DNA of 64,000 nucleotides from Candidatus Latescibacterota bacterium (GTDB taxonomy: Bacteria; Latescibacterota; UBA2968; UBA8231), in the NCBI GenBank assembly GCA_965203175.1, contig OZ241867.1, positions 3,264,001 to 3,328,000 of the forward strand, written 5' to 3'. Every line of letters begins with the position of its first letter. Position 1 is the first letter of the stretch. This document shows, one piece after another, positions 1-64,000 of the stretch. The translations under genes and the position numbers were made by a program. The notes under the pieces are model-generated. The model was not told the DNA's origin. It worked only from the letters and a program-made list of their open reading frames with translations, and did no database searches.

Positions 1-1801
1 CCACGTTGAGATGCGGCGTTTTAGCGTCGCCCATGCCGCGTTCATGCTGGGCATATCCAACATGCGGCGGCGCAAACTGCGCACCGGCTTGACCTTGACG
101 ACTCTGGTCCTGCTGACGTTTACGGTGCTTTCCTTTGCCTCGTACGAGAGCCGGGCACGCTTTATCTCGCTGCCTCTCGAACACGAGGGAGGGTACGAGG
201 GCATCTTGGTCCGCAACCGGGCTTGGAATCCCTTGGGCCAGCCCACGTTGGATTACATCCGCTCCCACTTTGCCGCAGTCGGCCCGATCAGTTCGCGCAA
301 CTGGTTCATTTTGCAGGAGGACAAAAAGACGTATCTGGAAGCCGCAGCTGGCCGGCAATTGGTGCGGACCTATGGCTTGCTCGGCCTAAATCCCGAGGAA
401 ACCGACATAACAGGCGTTGACCAAGCTCTGACGGCTGGCCGCTTTTTCACCGCCGCGGCTGAGGCTAGTTGTCTGCTGCCTTTGCCGATGGCTGAAGCCT
501 TGGGCTTGGATGCCGGCGACTTGGGACGCGCGCAAGTGCGGGTGATGGGTAAAACACTGACCGTGGTGGGCTTGTTCGATCCAGAGGTCTTCAACGACAT
601 CCGCGATCTAGACGACGGGCCGCTGACGCCGGTGGACTTTGAGTTATCCCAAACCGCCGGCAGCACCTTTCAGATCAACCAGAGCGCGGCCACGACAGCT
701 ACCGCCTCCCAGTATCGCCCATACGTGCACATACTGCCGGACAACGTGCTGATTGCGCCCTATGAGATCGTCCGCCAAATGGGGGGGCGGCTGCGCTCGG
801 TGGCCGTCGCCTTTGACCGGGAGCGATTGGACGCCGGGGCGGGCCAAGCGCTGTTGGAAGACTTCCTGCTGCGAGTGGCCGTCAGCCTGTTCGTCGGCTT
901 GCGGCAGGACGGGACTTCGACCATTGGCGTCTGGGCCTATTCGTCGATTGGGGCGACGGCGATAAAGGGTCTAGGAGTGCTGATCGTACCCATGCTTATC
1001 GCGGCCTTCATCGTCCTCAATACTATGCTCGGGACGGTGTACGAGCGCCTCAAGGACATTGGCATCTACGCGGCTGTAGGGCTGGCCCCGTCCCACATCG
1101 CCCTGCTGTTCATTGCCGAAGCCTGTGCCTATGCGGTTCTGGGCATTACGCTGGGGTACTTGGGCGGCCAAGGGACGGGTTTGGTGCTGAACTACTGGGA
1201 CATGCTGAGTGGACTCAATTTGAACTATTCGTCTCTAGCGGCTGTGTTTTCTGCGCTCATCGTCATGGGGGTGGTCTTGCTGTCTACGGTGTATCCGGCT
1301 CGGGTGGCCGCTCGCACTGCTGTGCCCGATCTAGTGCGGCGCTGGCAGCCCGAGCCGCCAGTCGGGGCCGAGTGGGAATTCCGCTTCCCCTTCTTGGTGT
1401 CGGCGGCCGAGGCCAAGGGTCTGTGCGGCTTTTTGTTGGATTACCTAGCGTCGTACGGCGAGGCGTCGATTGGCTCGTTTTACACCGAGGGAACCTTGCT
1501 TCAGTCCTTTGCCACGCCCCAAGGCACGGCCTATGCCCTCGAAGCCAAGGTGTGGCTGGCACCGCTGGATTTGGGCGTGAGCCAGCACGCAGTACTGTGC
1601 ATCTGCCCCGAGGAGCAAGCCAATATTTACGGCCTAGTGTTCTATCTGCGCTGCCTCAGCGGCGACAACGATTCGTGGCGTCGGGCCAACCGCAGCTTTT
1701 TGCAGGCGATCCGCAAAGAGTTGCTGATCTGGAATACGCTCAAAGCAGCGGAGCGGAGTACTTTTCAGCAGCGGGCGGAGGAACAACTTCAGCGGCAATA
1801 A
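1..1801 (+). CDS. FtsX/MacB-like ABC permease family protein, 5'-truncated by the window edge
   Basis: Motifs SNMRRRKLRTGLTL and NTMLGTVYERLKDIGIYAAVGL...FIAEA with several TM helices; the frame is open back to the window start. Confidence 0.8.
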   Translation, partial: HVEMRRFSVAHAAFMLGISNMRRRKLRTGLTLTTLVLLTFTVLSFASYESRARFISLPLEHEGGYEGILVRNRAWNPLGQPTLDYIRSHFAAVGPISSRNWFILQEDKKTYLEAAAGRQLVRTYGLLGLNPEETDITGVDQALTAGRFFTAAAEASCLLPLPMAEALGLDAGDLGRAQVRVMGKTLTVVGLFDPEVFNDIRDLDDGPLTPVDFELSQTAGSTFQINQSAATTATASQYRPYVHILPDNVLIAPYEIVRQMGGRLRSVAVAFDRERLDAGAGQALLEDFLLRVAVSLFVGLRQDGTSTIGVWAYSSIGATAIKGLGVLIVPMLIAAFIVLNTMLGTVYERLKDIGIYAAVGLAPSHIALLFIAEACAYAVLGITLGYLGGQGTGLVLNYWDMLSGLNLNYSSLAAVFSALIVMGVVLLSTVYPARVAARTAVPDLVRRWQPEPPVGAEWEFRFPFLVSAAEAKGLCGFLLDYLASYGEASIGSFYTEGTLLQSFATPQGTAYALEAKVWLAPLDLGVSQHAVLCICPEEQANIYGLVFYLRCLSGDNDSWRRANRSFLQAIRKELLIWNTLKAAERSTFQQRAEEQLQRQ

Positions 1802-1954
1802 GCTCGTATAGCAACCCATTATCGCTACCGGCGCAGACCTTTCTCTCACAACATTCTATTGCACAGTCTGCGGAAAAAGGGTTGATTGATTTACTCCTGC
1901 CCCCCTTTCCTGCAAGTAAGGGAACCGTCGCTTAGAGCAAAAAAGGGTGGAGTA

Positions 1955-4900
1955 ATGAACGACGCGAGTGAATCCGCAAAAATCCCGAGTCAGAAAAAAT
2001 CCTTTGATCACATCCTCGGACAGCACTACACGGTCTTCGACGGGCTGGCTGGGATGCACGTGGAAGACATCTACCAAGACCGGCGCGGCCTGCTCTGGAT
2101 CGCCACGGCCGACGGCGGCGTAAGCCGGTTCGACGGGGTGCATTTCGATACTTTTGGCCTGTCGAACGGGATGCCCCATCTCACGGTAATGACGATTGCC
2201 GAGGACCAAGACGGGCGGCTGCTCTTCGGGACGCTCGGCGGCGGGCTGGCCGCGTATAACGGACGTAGCTTGCAGGTGTACACCACCGAGCATGGGCTAC
2301 CGTCCAACAAGATCCTGAGCTTGCAACCGCAGACCGATGGCTCGATGCGGGTGCTGACCGACGCAGGAGTCGGCCGGTTTGCCGACGGGCAGTGCGTAGA
2401 GTGCGTGACAGACATTGAGGGTCAGCCGCTAGGCGCGGTGTACGACATAGCGACTGACGCGGCGGGAACGACGTGGCTGGCGACGCGAGAGCGGGGGGTA
2501 ATCAGCCTTGATGGTCGCCACCTGAGCATGGACTTCAGCGCGGAAAACGGCGCGATGCAGTGGCCTTGGAAATTCGCCCAGGGCACCTCCGGCCCGCTTT
2601 GGATCGCCTTTCGCTATGTTGGTACCGAACCCGTTATAGGCTGCTATGATCCAGTTAGCCAACAGCTCGAACTCATCAAGGCGGGCGATCGGGTCGAAGG
2701 GGCGGATATCGTACAGCACGGCACGCGGCATGTGCGCTTGGACGATAGAGGCTGGCTGTGGATGACCCGCCGAGGCGTCCTGGTGTACGACGGGCAGGCT
2801 TGGCATCCATTCTACACCCGCTTGCCGGATAGCCACTTTTCGGATACGCGGCTGACGTACGAGGACCGCGAGGGGAATATCTGGGTGGGGCTTTGGGGCG
2901 GCGGGCTGGTTTTTTGCGATCCGGTCAGTGTCCAGTTATACACCGAAGCCGACGGCCTACCCGACTGCGAGGTCCGGTGTCTGGACGAAGACCGCGAAGG
3001 TCGGCTATGGATCGGTACGATGGGGGGCCTAGCCTACCGCGAAGCCGACCGGATTCGCCCGGTGGCTCCAAGGCGGACGGTCTCGACTCTGGTGGTAGAT
3101 CGACAGGGGCAGGTCTGGAGCGGAGGGCCCACAGGACAGGTGTTCAGGGAGACGGGTGGAGAGACCCAAGCGATTGAGGTAGCCGAGACAACCCACGCCG
3201 AAGGAATCGCCGGGCTATGGGAAGACCAAGCAGGAAACCTAAGCGTCTGCACGTCCAAAGGGCGATTGGGACGGATCGCAGAAGATCGCTTTATGGAGCG
3301 CAAGGAGTGGTTGCCCGGCGATTGCACCGTCGCGTTGCAGGACGGTGCGGATGCCTTCTGGATCGGCCTCAGTAGGAAAACGTCGGCCCTATGCTATTGT
3401 AAAGATGGCCATTTCCACACGCCTGATATGGCCGGCTTGGAAGCCATCGCGGATGTGAGTGCTTTGTGCGAGTATCAGGGCGTACTCTGGGTGGGGACAG
3501 AAAACTACGGCCTGTTCGCCTTGGATTACGCCTCTGGGGAGATCCGCCGGTTTACGGTGGATCAGGGGGCACTGTCCGTCAATGGCATTTTGGCGCTGGT
3601 AAAAGACCCGCAGGGCGGTATGTGGATTGGGACTAGCGGCGGAGGCGTACTGAAGTACGATGGCCAGACCTTCCAGTGCATCCGGCTGGGGCCGGGCGCG
3701 TTGGAGAATATCGTCGAGGCCATCCTGCGCGATAGCCAAGGCCAGTTGTGGTTTGGGACGCGGGCCGGTCTCATTGCCTATCAGCCTGGGGAGACGCCGC
3801 CCCTCATCCGAATTCGCCAAGTCGTGGCCGGGCGAACTTGGGACGAACCCCAAGCCGTGTCCTGCCCGGAGAGCACCCCCGAGATTCAGTTCCACTTCCA
3901 AGGCATCAGTTTCAGGAGCGGGGCCGAGCAAATGCGTTACAGCCATCGGCTCGTCGGCTACGGCCCGGCCGCAGAGTGGAGCGCGTTCACGCTCGCCAAT
4001 AACGAGACGTACAACGGCGTGCCAGCCGGCCCATTTCGCTTTGAGGTGCGGACCATGGACCGGGATGGCTTGGTGTCAGAAGTAGCCAGCGTAGATGTGC
4101 GGGTAGTCCCCGACGCCCAAAGCGCCCACATCCGGCTCCTAGAGCAAATGCTGCGGATCCCGGGTCGGGAATTTCTCAGCCAGAGCCCGGCCATGGCCCA
4201 GCTCTTGGAGCAGGTCGCCCGGATGGCCGAGACCGATATGACCGTGCTGGTGCTGGGCGAGACCGGCGTGGGCAAGGGAGTGCTGGCGCAGATCATCCAC
4301 AGTCTGAGTCCGCGGCGAGAGCACCCCTTTGTCGCCGTCAATTGCGGGGCCTTGCCCTCCGGGTTAGTCGAAAGCGAGTTGTTCGGCCACGAGAAGGGCG
4401 CCTTTACCAGCGCGGTGAACCGGCAGATCGGCTATTTTGAACGGGCGAATGGCGGCACTTTGTTCCTCGATGAAATCGGCGACTTGTCCCCGGACGCTCA
4501 ACGGGTGCTGCTCCAAATCTTGGAGGAGGGCTACCTGACCCGCATCGGCGGCGAGAAGTCCATTCCGGTGGATGTGCGGGTGGTTGCGGCAACCAACCGC
4601 GATATGAAAAAGGCCATCCGGGAGGGGACGTTTCGGGATGATCTATTCTATCGCTTGGACGTGTTCACCGTGACGCTGCCGCCGCTGCGGGACCGCCGGG
4701 AGGACATCCCGGTCTTGGCGGCGCATTTTGCGAGCCGATATGCCCAAAACCTGCGGCAGCCGGTGCCGGTTCTGAGCGACGAGGTGATAGCGCACTTGCA
4801 AGGGTATTCTTGGCCGGGGAACGTGCGCGAGCTGGAGCACGTGATCCAGCGGGCGGTGGTGCTGTGCGAGGATGATGTCATTCAGGTGGCGGATGCGCCG

Positions 4901-5101
4901 CTTGAGCCGCTGACCTCTGCTGCGCCGATTGCAGGGGCTGAGATCGAGGACGAGAAACAGCAAATAGTGGCGGCCCTGCAAGCGACCAACTGGAGGATTT
5001 ATGGCGAGCGGGGCGCAGCGCACTTGTTGGGTATGCACCCGGAGCGGCTGCGTTCCCGCATGCGCGTGTACGGGTTGCAACGACCCAAGAAATCCTCTTA
5101 A
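1955..5101 (+). CDS. Sigma-54-dependent activator: Reg_prop beta-propeller repeats + Y_Y_Y + AAA+ + Fis-type HTH (copy 1)
   Basis: Repeated DxxGxLWI blades; Y_Y_Y-like segment (MRYSHRLVG...YNGVPAGPFRFEVR); Walker A GETGVGK; ESELFGHEKGAFTSA; FLDEIGD; WPGNVREL; C-terminal HTH. ATG 1955 follows GGTGGAG and is preferred over the ORF-track start 1886. Confidence 0.92.
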   Translation: MNDASESAKIPSQKKSFDHILGQHYTVFDGLAGMHVEDIYQDRRGLLWIATADGGVSRFDGVHFDTFGLSNGMPHLTVMTIAEDQDGRLLFGTLGGGLAAYNGRSLQVYTTEHGLPSNKILSLQPQTDGSMRVLTDAGVGRFADGQCVECVTDIEGQPLGAVYDIATDAAGTTWLATRERGVISLDGRHLSMDFSAENGAMQWPWKFAQGTSGPLWIAFRYVGTEPVIGCYDPVSQQLELIKAGDRVEGADIVQHGTRHVRLDDRGWLWMTRRGVLVYDGQAWHPFYTRLPDSHFSDTRLTYEDREGNIWVGLWGGGLVFCDPVSVQLYTEADGLPDCEVRCLDEDREGRLWIGTMGGLAYREADRIRPVAPRRTVSTLVVDRQGQVWSGGPTGQVFRETGGETQAIEVAETTHAEGIAGLWEDQAGNLSVCTSKGRLGRIAEDRFMERKEWLPGDCTVALQDGADAFWIGLSRKTSALCYCKDGHFHTPDMAGLEAIADVSALCEYQGVLWVGTENYGLFALDYASGEIRRFTVDQGALSVNGILALVKDPQGGMWIGTSGGGVLKYDGQTFQCIRLGPGALENIVEAILRDSQGQLWFGTRAGLIAYQPGETPPLIRIRQVVAGRTWDEPQAVSCPESTPEIQFHFQGISFRSGAEQMRYSHRLVGYGPAAEWSAFTLANNETYNGVPAGPFRFEVRTMDRDGLVSEVASVDVRVVPDAQSAHIRLLEQMLRIPGREFLSQSPAMAQLLEQVARMAETDMTVLVLGETGVGKGVLAQIIHSLSPRREHPFVAVNCGALPSGLVESELFGHEKGAFTSAVNRQIGYFERANGGTLFLDEIGDLSPDAQRVLLQILEEGYLTRIGGEKSIPVDVRVVAATNRDMKKAIREGTFRDDLFYRLDVFTVTLPPLRDRREDIPVLAAHFASRYAQNLRQPVPVLSDEVIAHLQGYSWPGNVRELEHVIQRAVVLCEDDVIQVADAPLEPLTSAAPIAGAEIEDEKQQIVAALQATNWRIYGERGAAHLLGMHPERLRSRMRVYGLQRPKKSS

Positions 5102-5142
5102 CGGGCAAAGGAACCGCAGCCGACGGGCCGGGGTTGTTGATG

Positions 5143-5227
5143 AAAAATCGTATAAAAGTCGTATAAAAATCGTATTTATACGGCAAAAGTCGTATAAATC
5201 CACGACAAAGATCGCGGAAAGTCTTGC
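5143..5227. repeat. 11-bp tandem repeat array AAAA(A/G)TCGTAT, putative upstream activator sequence
   Basis: Three tandem units at 5143-5175, a fourth at 5185-5195, degenerate units ending in GGAAAGTCTTGC at 5227; 113 bp upstream of a -24/-12 promoter. Confidence 0.8.
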
Positions 5228-5290
5228 GCCGATGGCGAGACGGTGCCTCATAGAAATCCCCATCCCATAATTTTAAGTATCATGTTTTTC

Positions 5291-5322
5291 AATCCTTTAG
5301 GTACGTCCTAAAGGATTTTTTT
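5291..5322 (+). promoter_or_regulatory. 11-bp perfect inverted repeat plus T-run (terminator or protein site), overlapping an IHF-like motif
   Basis: AATCCTTTAGG-TACGT-CCTAAAGGATT followed by TTTTT; TTTCAATCCTTTA resembles WATCAANNNNTTR. Confidence 0.6.
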
Positions 5323-5339
5323 GTGTATGGCCTGACCGT

Positions 5340-5355
5340 TGGCACACAATTTGCA
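5340..5355 (+). promoter_or_regulatory. Sigma-54 -24/-12 promoter
   Basis: TGGCACACAATTTGCA has the exact GG-N10-GC spacing, directly downstream of a bEBP gene. Confidence 0.88.
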
Positions 5356-5385
5356 TGCTCTATATCGTCGTTGAGGGTGAAGCCG

Positions 5386-5427
5386 ATGCAGAAGAAAGGA
5401 GGCGATTTCAAACTGACACAGCACTAG
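5386..5427 (+). CDS. Possible 13-aa leader peptide MQKKGGDFKLTQH
   Basis: ATG preceded by GAGGGTG, first ORF after the sigma-54 promoter, followed by two hairpins. Confidence 0.3.
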   Translation: MQKKGGDFKLTQH

Positions 5428-5526
5428 GTGGGGGCCTACTCCCCTGGGCCTCCCCACCGTCCGTTAGGGCTGCTGCGGCCCTACCGATGATAGTTCCTTT
5501 AACCCGATAACCCGAGGAGGGTTGCT

Positions 5527-5655
5527 ATGTTGTTACCACATCACTCGAAGGACTGGATAGGGGCCGTGTGCTGGATCTTGGGCTACGTCGGCCTCGTTTT
5601 GCTATACCACTTGGTGGCAGGTGGTACATTAATTTCAGGTTCAATAACGAGATAA
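5527..5655 (+). CDS. Small 42-aa single-TM protein (not in ORF track)
   Basis: Strong RBS GAGGAGG; MLLPHHSKDWIGAVCWILGYVGLVLLYHLVAGGTLISGSITR*; overlaps the 3' end of the convergent gene. Confidence 0.5.
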   Translation: MLLPHHSKDWIGAVCWILGYVGLVLLYHLVAGGTLISGSITR

Positions 5656-7679
5656 CTAACGCTCCTTGCTTCCATCTCAATTGGAATCTCAATGTTGTAA
5701 TATCGGTCGATTTTGTAGCATTTGGATTCTCCTTCTTTTTCACGAACCTTGGCAATTTCAGACAACCCGGTATAATAGAGTGGTAATTTCAAAGTCATCC
5801 GTTGTACCGTTCGCGTAGGATTATAGAGCATCGCGAGTCCACAGGGATTGATTTGCGCGTTGGCATGGAGGACACAATCAATAGAGCGGCCATCTGGGCG
5901 GCGCACGTGAATGAGGTCAGAATCCAATATTGGGCGATACTTTTTGTAAAAGTCAACCCATTTCTTAACGATGGTTTTTGTCTGTTCAGTATCAAAAAGT
6001 CGAGGACCGCGATAGCACGCAATCACACCGCTGCCGAAGTTCTGTGCGAGATGTGATTCGTAGTCATCAAGGTGTTCACAAAGCGGCTCAAACGTTGCGG
6101 CTGCTCCGCCGCCGTGGTACTCCACCAACGGGACGAACATCCAACCCATACTGGGTGTCTTTTCATACGTGGCATCGTAGATATTCTGCCGGGCAATTAA
6201 AATTTGCCGCTCGCGGGGCAAGCTGAAGTTCGTTTCGCGATAGCCCATCCCACATTTGTTTGAACCGTTGAAGTAATACTGATCTGGCGAATTGATATAG
6301 ATACCGCGTTTTCGACATTCGTGGTAAAAATGAACGCACGCTTCCCACTGACGCAACTGCGAATCCGCTAAACCGTTATGATGCTCGTGCGTCGTTGCAG
6401 CACAGATGTCACCATGATACGGACCGTCAGTCTCTATGATATCCATTCCGGTTGCATCCATGAAATTCAGCACTCGTTGGAAATAACCATCTGCCCATCT
6501 GCTCGCAAGACAAGCACTCTGTCCAAACCTACTTCCGGGTTGCCCGGTGTCTGGGTCAACACAGTTGAAATCTTCACCCGCATTCCGCGAAGCACACATC
6601 AGTGTATAACCGCCGAGTTGAATACCTTTGTGGTGGGCATAATCGGTCAATTCTTTCATTGTGGTTATGTATTCCGGATCTTCGCTCTCAATATTGAATC
6701 CACTTCCAAAGGTCATAATCACCATTTCAAATCCGACTGCGGCGCACTGATCTATCGCTAAACGGACAGCATCTGGCTCGGCACTCCGAACGTGCATGAA
6801 AATTGGATTCTCCGTGACCTGTGGCGCGACCGTGCGATACATCTTGCGGCGTGCGAGTCCTTTTCGCTCACGCGAATCACTATCATGTAGAATCTCGAAG
6901 GTGCGGAAGCTCTTGAAGGTCTCACCCGGTTGAAGAAGGACTCCCGGACCGAGTGGATAGCGGCTTGTCATCAACAGTGGCATCTGATAGTTATAATCGA
7001 CTTGCGTCTTGTAATCTGCATCTGGTCCCCAGTGTGTCGTTTCCATTCCGCTGAAGGCATAATCGCTCTCGACATGTAGCCGATGCTTTTCCTGCTCGTT
7101 GACAGCAAGGATTTCACAGTTTAAGGCATCGAGTTGAATCGGTTCTTGACTCTCATTGTGAATAGTGATCCACTTGGACAGTGCTGGAATGCCTTGGTAT
7201 AATTCATAATGCGCGCATACCTGAAGGGAGTTAGCGGATGGCGGCGGTGAGAACACAACCGTCAGTTTCACACCTTCTGGTGGATGGACTGATGATGTCG
7301 TAGAACGCCTGTGTACCCACGGATAGCGGATTTCAGGTGTACCGACCCTATATTCGCGAAATTGAAATGCGTTCTCGTCACTGGTCAAATCCGCGATCCA
7401 ATCCGAATCAAGATAGGCGTAGTCGGGCTGTCCTTTCAAACCACCCACTTCATATTCGTTTCCGTTAATTGCAAGTACCGCCTCTGGTTTGATGGCGCGA
7501 AGAAGGGTATTACCGGTAATTTGATTGGTATAATCAACCGTTGCGAAATTAGGTGTGGTAGCGAATGTTCGGCGAATGAGTCCATTGTTGAGAATAAGTT
7601 GACTGTCCTTTTCTTCTACTAAAGCGGGTTGGCGAAAGGGCTGAACCAACCAATCATTTTGTTGTGATGTGTATTGCAT
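5583..7679 (-). CDS. Putative glycoside hydrolase (alpha-galactosidase/GH36-like)
   Basis: 698-aa ORF with an N-terminal beta-sandwich (LILNNGLIRRTF), a TIM-barrel-like core (TENPIFMH, IETDGPYHGD) and a C-terminal beta domain; visibly lower GC than its neighbours. Confidence 0.6.
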   Translation of the reverse strand: MQYTSQQNDWLVQPFRQPALVEEKDSQLILNNGLIRRTFATTPNFATVDYTNQITGNTLLRAIKPEAVLAINGNEYEVGGLKGQPDYAYLDSDWIADLTSDENAFQFREYRVGTPEIRYPWVHRRSTTSSVHPPEGVKLTVVFSPPPSANSLQVCAHYELYQGIPALSKWITIHNESQEPIQLDALNCEILAVNEQEKHRLHVESDYAFSGMETTHWGPDADYKTQVDYNYQMPLLMTSRYPLGPGVLLQPGETFKSFRTFEILHDSDSRERKGLARRKMYRTVAPQVTENPIFMHVRSAEPDAVRLAIDQCAAVGFEMVIMTFGSGFNIESEDPEYITTMKELTDYAHHKGIQLGGYTLMCASRNAGEDFNCVDPDTGQPGSRFGQSACLASRWADGYFQRVLNFMDATGMDIIETDGPYHGDICAATTHEHHNGLADSQLRQWEACVHFYHECRKRGIYINSPDQYYFNGSNKCGMGYRETNFSLPRERQILIARQNIYDATYEKTPSMGWMFVPLVEYHGGGAAATFEPLCEHLDDYESHLAQNFGSGVIACYRGPRLFDTEQTKTIVKKWVDFYKKYRPILDSDLIHVRRPDGRSIDCVLHANAQINPCGLAMLYNPTRTVQRMTLKLPLYYTGLSEIAKVREKEGESKCYKIDRYYNIEIPIEMEARSVSYLVIEPEINVPPATKWYSKTRPT

Positions 7680-7724
7680 GTTAAGTGCTTATTCTATTGG
7701 CTTCCAATTTGGCAGATCGCGTTG

Positions 7725-9623
7725 TTATGCGGGGTAGAGGCCGCTGCGGGCTAGGGATTCCCAACATCGCATGGGTGATTCTTCAAGTAGCGCCGAGACT
7801 TCCGCCTGGAGGTCGCTCGCGATTTCGCCCTCGGGACGCAAATGGGCTAGGCGACCCAGCGCATCCATGGCAAAGCCGACGCAGATGGCGTTCTCGTCGC
7901 TGCGGATGACTTCTTGCAAGGCCCGGGCGGTCGACTCCAGCGCCGGGCCGGCAATCGCGGTGCCGTGGGAACAGAGGATGACCATGGACCACAGCGCATT
8001 CTCGCGCACGGCCGAGCGCACCGGCTTGAACTGCTCGAGGCCAAAATCGACGCCACCGCCTTCGCACACATCGCATTCATCGGTGGGCCGCACGAACTTT
8101 ATGCTCCGCCCTTGCGCCCGGTCCATGGCCAGCCGGTTTTCCTCGCGGCCCAGACTCTGCACCAGCGCTTTGAGGCAGGCGGGTATCAGTGCTCGGCCGA
8201 CCCCAGTGGCGACGGCGCGGCGGCCGAGGCAGCCAAGAGTGCCAGCGGCGACGGCCCGGACATATACCGATGGATCTTCACGCAGGCGCGTTGCCACGGT
8301 CTGCAAAACTGCGTCGTTGAGGGGACTGGCGTCGCCCAAGCCGTACACGCCGGCCTTGCGGACCCATTTGATGGGGGAATTTGCCGCTTCTAGCAAAGTG
8401 TCGGTCGCCTCAGCACCGACGGCAATTAGGCCATAGGCGGCAGCCCGCCGGACGCTCTCTCGGTCGTTGTATAGAGCTTGACCGAGCAGCCGCACGGCCA
8501 GCGCCGGGTCGCCGATGGAGGCCAGCTTGTACGCCGCGCCAATACGCGCTGGCTCGGCCTCTTCGCCTTTGGCGAGGAGCTGGGTAAATAAGCGGTTGGA
8601 TTCCGCTTCCCGGTCTGCCGACGATAGGGCGGCGGCTTCGGGTCGCGGCGGCGGCGTTTGGCCCGTCTGCATCCAGTGGTGGTGATAGCGCCAGACCGAG
8701 GTTACGTCGTCGCTGGCTGCGGAGCGGTCGATGTGGGTCAGCGGGTCCACGCCAAGTCCGTTCCACTGCACTGCGGCTGGTGAGCCATTGTCGCCGGAAG
8801 GGTCCGTGGTGCGATAGATCCAGAAACGCCACATGAAGCGCGGGTTGTCTTCCCAAGTGCGCCAATCGTCGCGGCGGTGGTTGCCCCGGTGGAAGGTGTT
8901 ATGCGAGTACAACACGACGCTGCCGGCGCGCAGCGGAGCCGCTTCAAAAGGCTGTACGAGCGGCCACTTTAAGTTGGTGACCGCCTCCCGCATGCGCACG
9001 TCGTGTGCGGTGCGGCGATGGACGATATCGCTGGGGTCGTATTGCGAGTCGGGGCCGCTGACCATCTGGCCCTCCATGCCGCTGAGTTGGTAGGCGAAAT
9101 CGAGGTGGTCGGCCCCGGCGAAATTGTCGTGGTTTTCTTCGTGGTTGAAGGTCCAGTAGTGGGAGTAAGGCACGGTCGCCGTCGGGCCCATGTCCTCGCG
9201 CACGGCCTGCGGATAGTACAGCATTTCGATTTGCACGGCTTGGTGGTGGCGCTGTTTGCGGCCGTTGAACGGGCCGTTGTCGTCCTTGTGCCAGTGCTGG
9301 TCGCGGCCGCCGCTGGTGAAGGTCGCATTGTGGGTGAACGGCACAATGGCCCAGTTTTTGCCGACCAGTTGGTTGCAGGCCGCGACGACGCCAGGGGCGT
9401 TGATGACTTCGAGCACGTCTGGAATGAGTTCGGGCGTAACGCGCTCGCCAGTGCCGACCGCCTGCTTTTCGCGCTGGTAGATCCGCTCGTGGACTGCGGC
9501 TGGAATGCCTAGGCTTTCCGGGGAGAGGACGACTAGTCCGCGGCTGGCGAAGTCCTGTACTAGTTGTTCTGGCTCGCTGTAGGCTAGTTGGGCTGGGGCA
9601 GAAGAAAGCTCTTTCGCGGTCAT
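7725..9623 (-). CDS. PhyH-like Fe/2OG dioxygenase fused to HEAT repeats
   Basis: WHKD, GPTATVPYSH and TFHRG motifs; C-terminal HEAT_PBS repeats (ESVRRAAAYGL, WVRKAGVYGLG, YVRAVAAGTLG). Confidence 0.8.
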   Translation of the reverse strand: MTAKELSSAPAQLAYSEPEQLVQDFASRGLVVLSPESLGIPAAVHERIYQREKQAVGTGERVTPELIPDVLEVINAPGVVAACNQLVGKNWAIVPFTHNATFTSGGRDQHWHKDDNGPFNGRKQRHHQAVQIEMLYYPQAVREDMGPTATVPYSHYWTFNHEENHDNFAGADHLDFAYQLSGMEGQMVSGPDSQYDPSDIVHRRTAHDVRMREAVTNLKWPLVQPFEAAPLRAGSVVLYSHNTFHRGNHRRDDWRTWEDNPRFMWRFWIYRTTDPSGDNGSPAAVQWNGLGVDPLTHIDRSAASDDVTSVWRYHHHWMQTGQTPPPRPEAAALSSADREAESNRLFTQLLAKGEEAEPARIGAAYKLASIGDPALAVRLLGQALYNDRESVRRAAAYGLIAVGAEATDTLLEAANSPIKWVRKAGVYGLGDASPLNDAVLQTVATRLREDPSVYVRAVAAGTLGCLGRRAVATGVGRALIPACLKALVQSLGREENRLAMDRAQGRSIKFVRPTDECDVCEGGGVDFGLEQFKPVRSAVRENALWSMVILCSHGTAIAGPALESTARALQEVIRSDENAICVGFAMDALGRLAHLRPEGEIASDLQAEVSALLEESPMRCWESLARSGLYPA

Positions 9624-9705
9624 GTCAATTTATTCACCTTCCTTTTTGGTTTTATCCAATCTAACCAGGGGTTCTTTCCCGTTCAATTAGGCTACAGGAG
9701 TCATT

Positions 9706-10443
9706 ATGGCGCAAAAGAAGACGCTCAGACAACGGATGCGAGATGGTGAAGTGCTAACCGCCTTGCGCGGCTCGCTGACCACGACCAAGGAGGAATTGGC
9801 CGATATATGGTCAACCGGCCAGTTCGACTATATCTGGATCGACAGCCAGCACACCCCCTTCAGCGAAGAGCAATTGGTCGCCTACTGCCGGGCGGCCGAA
9901 GAGCTGGATATCGACGTGCAATTGCGCATCCCGCACACCCGGCAGGCCTACATGGTCGGGCGCTATTTCGACTTGGGTCCCAGCGCGGTTTTGATCCCCG
10001 AGGTCATGGAGCCGGAGACCGTAGATGACGCCATTGCCTATGCCTATTACGGCCCCATTGGACGGCGCAGTTGGGGGGGCGCAAATCGCCGCGGCCTGCA
10101 CGGCTCGACTCAAGGGATAGACCGACTCGCCTATGCGGCGTGGTGGAATGACTACGTGATTTTGGCGATCCAGGTGGAATCCGTCGAAGCGGTGACCAAT
10201 ATTCGCAGCTTGGCCAAGCCGGGCGTGAGCGTGGTCACGTTTGGGCCCAACGACCTTTCCTTTAGCTTGGAGGATCATCCGGACTATCCGCTGCGCACGG
10301 TCGATGACTGTATGCGCAATGTCGCCGCGCAATTGGCTGGTACTGGCATCAGTCTGGCCATGGGAACGGGTACTAGCCCCGAAGAACGCGACAAGTATCT
10401 GGATATGGGGTTTACGCTGTTCCAAGGAGATGCGCCGAGCTAG
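9706..10443 (+). CDS. HpcH/HpaI aldolase family protein
   Basis: FDYIWIDSQH, IQVES and FGPNDLS motifs. Confidence 0.85.
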   Translation: MAQKKTLRQRMRDGEVLTALRGSLTTTKEELADIWSTGQFDYIWIDSQHTPFSEEQLVAYCRAAEELDIDVQLRIPHTRQAYMVGRYFDLGPSAVLIPEVMEPETVDDAIAYAYYGPIGRRSWGGANRRGLHGSTQGIDRLAYAAWWNDYVILAIQVESVEAVTNIRSLAKPGVSVVTFGPNDLSFSLEDHPDYPLRTVDDCMRNVAAQLAGTGISLAMGTGTSPEERDKYLDMGFTLFQGDAPS

Positions 10444-10505
10444 TTTTTGGCCGCTAGCCGTATGTTAATCGTCCATTACTAAACCGACCTTTCGGAGGAT
10501 ACGCT

Positions 10506-11489
10506 ATGTACATTGGATCGCAATTTGGGGAACAGACCGACGAAGAAATGAAGGTCTTGTCGCAACTCGGCATCAAGAACGTCGATCAGACTCCTTCCGC
10601 GCCGTGGCGGGAATGGAGCACGGAGATGCTGCAGCGGATGAAGGAGCGGTGGGCTAAACACGACATCAGCATGGAGATGATCCACATCCCCTTGGGCTCG
10701 CGCAGCGCCTACCAAAACGAGGCCGGGGCGATCTTTCTCAAACCGAGCGACGAGCGCGACCGCCAGATCGACTGGATGAAAGAGACGGTGCGGATGGCGG
10801 GCGAGGCCGGCATCCGCGGCCTCAACTACAATATCACCATCTTGGGCCATCTGCGGACGCCTTCGAAGACGGGGCGCGGAGGGGCCACGGTATCGACCTT
10901 TGAGTTGGACAAATTGGACCAGTCGCTGGGCGAGTTTGAAGACGGGCCAGCCGATGAAGACGAAATGTGGGAGCGCATTGACCACTGGCTGCAGGAGATC
11001 ATACCCGTGGCCGAAGAGTACAAAGTCCAGATGGCCTGCCATCCGTCCGACCCGGGCATTGGCGTGGGCAATACGTATCGGGGCGTGGCGCGCCCCCTGG
11101 GGATGGTCGAGGGTTTCAAAAAGCTCATCGCGCTCTACGATAGTCCGTACAACGGCCTGAATTTTTGCCAGGGCTGCATGTCCGAGGCGCTGGCCAATCC
11201 GGCGGAGGAAATTTTTGATGTCATTCGCTACTTCGGCGAGCGCAAGAAGATTTTCAACGTCCACTTCCGCAATATCAAAGGGGGCTTGGGGAGCTTCGTC
11301 GAGGTCTTTCCCGACGAAGGCGATGTCAATATGATCCGGGCGCTGAAGGTGTACAAGGAGGTCGGCTACGAGTACATGATCATGCCGGATCACGTCCCCG
11401 GGATCAGTGGCCCCGAGCCGGGCAAAGTCGGGTTTGCCTATACCTTTGGCTATATCCACGCGGCCTTGCAGGCGGTGGAGGAGTTCTAA
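10506..11489 (+). CDS. uxuA: Mannonate dehydratase family protein
   Basis: MACHPSDP, NGLNFCQG, VHFRNIKG, EGDVNM and MPDHVP motifs. Confidence 0.85.
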   Translation: MYIGSQFGEQTDEEMKVLSQLGIKNVDQTPSAPWREWSTEMLQRMKERWAKHDISMEMIHIPLGSRSAYQNEAGAIFLKPSDERDRQIDWMKETVRMAGEAGIRGLNYNITILGHLRTPSKTGRGGATVSTFELDKLDQSLGEFEDGPADEDEMWERIDHWLQEIIPVAEEYKVQMACHPSDPGIGVGNTYRGVARPLGMVEGFKKLIALYDSPYNGLNFCQGCMSEALANPAEEIFDVIRYFGERKKIFNVHFRNIKGGLGSFVEVFPDEGDVNMIRALKVYKEVGYEYMIMPDHVPGISGPEPGKVGFAYTFGYIHAALQAVEEF

Positions 11490-12277
11490 TGCAAAGAAAA
11501 GGCGTTTCCTTTTCCGTTTTTACCAAAATGTGGCAGGACAAATCTCCAACCGAACTCGGAGAGTTTGTACTCGATTTGGGCTTCGACGGCATTGAACTGC
11601 CCGTGCGTGCGGGTTATCCAGTGCCCCCCGAAAGTGTTGGACGCGATTTGCCCAAAGCGGCACAGGAACTCAGCGCCTTGGGTGTTGCCATTACCAGTGT
11701 GGCCGGACCGACGGACGAAGCAACCATTGTGGCTTGCGGCGCTGCCGGAGTTTCAGTCATTCGCACCTGCCCAGCTATCATTTCTGAAGGGTATTTAGCC
11801 AGCATAGAAGGTCACCAGCGAGCCTTTGACGCCCTGATTCCCTTGCTCGACAAACACGGGGTGGCTTTGGGCATCCAAAATCACGAAGGCCAATGGGTGT
11901 GCAATGCCATGGGTATAAAACACCTAATTGACCGCTACGATCCCAGCCATATCTGCGCCATACCCTGTGCCGGGCACACGGCTCTCAACGGAGAATCCCC
12001 CGAGATGGCGATCGATATCGTCTGGTCGCATCTGTCCCAGTTCAAGCTCAAGAATGCGTACTGGCGGCGGCAGACCGGACCGGAAGCGGAAAACGTGGAA
12101 TGGCGTCCTTATTGGACCACGGGACGGCAGGGCTTGGCGTCGTGGCCGCGGTCGGTCGCGGAACTGAAACGAAGGGGTTTCAGCGGTGTCGTCTGCATGG
12201 ATGCCGAATACCACGATGCAGCCTCCACAGAACGACTCCTCGCCGAAGACCTGGCCTTTGCCAAATCTCTGTTTTGA
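11489..12277 (+). CDS. Sugar phosphate isomerase/epimerase (xylose isomerase-like TIM barrel)
   Basis: LGFDGIELPVR and IQNH motifs; TAATG stop/start overlap with uxuA. Confidence 0.8.
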   Translation: MQRKGVSFSVFTKMWQDKSPTELGEFVLDLGFDGIELPVRAGYPVPPESVGRDLPKAAQELSALGVAITSVAGPTDEATIVACGAAGVSVIRTCPAIISEGYLASIEGHQRAFDALIPLLDKHGVALGIQNHEGQWVCNAMGIKHLIDRYDPSHICAIPCAGHTALNGESPEMAIDIVWSHLSQFKLKNAYWRRQTGPEAENVEWRPYWTTGRQGLASWPRSVAELKRRGFSGVVCMDAEYHDAASTERLLAEDLAFAKSLF

Positions 12278-12280
12278 GGG

Positions 12281-13276
12281 TTATCCGGCGCGAAATCCCA
12301 CTTCGACCCCATCCCCTACATCGACCGTGGCTCGCAGCACCCGGGGCCGCACTAACTCCGCGGTCTGCGCTACGCCATCGACCCATATGCGGGGAAAGTT
12401 GCACCAGGCCGCCGGCACTTCCGCTTCAAAGGTCAGCTCCTTGCAAGCTACGCCGGCGGGCAGATCGGTGAAAGAGATTTGATACCGTCGCTCATCGACG
12501 CTGTCGCCAACAACGTCAATGGCGGCGTGACGCCGGCTCAGATGATAGAACACGACTTCTTCGGGCACGGCGCACCAGACTTCGTCACCGCCCTCTGCAA
12601 GGACTATCTCCAAGCGCTTGCGAAGCTGGACTGCGGAGCAATCCTTATTGATGTGGATGGGCTCTTCGATCGGGCAGTGGCAGTAGTCGATGACCCAACC
12701 GCGGGACTGGCGGGCGGGGAGAATATTGCGGAAGGGGTCGTGTTTGCTGAAGAAAGGAGGGGGGTATTCGTGGATCAGAGGACTGCGGTCGAGCCAATAG
12801 CACTCGTCTGCGGGGCGATTGATTCCCTCTCTGATACTCATCGCGCCCAAATAGCCGAGTTGGCGGCAGGCATCGAGAATGTGCGGGGCCATATTGCGGT
12901 TGCTGCCGGGGGCACAATACAGTGGCACCGGCGCGTCAATGGCTTGCTCTAAAACCTCCCTGGCCACGCGCAGCTCCTGATCGACCATCTCGGGTTTGAT
13001 AAAGACGTGCGTCCACGAGTGATTGCCAACGCCCCAGCCGCGCGCCATCAGGTCTTTTAGCTCATCGGCATTCATGTGCCGGTAACCATTGAAGCTCGAC
13101 CCGTCGATCTGGCGCACTTCTCCCATTTGCCCGACGACCACTTCCAAGTGCCCGGGAATGCCGAATTCTTCGTGATAGGGCACGGCAAAGCGGTGCAGAT
13201 CGATTAGGGCCTCGTCGTAGGTAATGGAGTAAACCCAGCGTTTGCCGTATTTCCAATCGCAAATGCGCAGCGACAT
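12281..13276 (-). CDS. Polysaccharide deacetylase (CE4/NodB-like) family protein, paralog 2
   Basis: YSITYDE and GNHSWTH motifs; start set at MSLRICDWKY by alignment with the adjacent paralog. Confidence 0.75.
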   Translation of the reverse strand: MSLRICDWKYGKRWVYSITYDEALIDLHRFAVPYHEEFGIPGHLEVVVGQMGEVRQIDGSSFNGYRHMNADELKDLMARGWGVGNHSWTHVFIKPEMVDQELRVAREVLEQAIDAPVPLYCAPGSNRNMAPHILDACRQLGYLGAMSIREGINRPADECYWLDRSPLIHEYPPPFFSKHDPFRNILPARQSRGWVIDYCHCPIEEPIHINKDCSAVQLRKRLEIVLAEGGDEVWCAVPEEVVFYHLSRRHAAIDVVGDSVDERRYQISFTDLPAGVACKELTFEAEVPAAWCNFPRIWVDGVAQTAELVRPRVLRATVDVGDGVEVGFRAG

Positions 13277-13341
13277 AATCAATCCTTCGCATCAAACGGT
13301 TTTTAGGCAGTTGTTGTACTGCGACCTACTACTTATCTAAC

Positions 13342-14343
13342 TCAGGAAGTTAAAGGACGAAACTGTAACTCCGTCCCGTCTTCCACCTCCACCGTCGTCC
13401 GCAGCAGGCGAGAGCGCACCACAGAGGCCGACTGGGGCACCCCGTTTACCCACACTCGGGGAAAATTGCACCAAGCCGTTGGCACCTCCACTTCAAAGGT
13501 TAACTCCCGACGCTCAACCCGGCCAGGCAATGCCTCATAGCGGATCCGGTATCGCTGTTCGCAAGCCGTTGCGGCCACGGTTTCGACCACGGCGTGCCGT
13601 CGGCACAAGTGATAGGAAATGACCTCTTCGGGCACGGCGCACCAGACTTGGTCGCCGCCCTCTTCGATGATCGTCTGCAAACGCAGGCGCAATTGCGCTT
13701 CCGAACAGTCTTTGTTGGGGTGAACGGCCTGTTCCAACGGGCAGTGGCAGTAGTCTATAATCCAGCCCTTGGACTCTTGGGCCAGCAGAATATGGCGGAA
13801 CGGGTCGTAAGCGCTGTAAAAGGGCTCCTCATAGCTTTCGTGCAACGGCGTGCGATTGAGGTAGTACAGTTCATCGCTCGCCGCGTTCACCCCATCCGTT
13901 ATGCTCATGGTGCCCAAGTAACCGAGTTGGCGACAGGCATCCAGCACGTAGTCGGACATATTTTCAATGCCGTTGGGGGCGCAGTACAACAGCACAGGAG
14001 CGCCGATAGCCTGTTCTATAACATCGCGAGACAGGCGGATTTCTTGGTCGACCATATCGGGCCTGATAAAGTGGTGACTCCAGCCGTGGTTGCCCACGCC
14101 CCAGCCACGGGTGAGCAAATCCTTGAGCTCATCGCCATTCATGTGCCGATAGCCGTTGAAGCTGGAAGTGCCGATATTGCGGATTTCGCCGATCTGCTGG
14201 CCCACGACCTCTACGTGTCCGGGAATGCCGAATTCCTCGTGATGGGGAATGGCAAAGCGGTGTAGATCGGCCAGTGCCTCGTCGTAGGTAATCGAATAGA
14301 CCCAGTTCTTGCCGTATTTCCAGTCGCAGATGCGCAGGGCCAT
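13342..14343 (-). CDS. Polysaccharide deacetylase family protein, paralog 1
   Basis: YSITYDE and GNHGWSH motifs; clearly similar to 12281-13276. Confidence 0.75.
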   Translation of the reverse strand: MALRICDWKYGKNWVYSITYDEALADLHRFAIPHHEEFGIPGHVEVVGQQIGEIRNIGTSSFNGYRHMNGDELKDLLTRGWGVGNHGWSHHFIRPDMVDQEIRLSRDVIEQAIGAPVLLYCAPNGIENMSDYVLDACRQLGYLGTMSITDGVNAASDELYYLNRTPLHESYEEPFYSAYDPFRHILLAQESKGWIIDYCHCPLEQAVHPNKDCSEAQLRLRLQTIIEEGGDQVWCAVPEEVISYHLCRRHAVVETVAATACEQRYRIRYEALPGRVERRELTFEVEVPTAWCNFPRVWVNGVPQSASVVRSRLLRTTVEVEDGTELQFRPLTS

Positions 14344-14358
14344 AGTTCTGTTGCCTTT

Positions 14359-15165
14359 TTATTTGTCTATCGTTGCAACGGCGGCTTGGAAGTCCGCCCA
14401 TGTGGTGGAATAACCTACGGCTATTTCAAAGCGGTGAATGCCATAGCGCGTGGCCAGACGCTCGGGAAAGGTATCGGGCGTTTCCACGCCCACTGTGCCG
14501 TCCCGCATGAGAATACAGCGGTAGCCCGCTCGCAGCATGGGGCGGCCTCCCCCCTCTGAGTTGAGAATGCACATATCCGCGGCAAAGCCCGTATAGATGA
14601 GGGTCTCAACGCCGCGCTCTTGCAGGTAGGCGTCGAGCTGGTCGGTGTAAAAGACGAGGGGCTCGTCCCCTATTGGCTCGACGATTTTGGCCCTTTTCAT
14701 GCGCGCAGCGGGCGATTTGGCCAGATCGACGCCGGTCGATCTTTTTTCAATGGTTTGCAATTCGCCGGTGCGGACGATGGTCCAGCGGTCCGACTGGGTC
14801 TGCAGAGAGGCCGCGCGGCGCTGGTTTTCCGGGGTGCGGCGAGAGGGCACCTGGGGGTAGTGCTTGTCAAAATCATCGGGCTCGACGTGGCACACCGGCA
14901 TACCGATCCGCCGGGCAATATCCATGGCTGGCCGGATCACTTCTTCCATGACGCGCCAAGACTCTTCGGTGGCCTGAGGCCAGCCCATGCCCGTGACGTA
15001 GTTGACGTCGATCTCAGGGCCATCCGGCAGCCCCACATTCCAGCAGTGCAAACCAATGAGCGCCGTGCGCTCCACTGGCAACTCGAAGACGTCCTCTGCG
15101 TAGCCGGCTTTGTCTATGGGCAGGGCGCGGTAATGGCGAGTCTTGAGTTTAAGCGTCTTACTCAA
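14359..15165 (-). CDS. Isochorismatase-like cysteine hydrolase
   Basis: TLIYTGFAADMCI and GYRCILMRDGT motifs. Confidence 0.75.
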   Translation of the reverse strand: MSKTLKLKTRHYRALPIDKAGYAEDVFELPVERTALIGLHCWNVGLPDGPEIDVNYVTGMGWPQATEESWRVMEEVIRPAMDIARRIGMPVCHVEPDDFDKHYPQVPSRRTPENQRRAASLQTQSDRWTIVRTGELQTIEKRSTGVDLAKSPAARMKRAKIVEPIGDEPLVFYTDQLDAYLQERGVETLIYTGFAADMCILNSEGGGRPMLRAGYRCILMRDGTVGVETPDTFPERLATRYGIHRFEIAVGYSTTWADFQAAVATIDK

Positions 15166-15170
15166 TGGAC

Positions 15171-16430
15171 TTATCCCACCCGATTGCGGTCCGCCACTTC
15201 TGCGACGATGGCCGCGATCATCTCTATGTGTTCATCTTCCCATTTTTCGGAAATCGAGCAGGTGCGGACCCAGTTTTCGAGAAAAGCCCAGGCCGTGGGG
15301 CAAGTAGCGGAACTGTAGTGGTACACATGCGAGGCCGGTGGCCGCGAAAACGGGTACTTGTTGGCGTCCACGTATTCCTGGAGAAAGGGAAGGGCGGCAG
15401 GCATCAGGTAATACTTGCCCTGGCCCGCTCCATTTACTCCAGCTTCTAGTACCTGGGCGGCAAACTCCTCACCCGTGCATTTGAAGGCCTCTGGATCGAT
15501 GCTGAAGCTGGACATCCAGGCAGAATATTTGGTGACGTAGTCGGGAATGGGCAATGGCGTAATGCCGTCAATAGAGGAGAGCTTGTCCGTGATCAGCCGC
15601 ACGGTGCGGTCGATCTTGGCTACCTGAGCGCGGATGGTCTCCAGTTGACCCAGGCACAACGCCGCGGTCATGCGGCTCATATCGTAGGCATGACCAAAGG
15701 CCGTGTGGGTGCGGCCGAAGTGGGGCACATCCACCCCGGCGCGGCCCGAACTGAGGAAGCGCACTTTTTCCGCTAGTTCGTCATCGTCCGTAGCGATGCA
15801 ACCTCCTTTATCCGAACTGAAGGTTTTCTCCGAATCCAGCGAGAAGGCCGAAGCCGTTCCGAGGGTGCCGACGACGCGCCCCTTGTATTCGCTGAATATG
15901 GCCTGACAGATGTCCTCGTAGACGATCAGTCCGTGTTTGGCGGCCAATTCGTTGATCGGATCCATATCGTTGGGCAGGCCACATTTGTGTACCGCCAAAA
16001 TTGCCCGCGTGCGATCGGTGATGCAGGGCTCTATGGTCTCAGCACTGAAATTGACCGTGCCCGGTGCCGTATCGGGGAAAACGGGAATATAGTTGTGCAT
16101 GAGCACGCCGTACACAGTGCCGTAATCGGTGAGCGGGCTGATGATGACCTCGTCGCCGGGATCGAAGTCAAAGGCCAGCGCTAGGGCGGCCATGGCCGTG
16201 GTGCAGGTGGGGGTGGCGATGCAGTGCTTGACGCCCAGTTCCGCGGCGAACGCCTGCTCGAACTTGCCCACTGAATCGAGGGTTAGCCCCGAATCCAATA
16301 CCTCCTGGACGTACTTTAGACTATTGGGGCCTATGGTGCGGGGAAAGAGAGGGGGCACGATGCCTTCGCTGCTGTGGGCTTCGGCCCCGCGCTTGATGGG
16401 TTTGTGAACCAGTGCTGGTTGCTGGGACAT
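15171..16430 (-). CDS. DegT/DnrJ/EryC1/StrS PLP-dependent aminotransferase
   Basis: PGDEVI, ITDRTRAILAVH, VYEDICQA and FSLDSEKTF (PLP lysine). Confidence 0.9.
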   Translation of the reverse strand: MSQQPALVHKPIKRGAEAHSSEGIVPPLFPRTIGPNSLKYVQEVLDSGLTLDSVGKFEQAFAAELGVKHCIATPTCTTAMAALALAFDFDPGDEVIISPLTDYGTVYGVLMHNYIPVFPDTAPGTVNFSAETIEPCITDRTRAILAVHKCGLPNDMDPINELAAKHGLIVYEDICQAIFSEYKGRVVGTLGTASAFSLDSEKTFSSDKGGCIATDDDELAEKVRFLSSGRAGVDVPHFGRTHTAFGHAYDMSRMTAALCLGQLETIRAQVAKIDRTVRLITDKLSSIDGITPLPIPDYVTKYSAWMSSFSIDPEAFKCTGEEFAAQVLEAGVNGAGQGKYYLMPAALPFLQEYVDANKYPFSRPPASHVYHYSSATCPTAWAFLENWVRTCSISEKWEDEHIEMIAAIVAEVADRNRVG

Positions 16431-16560
16431 TAGACTCTCCTGTGGGAGCTAAACATTTATTATTGATTTGAATCGCCGCATTTTTTCAGTCGTTGCGACC
16501 CAACCTATCCCTTTTGTCTATTGGGTGTCAAGTCTTGCCGATTGCAAGTGGGGCTCGGCC

Positions 16561-17400
16561 CTATGGCTGTTCGCGCTCGGCTTGCTTTAGATGTTGAAAA
16601 TCCCGCAGTAACCGCTGCCCTTCTTCCCGGCGTCCCTGTTTGAGATAAAGCTGAGCTAGACGGTAGTGGGTGGGAATGTGGTGGGGATCTTTTTTGAGCG
16701 CTTGCTGGTAGAGATAAGCGGCCTCTGTTGGCTCTCCTTGCTTCTCTAGGACGGCGCCTAGACGGCAATAGGGGTCGGCAAAGTCGGAATTCACCTGAAT
16801 AGCCTGCTGGAAATAGTTTCTGGCAGCTTCCAATTCGTTTTCTCGCTCACTGACCACCCCTAGATCGTAGTAGATTTTTGCCCGTTTTACTCCCAACTCA
16901 AGAGCGCGTCGATAGGCCTTCTTGGCTTCGGCATAATCGCGAAGGTCCATGTAGCTTTTTCCGAGATGCATGAGGAAAATCCCATTCTCGGGTGCTTGGG
17001 CGATGGCCCTTTTGTAGTACGGAATGGCTTCCCCCGATCTTCGCTGCAGCGTATAGGCCAAACCGATCTGGTCCAGGGCCAGGGCAAAGTCTGGCTTCAG
17101 ATGCACGGCCCGGCTGAATTCTCCAATCGCTTCTTCATACTGACCATTTTGCAGGTAGCGACGACCGCGACGATAGTAAATCTCGGCAGCAAGCTGCTCC
17201 TCTTGTTCGACTTTTAGCGGTTGGGGTTTGCCTTCCTTTTGCGCGTTGGGTGACGGCTCATCAGCCGGTGTTTGTCGTTCTTTCTCATCGCAGCCGATCC
17301 ATCCCCAACTGCTCACAAAAAGAGCTAGGAGCAGCCCCAGCAGACGGTCGCGTCCGGTATGGTTCCGCGATGCGCTTAGAAGCCGTTGCTGATGCGCCAA
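16561..17400 (-). CDS. TPR-repeat lipoprotein
   Basis: About six TPRs; lipobox-like WIGC; TTG start after AGGAG. Confidence 0.85.
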   Translation of the reverse strand: MAHQQRLLSASRNHTGRDRLLGLLLALFVSSWGWIGCDEKERQTPADEPSPNAQKEGKPQPLKVEQEEQLAAEIYYRRGRRYLQNGQYEEAIGEFSRAVHLKPDFALALDQIGLAYTLQRRSGEAIPYYKRAIAQAPENGIFLMHLGKSYMDLRDYAEAKKAYRRALELGVKRAKIYYDLGVVSERENELEAARNYFQQAIQVNSDFADPYCRLGAVLEKQGEPTEAAYLYQQALKKDPHHIPTHYRLAQLYLKQGRREEGQRLLRDFQHLKQAEREQP

Positions 17401-17425
17401 GGGTTACGCTCCTGATACTCGACAA

Positions 17426-17577
17426 CTTAGTACACGACAGTAGAGCGGTATGGGATGCTTCGCTCAGCATGACAACATGAGGCGTCATCACCTGTCATGC
17501 TGAGCGGAGCGAAGCGGAGTCGAAGCATCTCAAACCGCTCGTGCCGAACGTCCATTGTAGTACTAGCGTGTACTTAG
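17426..17577. mobile_element. 152-bp MITE with imperfect TIRs and 8-bp target-site duplication
   Basis: Direct repeat CTCGACAA at 17418-17425 and 17578-17585; ends CTTAGTACACGACAGTA vs reverse-complement CTAAGTACACGCTAGTA (14/17); long internal palindrome. Confidence 0.75.
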
Positions 17578-17611
17578 CTCGACAATATAGCGCAAAAATC
17601 TAAAGACTCCG

Positions 17612-17660
17612 GCGGTCGGCTCAAAAAGTCGACGCGCTGAGCTGGTAAAGAGCCGACCGC
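17612..17660. repeat. 11-bp perfect inverted repeat
   Basis: GCGGTCGGCTC ... GAGCCGACCGC in the divergent intergenic region. Confidence 0.55.
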
Positions 17661-17697
17661 TTGCACCCGATACCTCTACAGAGTATCTATATTTCTC

Positions 17698-19239
17698 ATG
17701 TGGACATTGAACTGGGTTAAATCGACGCGGGCCGTCCTCGCTCTGATAATCGCTCTGACCACGACTGTTGGTGCCCAGCCGCGCGCTCCGACCGATACCA
17801 CTATCGCGGGCCGCAGCTACACCCTGCTTGAGGCCGGGGAATTAATGGATCTCCTAGGCTCGGCCAAGGACCATAGCCGTCTTGCTTTGCGGCAAACAGC
17901 CGTAAATGGTCGCCTGTCCAGCTTAGCGGCTAATCTCGACACCGTGCGGGCGGCGCTGGAATTGGCCGATGTGCTTTTCCTCGACGAAGTTTTGCTGGCC
18001 GAGGTTGTGTTTCTCGGTCCAGTGATATTTTCTCGCACTACCTTTGCCGCTGACCTTTCTCTAGCTGAAGCGCAATTCTTGCAATCCTTTGCCCTGCGAG
18101 AATGCGAGATAAGGCAAAAAACCAACCTTAGAGATGCGCGCTTCACCGCCGCGGCCGACTTCACCCAAAGTCACCTCGCCGCCGCATTTTCCTGCGCCGG
18201 AGCCCACTTCAGCGACGCTACTTTCGCGCGCCTGCGCTGCGAGGGCGGGGCCTATTTTGAGGACGTTCTCTTTACCGGCCAGGTCGATTTCAGCGACGCC
18301 CGCTTTGCCGGTGTCGCCTCGTTCAAGACAGCGCGCTGGCGCGCTCCCGTCTCCTTTGCCGGGGTGCGCTTTCTGGACCGGTCTTTTTTTTGGCAAGCCC
18401 AATTCGCTGCCGCCGATTTTTCCAGCGCCCGCTTTGCTAGGGAAACCTCGTTTAAGCAAGCCGCTTTCGCGCATCGGGCGACTTTTGCAAATATCGCTTT
18501 CGCCCACTCTGCCCACTTCGAACAAGCCCGTTTTGACGACGGGGCCGTCTTCGCCGGCAGCATCTTCGCAAAAGAAGCGGTCTTTACTGGTGTCCACAGC
18601 GATGACGACCTCCTGCTCAATGCCCTTTTTCGCACCAGTCTCGACTTGCGCCATCTAGTCACTCCCAGCCTAGATCTGCGGCCTTCCGCCGCCATGCCCG
18701 ACTCGCTGCTGGGCCCCGGAGCCCAACTCTTGCTGCAAAACGCGCGTTTCCAGCGCCTGTTCTCCACCTGGGATCATTTGCGCGGCCACTTAGCCCAGCC
18801 CCCAGAGCAGGCCAACTACGATCTGGATCGCGTCTATGCCGGCCTGCGCCACCAGTTCCTCATCTCCGGCATGGCCGCGGATGCCCGCGGCTGTTATATA
18901 GAATCGCTGGATCGCCGTCGCCACCACCTGCCCTGGACCTCTATCGAGCGCTACGCTCTCATCGCCTTTGACCTGAGCTCGCGCTACGGCACCGACTTGG
19001 GGCGCCTAGCCCTAGTCGCTTTGGTTTGGGTGGCGCTCTTTGCCCTGCTGTACCGTTGGTTGCTAATAGATGACCTGATGGAGTGCCTGCTTTTCAGCTT
19101 GCATACTTTTTTTATTGCGGGCGCAGCATCAGTGAGTCCTCATGGCAAAGTGCGCTACTTGGTCCTGTTTCAGGCCCTTTCCGGCTGGCTCTTCTGGGGC
19201 CTTTGCACGGCCGTCTTGGTCTCCTTTTTACTGCGCTGA
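17698..19239 (+). CDS. Pentapeptide-repeat protein with C-terminal membrane (channel-like) domain
   Basis: Signal peptide; repeated F-x-x-A-x-F units; C-terminal TM/pore-helix/TM region. Confidence 0.8.
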   Translation: MWTLNWVKSTRAVLALIIALTTTVGAQPRAPTDTTIAGRSYTLLEAGELMDLLGSAKDHSRLALRQTAVNGRLSSLAANLDTVRAALELADVLFLDEVLLAEVVFLGPVIFSRTTFAADLSLAEAQFLQSFALRECEIRQKTNLRDARFTAAADFTQSHLAAAFSCAGAHFSDATFARLRCEGGAYFEDVLFTGQVDFSDARFAGVASFKTARWRAPVSFAGVRFLDRSFFWQAQFAAADFSSARFARETSFKQAAFAHRATFANIAFAHSAHFEQARFDDGAVFAGSIFAKEAVFTGVHSDDDLLLNALFRTSLDLRHLVTPSLDLRPSAAMPDSLLGPGAQLLLQNARFQRLFSTWDHLRGHLAQPPEQANYDLDRVYAGLRHQFLISGMAADARGCYIESLDRRRHHLPWTSIERYALIAFDLSSRYGTDLGRLALVALVWVALFALLYRWLLIDDLMECLLFSLHTFFIAGAASVSPHGKVRYLVLFQALSGWLFWGLCTAVLVSFLLR

Positions 19240-19242
19240 TTC

Positions 19243-20901
19243 ATGTTCCGCTCTGTCTGTGCCCTTTTGCTGTTCCTATTGCTGGTGGCCTGTATCCGGG
19301 AAGAACCGACGCAGTCCCTGCGCTTTGTCGATGTCGCCCAGACGGCTGGTCTTGACTTTGTACACTACAACGGTGCCCAAGGCGACTATTTCTACGTAGA
19401 GACTTTTGGCTCAGGAGCTGCTTTCTTGGACTACGATGGCGACGGCTGGCAGGATATCTATTTGGTCAACTCCACGTATCTCACCGGACTGGCTCCCGAG
19501 CCTCTGCCGACCGATAAACTCTACCGCAACCGGGGCGACGGCCGCTTTGACGCCGTTCCCGGCAGTGGCGATAGCGGCTACGGCACGGGTGTGGCCGCTG
19601 CCGACTGGGACAACGACGGCGACCAGGACTTATACGTGACCCGCTTTGGCCCCAACGCTTTATACCGCAACGATGCGGGAAAATTCGCCGACAGCGACAG
19701 TGCCAAACGGGCGGGCGTTGACGATGGCCGCTGGGGTGCCAGTTGCGGTTTTCTAGACTACGACCTGGACGGTGACCTCGATCTGTTCGTCGCTAACTAC
19801 GTGGACTTCACTACGGCCAACAACATCATCTGTAAGCGGGGCGATATCCGCACCTATTGCGACCCGGACGAGTATGGCCCAACGAGCGATTTGCTCTACC
19901 GCAACGACGGCCAAAGCCAATTCACTGACATCACCTATGAGGCGGGCATCACCTTAGAGGGCCCTGGTTTGGGCGTGGCCTTTTCTGACTACGACTGGGA
20001 TGGGGATACCGATATCTACGTGGCCAACGACGGCACGCTAAACTTCCTTTATGAAAACCGCCAGACCCACTTCGTCGAAACAGGTCTGACGGCTGGGGGC
20101 CGCTACAACCAGGACGGTCGCGCCGAGGCCGGCATGGGCGTGGATTTTGGCGACTGGGACAACGACGGCAACCAAGACCTGTTCGTCACCAATTTTGCCC
20201 ACGAGACCAATACGCTCTACCACAACGACGGCCAAGGCCAATTCGCCGATATCAGCGCTGAGGTCGGCCTTTTCGAGCCCAGCTACAATCCCCTGGGTTT
20301 TGGGACTAAATTCTTCGACGTCGATCTGGACGGCGACCTCGATTTGTTCGTCGTCAACGGCCACGTCCTCGACATCGTGGAACAGATCGACTCTACGCTT
20401 AGTTATGCCCAGACTAACCAGATTTTGCGCAACGAGGCCAACGCTTGGGATGCAGTCTCCAGCGAGCCGAATCCCAGAAAATTTGTCGATATTTCCTCCA
20501 CTTTGGGTCCTAGTTTTGCCACTCCCAACGTCGGTCGTGGCGCGGCCTTGGCCGACTACGACAACGACGGCGATCTCGATCTGCTGGTTTGCTCTGTGGC
20601 CAGCCCCGCGCGCCTGTTGCGCAATGACGTCGACAAACAAAACCACTGGCTCCTAGTCGAATTAATCGGCCGCCAGCAGCGCGACGCAATCGGCACCCTA
20701 GTCGCCGTCACGGCTGGTGGCCACCGCCAAGTGCGGGAACGCCAGTCCGGCGGCAGCTACCTTTCCAGCCACGATCACCGCCTGCACTTTGGTTTGGGCG
20801 CTGTTGCTAAGGTGGATATGGAGGTGCGCTGGCCCGATGGCACTGTGCAGACGCTTGCCGATGTCGCAGCCGATCAGATTTTGCGCCTAGTACAGCCGTA
20901 G
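19243..20901 (+). CDS. CRTAC1 family protein (FG-GAP/VCBS repeats + ASPIC/UnbV)
   Basis: Lipobox LVAC; many DxDxDGDxDLFV repeats; GGSYLSSHDHRLHFGLG and VRWPDG. Confidence 0.92.
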   Translation: MFRSVCALLLFLLLVACIREEPTQSLRFVDVAQTAGLDFVHYNGAQGDYFYVETFGSGAAFLDYDGDGWQDIYLVNSTYLTGLAPEPLPTDKLYRNRGDGRFDAVPGSGDSGYGTGVAAADWDNDGDQDLYVTRFGPNALYRNDAGKFADSDSAKRAGVDDGRWGASCGFLDYDLDGDLDLFVANYVDFTTANNIICKRGDIRTYCDPDEYGPTSDLLYRNDGQSQFTDITYEAGITLEGPGLGVAFSDYDWDGDTDIYVANDGTLNFLYENRQTHFVETGLTAGGRYNQDGRAEAGMGVDFGDWDNDGNQDLFVTNFAHETNTLYHNDGQGQFADISAEVGLFEPSYNPLGFGTKFFDVDLDGDLDLFVVNGHVLDIVEQIDSTLSYAQTNQILRNEANAWDAVSSEPNPRKFVDISSTLGPSFATPNVGRGAALADYDNDGDLDLLVCSVASPARLLRNDVDKQNHWLLVELIGRQQRDAIGTLVAVTAGGHRQVRERQSGGSYLSSHDHRLHFGLGAVAKVDMEVRWPDGTVQTLADVAADQILRLVQP

Positions 20902-20923
20902 GAACTTTCACAGGAAGAATGCT

Positions 20924-21700
20924 ATGGGCACACTGAACATCCCCGTCCGCTACTGGGCTATGCACAGTGGCTCGCCGGAAGAAAATTTGGAGTCCAATGT
21001 CCACTACGTGGAACCCGTATGGGATATCGAAACCGCGGAAACCGCCCTAATTATGGTAGATATATGGGGTTCGCACGCCTGGAAAAGCCACATGGATCGG
21101 TCCATGGACATCACGGCGAAAAAAATCGCGCCGCTGGTGGAAGCGGCCCGCACGGCGGGTGTGACCATCGCCCATGCCCCTGCGCCCCTAGCGGCGAAAA
21201 AATATCCGCAGTGGACGCGATTCGCCGCCGATGCCGACATCGATCCGCCATTAGAGCAGCCCCCGCCTTGGCCTCCCGAAGATTTTCGTCTGCGCACGGG
21301 AGTCTATGAAAAATACGCGCTGGTGCCCCCGCAAAAACTGCCCCATGTCCGGGAGGCGGAAGACATCGCCGACTTGGTCGCCCCCCAGCCGGAGGATCTG
21401 GTTGTCGCCACGGGCAACCAACTCCACAGAGCCTTGAGCTACCGGCGTATTCTCCATCTGTTCTACGTCGGCTTTGCCACCAATTCCTGTGTTATATTGC
21501 GGGATTACGGCATGCACGCCATGCGCCGTTTGGGGTACAATACCGTGCTGCTGCGCGACTGCACTACGGCAATCGAAAATAGCCAAACCGTCGCCGATGT
21601 GGGCATGACTCGATTTGCCATCATGGACATTGAGCGCAGCAGCGCCAGTGCCACATCCGCTGATTTTATCAAAGCCTGTGAAACCCGTCTCGAAGTATGA
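20924..21700 (+). CDS. Isochorismatase-like cysteine hydrolase
   Basis: TALIMVDIW, GFATNSCV and GYNTVLLRDCT motifs. Confidence 0.78.
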   Translation: MGTLNIPVRYWAMHSGSPEENLESNVHYVEPVWDIETAETALIMVDIWGSHAWKSHMDRSMDITAKKIAPLVEAARTAGVTIAHAPAPLAAKKYPQWTRFAADADIDPPLEQPPPWPPEDFRLRTGVYEKYALVPPQKLPHVREAEDIADLVAPQPEDLVVATGNQLHRALSYRRILHLFYVGFATNSCVILRDYGMHAMRRLGYNTVLLRDCTTAIENSQTVADVGMTRFAIMDIERSSASATSADFIKACETRLEV

Positions 21701-21710
21701 GGAGCGAAAT

Positions 21711-22655
21711 ATGCCAGCGCTAGAAACGAGAGCTTTTGCCAAAACTGGGATGCAGCCCAAATCTCTGGGACTAGGCGGGGCTTGGTGGGGCAGCGGGAGT
21801 GAGGCCGAGTGCATTGCCGGCATCCACCGAGCCCTTGAACTAGGCTTTAATTACTTGGATACATACCCCGAATTGGAAACGTGGTGGGGCAAAGCTCTAG
21901 CCGGCGGCAGAAGGCACAATATATACCTGCAAGCCAAGGTCACTACTAATGGCCCCAAAGAGACGATTTCAGATCACTCGGGGCCGCAAACGCGCCGCAG
22001 CGTGGAAGCTAGTTTAAAGCGCTTGAGAACGGACTATCTCGACAATGTCCTCATCCACGGCTACGACGAGCCCGAGGACGTTGGCAGCAAGGAAGGCATG
22101 GTGGATCCGCTGGGTCCTGGCCATGCCCTAGATGAATTGGTAAAGATGAAAGAAGAGGGCTCAATTCGTCACATCGGCATTGGAGCGCGCAATTCGGCCG
22201 TGCACCGCCGGGCGATCGAGACCGGCCAAATAGAAATTTGCCTCACTTACCTAGAGTACAACTTGTTCAATACGGCCGCAGCTGTTGATCTATTTCCCCA
22301 CGCCCGCCAGCGCCAAGTAGGTCTCATTCTCGCCAGTCCTCTCGGCATGGGGCTGTTGACAGGCGATGAAGAAGTATTCGAGCGCTCAGCGGCCTACTTA
22401 GACAACCGCGAATACCCCGCACGCGGACTCCATCCGGCGGTCCGCGCCCGGGCCATGTGGGACTGGTGTCGGAAACGAGACGTGAACATCCGCCATCTGG
22501 CCATCCAGTTTTGTCTGGCGGCGCCCATCAGCAGCATTGTCCTGCCCGGTGCGGCCTCAAAGACGCAGGTTGAGGAAGCCTACGAGGCGGCTACGGCGGA
22601 TATTGCTCCCGATATATGGCGCGATTTCGAAGTGGAGTTCGGGGTGGGAATTTAG
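21711..22655 (+). CDS. Aldo/keto reductase
   Basis: LGLGG, GFNYLDT, SLKRLRTDYLD and IRHIGIG; ATG 21711 after GAGGAG. Confidence 0.88.
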   Translation: MPALETRAFAKTGMQPKSLGLGGAWWGSGSEAECIAGIHRALELGFNYLDTYPELETWWGKALAGGRRHNIYLQAKVTTNGPKETISDHSGPQTRRSVEASLKRLRTDYLDNVLIHGYDEPEDVGSKEGMVDPLGPGHALDELVKMKEEGSIRHIGIGARNSAVHRRAIETGQIEICLTYLEYNLFNTAAAVDLFPHARQRQVGLILASPLGMGLLTGDEEVFERSAAYLDNREYPARGLHPAVRARAMWDWCRKRDVNIRHLAIQFCLAAPISSIVLPGAASKTQVEEAYEAATADIAPDIWRDFEVEFGVGI

Positions 22656-22658
22656 GTG

Positions 22659-24044
22659 CTAGGGTCTCTCCGCCAATACCCGGACTGAGAATTTCTGTCG
22701 CAGGGCATCCACGTGCCGGCGCTCTTTTTCCTCTCTGGCCAGCCGCTCGGCCCGCCGTTGCGAAGCCCGATCCCATCGGCCCCCTTCCCGCGCTTTTTCC
22801 ACTACGACAAATACGGAGAACTTTCCGGCCCACTCCACCGGCCCGTCGACGGCGTTGATCTCCATACCTTTGGCGCGCTCGTAGCGCATTGATGGTGTGG
22901 TATATGGGCTGAGCTTTACGCGCCCTGCGCTTGCTCCGACGTCTTGGGAGAATATGGGGACCAGTAGCGCCGGATCGGCTCCCCGCGTTATTGCTAGGCG
23001 CAAGTCTTGGGCCAATTTGCGATTGTGGACCACAATCTCGGTGATGGTGATGGCCTCATAGGCGGAAAATTGATCGGGATGACGCGCAAAATAACTTCGC
23101 GCCTCTGCTGGGGATACGTCGATCTGTTCCAGATAATAGCTCAGGAGTACATCCTCGGCGATGGTTCTGAGTTTTGCCTGTAGCTCGGGTTCTTCGTCGA
23201 TACCACTTTGCCGTGCTACGGCATAATAGAGATCGGAGATACGGGCACTGTCGGGCCCAACGGACGAGGAATCGAACTTGCGCAAACCAGATGGATTGTC
23301 CTTAGCACTGCCGATGGTGTATTTATCGCTCAGAGAGATCCCGAGCGCCCGCTCCATCTTTGCCCTGATACGGGAGTGCAGGCGGCGTTCAATAAGCTGC
23401 TGCACGGCGATGAGAGGGACGTGCTTTTCATTGAGGACTTTAAAAGCCACAAAGACGGTATCCGCTTTGATCGGCAGAGGGAGAGCTGGGGAAATGGATC
23501 CCACGGGCAGAGCGAATAATTCGTCGGCTATTTGCTCATTGACCTGTCCTTTGAGCACGTAACCGGGGAGACCCAAAATGGATTTTTTCGCGGCCAAGTC
23601 CTCTACCGCGGCGGCTTTTGTCGCTCTTGCAGAATAGATGAACTTGAGACCGCGATTCCCGTTTGCATCATAGTATTCCTGCAGAATATCTTCTGCGGTC
23701 ACGACGATTTTCGCGTCGACCTGGTGCTCGAGATAAGATGCAATCACCGCATCTCGCCGCTGCCGCTCCAACCGGCGCACAAAAACCGAGTCAGCGGCCA
23801 TACCGACCTTGCGGGCCTCTAGCAGCAACAGCCTTCTGGCGATGAGCTGTTGCAGCGGATCGCTCGTATCGGAGATTGCAGTGCCGGCTCTTATAGCTCT
23901 TTTTTCCCTCCGCTCTGCAAAGTCGCGAAGTTCTGCCGCCGTGATCTTTTCGTCCCCGACCAAGGCGATGACCTCGGTCTCGGGCTGGCCGCAGCTAAAA
24001 AAGAGCGGGCAAAGGAATGCGATTAAGCGTTTTAATTTTATCAT
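22659..24044 (-). CDS. PpiC/SurA/PrsA-like peptidyl-prolyl isomerase lipoprotein
   Basis: Lipobox FFSC; VIALVGDEKIT, LQQLIARRLLLLEARKVG; degenerate parvulin domains. Confidence 0.7.
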   Translation of the reverse strand: MIKLKRLIAFLCPLFFSCGQPETEVIALVGDEKITAAELRDFAERREKRAIRAGTAISDTSDPLQQLIARRLLLLEARKVGMAADSVFVRRLERQRRDAVIASYLEHQVDAKIVVTAEDILQEYYDANGNRGLKFIYSARATKAAAVEDLAAKKSILGLPGYVLKGQVNEQIADELFALPVGSISPALPLPIKADTVFVAFKVLNEKHVPLIAVQQLIERRLHSRIRAKMERALGISLSDKYTIGSAKDNPSGLRKFDSSSVGPDSARISDLYYAVARQSGIDEEPELQAKLRTIAEDVLLSYYLEQIDVSPAEARSYFARHPDQFSAYEAITITEIVVHNRKLAQDLRLAITRGADPALLVPIFSQDVGASAGRVKLSPYTTPSMRYERAKGMEINAVDGPVEWAGKFSVFVVVEKAREGGRWDRASQRRAERLAREEKERRHVDALRQKFSVRVLAERP

Positions 24045-24136
24045 TACAATAAGGTCGGCGGAGCGACTCGTCTGGTGAATAAACGGTACACACCCTACCG
24101 GGCCCATAGACCAATTAAACTGCATAGGTTGCCATT

Positions 24137-26677
24137 TTGAGCCACGGTGCCCACATCGTCCTTCTCGTCCTGTTCTTCCTTTCTGGTGCCTGTACCTTGG
24201 TATATCAGGTGGTATGGGTGCGAATGCTCGTCCTCGTATTCGGCACCGGGGCTTTTGCGGTCAGCACGGTCCTAACAGCTTTTATGGCGGGGTTGGCGCT
24301 GGGCAGCTTCTACTTCGGGCGTCTGGCCGACAAGAGCAAGAACAACCTGCGCTTCTACGCCTTCCTCGAGTTGGGCATCGCCGCCTTTGCCCTAATTTTC
24401 CCCTTAATCCTGAGCGGACTGGACGAAATCCACACTTGGCTCTACCTGCAACTGGAGGCGACGCCCTATGTCTTTGCACTCATGCGCTTCCCACTTTGTT
24501 TTCTCGTCCTGCTCATTCCCACTACGCTAATGGGGGGCACCCTGCCGATTCTAATCCGCTTTGCAACTCGGCACATGTCGCAGGTGGGTTGGAGTGTGGG
24601 GACCTTGTATGCCGCCAATACGTTTGGAGCCGCCTGCGGGGTTGGGACCGCGGCTTATCTGACTATCGAGTATTTGGGTGTCAGCGGCACGACTACAGTC
24701 GCCGTTGTTGGCAATGTTCTCATTGCGATTTTTTCTCTGGCGTGGTGTCGCCGTTTGTCAGACTCAGCCGAGCCACACCGGGTGAGTCTAGGCAAGAGAA
24801 ACAACGCGCAGCAAAAGAGTCCTCCAGCACTACCGAACTGGCTGGTGCAATTGACGCTTTTGGTCTTCTGCGCATCGGGCTTCACCGCTCTGGGATACGA
24901 AGTGCTGTGGACGCGGGTGCTGACCATGATACTGGGGCTGAGCACGGCCCAAAGTCTCAGCATCATCCTGATCGCCTTCTTGTTCGGTCTGGCGCTCGGA
25001 GGGGCTATCGCCTCTCGTTTTGTCGGCCGCTGGCCGGATCTGCTCATTGCATTCGGCGCTGTTGAGATACTCCTGGGCCTGTTTGGTCATATCTCCATCG
25101 GCGCATTCGGCATTAGCACTCATTTCATTCCGTATCTCAGTGCGCTTACCTCGTGGACGGGCTATCTTTTCGCAACAGCTACCTTGGTGTTCTCGATTGC
25201 GCTCATTCCCACCTGTCTGATGGGATTGCTCTTTCCTCTTGTAGGACAACTCAACACTACGCATTTAAAGACCTTGGGCACAAAAATCGGCAAGGTCTAC
25301 GCCGTCAATTCACTGGGATCTATCGCTGGCGCCTTTGGCGCTGGTTTTTTATTGATTCCGCTATTGGGCACAGAGCGTGCGGTACAAGCCTTGGCCTGGA
25401 CCAATATCGCCTTGGGGGCGGTGCTGCTGCTGGCCCATCCAAGCGCCAGTAGCCGTTTTAAGCTGCAAGCCATAGGCCTGCCTGTCAGTGCGGTACTGCT
25501 GCTGACTTGGGTCATGCCGAGTAATCTTTTTATCGCGCTGTTTACAAATACAGAAAAAGACAGCGAGCTTGTCTATTATCGCGAGGATACTGCTGGGACG
25601 GTAACGGTCCAGCAAATGAGCCACGGCAACCGCATCCTCAAAGTAAATGGCATGGGAGAAGTGCCGACAGACCACGCATCAATCAAGATTTTTCGACTGC
25701 TGGGCAATCTGCCGATGATCCTGCACAGCGACCCCCGGCAAGTCTTGGTGATTGCCTTCGGGGGCGGCATTACCCTCAATTCGGTCTTGCTCCACCAACC
25801 CGAGCGGGTGGATTGCGTCGAAGTCGTACCCGGTGTGGTCGAGGCTGCCGATTTTTTTGCCCGCTACAACAACTACGTCTTCAACAGGGTGGGCACGGAT
25901 CACCTCCGACTAATCCACGGCGACGGCAGAAACCACGTGATGCGGACACCAGAGCGCTACGATATCATTATCGCCGACGCGACCCATCCCGGCACGGCGG
26001 ATAGCTGGGTGCTGTACACGGAAGAATTCTACCAGCTCTGTCGCCAGCGACTCAAGAAAGAAGGCTTCATAGCTCAGTGGATTCCCCTGCACGGGCTGGC
26101 CGTAGCCGACTACGAGATGCTCTTGCGAACATTTCGCGCGGTTTTCCCCCACGCGACCCTGTGGCTGACCGACAAATACTCCATTGTGCTGGGTGCAAAC
26201 CAGCCGCAACACATCGACTTTGAATTATTGGCACAACGGCTGTCAGCAACGGCTTTGCAAGAATCTCTGCAAGAGGTAGATCTGGCCGATCCAGTTTCTT
26301 TCGCAGGGACCCTAGCTTTGGATGAGCGTGCTTTTTCAGACTATGCCGGCCATGGCCCTTTGAACACCGACGACCGGCCCTATATAAGCTTTACCGACCG
26401 CAGGCGCAGGGATACGGGCGCGGGTCTGCCCGCTCTGTCAAGCCTGTTGCCCCACCTAGTGGTGGAGGCAAACGAGTCTCTTTTCGCCATGGACGAAGAG
26501 GAGAAACAAAACATTGAGCGCCGCCTCCGATCTCGCAAATACTCAATCCAGGGCGCGGTGTCCCTGCTAAACGACAAAACAGGCGACGCGATTTGGCACT
26601 ACAGACAGGCCCGCAAAATCGATCCGGCCGAAAGAATGGCCCTGCGGGCCCTGAGAAGGTTAGAAGGGGCCGACTAG
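24137..26677 (+). CDS. Fused MFS-like membrane domain/spermidine synthase-like SAM-binding domain with C-terminal TPR
   Basis: FFLSGACTLVYQVVW, YAANTFGA, VLVIAFGGG, DGRNH, YDIIIADATHP and LNTDDRP. Confidence 0.88.
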   Translation: MSHGAHIVLLVLFFLSGACTLVYQVVWVRMLVLVFGTGAFAVSTVLTAFMAGLALGSFYFGRLADKSKNNLRFYAFLELGIAAFALIFPLILSGLDEIHTWLYLQLEATPYVFALMRFPLCFLVLLIPTTLMGGTLPILIRFATRHMSQVGWSVGTLYAANTFGAACGVGTAAYLTIEYLGVSGTTTVAVVGNVLIAIFSLAWCRRLSDSAEPHRVSLGKRNNAQQKSPPALPNWLVQLTLLVFCASGFTALGYEVLWTRVLTMILGLSTAQSLSIILIAFLFGLALGGAIASRFVGRWPDLLIAFGAVEILLGLFGHISIGAFGISTHFIPYLSALTSWTGYLFATATLVFSIALIPTCLMGLLFPLVGQLNTTHLKTLGTKIGKVYAVNSLGSIAGAFGAGFLLIPLLGTERAVQALAWTNIALGAVLLLAHPSASSRFKLQAIGLPVSAVLLLTWVMPSNLFIALFTNTEKDSELVYYREDTAGTVTVQQMSHGNRILKVNGMGEVPTDHASIKIFRLLGNLPMILHSDPRQVLVIAFGGGITLNSVLLHQPERVDCVEVVPGVVEAADFFARYNNYVFNRVGTDHLRLIHGDGRNHVMRTPERYDIIIADATHPGTADSWVLYTEEFYQLCRQRLKKEGFIAQWIPLHGLAVADYEMLLRTFRAVFPHATLWLTDKYSIVLGANQPQHIDFELLAQRLSATALQESLQEVDLADPVSFAGTLALDERAFSDYAGHGPLNTDDRPYISFTDRRRRDTGAGLPALSSLLPHLVVEANESLFAMDEEEKQNIERRLRSRKYSIQGAVSLLNDKTGDAIWHYRQARKIDPAERMALRALRRLEGAD

Positions 26678-26697
26678 CGGCCGAAAAAATAAAGAAG

Positions 26698-28419
26698 CTA
26701 ATTGTCGGCCTGAAATTTTCCGTCTTTGATCATGTTGGGAATATTGGCGGGGAAAATTTCCACGTCGTATTTCTCCCGCAAAGCGCTCACGAACTCCACG
26801 TAGCCGTGCTTGGCCTTGTTGATCCTGACATAGGCGGTGGCGCGTTTTTTTGAAGCGGCATTAAACGGTTTGGGCTTGGCCGCTTCCCGGTCGACTATTT
26901 TAAATACGGAATACCCTTCCGCTACCTTGATGGGTCCGCCGACTTGGCCTATTTCCATATCTTGGGAGAGATCGTATATATGGGGGTAGTGAAGTCGCTT
27001 GTAGGCGTCGAGACGAACAAATCCCCTTTTTTCTCCATGGACCCCGCGAGTGTTGTATTTTGCGATCAATTGCTCTGCATCGGCTCCCTCTTGCAATTGC
27101 TCTTTTACCCGCTGAGCTTCCTCTTCGTTGGACAAAAGAACCTCTGCGGCTATGGTGGCTTCGAGATAGCGAAATTTTGCGGGGTTTTTGTCGTAGAAGG
27201 CACGGGCTTCTTCTTCTTCAACCCTGATATAGGCGTCAACATTGATCTTGCGCAGCAGACTCACGAGTAGATTTTCGCGCTCGTTTTCCACGCTGGCAGC
27301 CAAGGTAGAATCCCGATCTAAGCTTAGGGCGTAGGATTCTTTGAGTAGCATCTGGGCCGTGAGCAGGCTGCGGACCTTGGCCGCTACTAACGCAGTATCG
27401 GCGAGCTGGTGCCGGGTCTCTGGTCCGGCTTTGTGTAGCACGACGGGAAGAAATTCGCCAATGGTCAGATCGCCGTCTCGATAGGAGCCCAATCGCATAG
27501 TGCCTTCCGCCTCGGACACATTGATTTGGCCGCCGGCTGACCGCTCGGCCAAAAATGCCACCCCATCGGCATCTACTAAAGGCTTGTACACGCCTGCCAG
27601 CGAATCGGTCAATGCCGCTCTGCGGGCAATTCGTTTGGAGCCGAAAATTTTCTCCTCGAGGACCCCTTGCACCTCGTTTAAGGCAATGGGCATCTCGTCC
27701 AGCACTTTGAATACGGCGTAGTGCTTTTTCCCTTTATAGGCGAAGGGCATCGGCTTTGATAGGTCACCTACCCGTAGGGTCAATAATTCTTGCAGGGATT
27801 CGTCGGCTGTGTCTCTGGACAAATAGCGTCCCGTGTCTCCACCCCAGGCTTTGGTCGTCTCATCGACAGAATAGGCGTCGACGAGCTGGCGGAACGCCTT
27901 GCCGCTGTTGAGCTCGGCTACTAGTTCGTCGGCTTTTTCCCGCGTCTCGACCACGATGGCTGCAAGGCGCAGCGCTTTGTTCCAAGCCTCGTTCTGGTAG
28001 AGTTCGATCAGTTCCTCTTGCGAAATCGAAATCTGCTGGTCCACTTTGAGATGGTTGTACAACTTCATCATTTCCCGATCTTTGAAGGCGGATAAATCGA
28101 GGATAAAGCCCGGATCGCTGTGCAATTGCTGTGCCTCTGCTTCGGCTAGCAGCACTTTTTTGTCGATCAGCGCATTCAAGACCATGATATTGGCCTCACT
28201 GTCGCTTTTGCCTTCGTGGATGCCGTCCGGCAGGCGGGCGGCGAACGCTTGCAGTTCGACCGTGGTGATTTCTTGCTCCGCTATCCTTGCGACTGCACGG
28301 CTTTGGGGTTCTGAGCCGCACCCGATCTGCAAAGTTAGAACAAAGCAGACGGACAAAATGGTCCAGTCAGTATCGCACTTGGCCGTTCGAGCAAAAACGG
28401 GGAAATACATTAATAGCAC
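26698..28419 (-). CDS. PpiC-type peptidyl-prolyl isomerase lipoprotein
   Basis: Lipobox QIGC; YSVDETTKAWGGDTG, VGDLSKP and IGQVGGPIKVAEGYSVFKI; exact start uncertain. Confidence 0.8.
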   Translation of the reverse strand: MLLMYFPVFARTAKCDTDWTILSVCFVLTLQIGCGSEPQSRAVARIAEQEITTVELQAFAARLPDGIHEGKSDSEANIMVLNALIDKKVLLAEAEAQQLHSDPGFILDLSAFKDREMMKLYNHLKVDQQISISQEELIELYQNEAWNKALRLAAIVVETREKADELVAELNSGKAFRQLVDAYSVDETTKAWGGDTGRYLSRDTADESLQELLTLRVGDLSKPMPFAYKGKKHYAVFKVLDEMPIALNEVQGVLEEKIFGSKRIARRAALTDSLAGVYKPLVDADGVAFLAERSAGGQINVSEAEGTMRLGSYRDGDLTIGEFLPVVLHKAGPETRHQLADTALVAAKVRSLLTAQMLLKESYALSLDRDSTLAASVENERENLLVSLLRKINVDAYIRVEEEEARAFYDKNPAKFRYLEATIAAEVLLSNEEEAQRVKEQLQEGADAEQLIAKYNTRGVHGEKRGFVRLDAYKRLHYPHIYDLSQDMEIGQVGGPIKVAEGYSVFKIVDREAAKPKPFNAASKKRATAYVRINKAKHGYVEFVSALREKYDVEIFPANIPNMIKDGKFQADN

Positions 28420-28444
28420 CTTTTTTTAGTTCAGCGCTCCATCC

Positions 28445-29269
28445 TTACGGCACGGCTAGGTCGTGGTCTTCGAGATCGGTGACAAAGCCGTGTCCCGACG
28501 AATGGGTTATCATGAATGGAATGGCGGAAGCCTGCGCCACCGTCTGAGGCGTAACACTACAGGCCCAAAATAGCGCTACATCGCCGGCGGGGATGCCGTT
28601 GGGGGGCGCGGGGCCAATGGTTTGCGAAAGGTCGGTGATGCCTATGGTGGCTGGATCGCCAATGTGTATCGGGGCCCCGTGCGTGGCCTGGAATCGCGAA
28701 GTCACCTGCACGGCGCGCGCGACCTTTGCCGCCGGCAAGGTTTGCATGGTCACTACCATCGGCCCGGCAAAGCGCCCCGCTGGTTTGCACATGATATTGG
28801 TTTTATATAACACGACGCCAACCGAACTGACGCACCCGGCGTCGGCCAGAGCTTGCAAAAAAGTCAGGCTCGACCCTAAAAAAAAGGCTACGAAATCCTC
28901 CTGCCACAACGGCGCAATATCGGTCACTTCTTCGACCAACTCACCGTCGCGCCAGACCGAGTATAGCCCGACCTCATGGCGAATATCCGCGCTCGGGGCC
29001 AGTGTTTTCGGCGTCGGACAACCCGGGTCTGTCACTTCGAGCAGCGGACACGGCTGCGGGTTGCGCTGGCAGAAGACGAGAAAATCGTAAGCCTCGGCCT
29101 TGGGGAGAATGACTAGGCCGGTCTGCACATAACGCCCCGCTCTGCCAACGGTCGTACCACGCCATTCGCCGGTACTAATCTGGCGACGAATTGTTTTAGC
29201 ATCCAGCATTGTTGAATCTGGTGATCGTCTGCTGTCCATCCGGGTGGCAGCACTAGTGCCTATGGGCAT
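28445..29269 (-). CDS. DUF1445/UPF0317 putative hydro-lyase (D-glutamate cyclase family)
   Basis: FCQRNPQPCPLL, HGAPIHIGDP, FWACSVTPQ and ITHSSGH; start may be a downstream Met. Confidence 0.88.
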   Translation of the reverse strand: MPIGTSAATRMDSRRSPDSTMLDAKTIRRQISTGEWRGTTVGRAGRYVQTGLVILPKAEAYDFLVFCQRNPQPCPLLEVTDPGCPTPKTLAPSADIRHEVGLYSVWRDGELVEEVTDIAPLWQEDFVAFFLGSSLTFLQALADAGCVSSVGVVLYKTNIMCKPAGRFAGPMVVTMQTLPAAKVARAVQVTSRFQATHGAPIHIGDPATIGITDLSQTIGPAPPNGIPAGDVALFWACSVTPQTVAQASAIPFMITHSSGHGFVTDLEDHDLAVP

Positions 29270-29313
29270 AAGTAACTTCCTAGTTTGCGGGGAAGGATTT
29301 CTGTCTAGAGATG

Positions 29314-32091
29314 CTAGTAGGCGACCGCTACCGTGCGGGTAAGATCACGCGCGTCCAGGCCAGCTCCCTCAGTATTGGCATCAATTTTGAGCAGGACGAT
29401 GTACACTCCGGGTGCCACGAGATTTCCAGCATGGTCTCTGCCGTCCCATTCGAATTCATGGGCACCAGTGACCACTGGACGCCGCGCGGAAATGCTTCTC
29501 ACCTGGCGACCGCCCAGGTCGTGGATATGGATTTCGATGGCACTGCTCTGACGGATCAACACGACGTCGAATGTAAACCTCACCGCATCGTTTATATCGT
29601 CCCCATTGGGCGTGAATACCTGCGGCTCGATTGCTAAGTTGCGGAAAATTTCCTTGCGCCTCGGTACCGCGACCAGCGTTAGATCGTTGTCGGTGATTTG
29701 CGCGGCCGCGTCTCCCGCGTCCACGCGCTGCCACCAACCGTCGTCTCCTCGCCGCAGGGCTGCTCTCAGCGGTGCACTTACCGTGAAAAGAGAGGTGGCG
29801 AAATCGAGGCGGAACAGTTCAATATCCGACTCCGACAGTACGGCCGGAAAAGTCAGATGCAGGCTATCCGAGTGATCGCTGCGGATCTCGACATCTGCGA
29901 TCTTCAGAGACGCCAGATCAGCGGCCGGCGAAAAATCGCTGCCTTTGCCCCCGTATAGCCCTCGATAGGTCAGACGCATCTGGGGGGGAGCTGCGAGCAA
30001 GAGCTGATCGAATCCGCCGGCACTGACGGTATCCGGTCGGATGTATACCGAAAAAGGACGCTGGACGCCGAGGCTATCGACCCGTGTAGGGGTAACTTCG
30101 CCCAACAGGTGCCGAGCTACTGGCTCGGCAAAATTGAGCCGGACCTCTTTGAGGGTGGGGTAAACTTCTGGATCGTTAGAGAACAACGTGGAGCGAATGC
30201 GGACAAATTGGCGTGGCGAGGGCGAGGTGATGGGGCTGCCGGCGGCGTTTGCGTACGATGCACTGAAGGACTTTTCCCACTCCGGCCCATCGACCCAGAT
30301 GCCTATTTTGTTGCCTCTGTCGCGCCGGTTTTTGCGCGCGTAGTATTCTGCAGCACCTCCTTCGTAGAGTCTTATATTGTCGCCGTGATAGTAGAGCGTA
30401 TCCGAACTGAAGGTGTCCCCCGTCCGCGTCTGTAGCTCTACCTTGGTGCCGGGAGGCGTATCGGCATCCCATTCGATAGACACTAAATTTTTGCTGTTTC
30501 CGAGAGGTATACGCCCCGATGTCAGCTCGACTTGGGGTTGAAAGCCGGCGCCGAAAAGCTGGAACTCACTCAGTGCGGTCAGGATCCTTGCGGCGATGGG
30601 TTGGACATTCCACTGGATTTTGAAAAAACGGCCAACGACGGGATCGAAGTTATTGCCCTCTGTGATCTTGCCGATCAAACCGCCCAGGGTTTCGGTCTGT
30701 CTGCGATCTACGGCGATGGACCACTTGAGGCTGCCATCGGGCTCTCTGCTGCCATCCGAGACTTCTAGGGTATAGTTGCCAAAGGTGTGGGCGTCGTTAT
30801 CGATGAATGTATAAGTCATCCTTTGCGCGTCGATCCAGAAAAACGATCCTAGATCTAAAGTCACCGTGCCGATGGGACTCAAATTGAATTTGGGATCTCT
30901 GTAGAGGTCGAGAAAATGAGCGGAGTCCACATCGCTATCGAGGAGGATCGCTCCATTGCGGGGATCGGGCGAGCTTATGGTCCCGCCCCGTCGCAATATC
31001 CCGTGGAAGATATCATCTCCTTCAATCCAGACATTGAGCTCGGCTAAGCGCGGGCGCTCGCGGATATAATAGCGGATGTCGCCGCGCTTTTCCTCTGCGA
31101 GGCGGTCGAAATAGACTTGCTTCGACACTTGCAACTGGCCGCCGTCTGGCAGTTTTTTGTAGTAATCAACCGCGCCCGTATCGGCCGGGGCGAGTTGCTC
31201 GAATTCCGCTTTTGTGATCTGGCGGCCTCGGTTCAGGTCGCTGCCTCTTATGACGACTTGGACAAAACGTCCAACCAGCGTCGCCATGTCTGTTGTCGGA
31301 CCAGACTCCTCTGCCAAATCCTCAAATTGGATCTGTTCCGCCAGAAACTCATCCTGCTCGCCGCCCAATTCTCTGCGACCCGTGATGCCGCGCAGGTCCA
31401 CCTCGACGCTGCGTTGGGTCTTATTGGGCTTGAGCGAGATCAGGACGGGAAAAAATTCGGGTGGGGCGTTTCCCGATTGGGCGGCAATGGGTTTGCGCCC
31501 GTCCGATACGAGGACATCGTACAACAAGAAGGGGTCGCCCAGATCTTCATCGACGAATTTCAGTTCGATTTTCTTGAGGAAAACCAGACGTCCCAGATCC
31601 ACCGTAAACCACCAAAGGGCACCGATATCCACATCCGCCGCTACACCCGCCGGCAGCGGCGCTGGTTCCCAAAAGGTAGTGGGGTCGCCGTCGAGGACAT
31701 TGGTTACTCCGGCGGGGTTCGAACCTGCTTCCACGACGGCATCTCGCAGAGAGATTTCAGCGGCCTCCTTGCCCTGCAGGCGCTTGGGAATTTTGAATAG
31801 CGTGGGATCGCGCCGTGACGCTTCGATCTGGAAGCGCAGAAAATCGACAATGTCCTCAGTGGCGTCTGTATTGCGATTCCAGCGGCGCGGCCGTACTTCC
31901 CCCTGGGGAGCAATCTCAAGAGTGCCGGCTGGAAAGTCCCAATCCTCCCAATGCCTCTGGGCGTTCACAACGACCTGGTTCGGTCGGGTGCGAAACTCGT
32001 TGGTGGTCTGGGCTCGGACCGAGGTCCAGCCGCTGAGGAGCCACAGAGCGCTCGCGCCGATTGTAAAAATTCTAGGCGAGATTTTAGGCAT
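29314..32091 (-). CDS. Secreted protein with C-terminal TPNGD (CHU_C-like)/FlgD Ig domain
   Basis: Signal peptide from MPKISPRIF; discoidin-like motif (VLDGDPTTFW...VDLGR); VFTPNGDDIND...WDGRD...PGVY. Confidence 0.75.
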   Translation of the reverse strand: MPKISPRIFTIGASALWLLSGWTSVRAQTTNEFRTRPNQVVVNAQRHWEDWDFPAGTLEIAPQGEVRPRRWNRNTDATEDIVDFLRFQIEASRRDPTLFKIPKRLQGKEAAEISLRDAVVEAGSNPAGVTNVLDGDPTTFWEPAPLPAGVAADVDIGALWWFTVDLGRLVFLKKIELKFVDEDLGDPFLLYDVLVSDGRKPIAAQSGNAPPEFFPVLISLKPNKTQRSVEVDLRGITGRRELGGEQDEFLAEQIQFEDLAEESGPTTDMATLVGRFVQVVIRGSDLNRGRQITKAEFEQLAPADTGAVDYYKKLPDGGQLQVSKQVYFDRLAEEKRGDIRYYIRERPRLAELNVWIEGDDIFHGILRRGGTISSPDPRNGAILLDSDVDSAHFLDLYRDPKFNLSPIGTVTLDLGSFFWIDAQRMTYTFIDNDAHTFGNYTLEVSDGSREPDGSLKWSIAVDRRQTETLGGLIGKITEGNNFDPVVGRFFKIQWNVQPIAARILTALSEFQLFGAGFQPQVELTSGRIPLGNSKNLVSIEWDADTPPGTKVELQTRTGDTFSSDTLYYHGDNIRLYEGGAAEYYARKNRRDRGNKIGIWVDGPEWEKSFSASYANAAGSPITSPSPRQFVRIRSTLFSNDPEVYPTLKEVRLNFAEPVARHLLGEVTPTRVDSLGVQRPFSVYIRPDTVSAGGFDQLLLAAPPQMRLTYRGLYGGKGSDFSPAADLASLKIADVEIRSDHSDSLHLTFPAVLSESDIELFRLDFATSLFTVSAPLRAALRRGDDGWWQRVDAGDAAAQITDNDLTLVAVPRRKEIFRNLAIEPQVFTPNGDDINDAVRFTFDVVLIRQSSAIEIHIHDLGGRQVRSISARRPVVTGAHEFEWDGRDHAGNLVAPGVYIVLLKIDANTEGAGLDARDLTRTVAVAY

Positions 32092-32098
32092 AGCACCG

Positions 32099-34108
32099 CT
32101 AATACGCCACTGATACGGAACGAAATGCCGTGTCCGTAGCGCGGTCCGCATCGACAGATAGACGGAGGATGTAGAGGCCCGGCGGCAGCACCTGACCATC
32201 GCCATCGGTGCCGGGCCACGAGAAATGAATCCGACCGCTGGTTATCTGGGTTTGCTGTAACACTCCGATGCGCGATCCTGTCAGCCCGTAGAGTTCGAGC
32301 CGGGCGATGCCAGCGCCGGCGTTATCGACGTTGATGAGGTCGTACTCGATTAGCAACTCATCATTGGCCCGATCTCCATTTGGCGTTACCACCCGAGAAG
32401 ACAGAGCGAAGCGCCCTATGGACTGCTTGCCCGTTTGTTGCAAAGCCACACTGAGCCTGTTGTTATCCACTAGATCGTCGGCATTGCCCGGCGTTACTGG
32501 TTGGCGCACTTCGTAGGGCCGTTGGCTGTCCCAGACTGCGCCGGGAAATACCGTGCCAAAACGGAACACCTCTGCCTCGAAGACGACTTCGATCAACTCC
32601 CCCGAATGGTCGTCGCCGATGCGGGGAATCCGCACTTCTAGGCCGGTGGCGTCCACCCGCAGGGCCTCCCATTCCACTTCGGCGCCGCTAATGTACACGG
32701 ATTCGATCCGCGGCTCGATGGGCGTGCGGATCTCAATAGTGTCGAAACCCGGCTCCCCCAGTTGGACCTCGGGCAATACCTTGTAAATAAACCGCGTCGG
32801 CTCGCCAGCGCCGACGACCGCGGGTGCTATTTCGGCCACGACTCCCGCTGCCATGGGCGGTTGCGTAACGGCGAATTGGAGATAGTCGAGCTGGCTGTTT
32901 TCCCCTCCTGGCGGCGAGTGGAAATCGGCCTTGAACTGGAGAAACTGACGGGGTTTGAGGCGGCTCATCTCGGCGCGGCCATCCGCAAAGGAAAAGAAAG
33001 GTGGCCACAGTTCCCAATTCTGTTCGTCGGGGGTTATGCCCGCCTTTTCTCCCCCTTCCAACCTAGCGTAGGTGGTGCGACTGAGGGGTTGGCCATTGGC
33101 AGCGAAACGAGACCTTTCATCCCCTCTAAAGGTAAAGCGCCAGTACGTATTGGGATCGGACGTGTCGCCTCCGCGGGCCGTTAGGTCGATGCGCCCTGTC
33201 GGTGATTGGTTGCCGGACCAGGTCAATTTTCCGAGCACGGCCGGGCCGCCCAAATCGATAACACTCGAAACGTAGCTGGCAAAGGGAGCCGACCCCGTGC
33301 CAAAAATCTGGAACTCGGCGATTTCCCATTTGCCCTGAGGAGACTCGAACATGAGGATTTGCACAGGCTCGGGAGGCAATTGAAAGTCCAGGACCGCGTC
33401 TGTGTTCTCTAGGCGCTCGACAACGACATTCCAGTCGACGAAGGCCTTGCCGCGCCAAGTCAACTTGATCTCCCGCTCTCCGTCTTTGAGCGCATCCCCG
33501 TCGTTGGTGCCCAACCGGAAGGACCGCGGAAAAAAGGTGTCGCCCCGTCTCGGAGTGCCAAAAAATCGAACTCGGTCGATGATAAACGCCCCGCCCAAAT
33601 CGAATTTGAAATACCTGCATTGCGCAATGGGATCGCCCCCGAGGGCATCCATGATGCCGCTTCTCCCCGGGGTGCCATTAGCACAGCGCAGACTGCCTCC
33701 TATATCCCCTGAAAAGGCCGTGGTCTCGTCGTCGTCAAAGAGGAAATCTAGCTGCGCCTCGTCTTTCCAGCCGTACCCGTCGTTGATCTTGATGGATCCT
33801 CCTCGCTCGCGGATCAACGGCGTGAGATTGACCTCTTTGTCCAGAGTTTGGGGCCGAATATGACCCGGTTCTAGATCGAGCAGATTGACGCTGCCAAAGG
33901 CGTCGTCTTGGAAAGACATCCAAGAGCGCTGCTCGAATCGGAAAGATTCGGGTGGAACGCCGAAATCGGCCGCCTCGGCCTCGGGCAGATCTTCGCCGCC
34001 GATCCGGTAAACCGTCAATGCCCCGCTGTCTTGGTGCCCCCAAAGGGCGAGACAGAATCCAAAACACAGCAGAGACGCCAGGCGGCCTATTTGGACCAAT
34101 GGCATCAT
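32099..34108 (-). CDS. Secreted protein with C-terminal TPNGD/FlgD Ig domain
   Basis: Signal peptide; FDLGG..IDRVRF and EIAEFQIFG; VTPNGDRAND...WPGTDGDG..PPGLY. Confidence 0.75.
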   Translation of the reverse strand: MMPLVQIGRLASLLCFGFCLALWGHQDSGALTVYRIGGEDLPEAEAADFGVPPESFRFEQRSWMSFQDDAFGSVNLLDLEPGHIRPQTLDKEVNLTPLIRERGGSIKINDGYGWKDEAQLDFLFDDDETTAFSGDIGGSLRCANGTPGRSGIMDALGGDPIAQCRYFKFDLGGAFIIDRVRFFGTPRRGDTFFPRSFRLGTNDGDALKDGEREIKLTWRGKAFVDWNVVVERLENTDAVLDFQLPPEPVQILMFESPQGKWEIAEFQIFGTGSAPFASYVSSVIDLGGPAVLGKLTWSGNQSPTGRIDLTARGGDTSDPNTYWRFTFRGDERSRFAANGQPLSRTTYARLEGGEKAGITPDEQNWELWPPFFSFADGRAEMSRLKPRQFLQFKADFHSPPGGENSQLDYLQFAVTQPPMAAGVVAEIAPAVVGAGEPTRFIYKVLPEVQLGEPGFDTIEIRTPIEPRIESVYISGAEVEWEALRVDATGLEVRIPRIGDDHSGELIEVVFEAEVFRFGTVFPGAVWDSQRPYEVRQPVTPGNADDLVDNNRLSVALQQTGKQSIGRFALSSRVVTPNGDRANDELLIEYDLINVDNAGAGIARLELYGLTGSRIGVLQQTQITSGRIHFSWPGTDGDGQVLPPGLYILRLSVDADRATDTAFRSVSVAY

Positions 34109-34172
34109 TCGTTCCTCTTTTTCAGGGGTGCTACACCACATAATATCGTACGTAATATACATACTGGTCGGC

Positions 34173-37112
34173 TCAGTGCAGACCCACTAGGATGGAGACG
34201 AAGAACAGCCCCGAGGCCTTCTGCTGGCGTTTGCCGCCGACCTGTTCTAGGGATCTCCGATCGTAGCGCATGCCCACCTCCGTGGTCAATTTGTAGCCCA
34301 AATAGGTAGTTGGATTCGTGAGTTGGAGCGCCAGCACTGTGCCGCGAAAATCGCCGCTGAGCTGGCCGACTTGCAGATTTTCTTCCGAGTCTAGGACCTC
34401 GTAGAAGAACCGCTGTTCCAAACCGCCTTCGATCTTGGTCGTACGCAGTACGCGAAAGTGGATCTGCAAAAAGAAAAGCGCGTCCCAAGTGCGGCGTTTG
34501 TCCAGCGTCCGGTCAAAGGGGGTCTGGCTGAGGAACTCGCTTTTTGCTTTGGGAGAGATGGTCAACCCCCGCCACAAATACTGGTATTCCGCCTTGTCGA
34601 TTAAGCCCAAAAATCCCGAGGACCGGCGACCGTTGCGGCCTTGTGGACCGAGGGGGTCGTAGAAGGCGACGGGTTCGCCGTCGGTGCCCACCTGACTGCC
34701 TTCGTCATCAACGAGTTCGTCCAAGAGGAAATCCACGCCCGTATTGCGCTGACGCCAGGTTTCCCATTTAAACCGGTGAAAGGTACTCCACTGGTTTGGA
34801 CTGGCGTATTTCCAGTCCGCATAGAAGGTGTTGATCCACGTATCTGCGGCCGCTAGGCGATCTGGAACTTGGACATGGCGTCCACTGTCGATTCCCGGAT
34901 CGCCAAATTCGGGCGTGGCTACGATCCACTGCGACAAGGGGTCGGGAATATCGTCTTTGGCCAATCTCAACATATCGAAGAGGCGCAGGCGGCCCTTGCC
35001 TGGCAGATCCTCGACCACGGTTAGGAGGCCATAGGTCGTCAGATTCTCCTCGCCCGTCTCGCGTTTTTCCTGCCGCAACTGTCCGAGCGTCAGCTTGGCT
35101 TGCGGGCCGAGTTGGAGGCTACTATAGGCATTGTAGCCCCAGTGATCTTTTTTGTACGGGTAATCGGGTAAATCGTCGTTCTCGAAGCGATCGACCCAAT
35201 TGTTGTTGTTCAGATCCATACCAAAGAGAAACTCGGGCCGGTCGGAGTGGTAGCGCAAAAACGGTTCGTCGTAATCGGGCAGCAGATTGCGGCGGATGGG
35301 ATTGTGGTTCTGGTTGAAGTCAGAGATGAAATCTCCGTTTTCGTCATAACCCGGAAAGACTTCTGGGTCGGCGACGCCGGTCTGGTCAATGTTAAAATCG
35401 CCTACTTGTGGCGGCACCAGACTACCCTGATTGAGGCGCTTTTGATCGGGTTGGCGATCTTGGTCGTCGTTGTCTTCGACAAAATCGTATAAAAGCTCGG
35501 TGGCTTCGGGTGCGTAATTGGCCACTCCAGATGGGGACACCGGACGAACGCTGGTGGAATAGGAGTCGTCCATGCCAAAGCCTTCCAAGAATGCCGACCA
35601 AGGGTAGCTTTGCCAAGAGAGATTAGCCAGCCAACCCAGCGACCTTTTGTCACCTGCAATACCCGCAATTGCGCGGTGATGCTTTTTGCGCCGATTCGGG
35701 TATTTTCGATAGTTGGAATTGATATTTACTTCCCCGTAGAAATCGAAACCGCGCATATTGCGCCATTCGGCGCTGAGGCCGTACAGCAGATTGGCCGTGG
35801 GCAGACCATAGTCGAAAACCACTTGGCGGCTGTTGGTTTCATTCTTGATGTTGCCTTCGGCTCTGGTGACCGGCAGGAATTGGGGCACGCCAAAGCGGTT
35901 GGTCTGCCGATCCGAGCTCATTTCCACACGGTAGTCATTGGCCAATACTAGGCGAAAGCGCACATTTTCGATCGCCTGAATTACATCTTGGGCCTCTGCC
36001 AAGCTCAGATTCAGTCGCTGTTGCAGCAACAGCCGCAAGGAGCCTTTTTCGCTCTCGCCCTCCGCAGGAGCGAAGACGTAATGCAGCACAATGCTCTCGG
36101 CTCCGTCGGCCACGAGCAGACCGTTTCGCACCGAACCGCCCTGAATGTGGGTGGCGTCGAAGCCAAAAGAACTGCCGACAATGAGGGTATCCCGTTCCAC
36201 TAATACCGTTGGGTCGGCAGGGGAAGGACGTTTGAGCTTGGTTTTTATCTCGATGTCCCTGTCGATGAGGATGGCCCCTGCCTCGCCGTCTTCTGGCGAG
36301 TCATCGCTGAGCCGCACTAGGACCGAGCGCAGTGCGTCCTCGAGCTGGCCGGTCGCTAGCTCGCCCTTGAAGGGGTTGCCGGCGAAACTTTCCCGACTGC
36401 CATTAGAAGTGTGGGAATTGACCAGATTCAGTCCTATGGTCAAGCCCTGGAACAGATCCACTTCGGAGCGGCCCGCTACCAGATTGGTGGAGTTGACTCT
36501 GGGATCGACCAGCCCCACGGTCTCTAGCAGCACCGGTCCCGAGATGCGGGAAAAGAGTCCTGTGAGGCGCAGGCGATTAGTCGCCAAGTTGGCCATGACC
36601 CCATTGAAGCCGGCTTTTCTGAACGTCATCGGCGTCAGGGTAGTATTGAGTTCATCGCCGACGAGGATGGAGAAGCTGTAATCTCCCTTGCTGTCAACGG
36701 CCAGCAATTGCCTGTTGAACCATCGCACGTACTGGCTCGCCTTAAATATCTGAGAGCTTTCGGCGATGCGCGGCTGCACCTGACGCCAGTCGTAAATGAG
36801 CCAGCCGCGAGTGATCAAGCTGCCAAAGCCATCGTAGAACAGATCTCCTTCCAAGGTGGGACTGACATAGCGCAGAAAGTGATCCCGGGCGTAGTTGGTG
36901 TATTCCCATTGGTGGTGATTTTCGGAGAATAAACTGGCCGGTAAATACCAGCGCTGTACTGTGGGCTCTAGGGCTTCGGTATAAATCGGCACGCCACGGG
37001 TGGAGTAGACGACATGGTCGCCGACTCGTTCGCCTAGCCGATAGCCGTACTCCGGCTGGGCAGAGGCGGTACCGGCCAGTCCTACCCAGAGGATCCAGGC
37101 GCGCGAGTTCAT
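34173..37112 (-). CDS. Large secreted hypothetical protein (979 aa), paralog of 37115-39934
   Basis: Signal peptide; Asp/Asn-rich Ca-loop-like motifs; beta-strand-rich C-terminus. Confidence 0.7.
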   Translation of the reverse strand: MNSRAWILWVGLAGTASAQPEYGYRLGERVGDHVVYSTRGVPIYTEALEPTVQRWYLPASLFSENHHQWEYTNYARDHFLRYVSPTLEGDLFYDGFGSLITRGWLIYDWRQVQPRIAESSQIFKASQYVRWFNRQLLAVDSKGDYSFSILVGDELNTTLTPMTFRKAGFNGVMANLATNRLRLTGLFSRISGPVLLETVGLVDPRVNSTNLVAGRSEVDLFQGLTIGLNLVNSHTSNGSRESFAGNPFKGELATGQLEDALRSVLVRLSDDSPEDGEAGAILIDRDIEIKTKLKRPSPADPTVLVERDTLIVGSSFGFDATHIQGGSVRNGLLVADGAESIVLHYVFAPAEGESEKGSLRLLLQQRLNLSLAEAQDVIQAIENVRFRLVLANDYRVEMSSDRQTNRFGVPQFLPVTRAEGNIKNETNSRQVVFDYGLPTANLLYGLSAEWRNMRGFDFYGEVNINSNYRKYPNRRKKHHRAIAGIAGDKRSLGWLANLSWQSYPWSAFLEGFGMDDSYSTSVRPVSPSGVANYAPEATELLYDFVEDNDDQDRQPDQKRLNQGSLVPPQVGDFNIDQTGVADPEVFPGYDENGDFISDFNQNHNPIRRNLLPDYDEPFLRYHSDRPEFLFGMDLNNNNWVDRFENDDLPDYPYKKDHWGYNAYSSLQLGPQAKLTLGQLRQEKRETGEENLTTYGLLTVVEDLPGKGRLRLFDMLRLAKDDIPDPLSQWIVATPEFGDPGIDSGRHVQVPDRLAAADTWINTFYADWKYASPNQWSTFHRFKWETWRQRNTGVDFLLDELVDDEGSQVGTDGEPVAFYDPLGPQGRNGRRSSGFLGLIDKAEYQYLWRGLTISPKAKSEFLSQTPFDRTLDKRRTWDALFFLQIHFRVLRTTKIEGGLEQRFFYEVLDSEENLQVGQLSGDFRGTVLALQLTNPTTYLGYKLTTEVGMRYDRRSLEQVGGKRQQKASGLFFVSILVGLH

Positions 37113-37114
37113 AG

Positions 37115-39934
37115 TTACTCGACCCCTGCAAAAACCGTGATAAAACTGGTCGTTTCCGAGCGCCCTTTACTCCCTTTCTCAAAGACGCCCGGCGCAGCTT
37201 CGCGAATGCGCTCGGTGCCGATGCGCCCGACCCGCAACCCGATCTGGGTGGTGAGGATATACCCGAGGTATCCCGAGGTGACCGACAGTTGGACGGCGAC
37301 CTGAGTCGAAGTCAAATCTCCGGTCTCTGCCGCGATTCCTCTGGCGAGCATGTCGTCTTCGTCGGCGACCAGATCGCGAAAGCGCAACAACTCGAGTCCC
37401 GTTTCGATCTTGGTATTGGGTGTCAGCCGCGTCTGGGCCAACACTTGGGCGATCCCGGCCCAGTGTTTATGGGGTTCCTCTTCCTGCAAGAATTCGCTCT
37501 GCCGGAAGTACTCGCTCTTTAGGCCAGGTCGCAGCAAAAAGGAACCCCATTCCGCGGTATAAGACGCTTTGTTGATCACACCGAGAAAACTGGTGAAGTC
37601 GCGGAGGGGCCGCTCATTGAGGTCCCTTGGATCGTCTAGCACTTGATGGTAGAAATCGTATTTCAGCTTAGAGGTTAATTCGAGGCCCGGCACTGCGAGA
37701 TGATCGACGGCGATGAACGACGAGTTGACCCAGGTATCCGCGGCCGGCAAAATATCCGGCACCAGCGGTCGGGCCGGGGCCGTTAAGAACGGCGTTGGTG
37801 CCCGGCGATCGTCTGGGATGGTGTCTTTAACCCGCTTGAGCATTTCGAAAACCCGCACGCGTCCAAAACCCGCCCAATTGCGGTCAAAGGTGAACAATCC
37901 ATAGGTGGATTCGTTTGCTCGCTTTTGGGAAAACATGCGCTCGTCCACCCGTCCCAACAAAAGACGCACATCTGGAGCGATGTCGAGCCCCACAAAGGCA
38001 TTGTACCCGCGGCGATCGGCCTTGTAGAGATAGTCCGGCAGCACATCGTCTTCAAAGCGGTCGATCCAGTCGTTGTTGTTGAGATCGATGCCGAAGAGAA
38101 ATTCCGGACGGTCCACTGCGAATCTCAGAAAAGGTTCTTCGTAATCGGGCAAGCTATTGGGTATGGTGGCGTTGTCGTTCTGATTGAAGTCAGAGATGAA
38201 GTCGTTGTTTTCATCCCAGCCGGGAAAGACAATATTATCGCCGACTGATTGCCCCCGGCGCACCCAATCGGGTAAACGGTCTTGATCGTCGTTGTCGTCG
38301 ACGAATTCGTAGAAGGCGGTCGTGGGCGAATCGTAGAGAATGTCACCGGAGTGGTCGACGACGAATGCCGCGGTCGTCGAATAGTCTTCGGCGATGGAAT
38401 AGCCCTCGAAAAAACCGAACCACGGGTATTGCTGTCTAGATAGGTTGAAAAAATAGGCATCGGCGTGCAGCGAAGAGATTTCGTGATTGCCGCTAGCCGA
38501 AAAAATGGCGGGATTGGGATACTGAAAAAAGCGCAGATTGCGATCCCACTCTCCGTTGAAATCAAAGCCGAATACATCTTTGCCTTCGATGGTGAAACCC
38601 CCAACCATATTGGCGGTGGGCAAACCGTATTCATACCGCACCCGTTGCAAGTTCGATATATCTCGCACATTGCCCTCCGCCCGCTGCAGCACAATCAGGG
38701 CGGGTTCACTTTCCTCGATGATTTGGTTGGTGATGGGTGGTGCTGGGGTGGAGCGCCGACCGGTCTGCTTGTTGGACCACATTTCCACTTTGAAGTCGTT
38801 GGCTAATACGTAGTCGAATTCGACCTTGACAATCGACAGTGGATCAGGACCGACGTAAGCCGGACTCTTGAAATCGTAGTTCAAGACAATGCGCTCGTCG
38901 CCATCGGCGGCCGTGAAGCCTTCTTTGGGAAACCCGCCAAAAATGACCGGCCACTCGAGCCCCTCGCGCACCACTTGCTGGAGCGTGAAGACCGTCTCTA
39001 GCTCTGTATCGAAATTGCGGGCGGTGATGCGAATGTCGTGACTGAAAAGGGCGGCTCCTCCGATCCCGTCTGCTGGTGAATCGTCGCTCAGCACCATGGC
39101 GATGGCGGTGACTGGTGTTGAAGACTGGCCGGCCGTTAGGCTGCCGGCGATCAGATCGCCGCTGAATACGTCCAAGCCAGTATTGGCGTTGCGGGCGTCC
39201 ACCAAGCTGCCGCCGAGGGTGATGAAGTCGCCCACTTGCACGGTCGCCCGTCCGCCAATGAGACTGGTGGAATTGGAGACTCTAGCAGGCTGTGGGGTAA
39301 CGCCCGTAGCCGGATCACTTATGCGCGAGGCAATGATAGTGGCCTGGTATTTATCTGCTGCGAAGTCCATCTGTAGCCCATTAAAACGAGGCTTGGAAAA
39401 TGTCATGGGGGTGAGGGTGGTGCGGATCTCATTGCCAACTGTGATCGCATAGGAAAACTGGCCCTCGGAATCGCTACTCACCGTGAGATTGTTGAACCAG
39501 TCGTTGAAGCGGCCATCCTTAAAGATGCTGCTGCCCAGGGCCTGGGGCTGATCCTGGTGCCAGTCGTACACCAGCCATCCGCGCGTGACGTAATGGCCGT
39601 AGATATCGTAGAAGTAATTACCTTCGAGGGCGGTATTGACATAGCGCTGGTAGGGCTGACGCGCGTAGTTGGAATATTCCCACTGACGCCACTGGTATTC
39701 GTTGTACAGTTCCTGCGGCACGTACCATTTGCGCACCGACGGGTCGAGCGCTCCGAATAGGACCCCCGGGCCACGGGGTTCAAAGCTCACCTCGCCGCCG
39801 CGCTGGGTTCCGAGGCGAGAGCCGTAGTCCTGGGCCTCCGAGCCGCCAACACCGATCAAAAGCGACAACAGCAGGAAGAATCCCCCCAGCTCATTTCGGT
39901 TTGCCCATAGGCCCAATGCAGATGCCATGCTCAC
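37115..39934 (-). CDS. Large secreted hypothetical protein (939 aa), paralog of 34173-37112
   Basis: Shares QWEYxNYAR, TRGWLxYDW, TTLTPMTF, LSDDSPxDG, YGLPTAN and RPEFLFGxDLNNN with its neighbour. Confidence 0.7.
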   Translation of the reverse strand: MSMASALGLWANRNELGGFFLLLSLLIGVGGSEAQDYGSRLGTQRGGEVSFEPRGPGVLFGALDPSVRKWYVPQELYNEYQWRQWEYSNYARQPYQRYVNTALEGNYFYDIYGHYVTRGWLVYDWHQDQPQALGSSIFKDGRFNDWFNNLTVSSDSEGQFSYAITVGNEIRTTLTPMTFSKPRFNGLQMDFAADKYQATIIASRISDPATGVTPQPARVSNSTSLIGGRATVQVGDFITLGGSLVDARNANTGLDVFSGDLIAGSLTAGQSSTPVTAIAMVLSDDSPADGIGGAALFSHDIRITARNFDTELETVFTLQQVVREGLEWPVIFGGFPKEGFTAADGDERIVLNYDFKSPAYVGPDPLSIVKVEFDYVLANDFKVEMWSNKQTGRRSTPAPPITNQIIEESEPALIVLQRAEGNVRDISNLQRVRYEYGLPTANMVGGFTIEGKDVFGFDFNGEWDRNLRFFQYPNPAIFSASGNHEISSLHADAYFFNLSRQQYPWFGFFEGYSIAEDYSTTAAFVVDHSGDILYDSPTTAFYEFVDDNDDQDRLPDWVRRGQSVGDNIVFPGWDENNDFISDFNQNDNATIPNSLPDYEEPFLRFAVDRPEFLFGIDLNNNDWIDRFEDDVLPDYLYKADRRGYNAFVGLDIAPDVRLLLGRVDERMFSQKRANESTYGLFTFDRNWAGFGRVRVFEMLKRVKDTIPDDRRAPTPFLTAPARPLVPDILPAADTWVNSSFIAVDHLAVPGLELTSKLKYDFYHQVLDDPRDLNERPLRDFTSFLGVINKASYTAEWGSFLLRPGLKSEYFRQSEFLQEEEPHKHWAGIAQVLAQTRLTPNTKIETGLELLRFRDLVADEDDMLARGIAAETGDLTSTQVAVQLSVTSGYLGYILTTQIGLRVGRIGTERIREAAPGVFEKGSKGRSETTSFITVFAGVE

Positions 39935-39945
39935 CTCGTAGGCTT

Positions 39946-42189
39946 TTAATAGACAACGCCGACAGCACCGAGCCTTCTGTCAGCGCCGGTATCGGCGTTC
40001 AGCGTAACGGTGTATATGTAATGCCCCGGAGTCACGAGCCGACCCTCGTCATCGGTGCCCTCCCAAGCAATGGCAAAACGTCCGCTGGTCTGTTTTTCCA
40101 TTTGCAGAGACCGGATCGATCGGCCGGCCAAATCAAATAGTTCAATCTCCACGAGAACGGGACTAGCTATGTTGGTGATATCGTAGTGAATAGCAGTGCG
40201 GTCGTTGATTTGATCCCCATTGGGTGTAAATACGGCTGGCTCAGCGCGCACATTGGTCAATAGATCGTCGCTTATGGGCACCTCTACGGTCAGATTGGTG
40301 GGCACAGGAGCGCCAATGCGGGCTAGATCGGGATCTACTAGTGTCTCTCGTCCTAAATCCGCGGCATTGCCCGCGAGTATATTTTGTCCCACTGCGCCGA
40401 CTTCGGTATTGAATGCTCGAGCCGAGAATACCGTGCCAAAACGCAAAACCGCTGTTGCGAATTCTACTTTGACGAGCGCATTATTTTCGTTTACTGGCGG
40501 CAATTGCAAAAGTAGGCCATGGTCTGAGACGGCCAACACTGCAAAGCCGCCGCCTGCTTCGACGGGGAGATCGTCCAATGAGCGCGCTGAAAAATCGGCC
40601 GATTCGATCTCGCCATTGGGCCCGTGGACCTCTACCATGCCAATGGACTCCACCTTAAGCGGCGTCTCGATTTCCAATTGGTCAAAACCGGCCGTCGTCT
40701 GACCAATCTTCGCCAGGACGGCGTAGGAAAAAACAGTCGCTGCACCGACGTCGGCGTGCCGGGGAAACACTTCTCCGATGAGGGTATCGGCCAGAGCCGG
40801 CGTGGACAGATCAAAGCCCAAGGCTCCCAAGCCGGAGGCCGCGTCAAAACCCCGGCTGGCAAACTCAATCATAAATTGAAAATAGCGGCGGGGACTCGGG
40901 GAGAGGATCGGCGTTCCCGACTTGGGTATTTCCAAGGCTTGAGTCTCGACTATACCGGCGGCCGAGTACGGGGGAGACCAAGGACTCCAGTTCGTCAGAT
41001 CATCGCGAATCGGCCCCTTCTCTTTGAGCTTGCCGTACTCGGCTTGCGAAATCTCGAGCTGTGCTCGCAGTTTTAGTGGCAACTGAGTCCAGGCCAAAAG
41101 CGCCTCTTCTCCGCTCAGCAAATCGTCCTCTAGCTCGGTCTCGACCAAAGTTCTAAGTTCATCGTCCTCCACGTCTTGAGGGCGCTTCCAGGGCACTTTG
41201 ACCCGAATTTCTTCCAGATTCGACACGCCCCCTACCGTGCGGCTCACCTCGGTCAGTCCGATACTCTGGACGCCGACTCGGGTAAACTCGACCGGCTCGG
41301 GATCCATACCCGTGCGCGTGCGGATTTGTATATCCGAGAGCACGGAGTCACCGATGGTTTCTTGGAGCCAGCGCAAGTGGCCCAGCAAGGCCGGCTCGCC
41401 AAAATCGAATACATTGGACAGATAGGTCGCCTGCGGCACAAATCCCTCGGCAAAAACTTGGAACTCGGCAAGCTCGAAGTCGGCTGTCGTAAGCGATTTG
41501 AAGCGTATCTGGCGTACGAATTGGGTGGGGATACTGAGATCGACGACCGCTTCCTCGTTCTGGCCTTCGAGGGCGATTGTCGTCCATATCGGCCGATTGT
41601 TGAGATAGGATTCGGGCCGACCGTCATTGATAAAAATCTCGTACCCCTTGATAAAATCGTTCTGAAAGGGAAAGTCAGGTGCCGGTAGTTCGGGAGCGGC
41701 ATTGCGGGGGAAAAATCGGATGCGATTGACGGCGAATAGTGCGTTGAGATCGAATTCTAAGATCAGACCCAGCGCACCGGCACTGGAGGCGCTGGAAGTA
41801 GCTCTCACTTCCAACGCTGTTTGACCGTTGGCGTCGATCAATTTTTTATAATCGTTTTTGAAGCTGACTTGGGCACTGGGGATGGGACTGCTGATTGATC
41901 CGCCGCGCTCTTTGCTGGTGAGGCCGATGAGAATGTTGTCGGTCGTGTCGACCCTTTGCGGAAAAATCCACCCGGGAAAATCAATGGACTCGAAGTCGAT
42001 CACTCCACCGGGGGTATTGGTCTGATTGACGGTGGACTCATCCAAGATCGCAGTCGCCGCAATGGTCCCACCCCCTTCTTGCCACGGCAGTGATCCACTG
42101 CTGCCAATTAGGACGGTTTCTTCGACAGCGCTCCCGATATTTGCCGCGCCCAGACAAGAAATCACGAGCAGGAGGATTCTCTTTTTCAT
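39946..42189 (-). CDS. Secreted protein with C-terminal TPNGD/FlgD Ig domain
   Basis: Signal peptide; FDLNALFAVNRIRFFP, ELAEFQVF and SPSPRRYFQF; VFTPNGDQIND...WEGTD..PGHY. Confidence 0.75.
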   Translation of the reverse strand: MKKRILLLVISCLGAANIGSAVEETVLIGSSGSLPWQEGGGTIAATAILDESTVNQTNTPGGVIDFESIDFPGWIFPQRVDTTDNILIGLTSKERGGSISSPIPSAQVSFKNDYKKLIDANGQTALEVRATSSASSAGALGLILEFDLNALFAVNRIRFFPRNAAPELPAPDFPFQNDFIKGYEIFINDGRPESYLNNRPIWTTIALEGQNEEAVVDLSIPTQFVRQIRFKSLTTADFELAEFQVFAEGFVPQATYLSNVFDFGEPALLGHLRWLQETIGDSVLSDIQIRTRTGMDPEPVEFTRVGVQSIGLTEVSRTVGGVSNLEEIRVKVPWKRPQDVEDDELRTLVETELEDDLLSGEEALLAWTQLPLKLRAQLEISQAEYGKLKEKGPIRDDLTNWSPWSPPYSAAGIVETQALEIPKSGTPILSPSPRRYFQFMIEFASRGFDAASGLGALGFDLSTPALADTLIGEVFPRHADVGAATVFSYAVLAKIGQTTAGFDQLEIETPLKVESIGMVEVHGPNGEIESADFSARSLDDLPVEAGGGFAVLAVSDHGLLLQLPPVNENNALVKVEFATAVLRFGTVFSARAFNTEVGAVGQNILAGNAADLGRETLVDPDLARIGAPVPTNLTVEVPISDDLLTNVRAEPAVFTPNGDQINDRTAIHYDITNIASPVLVEIELFDLAGRSIRSLQMEKQTSGRFAIAWEGTDDEGRLVTPGHYIYTVTLNADTGADRRLGAVGVVY

Positions 42190-42234
42190 GTCAGTCCCTT
42201 TTCATTGAAACTAACCGAGAACGCGGCCACAAAT

Positions 42235-44127
42235 TCACTGACGGTCGGGAATGTACAGAAAGGGCAACTGCCGCTCAACCGCCTTGTTTTGCGGTAATGC
42301 TCCCTTTCCATAAAGGTCTCTGAGGCGCTGGGCCTCCGCGGGATGGTATTTAGACGCGACTTCCAGCACTCGCTCCGCCTTGGGGGCTTGGTCTTGTTGC
42401 AAGTACAGATCGATCAACTCGCTATAAGAGCCGTAAAAATTAAAGGCCGAGGGATTGCGGTGGAGGGCGGTTTCGTAGGCTTTTAGGGCCCGGTCGTTTT
42501 CCCCGAGTTGGCGGTGGGCCCGAGCTAGGCTGATCCACACCATGACTCTTTGCGGATAGACTCTCAACACCCGTTGAAAAGTGGGGATCGCAGCGCTGGC
42601 TTGGCCCTGGGCGGCCTGGACAGATGCCAAATTGTACCACGCCTGCCAGTAGGCCGAATCAAAGTACACGGCCCGCTCGAATGCCGCTTGCGCCCTTTCC
42701 AGTTCGCCCTCTTTGGCGTAGGCATTGCCCAGATTGTAGTGGACGGCGGCGTCGCCTTCCATATTCATCGGTGCCAGCCCCACATTGGCGAACACCGTAC
42801 AAAAGATCACCCCTGCGGCCATGGCGGCAGCAGCCGAGAAACGGTGCTGCCGCAGGGCATCCACAGCGCAGTACCCACCATAAGCGGCGTACACCAATAG
42901 CAAGGGAATGACCGGCAGGCGATAGCGTGCCGTTACGAAGAAGGTGATGACGGAAAGGGAGTACAGCACGACAAACAAAAGGGGCAAGGAGAAAGCGCGC
43001 TGGCGAATGGCCAGTGCGAGGCCCACCAGCGCCAGCGGACCGACCAGACCGAAGGGAAAGGCAAGGCCCCATTTCCACATAGTCGCGCTCAGGATGGCTG
43101 TATAGCGGCGCCAAAAATACAGATCCTGATTGCGGCCAATTTCATCGCCTTGCCAGAAAAGGTGGGTTTTTTTGGCCAGTAGGACCAAATAATCAACGGG
43201 TTGGGCGGCTATGTACTCGCGGGCTTTATCCATGTAAAAATCGGATTGCTGTACCAGTCGTTCGGCTTGGGCCTCGACCCTGGCTCGGTCCAATAGTTCG
43301 TACCATTCCCACCCCGGACGGATATTTACCGTGCGCTGGTAATCCGGATTGTTGCCAAGGTAGAAATTGATGCCGGCATTGGAAGAGATGAGCACGGCAT
43401 CGCCGCCGATGGCATAGTTGCGCAGGGTCACTGGGGCGATGGCGACGAGCAAACCCAATAGCAAGGCGCTGGGTAGGAGCAGTTGTTCCTGCAAAGGCCG
43501 GTTCTGCTTGCGGATTTCGTAGCAGACGTAGATAGTGGCTCCGAGCGCGAAGCTGAGCACGGTGGCCACCGTCAGAACGGCCAGACCAAACACCAAACCC
43601 GCCCCGGCAAAGCGCAAAAAAGAGGGACGACGAAGGGCCCTAAGCAGCAGCGCCAGTCCCGCCATATTGAGAAAGGTACCCAGCGTGGCCGGAAGTATTT
43701 CGCCGTCAAAAAAGATCAGCGGGCCATAGAGGGCGGCAGCGCAGGCCGCTGCTGCACCGACCGCGGTATTGAAAAGCTGTCGTCCTAGCGACCAAGTCAG
43801 GACGCAGAGCACAGCGCCGCACAGCGCCTGAAGAAAGCGCACCGCGTAAAAAAATAGATCGGGAGAAAGAGCATATAACAGGCCCAACAAGTAGGGATAT
43901 AGAGGCGGTTGCCAGAAGGCTTCCCGACCCTGTCCCAGCCAGTTTCCCGCTGCTAGGTCCTGGGCGTGCTCTACGTAGGTGAGGCCGTCGACGGGGGGGT
44001 GGGCAAACAGAGGACTGGTCTCGATCTGAAAAATGTAGGCCACCCGCATGGCCAAAGCCAGGACGAATACGCCCAGCGGGATGGAGAAAATGCCAAAAGA
44101 TTCGGCTTGTGTGCGCTTTTTAAACAA
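42235..44127 (-). CDS. GT39/PMT-like (ArnT-like) glycosyltransferase with C-terminal TPRs
   Basis: DGLTY, FWQPPLYPY, NAGINFYLGNNP and ARYRLP motifs; TPR tail. Confidence 0.85.
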   Translation of the reverse strand: MFKKRTQAESFGIFSIPLGVFVLALAMRVAYIFQIETSPLFAHPPVDGLTYVEHAQDLAAGNWLGQGREAFWQPPLYPYLLGLLYALSPDLFFYAVRFLQALCGAVLCVLTWSLGRQLFNTAVGAAAACAAALYGPLIFFDGEILPATLGTFLNMAGLALLLRALRRPSFLRFAGAGLVFGLAVLTVATVLSFALGATIYVCYEIRKQNRPLQEQLLLPSALLLGLLVAIAPVTLRNYAIGGDAVLISSNAGINFYLGNNPDYQRTVNIRPGWEWYELLDRARVEAQAERLVQQSDFYMDKAREYIAAQPVDYLVLLAKKTHLFWQGDEIGRNQDLYFWRRYTAILSATMWKWGLAFPFGLVGPLALVGLALAIRQRAFSLPLLFVVLYSLSVITFFVTARYRLPVIPLLLVYAAYGGYCAVDALRQHRFSAAAAMAAGVIFCTVFANVGLAPMNMEGDAAVHYNLGNAYAKEGELERAQAAFERAVYFDSAYWQAWYNLASVQAAQGQASAAIPTFQRVLRVYPQRVMVWISLARAHRQLGENDRALKAYETALHRNPSAFNFYGSYSELIDLYLQQDQAPKAERVLEVASKYHPAEAQRLRDLYGKGALPQNKAVERQLPFLYIPDRQ

Positions 44128-44222
44128 TTTTAATGCCTTAACGCCGCGCTAAATGAGCGATATAGATGTTTTATCAACATATACGTTTGCTGTGTCCCGA
44201 TCAGCCATAAGAAAACATTGAC

Positions 44223-44250
44223 TTGCAATCTATAGATGGTTATCTATACT
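44223..44250 (+). promoter_or_regulatory. Putative sigma-70 promoter
   Basis: TTGCAA-N16-TATACT in an AT-rich divergent intergenic region, 60 bp upstream of ATG 44311. Confidence 0.4.
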
Positions 44251-44310
44251 GAATAGCTACAAACCAATCCATAACCATAAGCTTTCTTGCAATTCCACAA
44301 GGAGGAATCT

Positions 44311-45228
44311 ATGAGCAAGCTCTTAAAGGGCGTTGTGTCCTTTGCCATCGCGATTGGCTTTACCACATCCGCTGGTGCCCACGATCCGCCGGGCGTGATT
44401 TTCGAAATGTGGCAATGGCCTTCTTCGCACTTACCGGTTCTGGATGCCGATTTGTCTGAGTGGGAGGTCGTGCCAGAGGAGTTGTGGATCACTGAACAGG
44501 ATCTAAACAACCTCTTGATCACCCAAATTGATGTCACTGATACCGAGCCGGATGCGTCTGACTTAGCCGTGCGTTTTACGTTTGGCTGGAACGACGAAAC
44601 CGAGCGCATCTACTTGGCTTATGATCGCTACGATGACTATTGGAGCCACCAGCGCGACGATATCGAACTGGCCGTCGATGCCGATCATTCGGGCGGGCTC
44701 TACTGGAGTTCGGAAGGGCAGAGCGATGAGGAAGCGCAACGTCAGCGCAACCGCCACGCCCAGATTTCCCACTTCTTCTTCCACAGCAAAACGGAAGAGG
44801 TTGGAGTACCTTGGAACTGGCATTGGATGACCCAAGCCGATTGGTATCGGGGGGAACCTTATTCCGATGGTGCCTATAAGTGGACCGAGCCCGAACTGGG
44901 CCAGGAATACAACTGGCAAATCGAGCTGTGGCACGTGTGGTGGGACGATTTCAACTGGCAAGATCCCGAAGGCAGTATCATCCACGATCTGCAAGAAGGG
45001 GAGATCATCGGCTTGGCAGCCCGCCACAAGGACGGGGACGTGGGCCTGTGCTGCGGCCATGACGAGACCGGCGAAGTCTTCTCCGACTGGGCCCTCAACT
45101 TCAATGAATCTTCTGAAAACGCCGACTTCCTACCGGACTGGATTCTCTTGCCGGTCAACGAGGAACTGCTAGCGACGGCCGTCGAAGACGATACTTGGGG
45201 CCATATCAAGGCATCTTTCAGTCGGTAA
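44311..45228 (+). CDS. Secreted acidic protein (CBM9/DOMON-like) with C-terminal TAVExxTWGxIK motif
   Basis: RBS AAGGAGG; signal peptide; PVLDADLSEW, GWNDETERIYL and DDIELAVDAD. Confidence 0.65.
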   Translation: MSKLLKGVVSFAIAIGFTTSAGAHDPPGVIFEMWQWPSSHLPVLDADLSEWEVVPEELWITEQDLNNLLITQIDVTDTEPDASDLAVRFTFGWNDETERIYLAYDRYDDYWSHQRDDIELAVDADHSGGLYWSSEGQSDEEAQRQRNRHAQISHFFFHSKTEEVGVPWNWHWMTQADWYRGEPYSDGAYKWTEPELGQEYNWQIELWHVWWDDFNWQDPEGSIIHDLQEGEIIGLAARHKDGDVGLCCGHDETGEVFSDWALNFNESSENADFLPDWILLPVNEELLATAVEDDTWGHIKASFSR

Positions 45229-45251
45229 AAGCTCCAATCATTTAATTTTTC

Positions 45252-45300
45252 ACTACAAACTCTCCCGTTGGCTTTTGGCTACAGCGGGAGAGTTTGTAGT
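45252..45300. terminator. 16-bp perfect stem-loop, probable terminator or mRNA-stabilising hairpin
   Basis: ACTACAAACTCTCCCG / CGGGAGAGTTTGTAGT just after the stop at 45228; no clear U-tract. Confidence 0.55.
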
Positions 45301-45311
45301 ATTGGTCCCAG

Positions 45312-46139
45312 TTGGATGCCGGCCCAACTCATAAGCGAGAGGTGAATGGGTTGACCGAGTGGCAGCAGGCCGAATACGAAGGCCAAGGATATCTCCTCGT
45401 CGAAGATGCCCTGAGTGCAGATGAGCTCGACCGCGTCCGACGCGCTTTTGCTGAGGCCGCGCAGGTAGGCGCTCTGGAAGATCTGCCCAATCAAGACGAC
45501 TGTTTCATCCACCTAGCAGAACATCCGAATCTGTTCCCAATAATCCATCGGATCTTGTCCGACGATGTGTCTCTGCGCTCCCTGGCCGCGATCTCCGTCG
45601 AGCCTGGAGCAGCCGGCAGGGGTTGGCATCGGAAGGTCGCCAGCATGCTCGGGGTCCACCACGCCGCCTCCAACCTGTGCCTCCAGCTATTCGTGTGCCT
45701 AGACGATACCCCACCCGACGGTGGCTGTCTGACCGTGGTTCCGGCGAGCCACCGTTTCAAAGCTGAAGTCCCGTTTCCCGATATCACCTACATAGAAGAG
45801 ATGCCCCACCACCTGCCGCTGCGCCTAAAGGCGGGATCGGCCGCAGTGCTGCACGGCAATCTCTGGCAGGCGCGCACGGCCAACCGCGCTGATGCAGCGC
45901 TGCGATTGCTCGAATACACCTACGTCCATAGCTGGATGCGACAGGCCTTGCCAGAGCTATCGCCGCAGGCGCTGGAGACGATCGCTGCCAGAGATAACCT
46001 CGCCCACCTTTTCGGCGTTGCCGCCGCGCCCAGTTATTGGACGGGCAAGGTTAAGGGCTATCCGAGCTCGGATGGCCTTCCGCAGAGACACTACTCGCCG
46101 TTGAGCAGCGTCGGCAAGGGTACCGAGCCAAATTATTAA
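45312..46139 (+). CDS. PhyH-fold protein lacking two of three iron ligands
   Basis: GYLLVEDAL and GGCLTVVPASH, but WHRK instead of HxD and LWQA instead of WHA; real start probably 45342 or 45351. Confidence 0.75.
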   Translation: MDAGPTHKREVNGLTEWQQAEYEGQGYLLVEDALSADELDRVRRAFAEAAQVGALEDLPNQDDCFIHLAEHPNLFPIIHRILSDDVSLRSLAAISVEPGAAGRGWHRKVASMLGVHHAASNLCLQLFVCLDDTPPDGGCLTVVPASHRFKAEVPFPDITYIEEMPHHLPLRLKAGSAAVLHGNLWQARTANRADAALRLLEYTYVHSWMRQALPELSPQALETIAARDNLAHLFGVAAAPSYWTGKVKGYPSSDGLPQRHYSPLSSVGKGTEPNY

Positions 46140-46172
46140 ACCGCCAAACTTTATGAAAAACTGGGCCCCGAT

Positions 46173-46931
46173 ATGACACCTGAACAAGCTAGGCAACAGT
46201 ATAACTCACAGGGATTTGTCGTTATCCGCGGGGCGTTGTCGGGTGCCGAGGTGGAGCGGGTACTCAATGCCTTCGACCAGGCGGCGAAGAATGACTCGCT
46301 TTACGACCTGCTCCAGCAGGACGAGGTGTTCGTCGATATGGTGGATCATCCCGCCATCTTCCCCGTCGTGCGAGCGGTTATAGGAGAGGATGTGCAACTG
46401 CGCTATGCCCATGGGGGCATCAGGGAAGCCAACACCGATTCAGGCGGCGGCTGGCACTGCGATCTTTGCGACATAAAGGGCGTGTATTTGCCGGACTCGC
46501 TGATCATGACCAAAATTTTCACCTATCTAGTGGACGTCCCCGAAAACGGTGCCACCTTCGCCATCGTTCCCGGCAGTCATCGCTTTGAGATGGGACATCC
46601 CCTGCCCGACATTGAGGATCACGAGGATATGCCACATCACGCCAAGCTAACGGCTAAAGCTGGCGACGCGGTGCTCTTCAATGGCTACTGCTGGCACGCC
46701 CGCTTTCACAACCGCAGTAACAGCGACCGCAAGGTACTCGAGTACTCGTACGTCCGCTCGTGGATGAAGACGCAGTACGACTACCGGGATTTGCCCGCGT
46801 CCATTCAGCAGCGGATTACCCAATCCCACAATCGGCGCCAGCTCTTCGGCGTCCCAGAGCCTGGAGTGAGTGATTGGGAGCGACGACTTGAAGGCGGTGA
46901 ACCCTATCGCCCAATCGAAGTCGGCATTTGA
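46173..46931 (+). CDS. PhyH-like Fe/2OG dioxygenase
   Basis: WHCD, NGATFAIVPGSH and CWHA...R. Confidence 0.88.
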   Translation: MTPEQARQQYNSQGFVVIRGALSGAEVERVLNAFDQAAKNDSLYDLLQQDEVFVDMVDHPAIFPVVRAVIGEDVQLRYAHGGIREANTDSGGGWHCDLCDIKGVYLPDSLIMTKIFTYLVDVPENGATFAIVPGSHRFEMGHPLPDIEDHEDMPHHAKLTAKAGDAVLFNGYCWHARFHNRSNSDRKVLEYSYVRSWMKTQYDYRDLPASIQQRITQSHNRRQLFGVPEPGVSDWERRLEGGEPYRPIEVGI

Positions 46932-46939
46932 ATAACGTC

Positions 46940-48880
46940 TCACATGTAGGTTATGACATTGCCGCTCCCGCCCAGCAACGTATCGATGATGGCCCAGAAG
47001 GCGGCGACGGAGACTTCGCCTAAGATCAAGCCCAAGAAAAAGGGCTTTAAAATGCGGTAGAGTTTGGGGCCGCCAAAGTGCAGAATCGTCAATTTGCACA
47101 GATAGGCGAGCATGGCGGCAAACCATATCTCGCTGGTGAGCCAGCCAATGGCCAAAGGAAAACCCAAAGGATGGAACGGCCACCAGTACCAGCGCTTCTG
47201 GGCGACCATCAGAAAAGCCTCAAAGGCGGCACCACCGCCGGTGAATACCCAACCGCGCACATCCACCTCCCGGGGATTGTGCACCAGCGATAACCACAGG
47301 TCCCAGTTGCCGCCAAAGCCGGCATAGGATCCTAGGTTGATGCCGCCATAGGTGTACCCTAGATGCAAATTCATCATCGTCCCGCCGATCATACTGCACA
47401 CCAGAGCCAGTAGCAGGGCCAGCAAAAGGCGCCTCTTCGAGCCGCGGATCGATTCGGCCAGCTTGAGTGCGTTGGCGCAGGCGAGCATGGGGAAGAGGCG
47501 CATTTCCGCCTGCCATACCATAGTGAAGCACAGGGCTACCATGCCTTTGGCACCCAGAATCGAAGTGCCTAGTCCCGAGATGATGAAATAAGGTGCCACT
47601 AGCGGGGGCCGAGCCGTGGGCACGCCACCGGCCGAGACGACCCGGGTGATGAGAATGTAGTAGATCAGGCAAATAAAGAGAAAAACGGGAATGACGACGG
47701 GGGGAAGCCCCGAGCGCCACAGCCAGAAACAGACAAAGAGCAAACTGGCGATCAGGCCAAAAAAAGCCAGGCGGTAGGATATCAGCTCCTCGCTGTCGTC
47801 GACGCCACTAGCCGGCCGCCAAGCCGTGGCTACCACATCCCGCAAGTGGTGCCTGGCCGTCCACAATCCAAAAAGTACAAAGACTATGCTAGCGCCCACG
47901 GCCTGATGAGTCAGATCTGCCAACTGGGAGTACTCGTACTGACTCAACTGCTCGGTGCTGTGAATGCCCAAGGTGCGGAAGAGTCCGTCTTGGAGCTTGC
48001 CTATTAAAAAGAAGAACCAAATGCTAAGGGAAATATTCAGATCGACCAGATAGAAAAACCCGAGCCAGGCGTAACTAAGCGCCAAGCCTTCTCCCCAAGT
48101 GTTGATATCGCGAAACCAGTGAATCCAGGCGATGTAAAAGGGAAATTCGGGCACGACCGGCAGGTAGTGGTTTAACCCCGAAAAACTGAATAGAATGAAA
48201 GGCACGGCAAAGCCAAGCCACATTAGTTTATTTAAAAAAAAGGGTGCCACCTGCCCCGGACTCGTGCCTTCGATCATCTGCAGGGGCAACTGCGTCATAG
48301 GATAACTGAGACGCTCGTGGACCGACCACTGACGATGTAGAATAGTGGCCATGCATATCATCATAAAGCTCAAGCACAAAAAGAACGCAAACCAGTGCGA
48401 CAGGGGTTCGATCCACGCGGCCCAGGGAATGGATTGGCCACTTGGCAATCCCTCGTAGAGTGCAAAAATGGCCTGTTCATCTTGGGGGACCATCCAGTCG
48501 GGGATATAAGGCAGATAAACTTCGGCGAAATTGTTCTCCGGCGAGGCCATGTAGTAGGGGCCAGAAATCATGCCGATCAGATAGTTAAGGAAGTTGTAGG
48601 TCGGCAGGGTTACCGCCATCAGCAGCATGGAGTAAACGAGGATGAGGTCGGCTCGGCCCAAGGCAAACTGACGCTTAATCAGCCCGAGGACGACATTGAC
48701 GAAGAGGGTGAGGACAAAAAAGAAAAAGATGGCCCCGGGCGACGAACTGTTGATACCCATGGAGGAGGCCTGAAGCATAAAGACAACAAAGGGCGCGCAG
48801 AGGCTGACTATCAGTGAGAAGATGGCTCCGACGACGATGCCTTTGAAGGTGAACGGGGATTTAGCGGGTTCGGGTCGCAT
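46940..48880 (-). CDS. DUF6785/DUF6784-like polytopic membrane protein (putative transporter)
   Basis: RQWSVHERLSYP, WWPFHPLGF and PFFLGLILGE; many TM helices; start at MRPEP avoids overlap. Confidence 0.75.
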   Translation of the reverse strand: MRPEPAKSPFTFKGIVVGAIFSLIVSLCAPFVVFMLQASSMGINSSSPGAIFFFFVLTLFVNVVLGLIKRQFALGRADLILVYSMLLMAVTLPTYNFLNYLIGMISGPYYMASPENNFAEVYLPYIPDWMVPQDEQAIFALYEGLPSGQSIPWAAWIEPLSHWFAFFLCLSFMMICMATILHRQWSVHERLSYPMTQLPLQMIEGTSPGQVAPFFLNKLMWLGFAVPFILFSFSGLNHYLPVVPEFPFYIAWIHWFRDINTWGEGLALSYAWLGFFYLVDLNISLSIWFFFLIGKLQDGLFRTLGIHSTEQLSQYEYSQLADLTHQAVGASIVFVLFGLWTARHHLRDVVATAWRPASGVDDSEELISYRLAFFGLIASLLFVCFWLWRSGLPPVVIPVFLFICLIYYILITRVVSAGGVPTARPPLVAPYFIISGLGTSILGAKGMVALCFTMVWQAEMRLFPMLACANALKLAESIRGSKRRLLLALLLALVCSMIGGTMMNLHLGYTYGGINLGSYAGFGGNWDLWLSLVHNPREVDVRGWVFTGGGAAFEAFLMVAQKRWYWWPFHPLGFPLAIGWLTSEIWFAAMLAYLCKLTILHFGGPKLYRILKPFFLGLILGEVSVAAFWAIIDTLLGGSGNVITYM

Positions 48881-48899
48881 GGGTGAGGTTGGGCAATAT

Positions 48900-49730
48900 T
48901 CAGCGCTGGACGTACTTGTAGGCAGCGGCTGCATTCTGCCAAAAGTATTGCTGTGCCGCTAATGTCCCCTTGGACTTGAAATAAGCGCCGACAATGGCCT
49001 GCACGGTGGCGTGGTCGCTCGATATTTCACACACCGGCCAGTTGGAGCCGTATATGAGCCGGTCCTCGCCGAACGCGTCCCACAACACTTCTAGCGTGGG
49101 CAGATAAAATTCGAGGTCGGCCGGGGCTGGCTGCACCTGACTGTACTCTACTAGGCCGGAAACCTTGCAAAAAATCTGCGGCCAGGCCGCGGCTGTGCGC
49201 ACGTATTCGACCCAGTCGGGATCAGGCGCTTGGCCGTCTATCTTTGGCTGGCCGCAGTGGTTGAGTACCCAGCGCAGATCGGGCACTTGGCGCGCCACCA
49301 ACCATAGCGATTCGGCCTGCTGGGGGGACACGCTGATATCCACTTGTAGGTCGTGGTCGGCCATTGTCTTGGCGCGCTCCATGGCACTGCCGTCGTCTGC
49401 GACAAATTCAGGGCCAGCGCGAATACCTCTATACAGCGGGTCGGCGGCAAAACGCTTGATGTGGGTACCGAAGCTGGGTCCGGAATCGACGTGTCCGACG
49501 ACTCCAACGATCCAAGAGTCGTTGGCAGCTAGGTCGAGAAGCCACTGATTATCTTCGAGCCAGACACTAGCCGCCGTCACTACGGTGCCGCTGACGCCGG
49601 TGGGTTCGGCCACTGCTCTGTGGTGCTCTGGCAGTACGGTCCGGTAAATGGGTCCGTCCTCTTTATTGGGCCAAGGCACTCCCTGCGGGCGATGGGGATC
49701 GTAGAAATGGGTGTGAGCGTCGATGATCAC
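48900..49730 (-). CDS. Amidohydrolase_2 family (L-fuconolactonase-like)
   Basis: IIDAHTHF, CKVSGL and FGEDRLIYGSNWP. Confidence 0.85.
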   Translation of the reverse strand: MIIDAHTHFYDPHRPQGVPWPNKEDGPIYRTVLPEHHRAVAEPTGVSGTVVTAASVWLEDNQWLLDLAANDSWIVGVVGHVDSGPSFGTHIKRFAADPLYRGIRAGPEFVADDGSAMERAKTMADHDLQVDISVSPQQAESLWLVARQVPDLRWVLNHCGQPKIDGQAPDPDWVEYVRTAAAWPQIFCKVSGLVEYSQVQPAPADLEFYLPTLEVLWDAFGEDRLIYGSNWPVCEISSDHATVQAIVGAYFKSKGTLAAQQYFWQNAAAAYKYVQR

Positions 49731-49810
49731 TAATAGTCTCCCAACGCCAGCTGATTGTCGATTCGATAGAACAGAGCTATTTTTCGATTTGCCAAGGAGG
49801 AGCTGAACTC

Positions 49811-50275
49811 ATGAAAGATGGAAAACTGCACGGAAAGAAGATCGAGTATTACGAAAGCGGGAAAATACGCAAAGAAGGCACATACGACAACGGCCATGAG
49901 GACGGACCATGGGTCGTCTGTTACGCCGATGGCGGGATAGAATACAAAGGGGAATACAAGAACGGGAAAAAACACGGTAAATGGGTCGGATATTTCGCTA
50001 GCGGTGAGCTGCGCTACGAGGGCCGCTTTGAGGATGATAAAAGCGAGGGAAGATGGGTTGAGTATTACAGAGATGGAAAAGTAAAGGAAGAGATAAACTA
50101 TAAAAATGGGCTGTTTGACGGGAAGTGGACTTATGTGGACGAGAACGGACAACTAAGAGGGGAAGGCACTTTTGCCATGGGAAGCGGGAAGTGGATCGAA
50201 TTTGACCCAACCGGGAAAAAGATCCAGGAGAGACTCTATAGAAACGGAGCGTATATCAAGGCCGTATCTGCATAG
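49811..50275 (+). CDS. MORN-variant repeat protein (YwqK-like)
   Basis: Repeats of YY.xG..x.EG.Y.NG..xG.W with ~24-aa period; RBS AAGGAGG; AT-richer than neighbours. Confidence 0.85.
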   Translation: MKDGKLHGKKIEYYESGKIRKEGTYDNGHEDGPWVVCYADGGIEYKGEYKNGKKHGKWVGYFASGELRYEGRFEDDKSEGRWVEYYRDGKVKEEINYKNGLFDGKWTYVDENGQLRGEGTFAMGSGKWIEFDPTGKKIQERLYRNGAYIKAVSA

Positions 50276-50297
50276 GTGAGCCCCACAGAAAAACCGT

Positions 50298-51143
50298 ATG
50301 AGGAAATTCATCATGTCACAGCCTCCCATTTTCGCTCCCGACAACAAGGAAGACATACTCGCTTTTTTTCAGCAGTATAAGTACGTCGTAGTCGCCGACG
50401 CCCTACCTGTTGGCGACATCTGGACCCTCAACGCCTTTGTCGATCGCTCTAAAGGGGAAATCCCCCGCGAATGGGGCCCCGACCGCTTGGGCGTTTTTTC
50501 GCATGGGCAGATCTTGGTTCACCATCCCGAGTTAGACCGCTTTATTCAGCCAGCGGTCTCCTATGATATAGTGCGGAGCATCATGGCGCCCCAACCTCGC
50601 TTTGCCCAATTCGATTTCCGCGACGTGCCCGCTGGCAAAGGAGATGGAGAGATGCGCTTCCATCGCGACCGGCCCTACCAACCCACCACCGAGACCGAGC
50701 CTGAGCGTCCCTATGAATGCACCTATGTCTGCGCCATCCACTACTTGAGCGACGTGGAGGCCAGCGATCCCTGTTTTTGCGTCGTGCCCAACAGTGGTCC
50801 TTACGAGACTTTGGAGGAGGCCCGCGCTCAATTGGGGTCGGATTATGAAGAAGTGCCTATCCGGGGTCCGGCCGGCACCTTGGTCCTGTACGACATTGCC
50901 ATTTTTCACACCCGCCTGCCCGGACAACGCGCCCGCGCCCGACGCACCTTGCACCACTACTACAGCCGCGCCGCCAGCCAGCCCCTGACCAATTGGGTGC
51001 TCCTCCCCCAGCGCTTGGCCGAACATCCCGACCCCGAGCAACGCACCTTTTACAGTCAGTGGTCCGCGGCTACCCAAGCCTACGCCGAGGCTGGTTTTTC
51101 CTCGGAGTACTACGAGGAACACGTGCTGGAGAAACTCACCTAG
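50298..51143 (+). CDS. PhyH-like Fe/2OG dioxygenase
   Basis: FHRD, VVPNS, GPAGTLVLYD and FHTR. Confidence 0.8.
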   Translation: MRKFIMSQPPIFAPDNKEDILAFFQQYKYVVVADALPVGDIWTLNAFVDRSKGEIPREWGPDRLGVFSHGQILVHHPELDRFIQPAVSYDIVRSIMAPQPRFAQFDFRDVPAGKGDGEMRFHRDRPYQPTTETEPERPYECTYVCAIHYLSDVEASDPCFCVVPNSGPYETLEEARAQLGSDYEEVPIRGPAGTLVLYDIAIFHTRLPGQRARARRTLHHYYSRAASQPLTNWVLLPQRLAEHPDPEQRTFYSQWSAATQAYAEAGFSSEYYEEHVLEKLT

Positions 51144-51194
51144 ATAGACGCAAAATCCCATCGCTAAAGCACGCCTTCACGCAACTGTGGAGAA

Positions 51195-52151
51195 TTGATT
51201 GTGGACCCACTAGCTTTCGACGAATCGCAGCACCGCGCCGCACTCGACCACTTGCAGGATCACGGCTATGCGATCCTGCCCGGAGTGCTGGACGGGGAGT
51301 GCCTCGCAACGCTGCGGAATCAAGTCGATGCTGCTTTGGCCGCCGAACGCGCTGCGCCCTTCGATCCTGGGGATGGAATCCCAATGCCGGACGACGAAGC
51401 CATCGAAGCTTTTCTGGCGGCCAACTACGCGGTCAGCTCCGAGGAACAGGCCCGCCTCATGCGGCGCATTCGCCATACGCGGGCTGTCCAACTCGACACT
51501 CCTTGGCCGGTTGAGCCGGACCAAGTGCAAAAGCTCTTCCTGCACTTGCCGACCTTGTTCGACGGCGAGCGCTCGCAGCGGCTGTGGAATCTGCTGGACA
51601 AGTGCGAGGCAGCACCGGCCTTAGTTGAACATCTCGCGATCCTAAGTCTGACGCGGGCGGTCTTGGGAGCCGACTGCGTGTTGTCCGATTGCAGCGCCAC
51701 CAGCATCGGCCCTGGCACTGACGACGGCGGAGCTTGGCACGTCGATGTGCCGCTGGGCCAGCTCCCCGAGCCGTTGCCCGACTTTCCCCTGACGACTCAA
51801 AACGCGTGGATGCTCGACGATTTCACGCCCGACAACGGGGCCACTCGCGTGGTGCCGGGCAGTCACCGCTGGCGGCGCAAACCGCCTTGGGGAGGTGGTC
51901 CCTTGGCAGACGAGGTCGCTCTCACTGGACCGGCCGGTTCGGTGGCACTGTGGTTGTCCAACACGTGGCATCGCTCCGGTCCCAATCGGACTCAAGCCCC
52001 GCGCCGCGCCGTGTTGTGCTACTACTGCCGCTCGTGGGTCAAGCCCTTCAACGACTTCCACAACAGCATTGCGCCACACAAGGCGCGCGCTCTGTCGCCT
52101 ACCGTGCGCTACCTGATTGGTTACGGTGCCCACGGACTCGTGCGCGGCTGA
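51195..52151 (+). CDS. PhyH-like Fe/2OG dioxygenase
   Basis: WHVD, DDFTPDNGATRVVPGSH and TWHRSG. Confidence 0.88.
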   Translation: MIVDPLAFDESQHRAALDHLQDHGYAILPGVLDGECLATLRNQVDAALAAERAAPFDPGDGIPMPDDEAIEAFLAANYAVSSEEQARLMRRIRHTRAVQLDTPWPVEPDQVQKLFLHLPTLFDGERSQRLWNLLDKCEAAPALVEHLAILSLTRAVLGADCVLSDCSATSIGPGTDDGGAWHVDVPLGQLPEPLPDFPLTTQNAWMLDDFTPDNGATRVVPGSHRWRRKPPWGGGPLADEVALTGPAGSVALWLSNTWHRSGPNRTQAPRRAVLCYYCRSWVKPFNDFHNSIAPHKARALSPTVRYLIGYGAHGLVRG

Positions 52152-52175
52152 AGCCCTTTTCCACAGGAGCGAACT

Positions 52176-53201
52176 GTGCAAATACAAGATCTATTCATCT
52201 CCGGCCAAGAAGGCTACCACACCTATCGCATCCCCGCTTTAGCCGTAGCGCCGGACGACGCAGTGCTGGCCTTTTGCGAAGCGCGCCGCCACACTGGCCG
52301 CGACGACGATCAAATCGACATTTTCCTGCGCCGCAGCATTGACGGCGGGCGCACTTGGGAACCTCGCCAATGGATCGTCGCCGACGGCGAGCGCACCTGC
52401 GGCAATCCCTGCCCTGTAGTTGATCGCGACCGCAGCACCGTGTTGCTGCCCTTTTGCAAAGACAACCAGGAGGTCTTTGTCAGCCGCAGCACCGACAGTG
52501 GACGCACCTGGACCGACCCCGTGGAAATTACCGCCCAAGTGAAGGCTTCTTCGTGGACCTATCTCGGTACCGGACCTGGACACGGCATTCAACTGCAAAG
52601 CGGTCGCTTGCTCGTGCCTTCTTGGGTCGATGAAAGTCCCGGCCCGGCCACGTGGCGTCAGCCTCCACCCACTTGGGGTCAAGTGCAATCCTCCATCGCT
52701 TTTTACAGCGACGACGGTGGCCACACTTGGCAGGTTGGAGCCAAGTTGACTCACGATGCGTCAGACGAATGCGAGGCGGTGGAAATGGTCGATGGCTCTC
52801 TGTACATGACGCTGCGCAGTCGCAACGAACGCCGCTGCCGGGGCTGGTCGCGCAGCGGCGATGGCGGCGCAACTTGGTCTGCGGTTGCCTACGAGCCGGC
52901 CTTGCCCGAACCTTCTTGCCAGGGCAGCATTGTGCGTCTCGACGACGGGCGCATTCTCACGGCGCATCCCAGCAAGCCCGACGAGCGCGCCGAGTTGACC
53001 TTGCGGTTGAGTGAGGACCAAGGGCACAGTTGGCCTGTAGCGCGAGTGCTCGAGCCGGGTGCGGCGGCGTACTCCGATTTGGCGGTGGCTCCCGACGGGC
53101 AGGTTTTGTGTCTATACGAGGCCGAGCGCTCCGGCTGTTTGCGCTTAGCTCGCTTTGCGCCGACGTGGTTGAGGGGAGGTCTTAATGAAATCGGAAATTG
53201 A
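52176..53201 (+). CDS. Sialidase family (GH33) protein
   Basis: YRIP motif; five Asp-boxes (SxDGGxTW type); YSDL and LYE; no signal peptide. Confidence 0.88.
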   Translation: MQIQDLFISGQEGYHTYRIPALAVAPDDAVLAFCEARRHTGRDDDQIDIFLRRSIDGGRTWEPRQWIVADGERTCGNPCPVVDRDRSTVLLPFCKDNQEVFVSRSTDSGRTWTDPVEITAQVKASSWTYLGTGPGHGIQLQSGRLLVPSWVDESPGPATWRQPPPTWGQVQSSIAFYSDDGGHTWQVGAKLTHDASDECEAVEMVDGSLYMTLRSRNERRCRGWSRSGDGGATWSAVAYEPALPEPSCQGSIVRLDDGRILTAHPSKPDERAELTLRLSEDQGHSWPVARVLEPGAAAYSDLAVAPDGQVLCLYEAERSGCLRLARFAPTWLRGGLNEIGN

Positions 53202-53252
53202 GTTACAAAAGCGCGTTCCAATGTACACCAAAAACAGCGCAGTGTCATAGAA

Positions 53253-54539
53253 ATGAAACACGTCATCATTGTAGGAGGAGGTTTTGCCGGTTTGAATGCG
53301 GCCAAGAAGCTCGGCGGCGCTCCTGATGTCCGCGTTACACTTGTCGATCGACAGAACTATCATTTGTTCCAACCTCTGCTCTATCAGGTGGCAATGGCTG
53401 GTTTGTCGCCGGCCGATATTGCCGCACCCATCCGCAGTCTACTCGCGCGCTACGAGAACGTCTCCGTGCTGCAGGGCAAGATCGAGAGTGTCGATTTGCA
53501 GGCCCAGACCGTCTCGGCGGATTTTGGTCAGCTCGAATTCGACTATTTGCTGCTTTGCTGTGGGGCGATTCCGACTTACTTCGGTCATGCGAACTGGGAA
53601 GAGTACGCCCCTAGCCTGAAAACTGTGCCGCAAGCAACCGAGATTCGCCGTCGCCTACTCAGTTCTTTCGAAGCGGCGGAACGGGTTGGCGATTCCGCAA
53701 GACGCCGACAGTTGTTGACGTTTGTCGTCATCGGTGGCGGGCCTACCGGAGTTGAGTTGGCGGGCGCTATCGGCGAAATGAGTCGTTTCACGCTCGCCAG
53801 GGACTTTCGCAAGATCGACACCAAACTCACGCGGGTCATTCTCATTGAATCCGGCCCGCGAATCCTCCCATCGTTCAGCGAGAAACAGGCGAGCCGCGCA
53901 ACGCGAGATTTGGAAAAGCTCGGTGTGCAAGTCTGGCCGAACAGTCTTGTGACCAGAATTGACGAGGACGGCGTTGAAGTGGGTGCGAAGCGAATCTACT
54001 CTTCAACCATACTCTGGGCAGCCGGAGTACGCGGAGTTGAATTCGCCCGGCGCGATGATTTGGAGGTAGATGAGCAGGGACGCGCAGTCGTCGACAAAGA
54101 TCTGAGCATTGACGGATACCCAAACGCGTTTGTCGCCGGCGACCAGGCAAGCTTCACCCACCAGACCGGCAAGCCGCTTCCGGGCACAGCACCAGTGGCA
54201 ATGCAACAGGGTCGTTTTGTGGCTAGGACGATCCTCCGCGACCTTGCAGGCAAACCGCGCGAAGCCTTTCGCTTTGTCGACAGGGGCCAGATGGCGACAA
54301 TCGGTCGCAGCCGCGCCATTGTCGAAATCGGCAAGCTGCGATTCTCCGGTTGGTTTGCGTGGCTCACCTGGTTGGTGGTGCACATCTACTTTCTCGTCGG
54401 CTTCAAGAACCGGCTATTCGTCGTGCTGAATTGGGCTTGGTCCTATGTGACGTTTCGACGCGGTGCCCGATTGATCGTCGAGCGCGAGTGGAGATTCAGT
54501 AAGATCGACGCCAACGACCAGACGCCATCAAAAAAATAA
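53253..54539 (+). CDS. ndh: Type II NADH:quinone oxidoreductase
   Basis: GGGFAG, FQPLLYQVA, GGGPTGVELAG, WAAGV and GQMATIGR. Confidence 0.92.
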   Translation: MKHVIIVGGGFAGLNAAKKLGGAPDVRVTLVDRQNYHLFQPLLYQVAMAGLSPADIAAPIRSLLARYENVSVLQGKIESVDLQAQTVSADFGQLEFDYLLLCCGAIPTYFGHANWEEYAPSLKTVPQATEIRRRLLSSFEAAERVGDSARRRQLLTFVVIGGGPTGVELAGAIGEMSRFTLARDFRKIDTKLTRVILIESGPRILPSFSEKQASRATRDLEKLGVQVWPNSLVTRIDEDGVEVGAKRIYSSTILWAAGVRGVEFARRDDLEVDEQGRAVVDKDLSIDGYPNAFVAGDQASFTHQTGKPLPGTAPVAMQQGRFVARTILRDLAGKPREAFRFVDRGQMATIGRSRAIVEIGKLRFSGWFAWLTWLVVHIYFLVGFKNRLFVVLNWAWSYVTFRRGARLIVEREWRFSKIDANDQTPSKK

Positions 54540-54583
54540 AAAGGCGCTATTTTCAGGAGGCCGTGGCCTTGGCTTGGGAACGG

Positions 54584-56578
54584 TCAGTACATCACTGGAA
54601 TTTCATTGCCCACTGTGCCGGTAAACGCGTCAATGACCAGCCACAGACCTCCGGTGGCGAATTGACCGGCGATCAGGCCGAGGAAAAAGGGGCGGATTTT
54701 GTGGTATAGACCAACGCCGCCGTAGCGCAGGATGACGAGTTTGATCAGCCAAGCCAAAAAGACGGAGAACCAGATGTAGCGCATGGTCCACCCGGCGCTG
54801 ACGGCAAAGCCCAGCGGGTGGAAGGGCCACCACATCAGGCGCTGGCGGGCGATCATGAGGAGGGCCATAACTAGGCCGCCGCTCAAGGTCCAGAGCCAGC
54901 CGTCGACGCTGACTCCGGAGGGCTCATTCAATTTGCGCAGGGCGAATTTAGAGGGATAGCCCGGGAAGCTCTGGCCGAAGAACTGGTTGTGGAGATTGAC
55001 CCCGCCATAGTCATAGGCCAGGTGGAGGGTGTAGTAGATGGAGACGGCTAGAGTGATGAACATGGCCCCGGCAATGCCCCACAAGAGCCGGCGCCGGTTG
55101 CCCGTGGTCTCGCTGGTCAGGCGCAGGCTGTTGGACAGGGGCGCCATCATAAAGACCAGCAATTCGCCGACCCAGATGAGGGAGTAGGCCGCGGCCACCA
55201 TGCCCTTGGCCCCCAAGGCCGGGACGCCTACCCCGGAAACCACGAAACCGAGGGGCACCATGGCCGGGCTCAATGTGGGGATGCCGGCCTCGACAATGGC
55301 GCGCGTCAGGCCGATGAAGATGACGAGGGCCGAAAAGACGAACAGCGGCGCGACCCAGGCGGGAATGCCGCTTTGCCACAGCCAGAGGGTCATGCCCGCG
55401 GTGCCGATGAGAAGCCCCAACAGGGCGCTGCGGTAGGACATGATCTCATCGGCATCGTCGCCCGAGGCCTTCTTGGACACGGCTTGGCGCCACACCTCGG
55501 CTAGGTGATGCCGTCCCACCCACAGGCCCGCCCCTACCATTACAATCAGAGCTCCCATCATCTGGTGGCCGGTCACTGGAGTGCTCCAAGGGCCGAGGGT
55601 GGCCTGTAGAGTGTCGATGCCCAACAGGCCGAGGACGTGTTGTTGCAGCGTATAGACCAGAAGGAAGAACCACAGGCTGAGCGAGAGGGTGGAATTGATG
55701 AGGAAGGAGAAGCCCAGCATGAGGAAATTGAGGTTGACCGGCAGATTGGCGCCGAAGAAGGACACGCTGGTCTTCAGACTGATCTGGGCCACGGAGGGGA
55801 AATAGTGGTGCAGGGCATTGAGGCTGCCGACTAGGAAAGGGATGGCAAAGCCGATCCACATGAGCCTGTTTTTAAAAAAGGGCTTGAGCAGGGAGGATCG
55901 GCCCTCGTCCTCGATCATGGCTAGGGCCACCTGGGCCAAGGGATAGGCTAGGCGCTCGTGTTCGACCCACTGGCGGCGCAGGATCACGGCAATGGAGATG
56001 AGGGTGAGGTACAAGGCGGCGTAGAACAGCAGCCAGTAGCCGAGGGGGGGCAACCAGTTGGCCCAGGGGATGGCTGTGGTGCCGATACTGCCTTCGTAGA
56101 AACCGCGCACGGCCTCGGGGTCGCCCATCAGCATCCATTCGGTGAGATGGGGATGGACGACTTCGGCCCATTTGTTCTCGGCCGAGGCATAGTAGTAGGT
56201 CCCGGTAATCATGGGCAGGAGCATGCCGGTTACGCCCCGGGAGGGGATGGCCGCGGCGACCATCATCATAATGGCGATGGTGACCAGTTCGCCCCATTGC
56301 AGACCCCATTGCCGCTTGGGCAGGGCCAGCACCACGTGGACGGTGATCAGAAGAAAAAAAAGCAGACAGTACGCCGCTGGGGTCGACGAGGAAAAGCCCA
56401 TGGGCGTGCCCTTGACCAGCATGGTGGTATGGGGCACGCCGAGGGCAATGGCAACGCACAGCAGGGCACCGAGAAACAGGCCGCGGAAAGTGATGTGGGC
56501 GTTGGGGCGTTCCCGGGCTCGGGGCGCGGCGCGTTCGGCGAGACGGGCCCGCAGACTGGCGGGGATTTTTCTTTTCAA
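54584..56578 (-). CDS. DUF6785/DUF6784-like polytopic membrane protein (putative transporter), paralog
   Basis: RRQWVEHERLAYPL, WWPFHPLGF and PFFLGLIAGQ. Confidence 0.75.
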   Translation of the reverse strand: MKRKIPASLRARLAERAAPRARERPNAHITFRGLFLGALLCVAIALGVPHTTMLVKGTPMGFSSSTPAAYCLLFFLLITVHVVLALPKRQWGLQWGELVTIAIMMMVAAAIPSRGVTGMLLPMITGTYYYASAENKWAEVVHPHLTEWMLMGDPEAVRGFYEGSIGTTAIPWANWLPPLGYWLLFYAALYLTLISIAVILRRQWVEHERLAYPLAQVALAMIEDEGRSSLLKPFFKNRLMWIGFAIPFLVGSLNALHHYFPSVAQISLKTSVSFFGANLPVNLNFLMLGFSFLINSTLSLSLWFFLLVYTLQQHVLGLLGIDTLQATLGPWSTPVTGHQMMGALIVMVGAGLWVGRHHLAEVWRQAVSKKASGDDADEIMSYRSALLGLLIGTAGMTLWLWQSGIPAWVAPLFVFSALVIFIGLTRAIVEAGIPTLSPAMVPLGFVVSGVGVPALGAKGMVAAAYSLIWVGELLVFMMAPLSNSLRLTSETTGNRRRLLWGIAGAMFITLAVSIYYTLHLAYDYGGVNLHNQFFGQSFPGYPSKFALRKLNEPSGVSVDGWLWTLSGGLVMALLMIARQRLMWWPFHPLGFAVSAGWTMRYIWFSVFLAWLIKLVILRYGGVGLYHKIRPFFLGLIAGQFATGGLWLVIDAFTGTVGNEIPVMY

Positions 56579-56733
56579 GCCGGATGCCTAATTGCAGTCG
56601 CTCGATGGGCTGAGTGCGGGGATTTTGTGGAGGCCAAGCCCTGGCCTATCTTTGTCCCAACCTATGTTTTCCAGCCGAAGTTTGTCAATGTCTTGTTGGG
56701 TCCGATGGACCACTTAGAAAAGGGAGGGCGGAA

Positions 56734-59455
56734 GTGAACGGCGTGAGGGAATCTGCAAAAATCCCGAGACAGAAAAAGCCCTTTGATCGCATTCTAGGGC
56801 ACCAGTACACCGTCTTCGACGGGCTAGCTGGGATGCAGGTGGAAGACATCTACCAAGATCAGCGTGGCCTGCTGTGGATCGCCACAGCCGACGGCGGCGT
56901 GAGCCGGTTCGACGGAACGCACTTCGATACCTTTGGCCTGTCGGATGGGCTTCCCAGTCTCACGGTATCGACCATCGCCGAGGACGCAGACGGGCGACTG
57001 CTCTTTGGTACGCTCGGCGGCGGACTGGCGGCCTATGACGAGCGCGGTTTTCAGGTGTACACCACCGAGCACAGGCTACCCTCCAACGACATAGTGAGCC
57101 TGCAACCGCAGGCCGATGGTTCAATACGGGTGCTGACCGATGGAGGGATAGGCTGGTTTGCCGAGGGGCGATGCGTAGAGCGCGTGACAGAAATTGCGGG
57201 TCAGCCGCTAGGGTGGGTGTACGACATGGCCACTGACACAACGGGTACGACGTGGCTGGCGACGCAGCAACGGGGGACCATCAGCCTGGACGGTCGGCGC
57301 ATGAGTGCGGAGAATGGCGCAATGCAGTGGCCGTGGAAGTTTGCCCAAGACGCCTCTGGTCCTCTGTGGATCGCCTTTCGCTACGTTGGCACCAAAGTCG
57401 TTATAGGCCGCTACGATCCAGACAGTCAACGGCTCGACCTGATCGAGGCAGACGCAGCTATCGAAGGGACGGAGGCCGTAAATCACGGTACTCGCCATGT
57501 GCGCTTGGACGATAAAGGCCGGTTGTGGATGGCTCGCCAGGGCGTGCTAGTGTACGACGGGAAGGAATGGCATCCTTTTTCCGCTGGCTTGCCGGATGTT
57601 CACTTTTCGGATGCGCGGCTGACCTATGCGGACCGCGAAGGAAATATCTGGGTGGGATTGTGGGGCGGCGGACTGATTTTTTGTGATCCGGTTAGTGTTC
57701 AGTTATACACCGGAGCGGATGGCCTGCCCGACAGCGGGGTCCACCAGCTCAGCGAAGACCATCAAGGCCGGGTCTGGATCGGCACGATGGGGGGGCTAGC
57801 TTGTCTTGAAGACGGCCGGATTCGCTCAGTGGAGACCGGGCACAAGGTCACGGCGTTGGCGATAGACCGCCAAGGACAGATCTGGCGCGAGAGCCCCGAG
57901 GGGTCTGTCCGTCAATGGCATTCTGGCTCTGACGGCCGACCCTCAACAAGGGTGTCTGTGGATTGGGACTAGCGGCGGAGGCGTGCTGAAGTACGATGGC
58001 CGGGGGTTTCAGAGCATCCGTTTGGGCAAATCCACCTTGGAGAATATCGTCGAGGCCATCCTGCGCGATAGTCGGGGCCGGCTGTGGTTCGGGACGAGGG
58101 CGGGGCTGATTGCGTATCAACCTGGCAATACGCCCCCGGGTATCGTGATTCGCCAAGTTGTGGCGGGGCGTCTGTTGGAGATGCCCCAAGCCGTGTCCTG
58201 TCCAGATAGCACCCCTGAGATTCAGTTCCACTTCCAGGGCCTTAGCTTCCGAAGCGGGGCCGAGCAGATGCGCTACAGCCATCGGCTCGTCAGCCACAGC
58301 CCGGCAGAAGAGTGGAGTGCGTTCACGTCTTCCAACAGAGTGTCGTACAACGGCGTACCGGTCGGCCAGTTCCGCTTTGAGGTACGGGTTTTAGATCGGG
58401 ATGGCCTCATGTCGGAAGTCGCTAGCCTCGATGTACAGGTGTTTGCCGACGAGAAGAGCGTGCGCCTTCAGCGCTTAGAACACATGCTGCGGGATGCGGA
58501 TCAGGACTTTCTCTATCAGAGCCAAGCCATGACCCAGCTCTTAGAGAGGATCGAGCAGATGGCCGATACTGATATGACGATGCTGGTGCTAGGCGAGACC
58601 GGCGTGGGCAAGGGCGTGCTCGCCCAGAGGATCCACAACCTGAGCCGACGCCGAGGGCAGCCCTTTGTCGCGCTCAATTGCGGCTCCCTGCCCGCCGGGC
58701 TGATTGAGAGCGAGTTGTTCGGCCACGAGCGAGGGGCTTTTACTGGTGCCGTGAAGCGGCATATCGGCTGTTTTGAACGGGCTAACTACGGCACCTTGTT
58801 CCTCGATGAAATCGGCGATCTGTCGTTAGAAGTCCAACAGGCACTGCTCCGCATTCTGGAGAATCGCTACCTGACGCGCGTCGGCGGCGAGCAGTCGATC
58901 CCGGTGGATGTGCGGGTGATTGCGGCGACCAACAAGGATCTGAAAGAGGCCATCCGGGCGGGGACGTTCCGGGAAGATCTGTTCTACCGCTTGAGCGCGT
59001 GGCCGGTGAAGCTGCCGCCGCTGCGGGAGCGTCGAGAGGATATCCCGCTCTTGACGGCGCATTTTGCGCGTCGGTATGCCCAAAATTTGCAGCGATCGGT
59101 GCCAGCGTTGGGCGACGGAGTGGTGAAGCATTTGCAGGCGTATGCGTGGCCGGGAAATGTGCGCGAGTTGGAGCATCTGATCTGGCGGGCGGTGGTGCTA
59201 TGCCAAGGGGAGGCCATTCAGATGGAGGATGTGCCGCTGGCTGCTGAAGACGAAGCCACGGAGAAGCCTCTTGAGCCGCCGCCCGCGCCAGTTGAAGCCG
59301 AATTCAAAGACGAGAAACAGCAAATCGCGGAGGCGCTACAAGCGACCAACTGGATGGTTTATGGCGAGCGGGGTGCGGCGCGCTTGTTGGGCATGAACCC
59401 GGAGAAGCTGCGCTACCGCATGCAGAAGTACGGGTTGCGCCGACCGAAGAGGTAG
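56734..59455 (+). pseudogene. Propeller/Y_Y_Y/sigma-54 activator copy 2, split by an internal deletion and frameshift near 57904
   Basis: ORFs 56734-57972 and 57983-59455 align with the N- and C-halves of 1955-5101; copy-1 nt 3137-3571 are replaced by one base; the C-half has intact GAFTGA and HTH. Confidence 0.8.
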
Positions 59456-59492
59456 TACGCAACACTCCCGAGTATAGAGACGCGCCGGCCAA

Positions 59493-59559
59493 CACGGAAA
59501 GTCGTGGAGAATCCACGGAAAATCGTGGAAAGCCCACGGAAAATCGTGGAAAGTCTTGC
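59493..59559. repeat. Three 21-bp tandem repeats containing palindrome CACG-N6-CGTG, putative upstream activator sequence
   Basis: CACGGAAAGTCGTGGAGAATC / CACGGAAAATCGTGGAAAGCC / CACGGAAAATCGTGGAAAGTC; 112 bp upstream of a -24/-12 promoter. Confidence 0.85.
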
Positions 59560-59620
59560 ACTACGGCTGAGGCCGCGCAGCGCAGAAAAATTCGTCTCAT
59601 ACGTTAAGTGTCATTCCTTC

Positions 59621-59652
59621 AATTCTTTAGGGTGTTCCTAAAGAATTTTTTT
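59621..59652 (+). promoter_or_regulatory. 11-bp perfect inverted repeat plus T-run, homolog of 5291-5322
   Basis: AATTCTTTAGG-GTGTT-CCTAAAGAATT followed by TTTTT. Confidence 0.6.
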
Positions 59653-59670
59653 GTGCGGGGTCTCTTGGGG

Positions 59671-59686
59671 TGGCACGAAATATGCT
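59671..59686 (+). promoter_or_regulatory. Sigma-54 -24/-12 promoter
   Basis: TGGCACGAAATATGCT has GG-N10-GC spacing, at the same position in the module as 5340. Confidence 0.85.
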
Positions 59687-59775
59687 CATACCTAATTGAT
59701 CCTTCACATCCTCCAGTACATAGAGCCGCGCTGGGAACCGGCTACTACACCACCCACCGACTTTGGAGGTGAACT

Positions 59776-61854
59776 ATGCGCTGCATGCTCTTTGCAATTC
59801 TACTGTTGGTCGCTCCGCGCGGCGTAGTTGCCCTAACGTGGGATTTCGACGACGGCATCACTTGGGGCTGGACCGCCCGGGAAGGTTTTCATAGCAATAC
59901 AAGAAGCGGTTTTGAACTACTACAGAGCGAAGTCATCGATGGGGTCTGGCGCATCGCGCCCGTGCCCGGTCGCAGACCCACCGTTCAATTGTGTTCACCG
60001 TTGATCGGGGAGGACTCGGCCCTGTTCGACCGCCTCACCCTACGGCTGCGCCTCATACACCATAGTCCCACCGAAGAACAATTCGCGATGTACTGGTCCA
60101 ATGCTGTGAGCCGCCCTGACTCTGACACAAAAGGAGTATTTGGTACGGGACGGCAGCAATCCTATCCCCTTGAATGGGAAGAAATCACCATAGACCTACG
60201 CGCCTTGGCAGAAGCAGACACAGAATGGGCGATCACCTGGCAGGATACTCTTTTTAATTTTTCTCTAGACATGCTGTTATATCGAGACTCTCAGGATGTG
60301 GACAACCACCCAAAGTTTTTAGAAATAGACTGGATCCAGCTTATAGGAGCCGAAGAGTTGGCGCAGGGAGAATTGTCGCCTCGGGATCTCGGTGTGGAGT
60401 TGGAGCCGCCCGGCACGCTGTTCGCCGACCCCGACTTTTTCCCGCTCGGAGAGGGCATCGGCACCCCAAACTATCGGCGAGCATCGCAAGGTGCGGTGGG
60501 CGACGTAGACGGCGATGGCGATGCGGATCTCGTGGTGGCCTGGAACCGCCTTGTGGACCGCGGCAGAGAACTGGGCTGGACCGTGGCGTCCAACGACGGG
60601 CTAGGCGGCTTTGAACCCACCCAAGAAGTCCCCCTTTTAACCACATTTGACTTTCCATTCATGGATCTCTGGGGAAGCGACTTCGACGACGATGGACTCC
60701 TAGATCTGGTCGTTGCCGAAAGCGGAATCGTCGAACTGTGGTACAACTGGGGCGACGGCTTTGATCTCACCCTGCAACTGTCCGATGTCTGGCCCATTGG
60801 CTTAGCCGATGGCGACGGTGACGGCGATACGGACCTGTTGGTCTGGGAGTACGACGCGTTGTCCCGAAAAGTGATTCTGTGGATTAACGACGGCTACGAG
60901 TTTGTCCGCGGTGAGGAATTTGTCCTCGGCAGCGAAGAGCATCTCCTTGCCTACCTACCCGCCGGGCAACCCTTAGGCGAAGCTGCGAGCCTGTTGTGGC
61001 ACCAGCCGCAGGGGCCTTGGCAACTGACCCGGCCGTGGGCCGCCAGCCAAGAACCACTGCGCTCTTTCGAAGCCGGGGTCAATCCCTATGCCCTGCACTT
61101 ACTGGCAGATCTCGACGGCAATGGGATGGTGGACCTACTCGGCTCCCCTGAGAGCATAGATAGGTTCGGTGAAACCGACTACTACGGCTTGGCTCTGTGG
61201 CGTCTGGACGCTTCCGGCGGGATGGCACGCCATTACTTGCTCGCCTGGAAGGCGTTCATAGCGCACGAAGCCACCGCCAGCGACCTCAACGGCGATGGCG
61301 TGCTGGATTTGGCTATGGTCGCTGGCAACTTGACCATCGGTCGTCCAGCTCTATTGGTGTGGCTCGGCCAGCGCAACGGCGCACCCGTCTTCGAAGGCTA
61401 TTACCCCTTATCCGGCGAGGGCAATCAGGTCCTCGCCAGCGATGTCAACGGCGATGGCGACCTCGATCTGGTCGTGCTGGGAACGAATCCGATAAGTGGT
61501 CTCGGCGGCGTCTTCGTCTTGATCAACCAAGGCAGCTCGGCCACCGCCGTAGCGGCCGAGGTGGCCACGCCAACTACCTTTGCTTTAGGTGCCAACTATC
61601 CCAATCCGTTCAATCCCGCCACAACCATCCCCTTGACCGTGCCCGCTGGAGCCAAAAACGTGGACTTAACTATCTACAATGTCTTGGGGCAGCCGCTGCG
61701 TCGAGTGTGGACGGGTTCTCTGCCTGCCGGCGAGCATCGGCTGACTTGGGATGGCCGGGATGCGCAAGGCCGACCTGTCGCCACTGGGGTCTATGTGTAT
61801 CGGTTGCAGGTGGACGAGCAGACGCGCACCCGCAAAATGGTTAAACTTGAATAG
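59776..61854 (+). CDS. Secreted FG-GAP/VCBS-repeat protein with C-terminal FlgD/T9SS type A-like domain
   Basis: RBS GGAGGT; signal peptide; DxDGDGDxDL repeats; NYPNPFNP...WDGRD...GVYVYRL...KMVKLE. Confidence 0.88.
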   Translation: MRCMLFAILLLVAPRGVVALTWDFDDGITWGWTAREGFHSNTRSGFELLQSEVIDGVWRIAPVPGRRPTVQLCSPLIGEDSALFDRLTLRLRLIHHSPTEEQFAMYWSNAVSRPDSDTKGVFGTGRQQSYPLEWEEITIDLRALAEADTEWAITWQDTLFNFSLDMLLYRDSQDVDNHPKFLEIDWIQLIGAEELAQGELSPRDLGVELEPPGTLFADPDFFPLGEGIGTPNYRRASQGAVGDVDGDGDADLVVAWNRLVDRGRELGWTVASNDGLGGFEPTQEVPLLTTFDFPFMDLWGSDFDDDGLLDLVVAESGIVELWYNWGDGFDLTLQLSDVWPIGLADGDGDGDTDLLVWEYDALSRKVILWINDGYEFVRGEEFVLGSEEHLLAYLPAGQPLGEAASLLWHQPQGPWQLTRPWAASQEPLRSFEAGVNPYALHLLADLDGNGMVDLLGSPESIDRFGETDYYGLALWRLDASGGMARHYLLAWKAFIAHEATASDLNGDGVLDLAMVAGNLTIGRPALLVWLGQRNGAPVFEGYYPLSGEGNQVLASDVNGDGDLDLVVLGTNPISGLGGVFVLINQGSSATAVAAEVATPTTFALGANYPNPFNPATTIPLTVPAGAKNVDLTIYNVLGQPLRRVWTGSLPAGEHRLTWDGRDAQGRPVATGVYVYRLQVDEQTRTRKMVKLE

Positions 61855-61912
61855 GCGATAGGGCTTGGAGATGGGGAGCTAACCTCACGACCACAAACTT
61901 TGGAGGTATATT

Positions 61913-64000
61913 ATGCGCCGCGTTCTCTTTGCAATGTTGTTGGTGGCTGCTCCACACGGAGTCTCTGATTTAACGTGGGATTTTTCTGCGGGCTGGGCGG
62001 CACAGGAGAGTTCCGCAACGACTGCCATGGTGAGTAGCGAAATCGTGACGTCGAGTGCTCGTCTGGACGCAGACAGTACTCAGAGCCAGCCGTCGGTTGT
62101 GATCATCACCGGCGAAGTCCAGAATCCTCGCTCGCGAAAAATCACATTTAGATACGAATCGCCGTCGGCGCTGGAAAGCTCCGAGCAGCGCGTTGCACTC
62201 GACAGCTTGGATCGCTTCGCCTTCGAACTGCCTGTCGTCCGGGGGACCTTCGTCAGTGGGTATTTCGAAGGCGGGCAGCCAAGATGGGAATGGGTGCAGT
62301 GGTTAGGATCGTTCCTTTTCGAGCGCAGATCCCTGGCTCTTTTCGTCGAACCCGGCGATAGTCTGCACGTGGCCGTGGAGGAGGGCTTTTTCGCTTCTTC
62401 CTATTCGTTCAGCGGCTCCAACGCGGACAACAGCCGCTTCACTTCTGAGTGGATCCCGCAATTCTACTCCTTACGCCTCGACCGCGACGCATACAAGGGT
62501 CTGGGGATCGAGGATTTCAAGGACCTAATGGAACAGTGGCGACGGGATCAGTTCGAGTTCTTGGCCGAGGAGCGCGAGCAATACGCGCTGTCTTCAGGGT
62601 GCGTCGACTATGTGACGAACTACGTCAACTACGAGTGGGCCCTTAGGATGGTTGATTACCCGTCGCGTTACCAGTTTGCCAACGGACGAGAGAACAGAGA
62701 CATCACCCCGGAGTACTACGACTTCCTGCAGGAATTTCCCCTAGTGGACGAAAAGGCCATAGGCATAGGCCATTATCGCTGGTTTCTGGAACGAGCCTTG
62801 GACCGTGACCATGACGATGACCATAGCCCCAAGCTGTCTAAGATGTATGATCTATCGGGTTTGGAGTTGTCGGAGGAGACCCACGCGCAACTCGACTCCC
62901 TGTACGAAAAAGACGGCCGACAGCCCGTGCTATCGAAAATGGTCGATTTGTCGGCGTTTGGTGTTGCGGAAAGCGCTCAATCGCAACTGGACTCCCTGTA
63001 CGAAAAAGAGGGCCGATGGCTCAAGCTTTCCGAGCGGTACGATTTGTCGGCGTTTGGCGTTGCGGAAAGCGCTCAATCGCAACTCGACTCCCTGTACGAA
63101 AAGTCCGATAGGTCCCTCAACTTCTACTGGTTCAGTGAGGAAGAAAAGCCTAAGGCGGATACGACGGGCGGGGAGTTGGTGCTCCACATACCTTCTGGAG
63201 TGCGGTTGGATTCCCTAGCCAAAGAGCCGCCCAAGCTATCGGCGAAGATGGATCTATCGATTTTGAAGCTGTCGGAAGCCGCTCAGGCTCAGCTCGACTC
63301 GATGTACGAACATCGTCAACCGCTCGGGCTGTCGGCGAAGATTGATCTATCGGGATTGGGGCTGTCGGAAGCTGCTCAGGCCCAACTCGACTCGATCTAT
63401 GCCGGAAAAGGACATTGGTTTGGGTCTAGATACAATCTGGCCAAAGAAAAACTCGAAGGGAGAGTGCTCTACTGGTTTTTAGCCGGAGAGTTGATCAATA
63501 CGCTCAAGCGCGGTAGCAGTGAAGCCTTTGCGTGGGCCCAGCACAAGTGGGAAGAGTTCCAAGAGGTCAACCCGTATCCGGAATACAATGAGGCCGTGCT
63601 AGTGGCTCTTGCTGCCGCCCTGAAGCTACAACCCGGAGAACCCGCACCCGACTTCACGCTCGACGACCTCGACGGTCAGCCCGTATCGCTGAGCCAGTTC
63701 AAGGGGAAAGTGGTTCTGCTCGATTTCTGGGCGAGTTGGTGCGGGCCGTGTATCAACGACCTACCCTATCTCCGAGAAGTCAAGAAAAAGACGTCTGACT
63801 GGCCGGTCGTCTTCCTCAACATATCGCTGGACGCGGATGATGCTGCTTGGCGAGAGGCGATTGATGAACACGAGATCAAAGGCGTCCACGTGCGCGCGGA
63901 CGGCTGGGGCGCAGAGGTAGCCAAAACCTACCAAGTGATGGGCATCCCTTCGTATTATTTGGTGGACTCACAAGGGCTGATCGTAGAGAATCATGGCCTA
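61913..64000 (+). CDS. TlpA/ResA-family thiol-disulfide oxidoreductase with long N-terminal extension, 3'-truncated (absent from ORF track)
   Basis: RBS GGAGGT and ATG 61913 (MRRVLFAMLLVAAP...); the same frame reads PAPDFTLDDLDGQPVSLSQFKGKVVLLDFWASWCGPC near 63640-63755 and runs off the window. Confidence 0.88.
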   Translation, partial: MRRVLFAMLLVAAPHGVSDLTWDFSAGWAAQESSATTAMVSSEIVTSSARLDADSTQSQPSVVIITGEVQNPRSRKITFRYESPSALESSEQRVALDSLDRFAFELPVVRGTFVSGYFEGGQPRWEWVQWLGSFLFERRSLALFVEPGDSLHVAVEEGFFASSYSFSGSNADNSRFTSEWIPQFYSLRLDRDAYKGLGIEDFKDLMEQWRRDQFEFLAEEREQYALSSGCVDYVTNYVNYEWALRMVDYPSRYQFANGRENRDITPEYYDFLQEFPLVDEKAIGIGHYRWFLERALDRDHDDDHSPKLSKMYDLSGLELSEETHAQLDSLYEKDGRQPVLSKMVDLSAFGVAESAQSQLDSLYEKEGRWLKLSERYDLSAFGVAESAQSQLDSLYEKSDRSLNFYWFSEEEKPKADTTGGELVLHIPSGVRLDSLAKEPPKLSAKMDLSILKLSEAAQAQLDSMYEHRQPLGLSAKIDLSGLGLSEAAQAQLDSIYAGKGHWFGSRYNLAKEKLEGRVLYWFLAGELINTLKRGSSEAFAWAQHKWEEFQEVNPYPEYNEAVLVALAAALKLQPGEPAPDFTLDDLDGQPVSLSQFKGKVVLLDFWASWCGPCINDLPYLREVKKKTSDWPVVFLNISLDADDAAWREAIDEHEIKGVHVRADGWGAEVAKTYQVMGIPSYYLVDSQGLIVENHGL
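62831..63400 (+). repeat. Five intragenic 93-96-bp (31-32 aa) repeats
   Basis: Units start at 62831, 62927, 63023, 63233 and 63326; consensus LSxxxDLSxxxxxExxxxQLDSxY. Confidence 0.85.

Follow-up and report, generated by a model that had tools for sequence, protein, structure and literature searches.

The question raised by this stretch of DNA is whether two sigma-54 activator genes, each followed by the same set of sequence elements, represent a portable cassette family in which every activator controls the locus immediately downstream of its own gene, as the initial annotation had proposed. The window, i.e., the whole 64,000-nucleotide stretch of Candidatus Latescibacterota DNA analysed here, was found to contain two paralogous Reg_prop/Y_Y_Y/sigma-54 activator genes, each with a 3' module comprising, in order, an array of phased repeats, the GGAAAGTCTTGC block, a hairpin whose 11-bp stem is accompanied by seven consecutive T residues, and TGGCAC-N5-(T/A)TGC. 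The shared layout was confirmed at 1955-5355 and 56734-59686, as were the distances reported for it, the block ending 113 and 112 nt and the palindrome 23 and 24 nt before the start of TGGCAC at loci 1 and 2, respectively. Within the 64 kb, the promoter pattern (two found against 0.38 expected, with 5 of 100 shuffles reaching two), the palindrome core (two against 0.10) and the block (two against 0.34) are confined to these two loci, while the array words have 3/3 and 4/5 of their matches inside the arrays (0.54 and 0.20 expected, respectively, in 64 kb). The 64-kb window holds no rpoN gene.

The first activator, A1 (1955-5101, forward strand, reading frame open from 1886), is a predicted soluble sigma-54 enhancer-binding protein of approximately 1048 residues with Pfam matches to Reg_prop, Sigma54_activat and AAA_lid_14. 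Its sensor consists of a double Reg_prop propeller followed by Y_Y_Y, resembling the periplasmic domains of Bacteroides hybrid two-component systems (HTCS; 3v9f, E 3e-43; 4a2l, E 3e-38), and the protein has no hydrophobic segment (maximum KD19 = 1.32). The AAA+ domain is intact, with GETGVGK, GAFTSA and LFLDE all present, and the C-terminus is a Fis-type HTH reading ...PERLRSRMRVYG, which aligns weakly with the DNA-binding domains 2m8g and 9qq6 of bacterial enhancer-binding proteins (bEBPs). The elements that follow all lie on the forward strand. Array 1, the putative enhancer (5143-5199), contains AAAA(R)TCGTATA four times in forward orientation, the starts being 11, 11 and 20 nt apart, which places the RTCGTATA cores 193, 182, 171 and 151 nt before TGGCAC, and it also holds the inverted pair ATTTATACG/CGTATAAAT. 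The GGAAAGTCTTGC block (5216-5227), part of a block conserved throughout the family, precedes hairpin 1 (palindrome 5291-5317, with the T run to 5322; arms AATCCTTTAGG/CCTAAAGGATT), whose 11-bp stem and 5-nt loop overlap the run of seven T and whose centroid fold is -14.3 kcal/mol; this is the anatomy of a putative intrinsic terminator for A1. Promoter 1, of sigma-54 type (5340-5355; TGGCACacaatTTGC at 5340-5354, in full TGGCACacaatTTGCA), has GG at 5341-5342 and GC at 5353-5354, from which transcription would be expected to start near 5365-5367.

No sizeable co-directional gene follows promoter 1. The only co-directional reading frame there is a hydrophobic one of 42 codons (5527-5655, forward strand, with GGAGG upstream), which runs up against the 3' end of a convergent 698-aa reading frame (5583-7679, reverse strand) and overlaps it. 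The small frame matches no Pfam family, no Rfam family matched either, and the leader folds no better than shuffled sequence. A large cargo gene was either never part of module 1 or has since disappeared from it.

At locus 2, likewise on the forward strand, the activator A2 is broken. Its N-terminal propeller fragment (56734-57903, reading frame 56614-57972) is 73% identical to residues 24-419 of A1, while its C-terminal part (57904-59455, reading frame 57983-59455), comprising the last propeller blade, Y_Y_Y, the AAA+ domain with GAFTGA and an HTH_8 that reads ...PEKLRYRMQKYG, is out of frame with the former because 425 bp are missing at 57903/57904 relative to the ortholog L020. Module 2 would therefore have to be either served in trans by a paralog of the same HTH type or on its way to decay. 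In array 2 (59493-59555) a 21-nt unit, CACGGAAARTCGTGGA..., occurs three times, the RTCGT cores lying 170, 149 and 128 nt before TGGCAC, and the array differs from array 1 both in period (21 versus 11 nt) and in half-site (CGTGGA versus CGTATA). It is followed by the GGAAAGTCTTGC block (59548-59559), by hairpin 2 (palindrome 59621-59647, with the T run to 59652; arms AATTCTTTAGG/CCTAAAGAATT), which differs from hairpin 1 by a compensatory C-G to T-A change and whose fold is not clearly better than that of shuffled sequence (z -1.67), and by promoter 2, again of sigma-54 type (59671-59686; TGGCACgaaatATGC at 59671-59685, in full TGGCACgaaatATGCT), with an expected start of transcription near 59696-59698. 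Two genes lie beyond it, the first encoding a secreted protein of 692 aa with FG-GAP repeats and a FlgD_ig/T9SS type A sorting tail (59776-61854), and the second a protein of more than 696 residues with a C-terminal Redoxin/AhpC-TSA (ResA/TlpA-like) domain (61913-64000, running off the window). Within the window itself the proposal is not borne out as worded, A2 being disrupted by a frameshifting deletion and promoter 1 having no evident cargo gene.

Following the check suggested in the initial annotation, relatives of the activator sensor part were gathered from genome contigs (68 loci) and their 3' flanks inspected, giving 65 unique activator 3' ends from Latescibacterota MAGs; a module was called where an array, a hairpin and GG-N10-GC lay within 420 nt of the stop codon. 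Such a module, at fixed spacing, is present at 47 of the 65 ends, so that the outcome in which other paralogs lack these elements was not encountered; the claim that each activator has one is nevertheless too broad, as 18 of the 65 ends have no adjoining module, and two divergent clades are entirely devoid of it. Across 48 aligned modules the -24/-12 GG and TGC are invariant, and the stem core and T run are invariant or nearly so, while the intervening 17-nt spacer is variable. CCTAAA ends 26-28 nt before TGGCAC in 49 module rows (48 unique), and YTTG of the conserved block lies 114-119 nt before TGGCAC, the block continuing into an AT-rich ...ATTTTAAG... segment. A co-directional reading frame of at least 90 aa opens within 290 nt of TGGCAC in 45 of 47 evaluable modules. 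The description of the downstream genes as unrelated is true of the two window copies only; family-wide, the cargo falls into a few recurrent, non-random classes of mainly secreted proteins, i.e., T9SS-tailed FG-GAP proteins, redoxins, PD40 propellers and, in addition, further activators.

The family also exhibits considerable turnover, with modules cut short in L046, an activator truncated in L058 and relics in L063 and L011, and together with the deletion in A2 and the absence of a cargo gene after promoter 1, which faces a convergent reading frame, this lends some weight to the suggestion that both window copies are decaying remnants devoid of present function, the module being functional elsewhere in the family. 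We regard this as rather doubtful. Both window modules retain every position conserved in the 48-module alignment, A1 has all of its AAA+ motifs, and module 2 still precedes an intact FG-GAP/T9SS gene and a redoxin gene. Furthermore, the module 1 arrangement persists at ~90% identity in the ortholog L003 from a separate MAG, where the small reading frame is kept as 37 codons, and the A2 deletion may stem from misassembly across propeller blades that resemble one another.

Within the arrays, successive RTCGT cores follow a 10.5-nt lattice, with 40 of 101 spacings at 10-11 nt, 56 at 19-23 nt and five at 40-43 nt. Of 44 arrays, 27 have their promoter-proximal core 127-131 nt before TGGCAC, and a further 14 have it at 146-151 nt. 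The half-site is tracked by the residue at LR[S/Y]RM in the recognition helix, a position that aligns with the recognition-helix Tyr of NifA and NtrC-type DNA-binding domains: Ser occurs with CGTAT and Tyr with CGTG or CGTTC in 45/45 rows. On a tree built without the HTH, residue and half-site each switch eight times, with no discordant case, and all seven independent pairs on well-supported branches point in the same direction (sign test p 0.0156). Within the Tyr class a finer match was observed, of KH with CGT(T/G)CA and KY with CGTGG (27 of 28 rows, representing two independent pairs only).

This co-variation could stem from co-inheritance by recombination without binding, given that HTH and array lie less than 200 bp apart. 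Sensor and output parts have been exchanged between paralogs with breakpoints upstream of the HTH, and linkage alone therefore predicts concordance. According to such an explanation, HTH and array travel together as neighbours, while the arrays serve another protein, such as a different paralog or one of the stand-alone HTH reading frames of 55-60 aa (LRYRMRKYG type) found at six loci, or are mere slippage repeats; the occurrence of orphan modules without an adjoining activator fits this as well. We nevertheless consider it unlikely, in view of the eight switches without discordance, the finer match within the Tyr class, and the combination of a helical lattice with a fixed distance to a sigma-54 promoter, as an AAA+ ring requires of its enhancer. 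The orphan modules, moreover, carry relics of an activator 3' coding end and thus derive from activator-linked modules. Recognition of the array by the HTH of the adjoining activator is the reading that we favour.

A second point of contention is the palindrome, the initial annotation having mentioned that looping to sigma-54 often takes place with IHF help. The palindrome is not an evident IHF site, and it reads best as a putative intrinsic terminator, possibly also acting as a bending site. Pairing is kept in 99.1% of cells of the alignment; compensatory double changes affect three of nine pairs (eight cells, a count reached in none of 500 shuffles); in 47 of 48 modules the T run counts 6-8 residues; and a terminator scan classes the hairpin as terminator-like. 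That the element mainly binds IHF or another architectural protein which aids the enhancer-promoter loop, and is not a terminator, is less probable yet a reading to be taken seriously, for TTTAGG/CCTAAA in the inner stem and TGTTTTTCAAT in the left flank are more invariant than a terminator alone requires, even though adjoining spacers diverge, with the right arm held at 26-28 nt from TGGCAC in all 49 rows. The AT-rich stem (4/11 pairs G-C) tells against the terminator model. The conserved left flank and arm of hairpin 1, TTTCAATCCTTTA (5287-5299), deviate by one mismatch from the IHF consensus WATCAANNNNTTR, as is the case in 31 of 48 modules. In 45 of 48, the closest fit begins 52-54 nt before TGGCAC, a region in which classic sigma-54 promoters have their IHF sites; none of the 48, however, matches the consensus perfectly, and one-mismatch matches are common by chance. 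The loop of 4-6 nt between the core arms would be unusual for a dimer site, and stem changes are compensated within one genome (between the two window modules, and in L039, L052, L060, L068 and L063), which counts against a bending site since a single global protein would not need such compensation. In L068, where hairpin and promoter occur without an array (as in L058), the hairpin sits directly 3' of the stop codon of a cargo gene. The hairpin is not indispensable, being absent from L064, where an array and a GG..GC motif are nevertheless present.

Since the module contains an inverted repeat and recurs in numerous near-identical copies within a genome, some of them without arrays or activators, it might also be a small MITE-like or integron-like mobile element inserting beside activator genes. 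This is highly improbable: there are no flanking terminal inverted repeats, target duplications, transposase or integrase, and the modules lie in one orientation directly 3' of the activator stop codon, only two of ~60 matches being on the minus strand, one of them weak. Module divergence tracks that of the gene 3' end, and the activator coding-end relics in orphan copies indicate whole-gene duplication and deletion, not insertion. The term portable is apt insofar as sensor and output parts have been recombined between paralogs. The conserved blocks appear to provide the homology for such reshuffling of sensors and outputs.

Several features of this family are familiar from other systems. One-component bEBPs such as NorR, PspF and PrpR are encoded beside their target sigma-54 promoters, and share several traits with the activators described here: a Sigma54_activat AAA+ domain whose loop is of GAFTGA type, an HTH of Fis type at the C-terminus, several binding sites located 100-200 nt upstream of a GG-N10-GC promoter, and a regulator gene adjoining the regulated operon. 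The Latescibacterota family differs in being expanded, with up to eight activator 3' ends from a single chromosome (OZ220690.1) among the loci gathered, in following a rule of tandem same-strand, as opposed to divergent, placement after the stop codon, and in that its paralogs keep a common module at the nucleotide level (hairpin, AT-rich block and promoter), only the array half-site and HTH residue varying. Classic tripartite control regions, such as those of nifH, Pu and glnHp2, have an upstream activating sequence, an IHF site and a -24/-12 promoter; here, enhancer, intervening AT-rich element and promoter occur in the same order and at similar distances, but what lies between enhancer and promoter is a perfect hairpin followed by a U run, which is terminator anatomy, and not a recognizable IHF site, none of 48 modules matching the consensus perfectly. 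Rho-independent terminators resemble that hairpin in stem (11-12 bp), loop (3-6 nt), U run (6-8) and compensated pairing, whereas the Latescibacterota stem is AT-rich, is separated from the stop codon by 190-310 nt, so that the putative enhancer falls within the 3' UTR, and is conserved, with its 5' flank, beyond pairing needs. In Bacteroides, HTCS sensors (3v9f, 4a2l/4a2m, 3va6/3ott) have homologous propellers and Y_Y_Y input, and HTCS paralogs sit next to polysaccharide loci, just as each Latescibacterota paralog adjoins genes presumably under its control. Unlike HTCS, the Latescibacterota activator has neither signal peptide nor membrane segment, and its sensor is therefore predicted to be cytoplasmic; histidine kinase, receiver and AraC output are absent by Pfam, and the output instead pairs a sigma-54 AAA+ motor and an HTH of Fis type. 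A general precedent comes from Desulfovibrio, where 10 of the 13 one-component EBPs have genes adjoining their sigma-54 promoters and DVU0569 shares the placement of the promoter downstream of its own gene (PMC4641369).

From the module anatomy, its conservation and spacing, the co-variation of helix and array and the co-directional downstream genes, we infer binding, looping, termination, sigma-54 dependence, a sensed signal and control of the downstream locus by the activator, and each unit is quite probably a one-component sigma-54 regulatory cassette. Its soluble enhancer-binding protein, which joins a double beta-propeller and Y_Y_Y input to a sigma-54 AAA+ motor and an HTH of Fis type, would bind through that HTH to the array directly 3' of its own stop codon, i.e., to two to six RTCGT-NNN cores on one face of the DNA, set on the 10.5-nt lattice ~128-195 nt before TGGCAC, and this binding would concentrate the protein and assemble the AAA+ ring. 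The hairpin and U run would end the activator's own transcript and thereby insulate the next promoter from read-through, and together with the conserved AT-rich flank the hairpin may also mark the point at which the DNA bends. The ring would then loop to sigma-54 holoenzyme in a closed complex at TGGCAC-N5-TTGC, located 26-28 nt downstream of the hairpin core, and open the promoter, such that the downstream genes are transcribed. Most of these code for secreted or T9SS-tailed FG-GAP proteins, redoxins or PD40 propellers, and in some cases the next activator is among them. A bEBP gene beside its target promoter is already known; what these sequences suggest is new is a highly modular form of that arrangement, in a paralog family in which the predicted DNA-reading helix and its putative binding site change together.

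The two paralogous Reg_prop/Y_Y_Y/sigma-54 activators of the window, A1 and A2, are each followed on the forward strand by a module that comprises an array, a conserved block, a hairpin with a T-run and a sigma-54 type promoter. At locus 1 the array (5143-5199) consists of four AAAA(R)TCGTATA units, spaced by 11, 11 and 20 nt, together with one inverted copy, and is followed, likewise after the A1 stop codon, by the 12-mer GGAAAGTCTTGC (5216-5227), by a palindrome (5291-5317) whose perfect 11-bp stem and 5-nt loop run into seven T residues, and by the promoter TGGCACacaatTTGC (5340-5354), with 0 mismatches to TGGCAC-N5-TTGCW. The array of locus 2 (59493-59555), also located after the stop codon of its activator, is made up of three 21-nt units (CACGGAAARTCGTGGA...); the same 12-mer recurs at 59548-59559, the palindrome (59621-59647) differs from that of locus 1 by one compensated change and is again followed by seven T residues, while the promoter TGGCACgaaatATGC (59671-59685) carries 1 mismatch to the same pattern. 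Both layouts were thus confirmed at the places reported in the initial annotation, whose spacings of 113 and 112 nt (block to TGGCAC) and of 23 and 24 nt (palindrome to promoter) are correct. Each module motif was found at only these two sites in the 64 kb, where 0.1-0.5 would be expected by chance. A one-mismatch promoter pattern returned 28 matches versus 18 expected, none of them in a module context, and no additional candidate sigma-54 promoters were therefore accepted in the window. As an alternative for these intergenic regions, a sigma-70 promoter was also considered and rejected, as one weak 9-of-12 match overlapping TGGCAC was returned for locus 1 and none for locus 2. No sigma-54 factor domain was present among the window ORFs that were scanned.

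A1 is encoded on the forward strand by ORF 1886-5101, with a probable ATG start at 1955, and is ~1048 aa long, with many Reg_prop repeats (E 4.6e-37), a Sigma54_activat AAA+ domain (PF00158, E 1.9e-67) and an AAA_lid_14 domain according to Pfam. Its paralog A2 (56734-59455, forward strand) is split over an N-terminal ORF (56614-57972), 73% identical to A1 residues 24-419, and a C-terminal ORF (57983-59455), 70% identical to A1 residues 588-1069, the latter with Y_Y_Y, Sigma54_activat (E 1.8e-68), AAA_lid_14 and HTH_8 (25.9 bits, cut-off 22). The Walker A (GETGVGK) and Walker B (LFLDE) motifs were found in both proteins, and the sigma-54-contacting loop reads GAFTGA in A2 and the variant GAFTSA in A1; across the family rows, GAFTGA was counted 37 times, GAFTSA 16 times, GAFTNA five times and other forms twice, with the loop not found in six rows. 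HTH_8 was not listed for A1 at E <=0.001, yet the corresponding region is homologous to the HTH of A2 and weakly aligns to the DNA-binding domains of bacterial enhancer-binding proteins (bEBPs) 2m8g (E 0.1) and 9qq6 (E 0.23). By their AAA+ domain, GAFTGA-type loop and Fis-type HTH, the members of this family would be bEBPs, and activation of sigma-54 is predicted for them. The first 737 residues of A1 match the periplasmic sensors of Bacteroides hybrid two-component systems (3v9f, E 3e-43; 4a2l, E 3e-38). A1 has neither a hydrophobic segment nor a signal-like N-terminus (maximum KD19 1.32, in the Walker A region), and no HisKA, HATPase, Response_reg or HTH_18 domain was detected by Pfam in the activators; these proteins are therefore not hybrid two-component members, and have only the sensor fold in common with them.

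Comparison of A2 with its ortholog in a related metagenome-assembled genome (MAG; locus L020, 91-93% DNA identity) revealed that exactly 425 bp are missing at 57903/57904. The gap is clean, corresponds to L020 positions 7171-7595, shifts the frame and removes about two propeller blades, and A2 is consequently either a pseudogene or a split gene, or else the result of an assembly collapse. The C-terminal ORF, with Y_Y_Y, AAA+ and HTH, stays open from a GTG at 57983, and could represent a sensor-less activator as well as a pseudogene or an assembly collapse.

The initial annotation had proposed a portable cassette family, and a scan of genome contigs with the sensor part of A1 yielded 68 loci, all of them in MAG records, the majority under the title Candidatus Latescibacterota, some under Gemmatimonadetes/Gemmatimonadota, and a few being short contigs with other labels. 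A protein search returned thousands of A1 relatives, the best 120 of which are 62-96% identical to A1 and ~1040-1050 aa long. Activator 3' ends were located with the C-terminal 120 aa of A1 as a tblastn query; once one duplicate locus and seven short secondary matches had been left out, 65 unique ends remained. At 47 of these 65 ends the hairpin and promoter pattern lies no more than 420 nt past the stop codon, while seven have a module only 1.3-5.5 kb further on: after one intervening PD40-type gene at L041, L048 and L066, 3.5 kb away at L056, and as part of the next activator's locus for L039b, L045b and L053b. The remaining 11 ends are without a module; nine of them (L010, L012-L015, L018, L019, L025 and L037) belong to two divergent clades on the activator tree or are close relatives of these. 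At L046 (9096-9140) a deletion has joined the stop codon to the right arm of the hairpin; the promoter is kept, and the array and left arm are gone. A divergent array and a GG..GC motif are present at L064, without a hairpin. The cassette family is thus real and extends well beyond the window, of which both copies turn out to be atypical, A1 having no cargo gene and A2 being broken. The interpretation in the initial annotation is thereby borne out in part.

Alignment of 48 unique modules showed that the -24/-12 GG and TGC are invariant, and that the stem core TTTAGG/CCTAAA, the T-run and the left flank TGTTTTTCAAT are invariant or more than 90% conserved, whereas the hairpin loop and the 17 nt from the T-run to TGGCAC are freely variable. 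In each of the 49 rows (48 unique), CCTAAA ends 26-28 nt before TGGCAC, and a conserved YTTG block is located 114-119 nt before TGGCAC in 39 of 47 aligned modules. The stretch between array and hairpin (5216-5290 and 59548-59620 in the window) is homologous family-wide, with YTTGYRNCGAYGRC, GCCTCRTAGAAA and CATAATTTTAAGTATCATG in this order, and its YTTG lies one helical turn past the last array core. Among 101 spacings between successive forward RTCGT repeats, or cores, 40 are of 10-11 nt, 56 of 19-23 nt and five of 40-43 nt, these counts taking in orthologs and hence not being independent events. Of 44 arrays, 27 have their promoter-proximal core 127-131 nt before TGGCAC and 14 have it at 146-151 nt, and the cores of the window arrays, 128-193 nt before TGGCAC, are in helical phase. 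Given these spacing classes and the fixed distance to the promoter, all cores fall on a single 10.5-nt lattice that is anchored to the promoter.

The array half-sites vary by paralog group, being CGTATA/T/G, CGTGGA, or CGTTCA or CGTGCA, and the recognition helix of the adjacent activator varies with them: ...LRSRMR(V/Y/A)(Y/F)G is paired with CGTAT arrays, ...LRYRM(Q/R)KYG with CGTGG arrays and ...LRYRMRKHG with CGTTCA/CGTGCA arrays. The variable Ser/Tyr position, which we take from work on Fis and NtrC to face the DNA, aligns, if weakly (E 0.1 and 0.23), with the Tyr of ...DYRIKKYG in 2m8g and of ...AYRIQ in NifA (9qq6). Ser/Tyr and CGTAT/non-CGTAT are concordant in 45 of 45 rows; on a FastTree tree of 61 activators from which the last 60 residues had been removed, each state changes eight times, and joint change was observed in seven of seven independent pairs on well-supported branches (sign test, p 0.0156). 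A second-level code within the Tyr class, with K-H versus K-Y set against CGT(T/G)CA versus CGTGG, holds in 27 of 28 rows and was not retained, as two independent pairs are too few. The HTH and the array lie less than 200 bp apart and have evidently been exchanged together. For example, L020 is 85-97% identical to L022 and L002 up to about residue 1000 and 72-75% identical in the last 60 residues, while A1 is 80-93% identical to L021 and L005 up to about residue 690 and 61-75% beyond. As the two are exchanged as neighbours, linkage alone can yield their concordance; the co-variation is what would be predicted if the array were the site of the adjacent activator, and is not proof of binding. 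A stand-alone ORF of ~55-60 aa (MPLMTLPEAEKRQIL...LRYRMRKYGLKRP) that encodes an activator-type HTH only, of the type found alongside CGTGG arrays, was also noted ~3 kb downstream of a module and past two redoxin genes at L029 (~12070-12246), and at the equivalent place in L031, L033, L034, L035 and L038, being conserved in six loci. Its product may be a competitor, an anti-activator or a relic.

Both palindromes of the window were called terminator-like on the plus strand by a scan tool, with centroid energies of -14.3 kcal/mol (z -3.15) for palindrome 1 and -11 kcal/mol (z -1.67) for palindrome 2. Across 47 distinct rows, 99.1% of the stem cells are paired, compared to 32-75% in slid pairing controls, and three of the nine stem pairs are changed on both sides, in eight cells, a number that none of 500 shuffles reached. 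Such compensation is seen between paralogs of one genome, for example between the two window loci, and 47 of 48 modules have a run of 6-8 T residues after the stem. The pairing, its compensation and the T-run favour, on the anatomy of the element, an intrinsic terminator formed by a hairpin in the activator transcript, which would end that transcript and so shield the sigma-54 promoter from read-through. It is rather unlikely that the main role of the palindrome is instead that of an architectural site for protein binding or bending, such as a site for IHF (consensus WATCAANNNNTTR, preceded by AT-rich sequence) located between the enhancer and the promoter. This reading would account for the invariant sequence of the inner stem and left flank and for the constant distance between palindrome and promoter, both of which are more than a terminator requires, as well as for a near-match to the IHF consensus at a constant position: the best match lies 52-54 nt before TGGCAC in 45 of the 48 modules, and has one mismatch in 31, two in 14 and three in three, although none of the 48 is perfect. 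Since these features go beyond the needs of the favoured terminator, the palindrome may have an architectural role in addition to termination.

Of the 47 modules that could be evaluated, 45 have a co-directional ORF of 90 aa or more that opens no further than 290 nt from TGGCAC; the other two are module 1 of the window and its ortholog L003. In a Pfam scan of 57 downstream ORFs from 30 modules, chosen among 89 candidates with two replaced by the next longer ORF, FG-GAP and FlgD_ig proteins, mostly of ~700 aa, account for 14 ORFs, PD40/DPPIV_N propeller proteins for 13, Redoxin/AhpC-TSA domain proteins for 10, Peptidase_A24-like membrane proteins for three, further Reg_prop sigma-54 activators for two and a Reg_prop fragment for one; WD40, DUF4159, CHU_C and FlgD_ig only are represented by one ORF each, and 10 ORFs gave no family. 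Control of the downstream locus by the module can be inferred on good grounds. At L055 and L058 one module would drive the next activator, an arrangement that amounts to a cascade. The first gene downstream of module 2, whose ORF starts 105 nt after TGGCAC, encodes a 692-aa FG-GAP protein with a T9SS type A sorting tail, and the second a ResA/TlpA-like redoxin protein. Many of the FG-GAP proteins (window 59776-59900; L005, L040, L044 and L062) have an N-terminus in common, with a signal-like segment followed by (L/I)(T/K)WDFD(D/E)G(T/I)T(W/Q)GW, so that the 'variable cargo' in turn makes up a paralog family.

Downstream of module 1 there is only a 42-codon hydrophobic ORF with GGAGG upstream, which L003 keeps as 37 codons at ~90% DNA identity to the window, and past it a convergent 698-aa ORF (5583-7679, reverse strand). 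That the latter is an inverted cargo gene was rejected, since it has no similarity to the module-2 cargo proteins and no Pfam or NCBIfam family. A structured sRNA from promoter 1 was likewise dismissed, the leader (5366-5530) folding no more stably than shuffled sequence (z 0.03), as was a known RNA family at 5050-5750, for which an Rfam scan (E up to 1) returned nothing but two chance matches to snoRNAs, both below threshold; nor is the leader hairpin word a dispersed repeat within the window. Module 1 may give rise to a small peptide of the membrane, to a transcript that runs antisense into the convergent gene, or to no useful product. Modules with the leader of module 1, containing TATATCGTCGTTGAAGGCGAGGCCGATGCAGAAGAAAGGAGG, were also observed at L057 (9492-9770) and L068 (9505-9783); there the next ORF, of 93 aa, includes a hydrophobic stretch and an FG-GAP gene comes after it, while in the window and L003 the same leader has nothing but the 42- or 37-codon ORF behind it.

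Elsewhere in the window, two 664-aa paralogs with DUF6785 and DUF6784 are encoded on the reverse strand (46940-48934 and 54584-56578), the second of them divergently from A2. Four PhyH (phytanoyl-CoA dioxygenase-like) proteins, one of which is fused to HEAT repeats, are encoded at 7725-9623 (-) and at 45312-46139, 46173-46931 and 51195-52151 (+). The region 29314-44127 (reverse strand) holds six large ORFs of 630-979 aa, two with a FlgD_ig (T9SS-type) tail, three without a Pfam family and one with TPR and PMT_2; no module or sigma-54 motif was seen beside this run.

Modules have also been observed apart from activators, or in part. Orphan modules with full arrays, away from any activator, are located at L063 (~6980-7085), L011 (~11500-11605) and L041 (~4280-4545), and those of L063 and L011 are immediately preceded by a frameshifted relic of the last ~45 coding bases of an activator. 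At L068 (~12150-12270) a hairpin and promoter without an array follow directly after the stop codon of a cargo gene. Another array-less hairpin and promoter is present at L058 (~3760-3890), where an activator is truncated and its AAA-lid region fused to the AT-rich block of a module. The partial modules of L068, L058 and L046 look like products of recombination or deletion between conserved blocks. The orphans, the partial modules, the recombinant genes and the A2 deletion together indicate an activator family in flux, in which the conserved module blocks are likely to serve as recombination substrates.

A bEBP gene beside its own target promoter is a textbook arrangement, and the activation mechanism proposed here is the standard sigma-54 one. 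In Desulfovibrio vulgaris, 10 of 13 one-component EBPs are encoded beside a sigma-54 promoter, which in one case lies downstream of the EBP gene (PMC4641369), and another study links sigma-54 broadly to the cell exterior (PMC3162934). The present system differs from known EBPs beside promoters in the HTCS-type sensor of a soluble one-component bEBP, in the size of the paralog family, with dozens of members, in a chassis that is conserved base for base around a swappable specificity pair, and in a terminator-like hairpin that keeps a constant position within the control region. A literature search on Latescibacter(ia) or the Pfam domains with sigma-54 gave, among the papers listed, none that names the phylum, and the terms 'sigma', 'transcriptional regulator' and 'FG-GAP' are absent from the main text of two Latescibacterota/PAUC34f genome papers, the supplementary tables of which could list such genes.

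What is unusual is the scale and regularity of the family, in which paralogs differ only in the enhancer half-site and in one or two residues of the recognition helix. It is this regularity that renders several questions directly testable, namely how Fis-type HTHs of sigma-54 activators read DNA, with a Ser/Tyr switch against CGTAT or CGTG/CGTTC as the prediction, how site number and phasing affect assembly of the AAA+ ring, and how cross-talk among paralogs is avoided. In this family, furthermore, the HTCS sensor fold serves a soluble one-component regulator, and sigma-54 is linked in Latescibacterota to T9SS-tailed FG-GAP, PD40 and WD40 repeat proteins and to extracytoplasmic redoxins. We tentatively propose, as a reading that is somewhat more doubtful than probable, that the family constitutes a natural plug-and-play sigma-54 system, in which a constant chassis carries a short specificity code and also provides the homology arms for reshuffling. 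The chassis may comprise the AT-rich block, the terminator hairpin, the -24/-12 promoter and the AAA+ motor, common to many paralogs per genome, and the code may be that of Ser/Tyr and neighbouring helix residues against the three bases after RTCGT, while the parts that are reshuffled may be cytoplasmic HTCS-like sensors on the one hand and, as outputs, T9SS-secreted repeat proteins, redoxins and cascading activators on the other. If this is true, the family would offer experimenters a set of orthogonal enhancer/activator pairs, and would provide these bacteria with a rapidly rewirable network over their cell surface.
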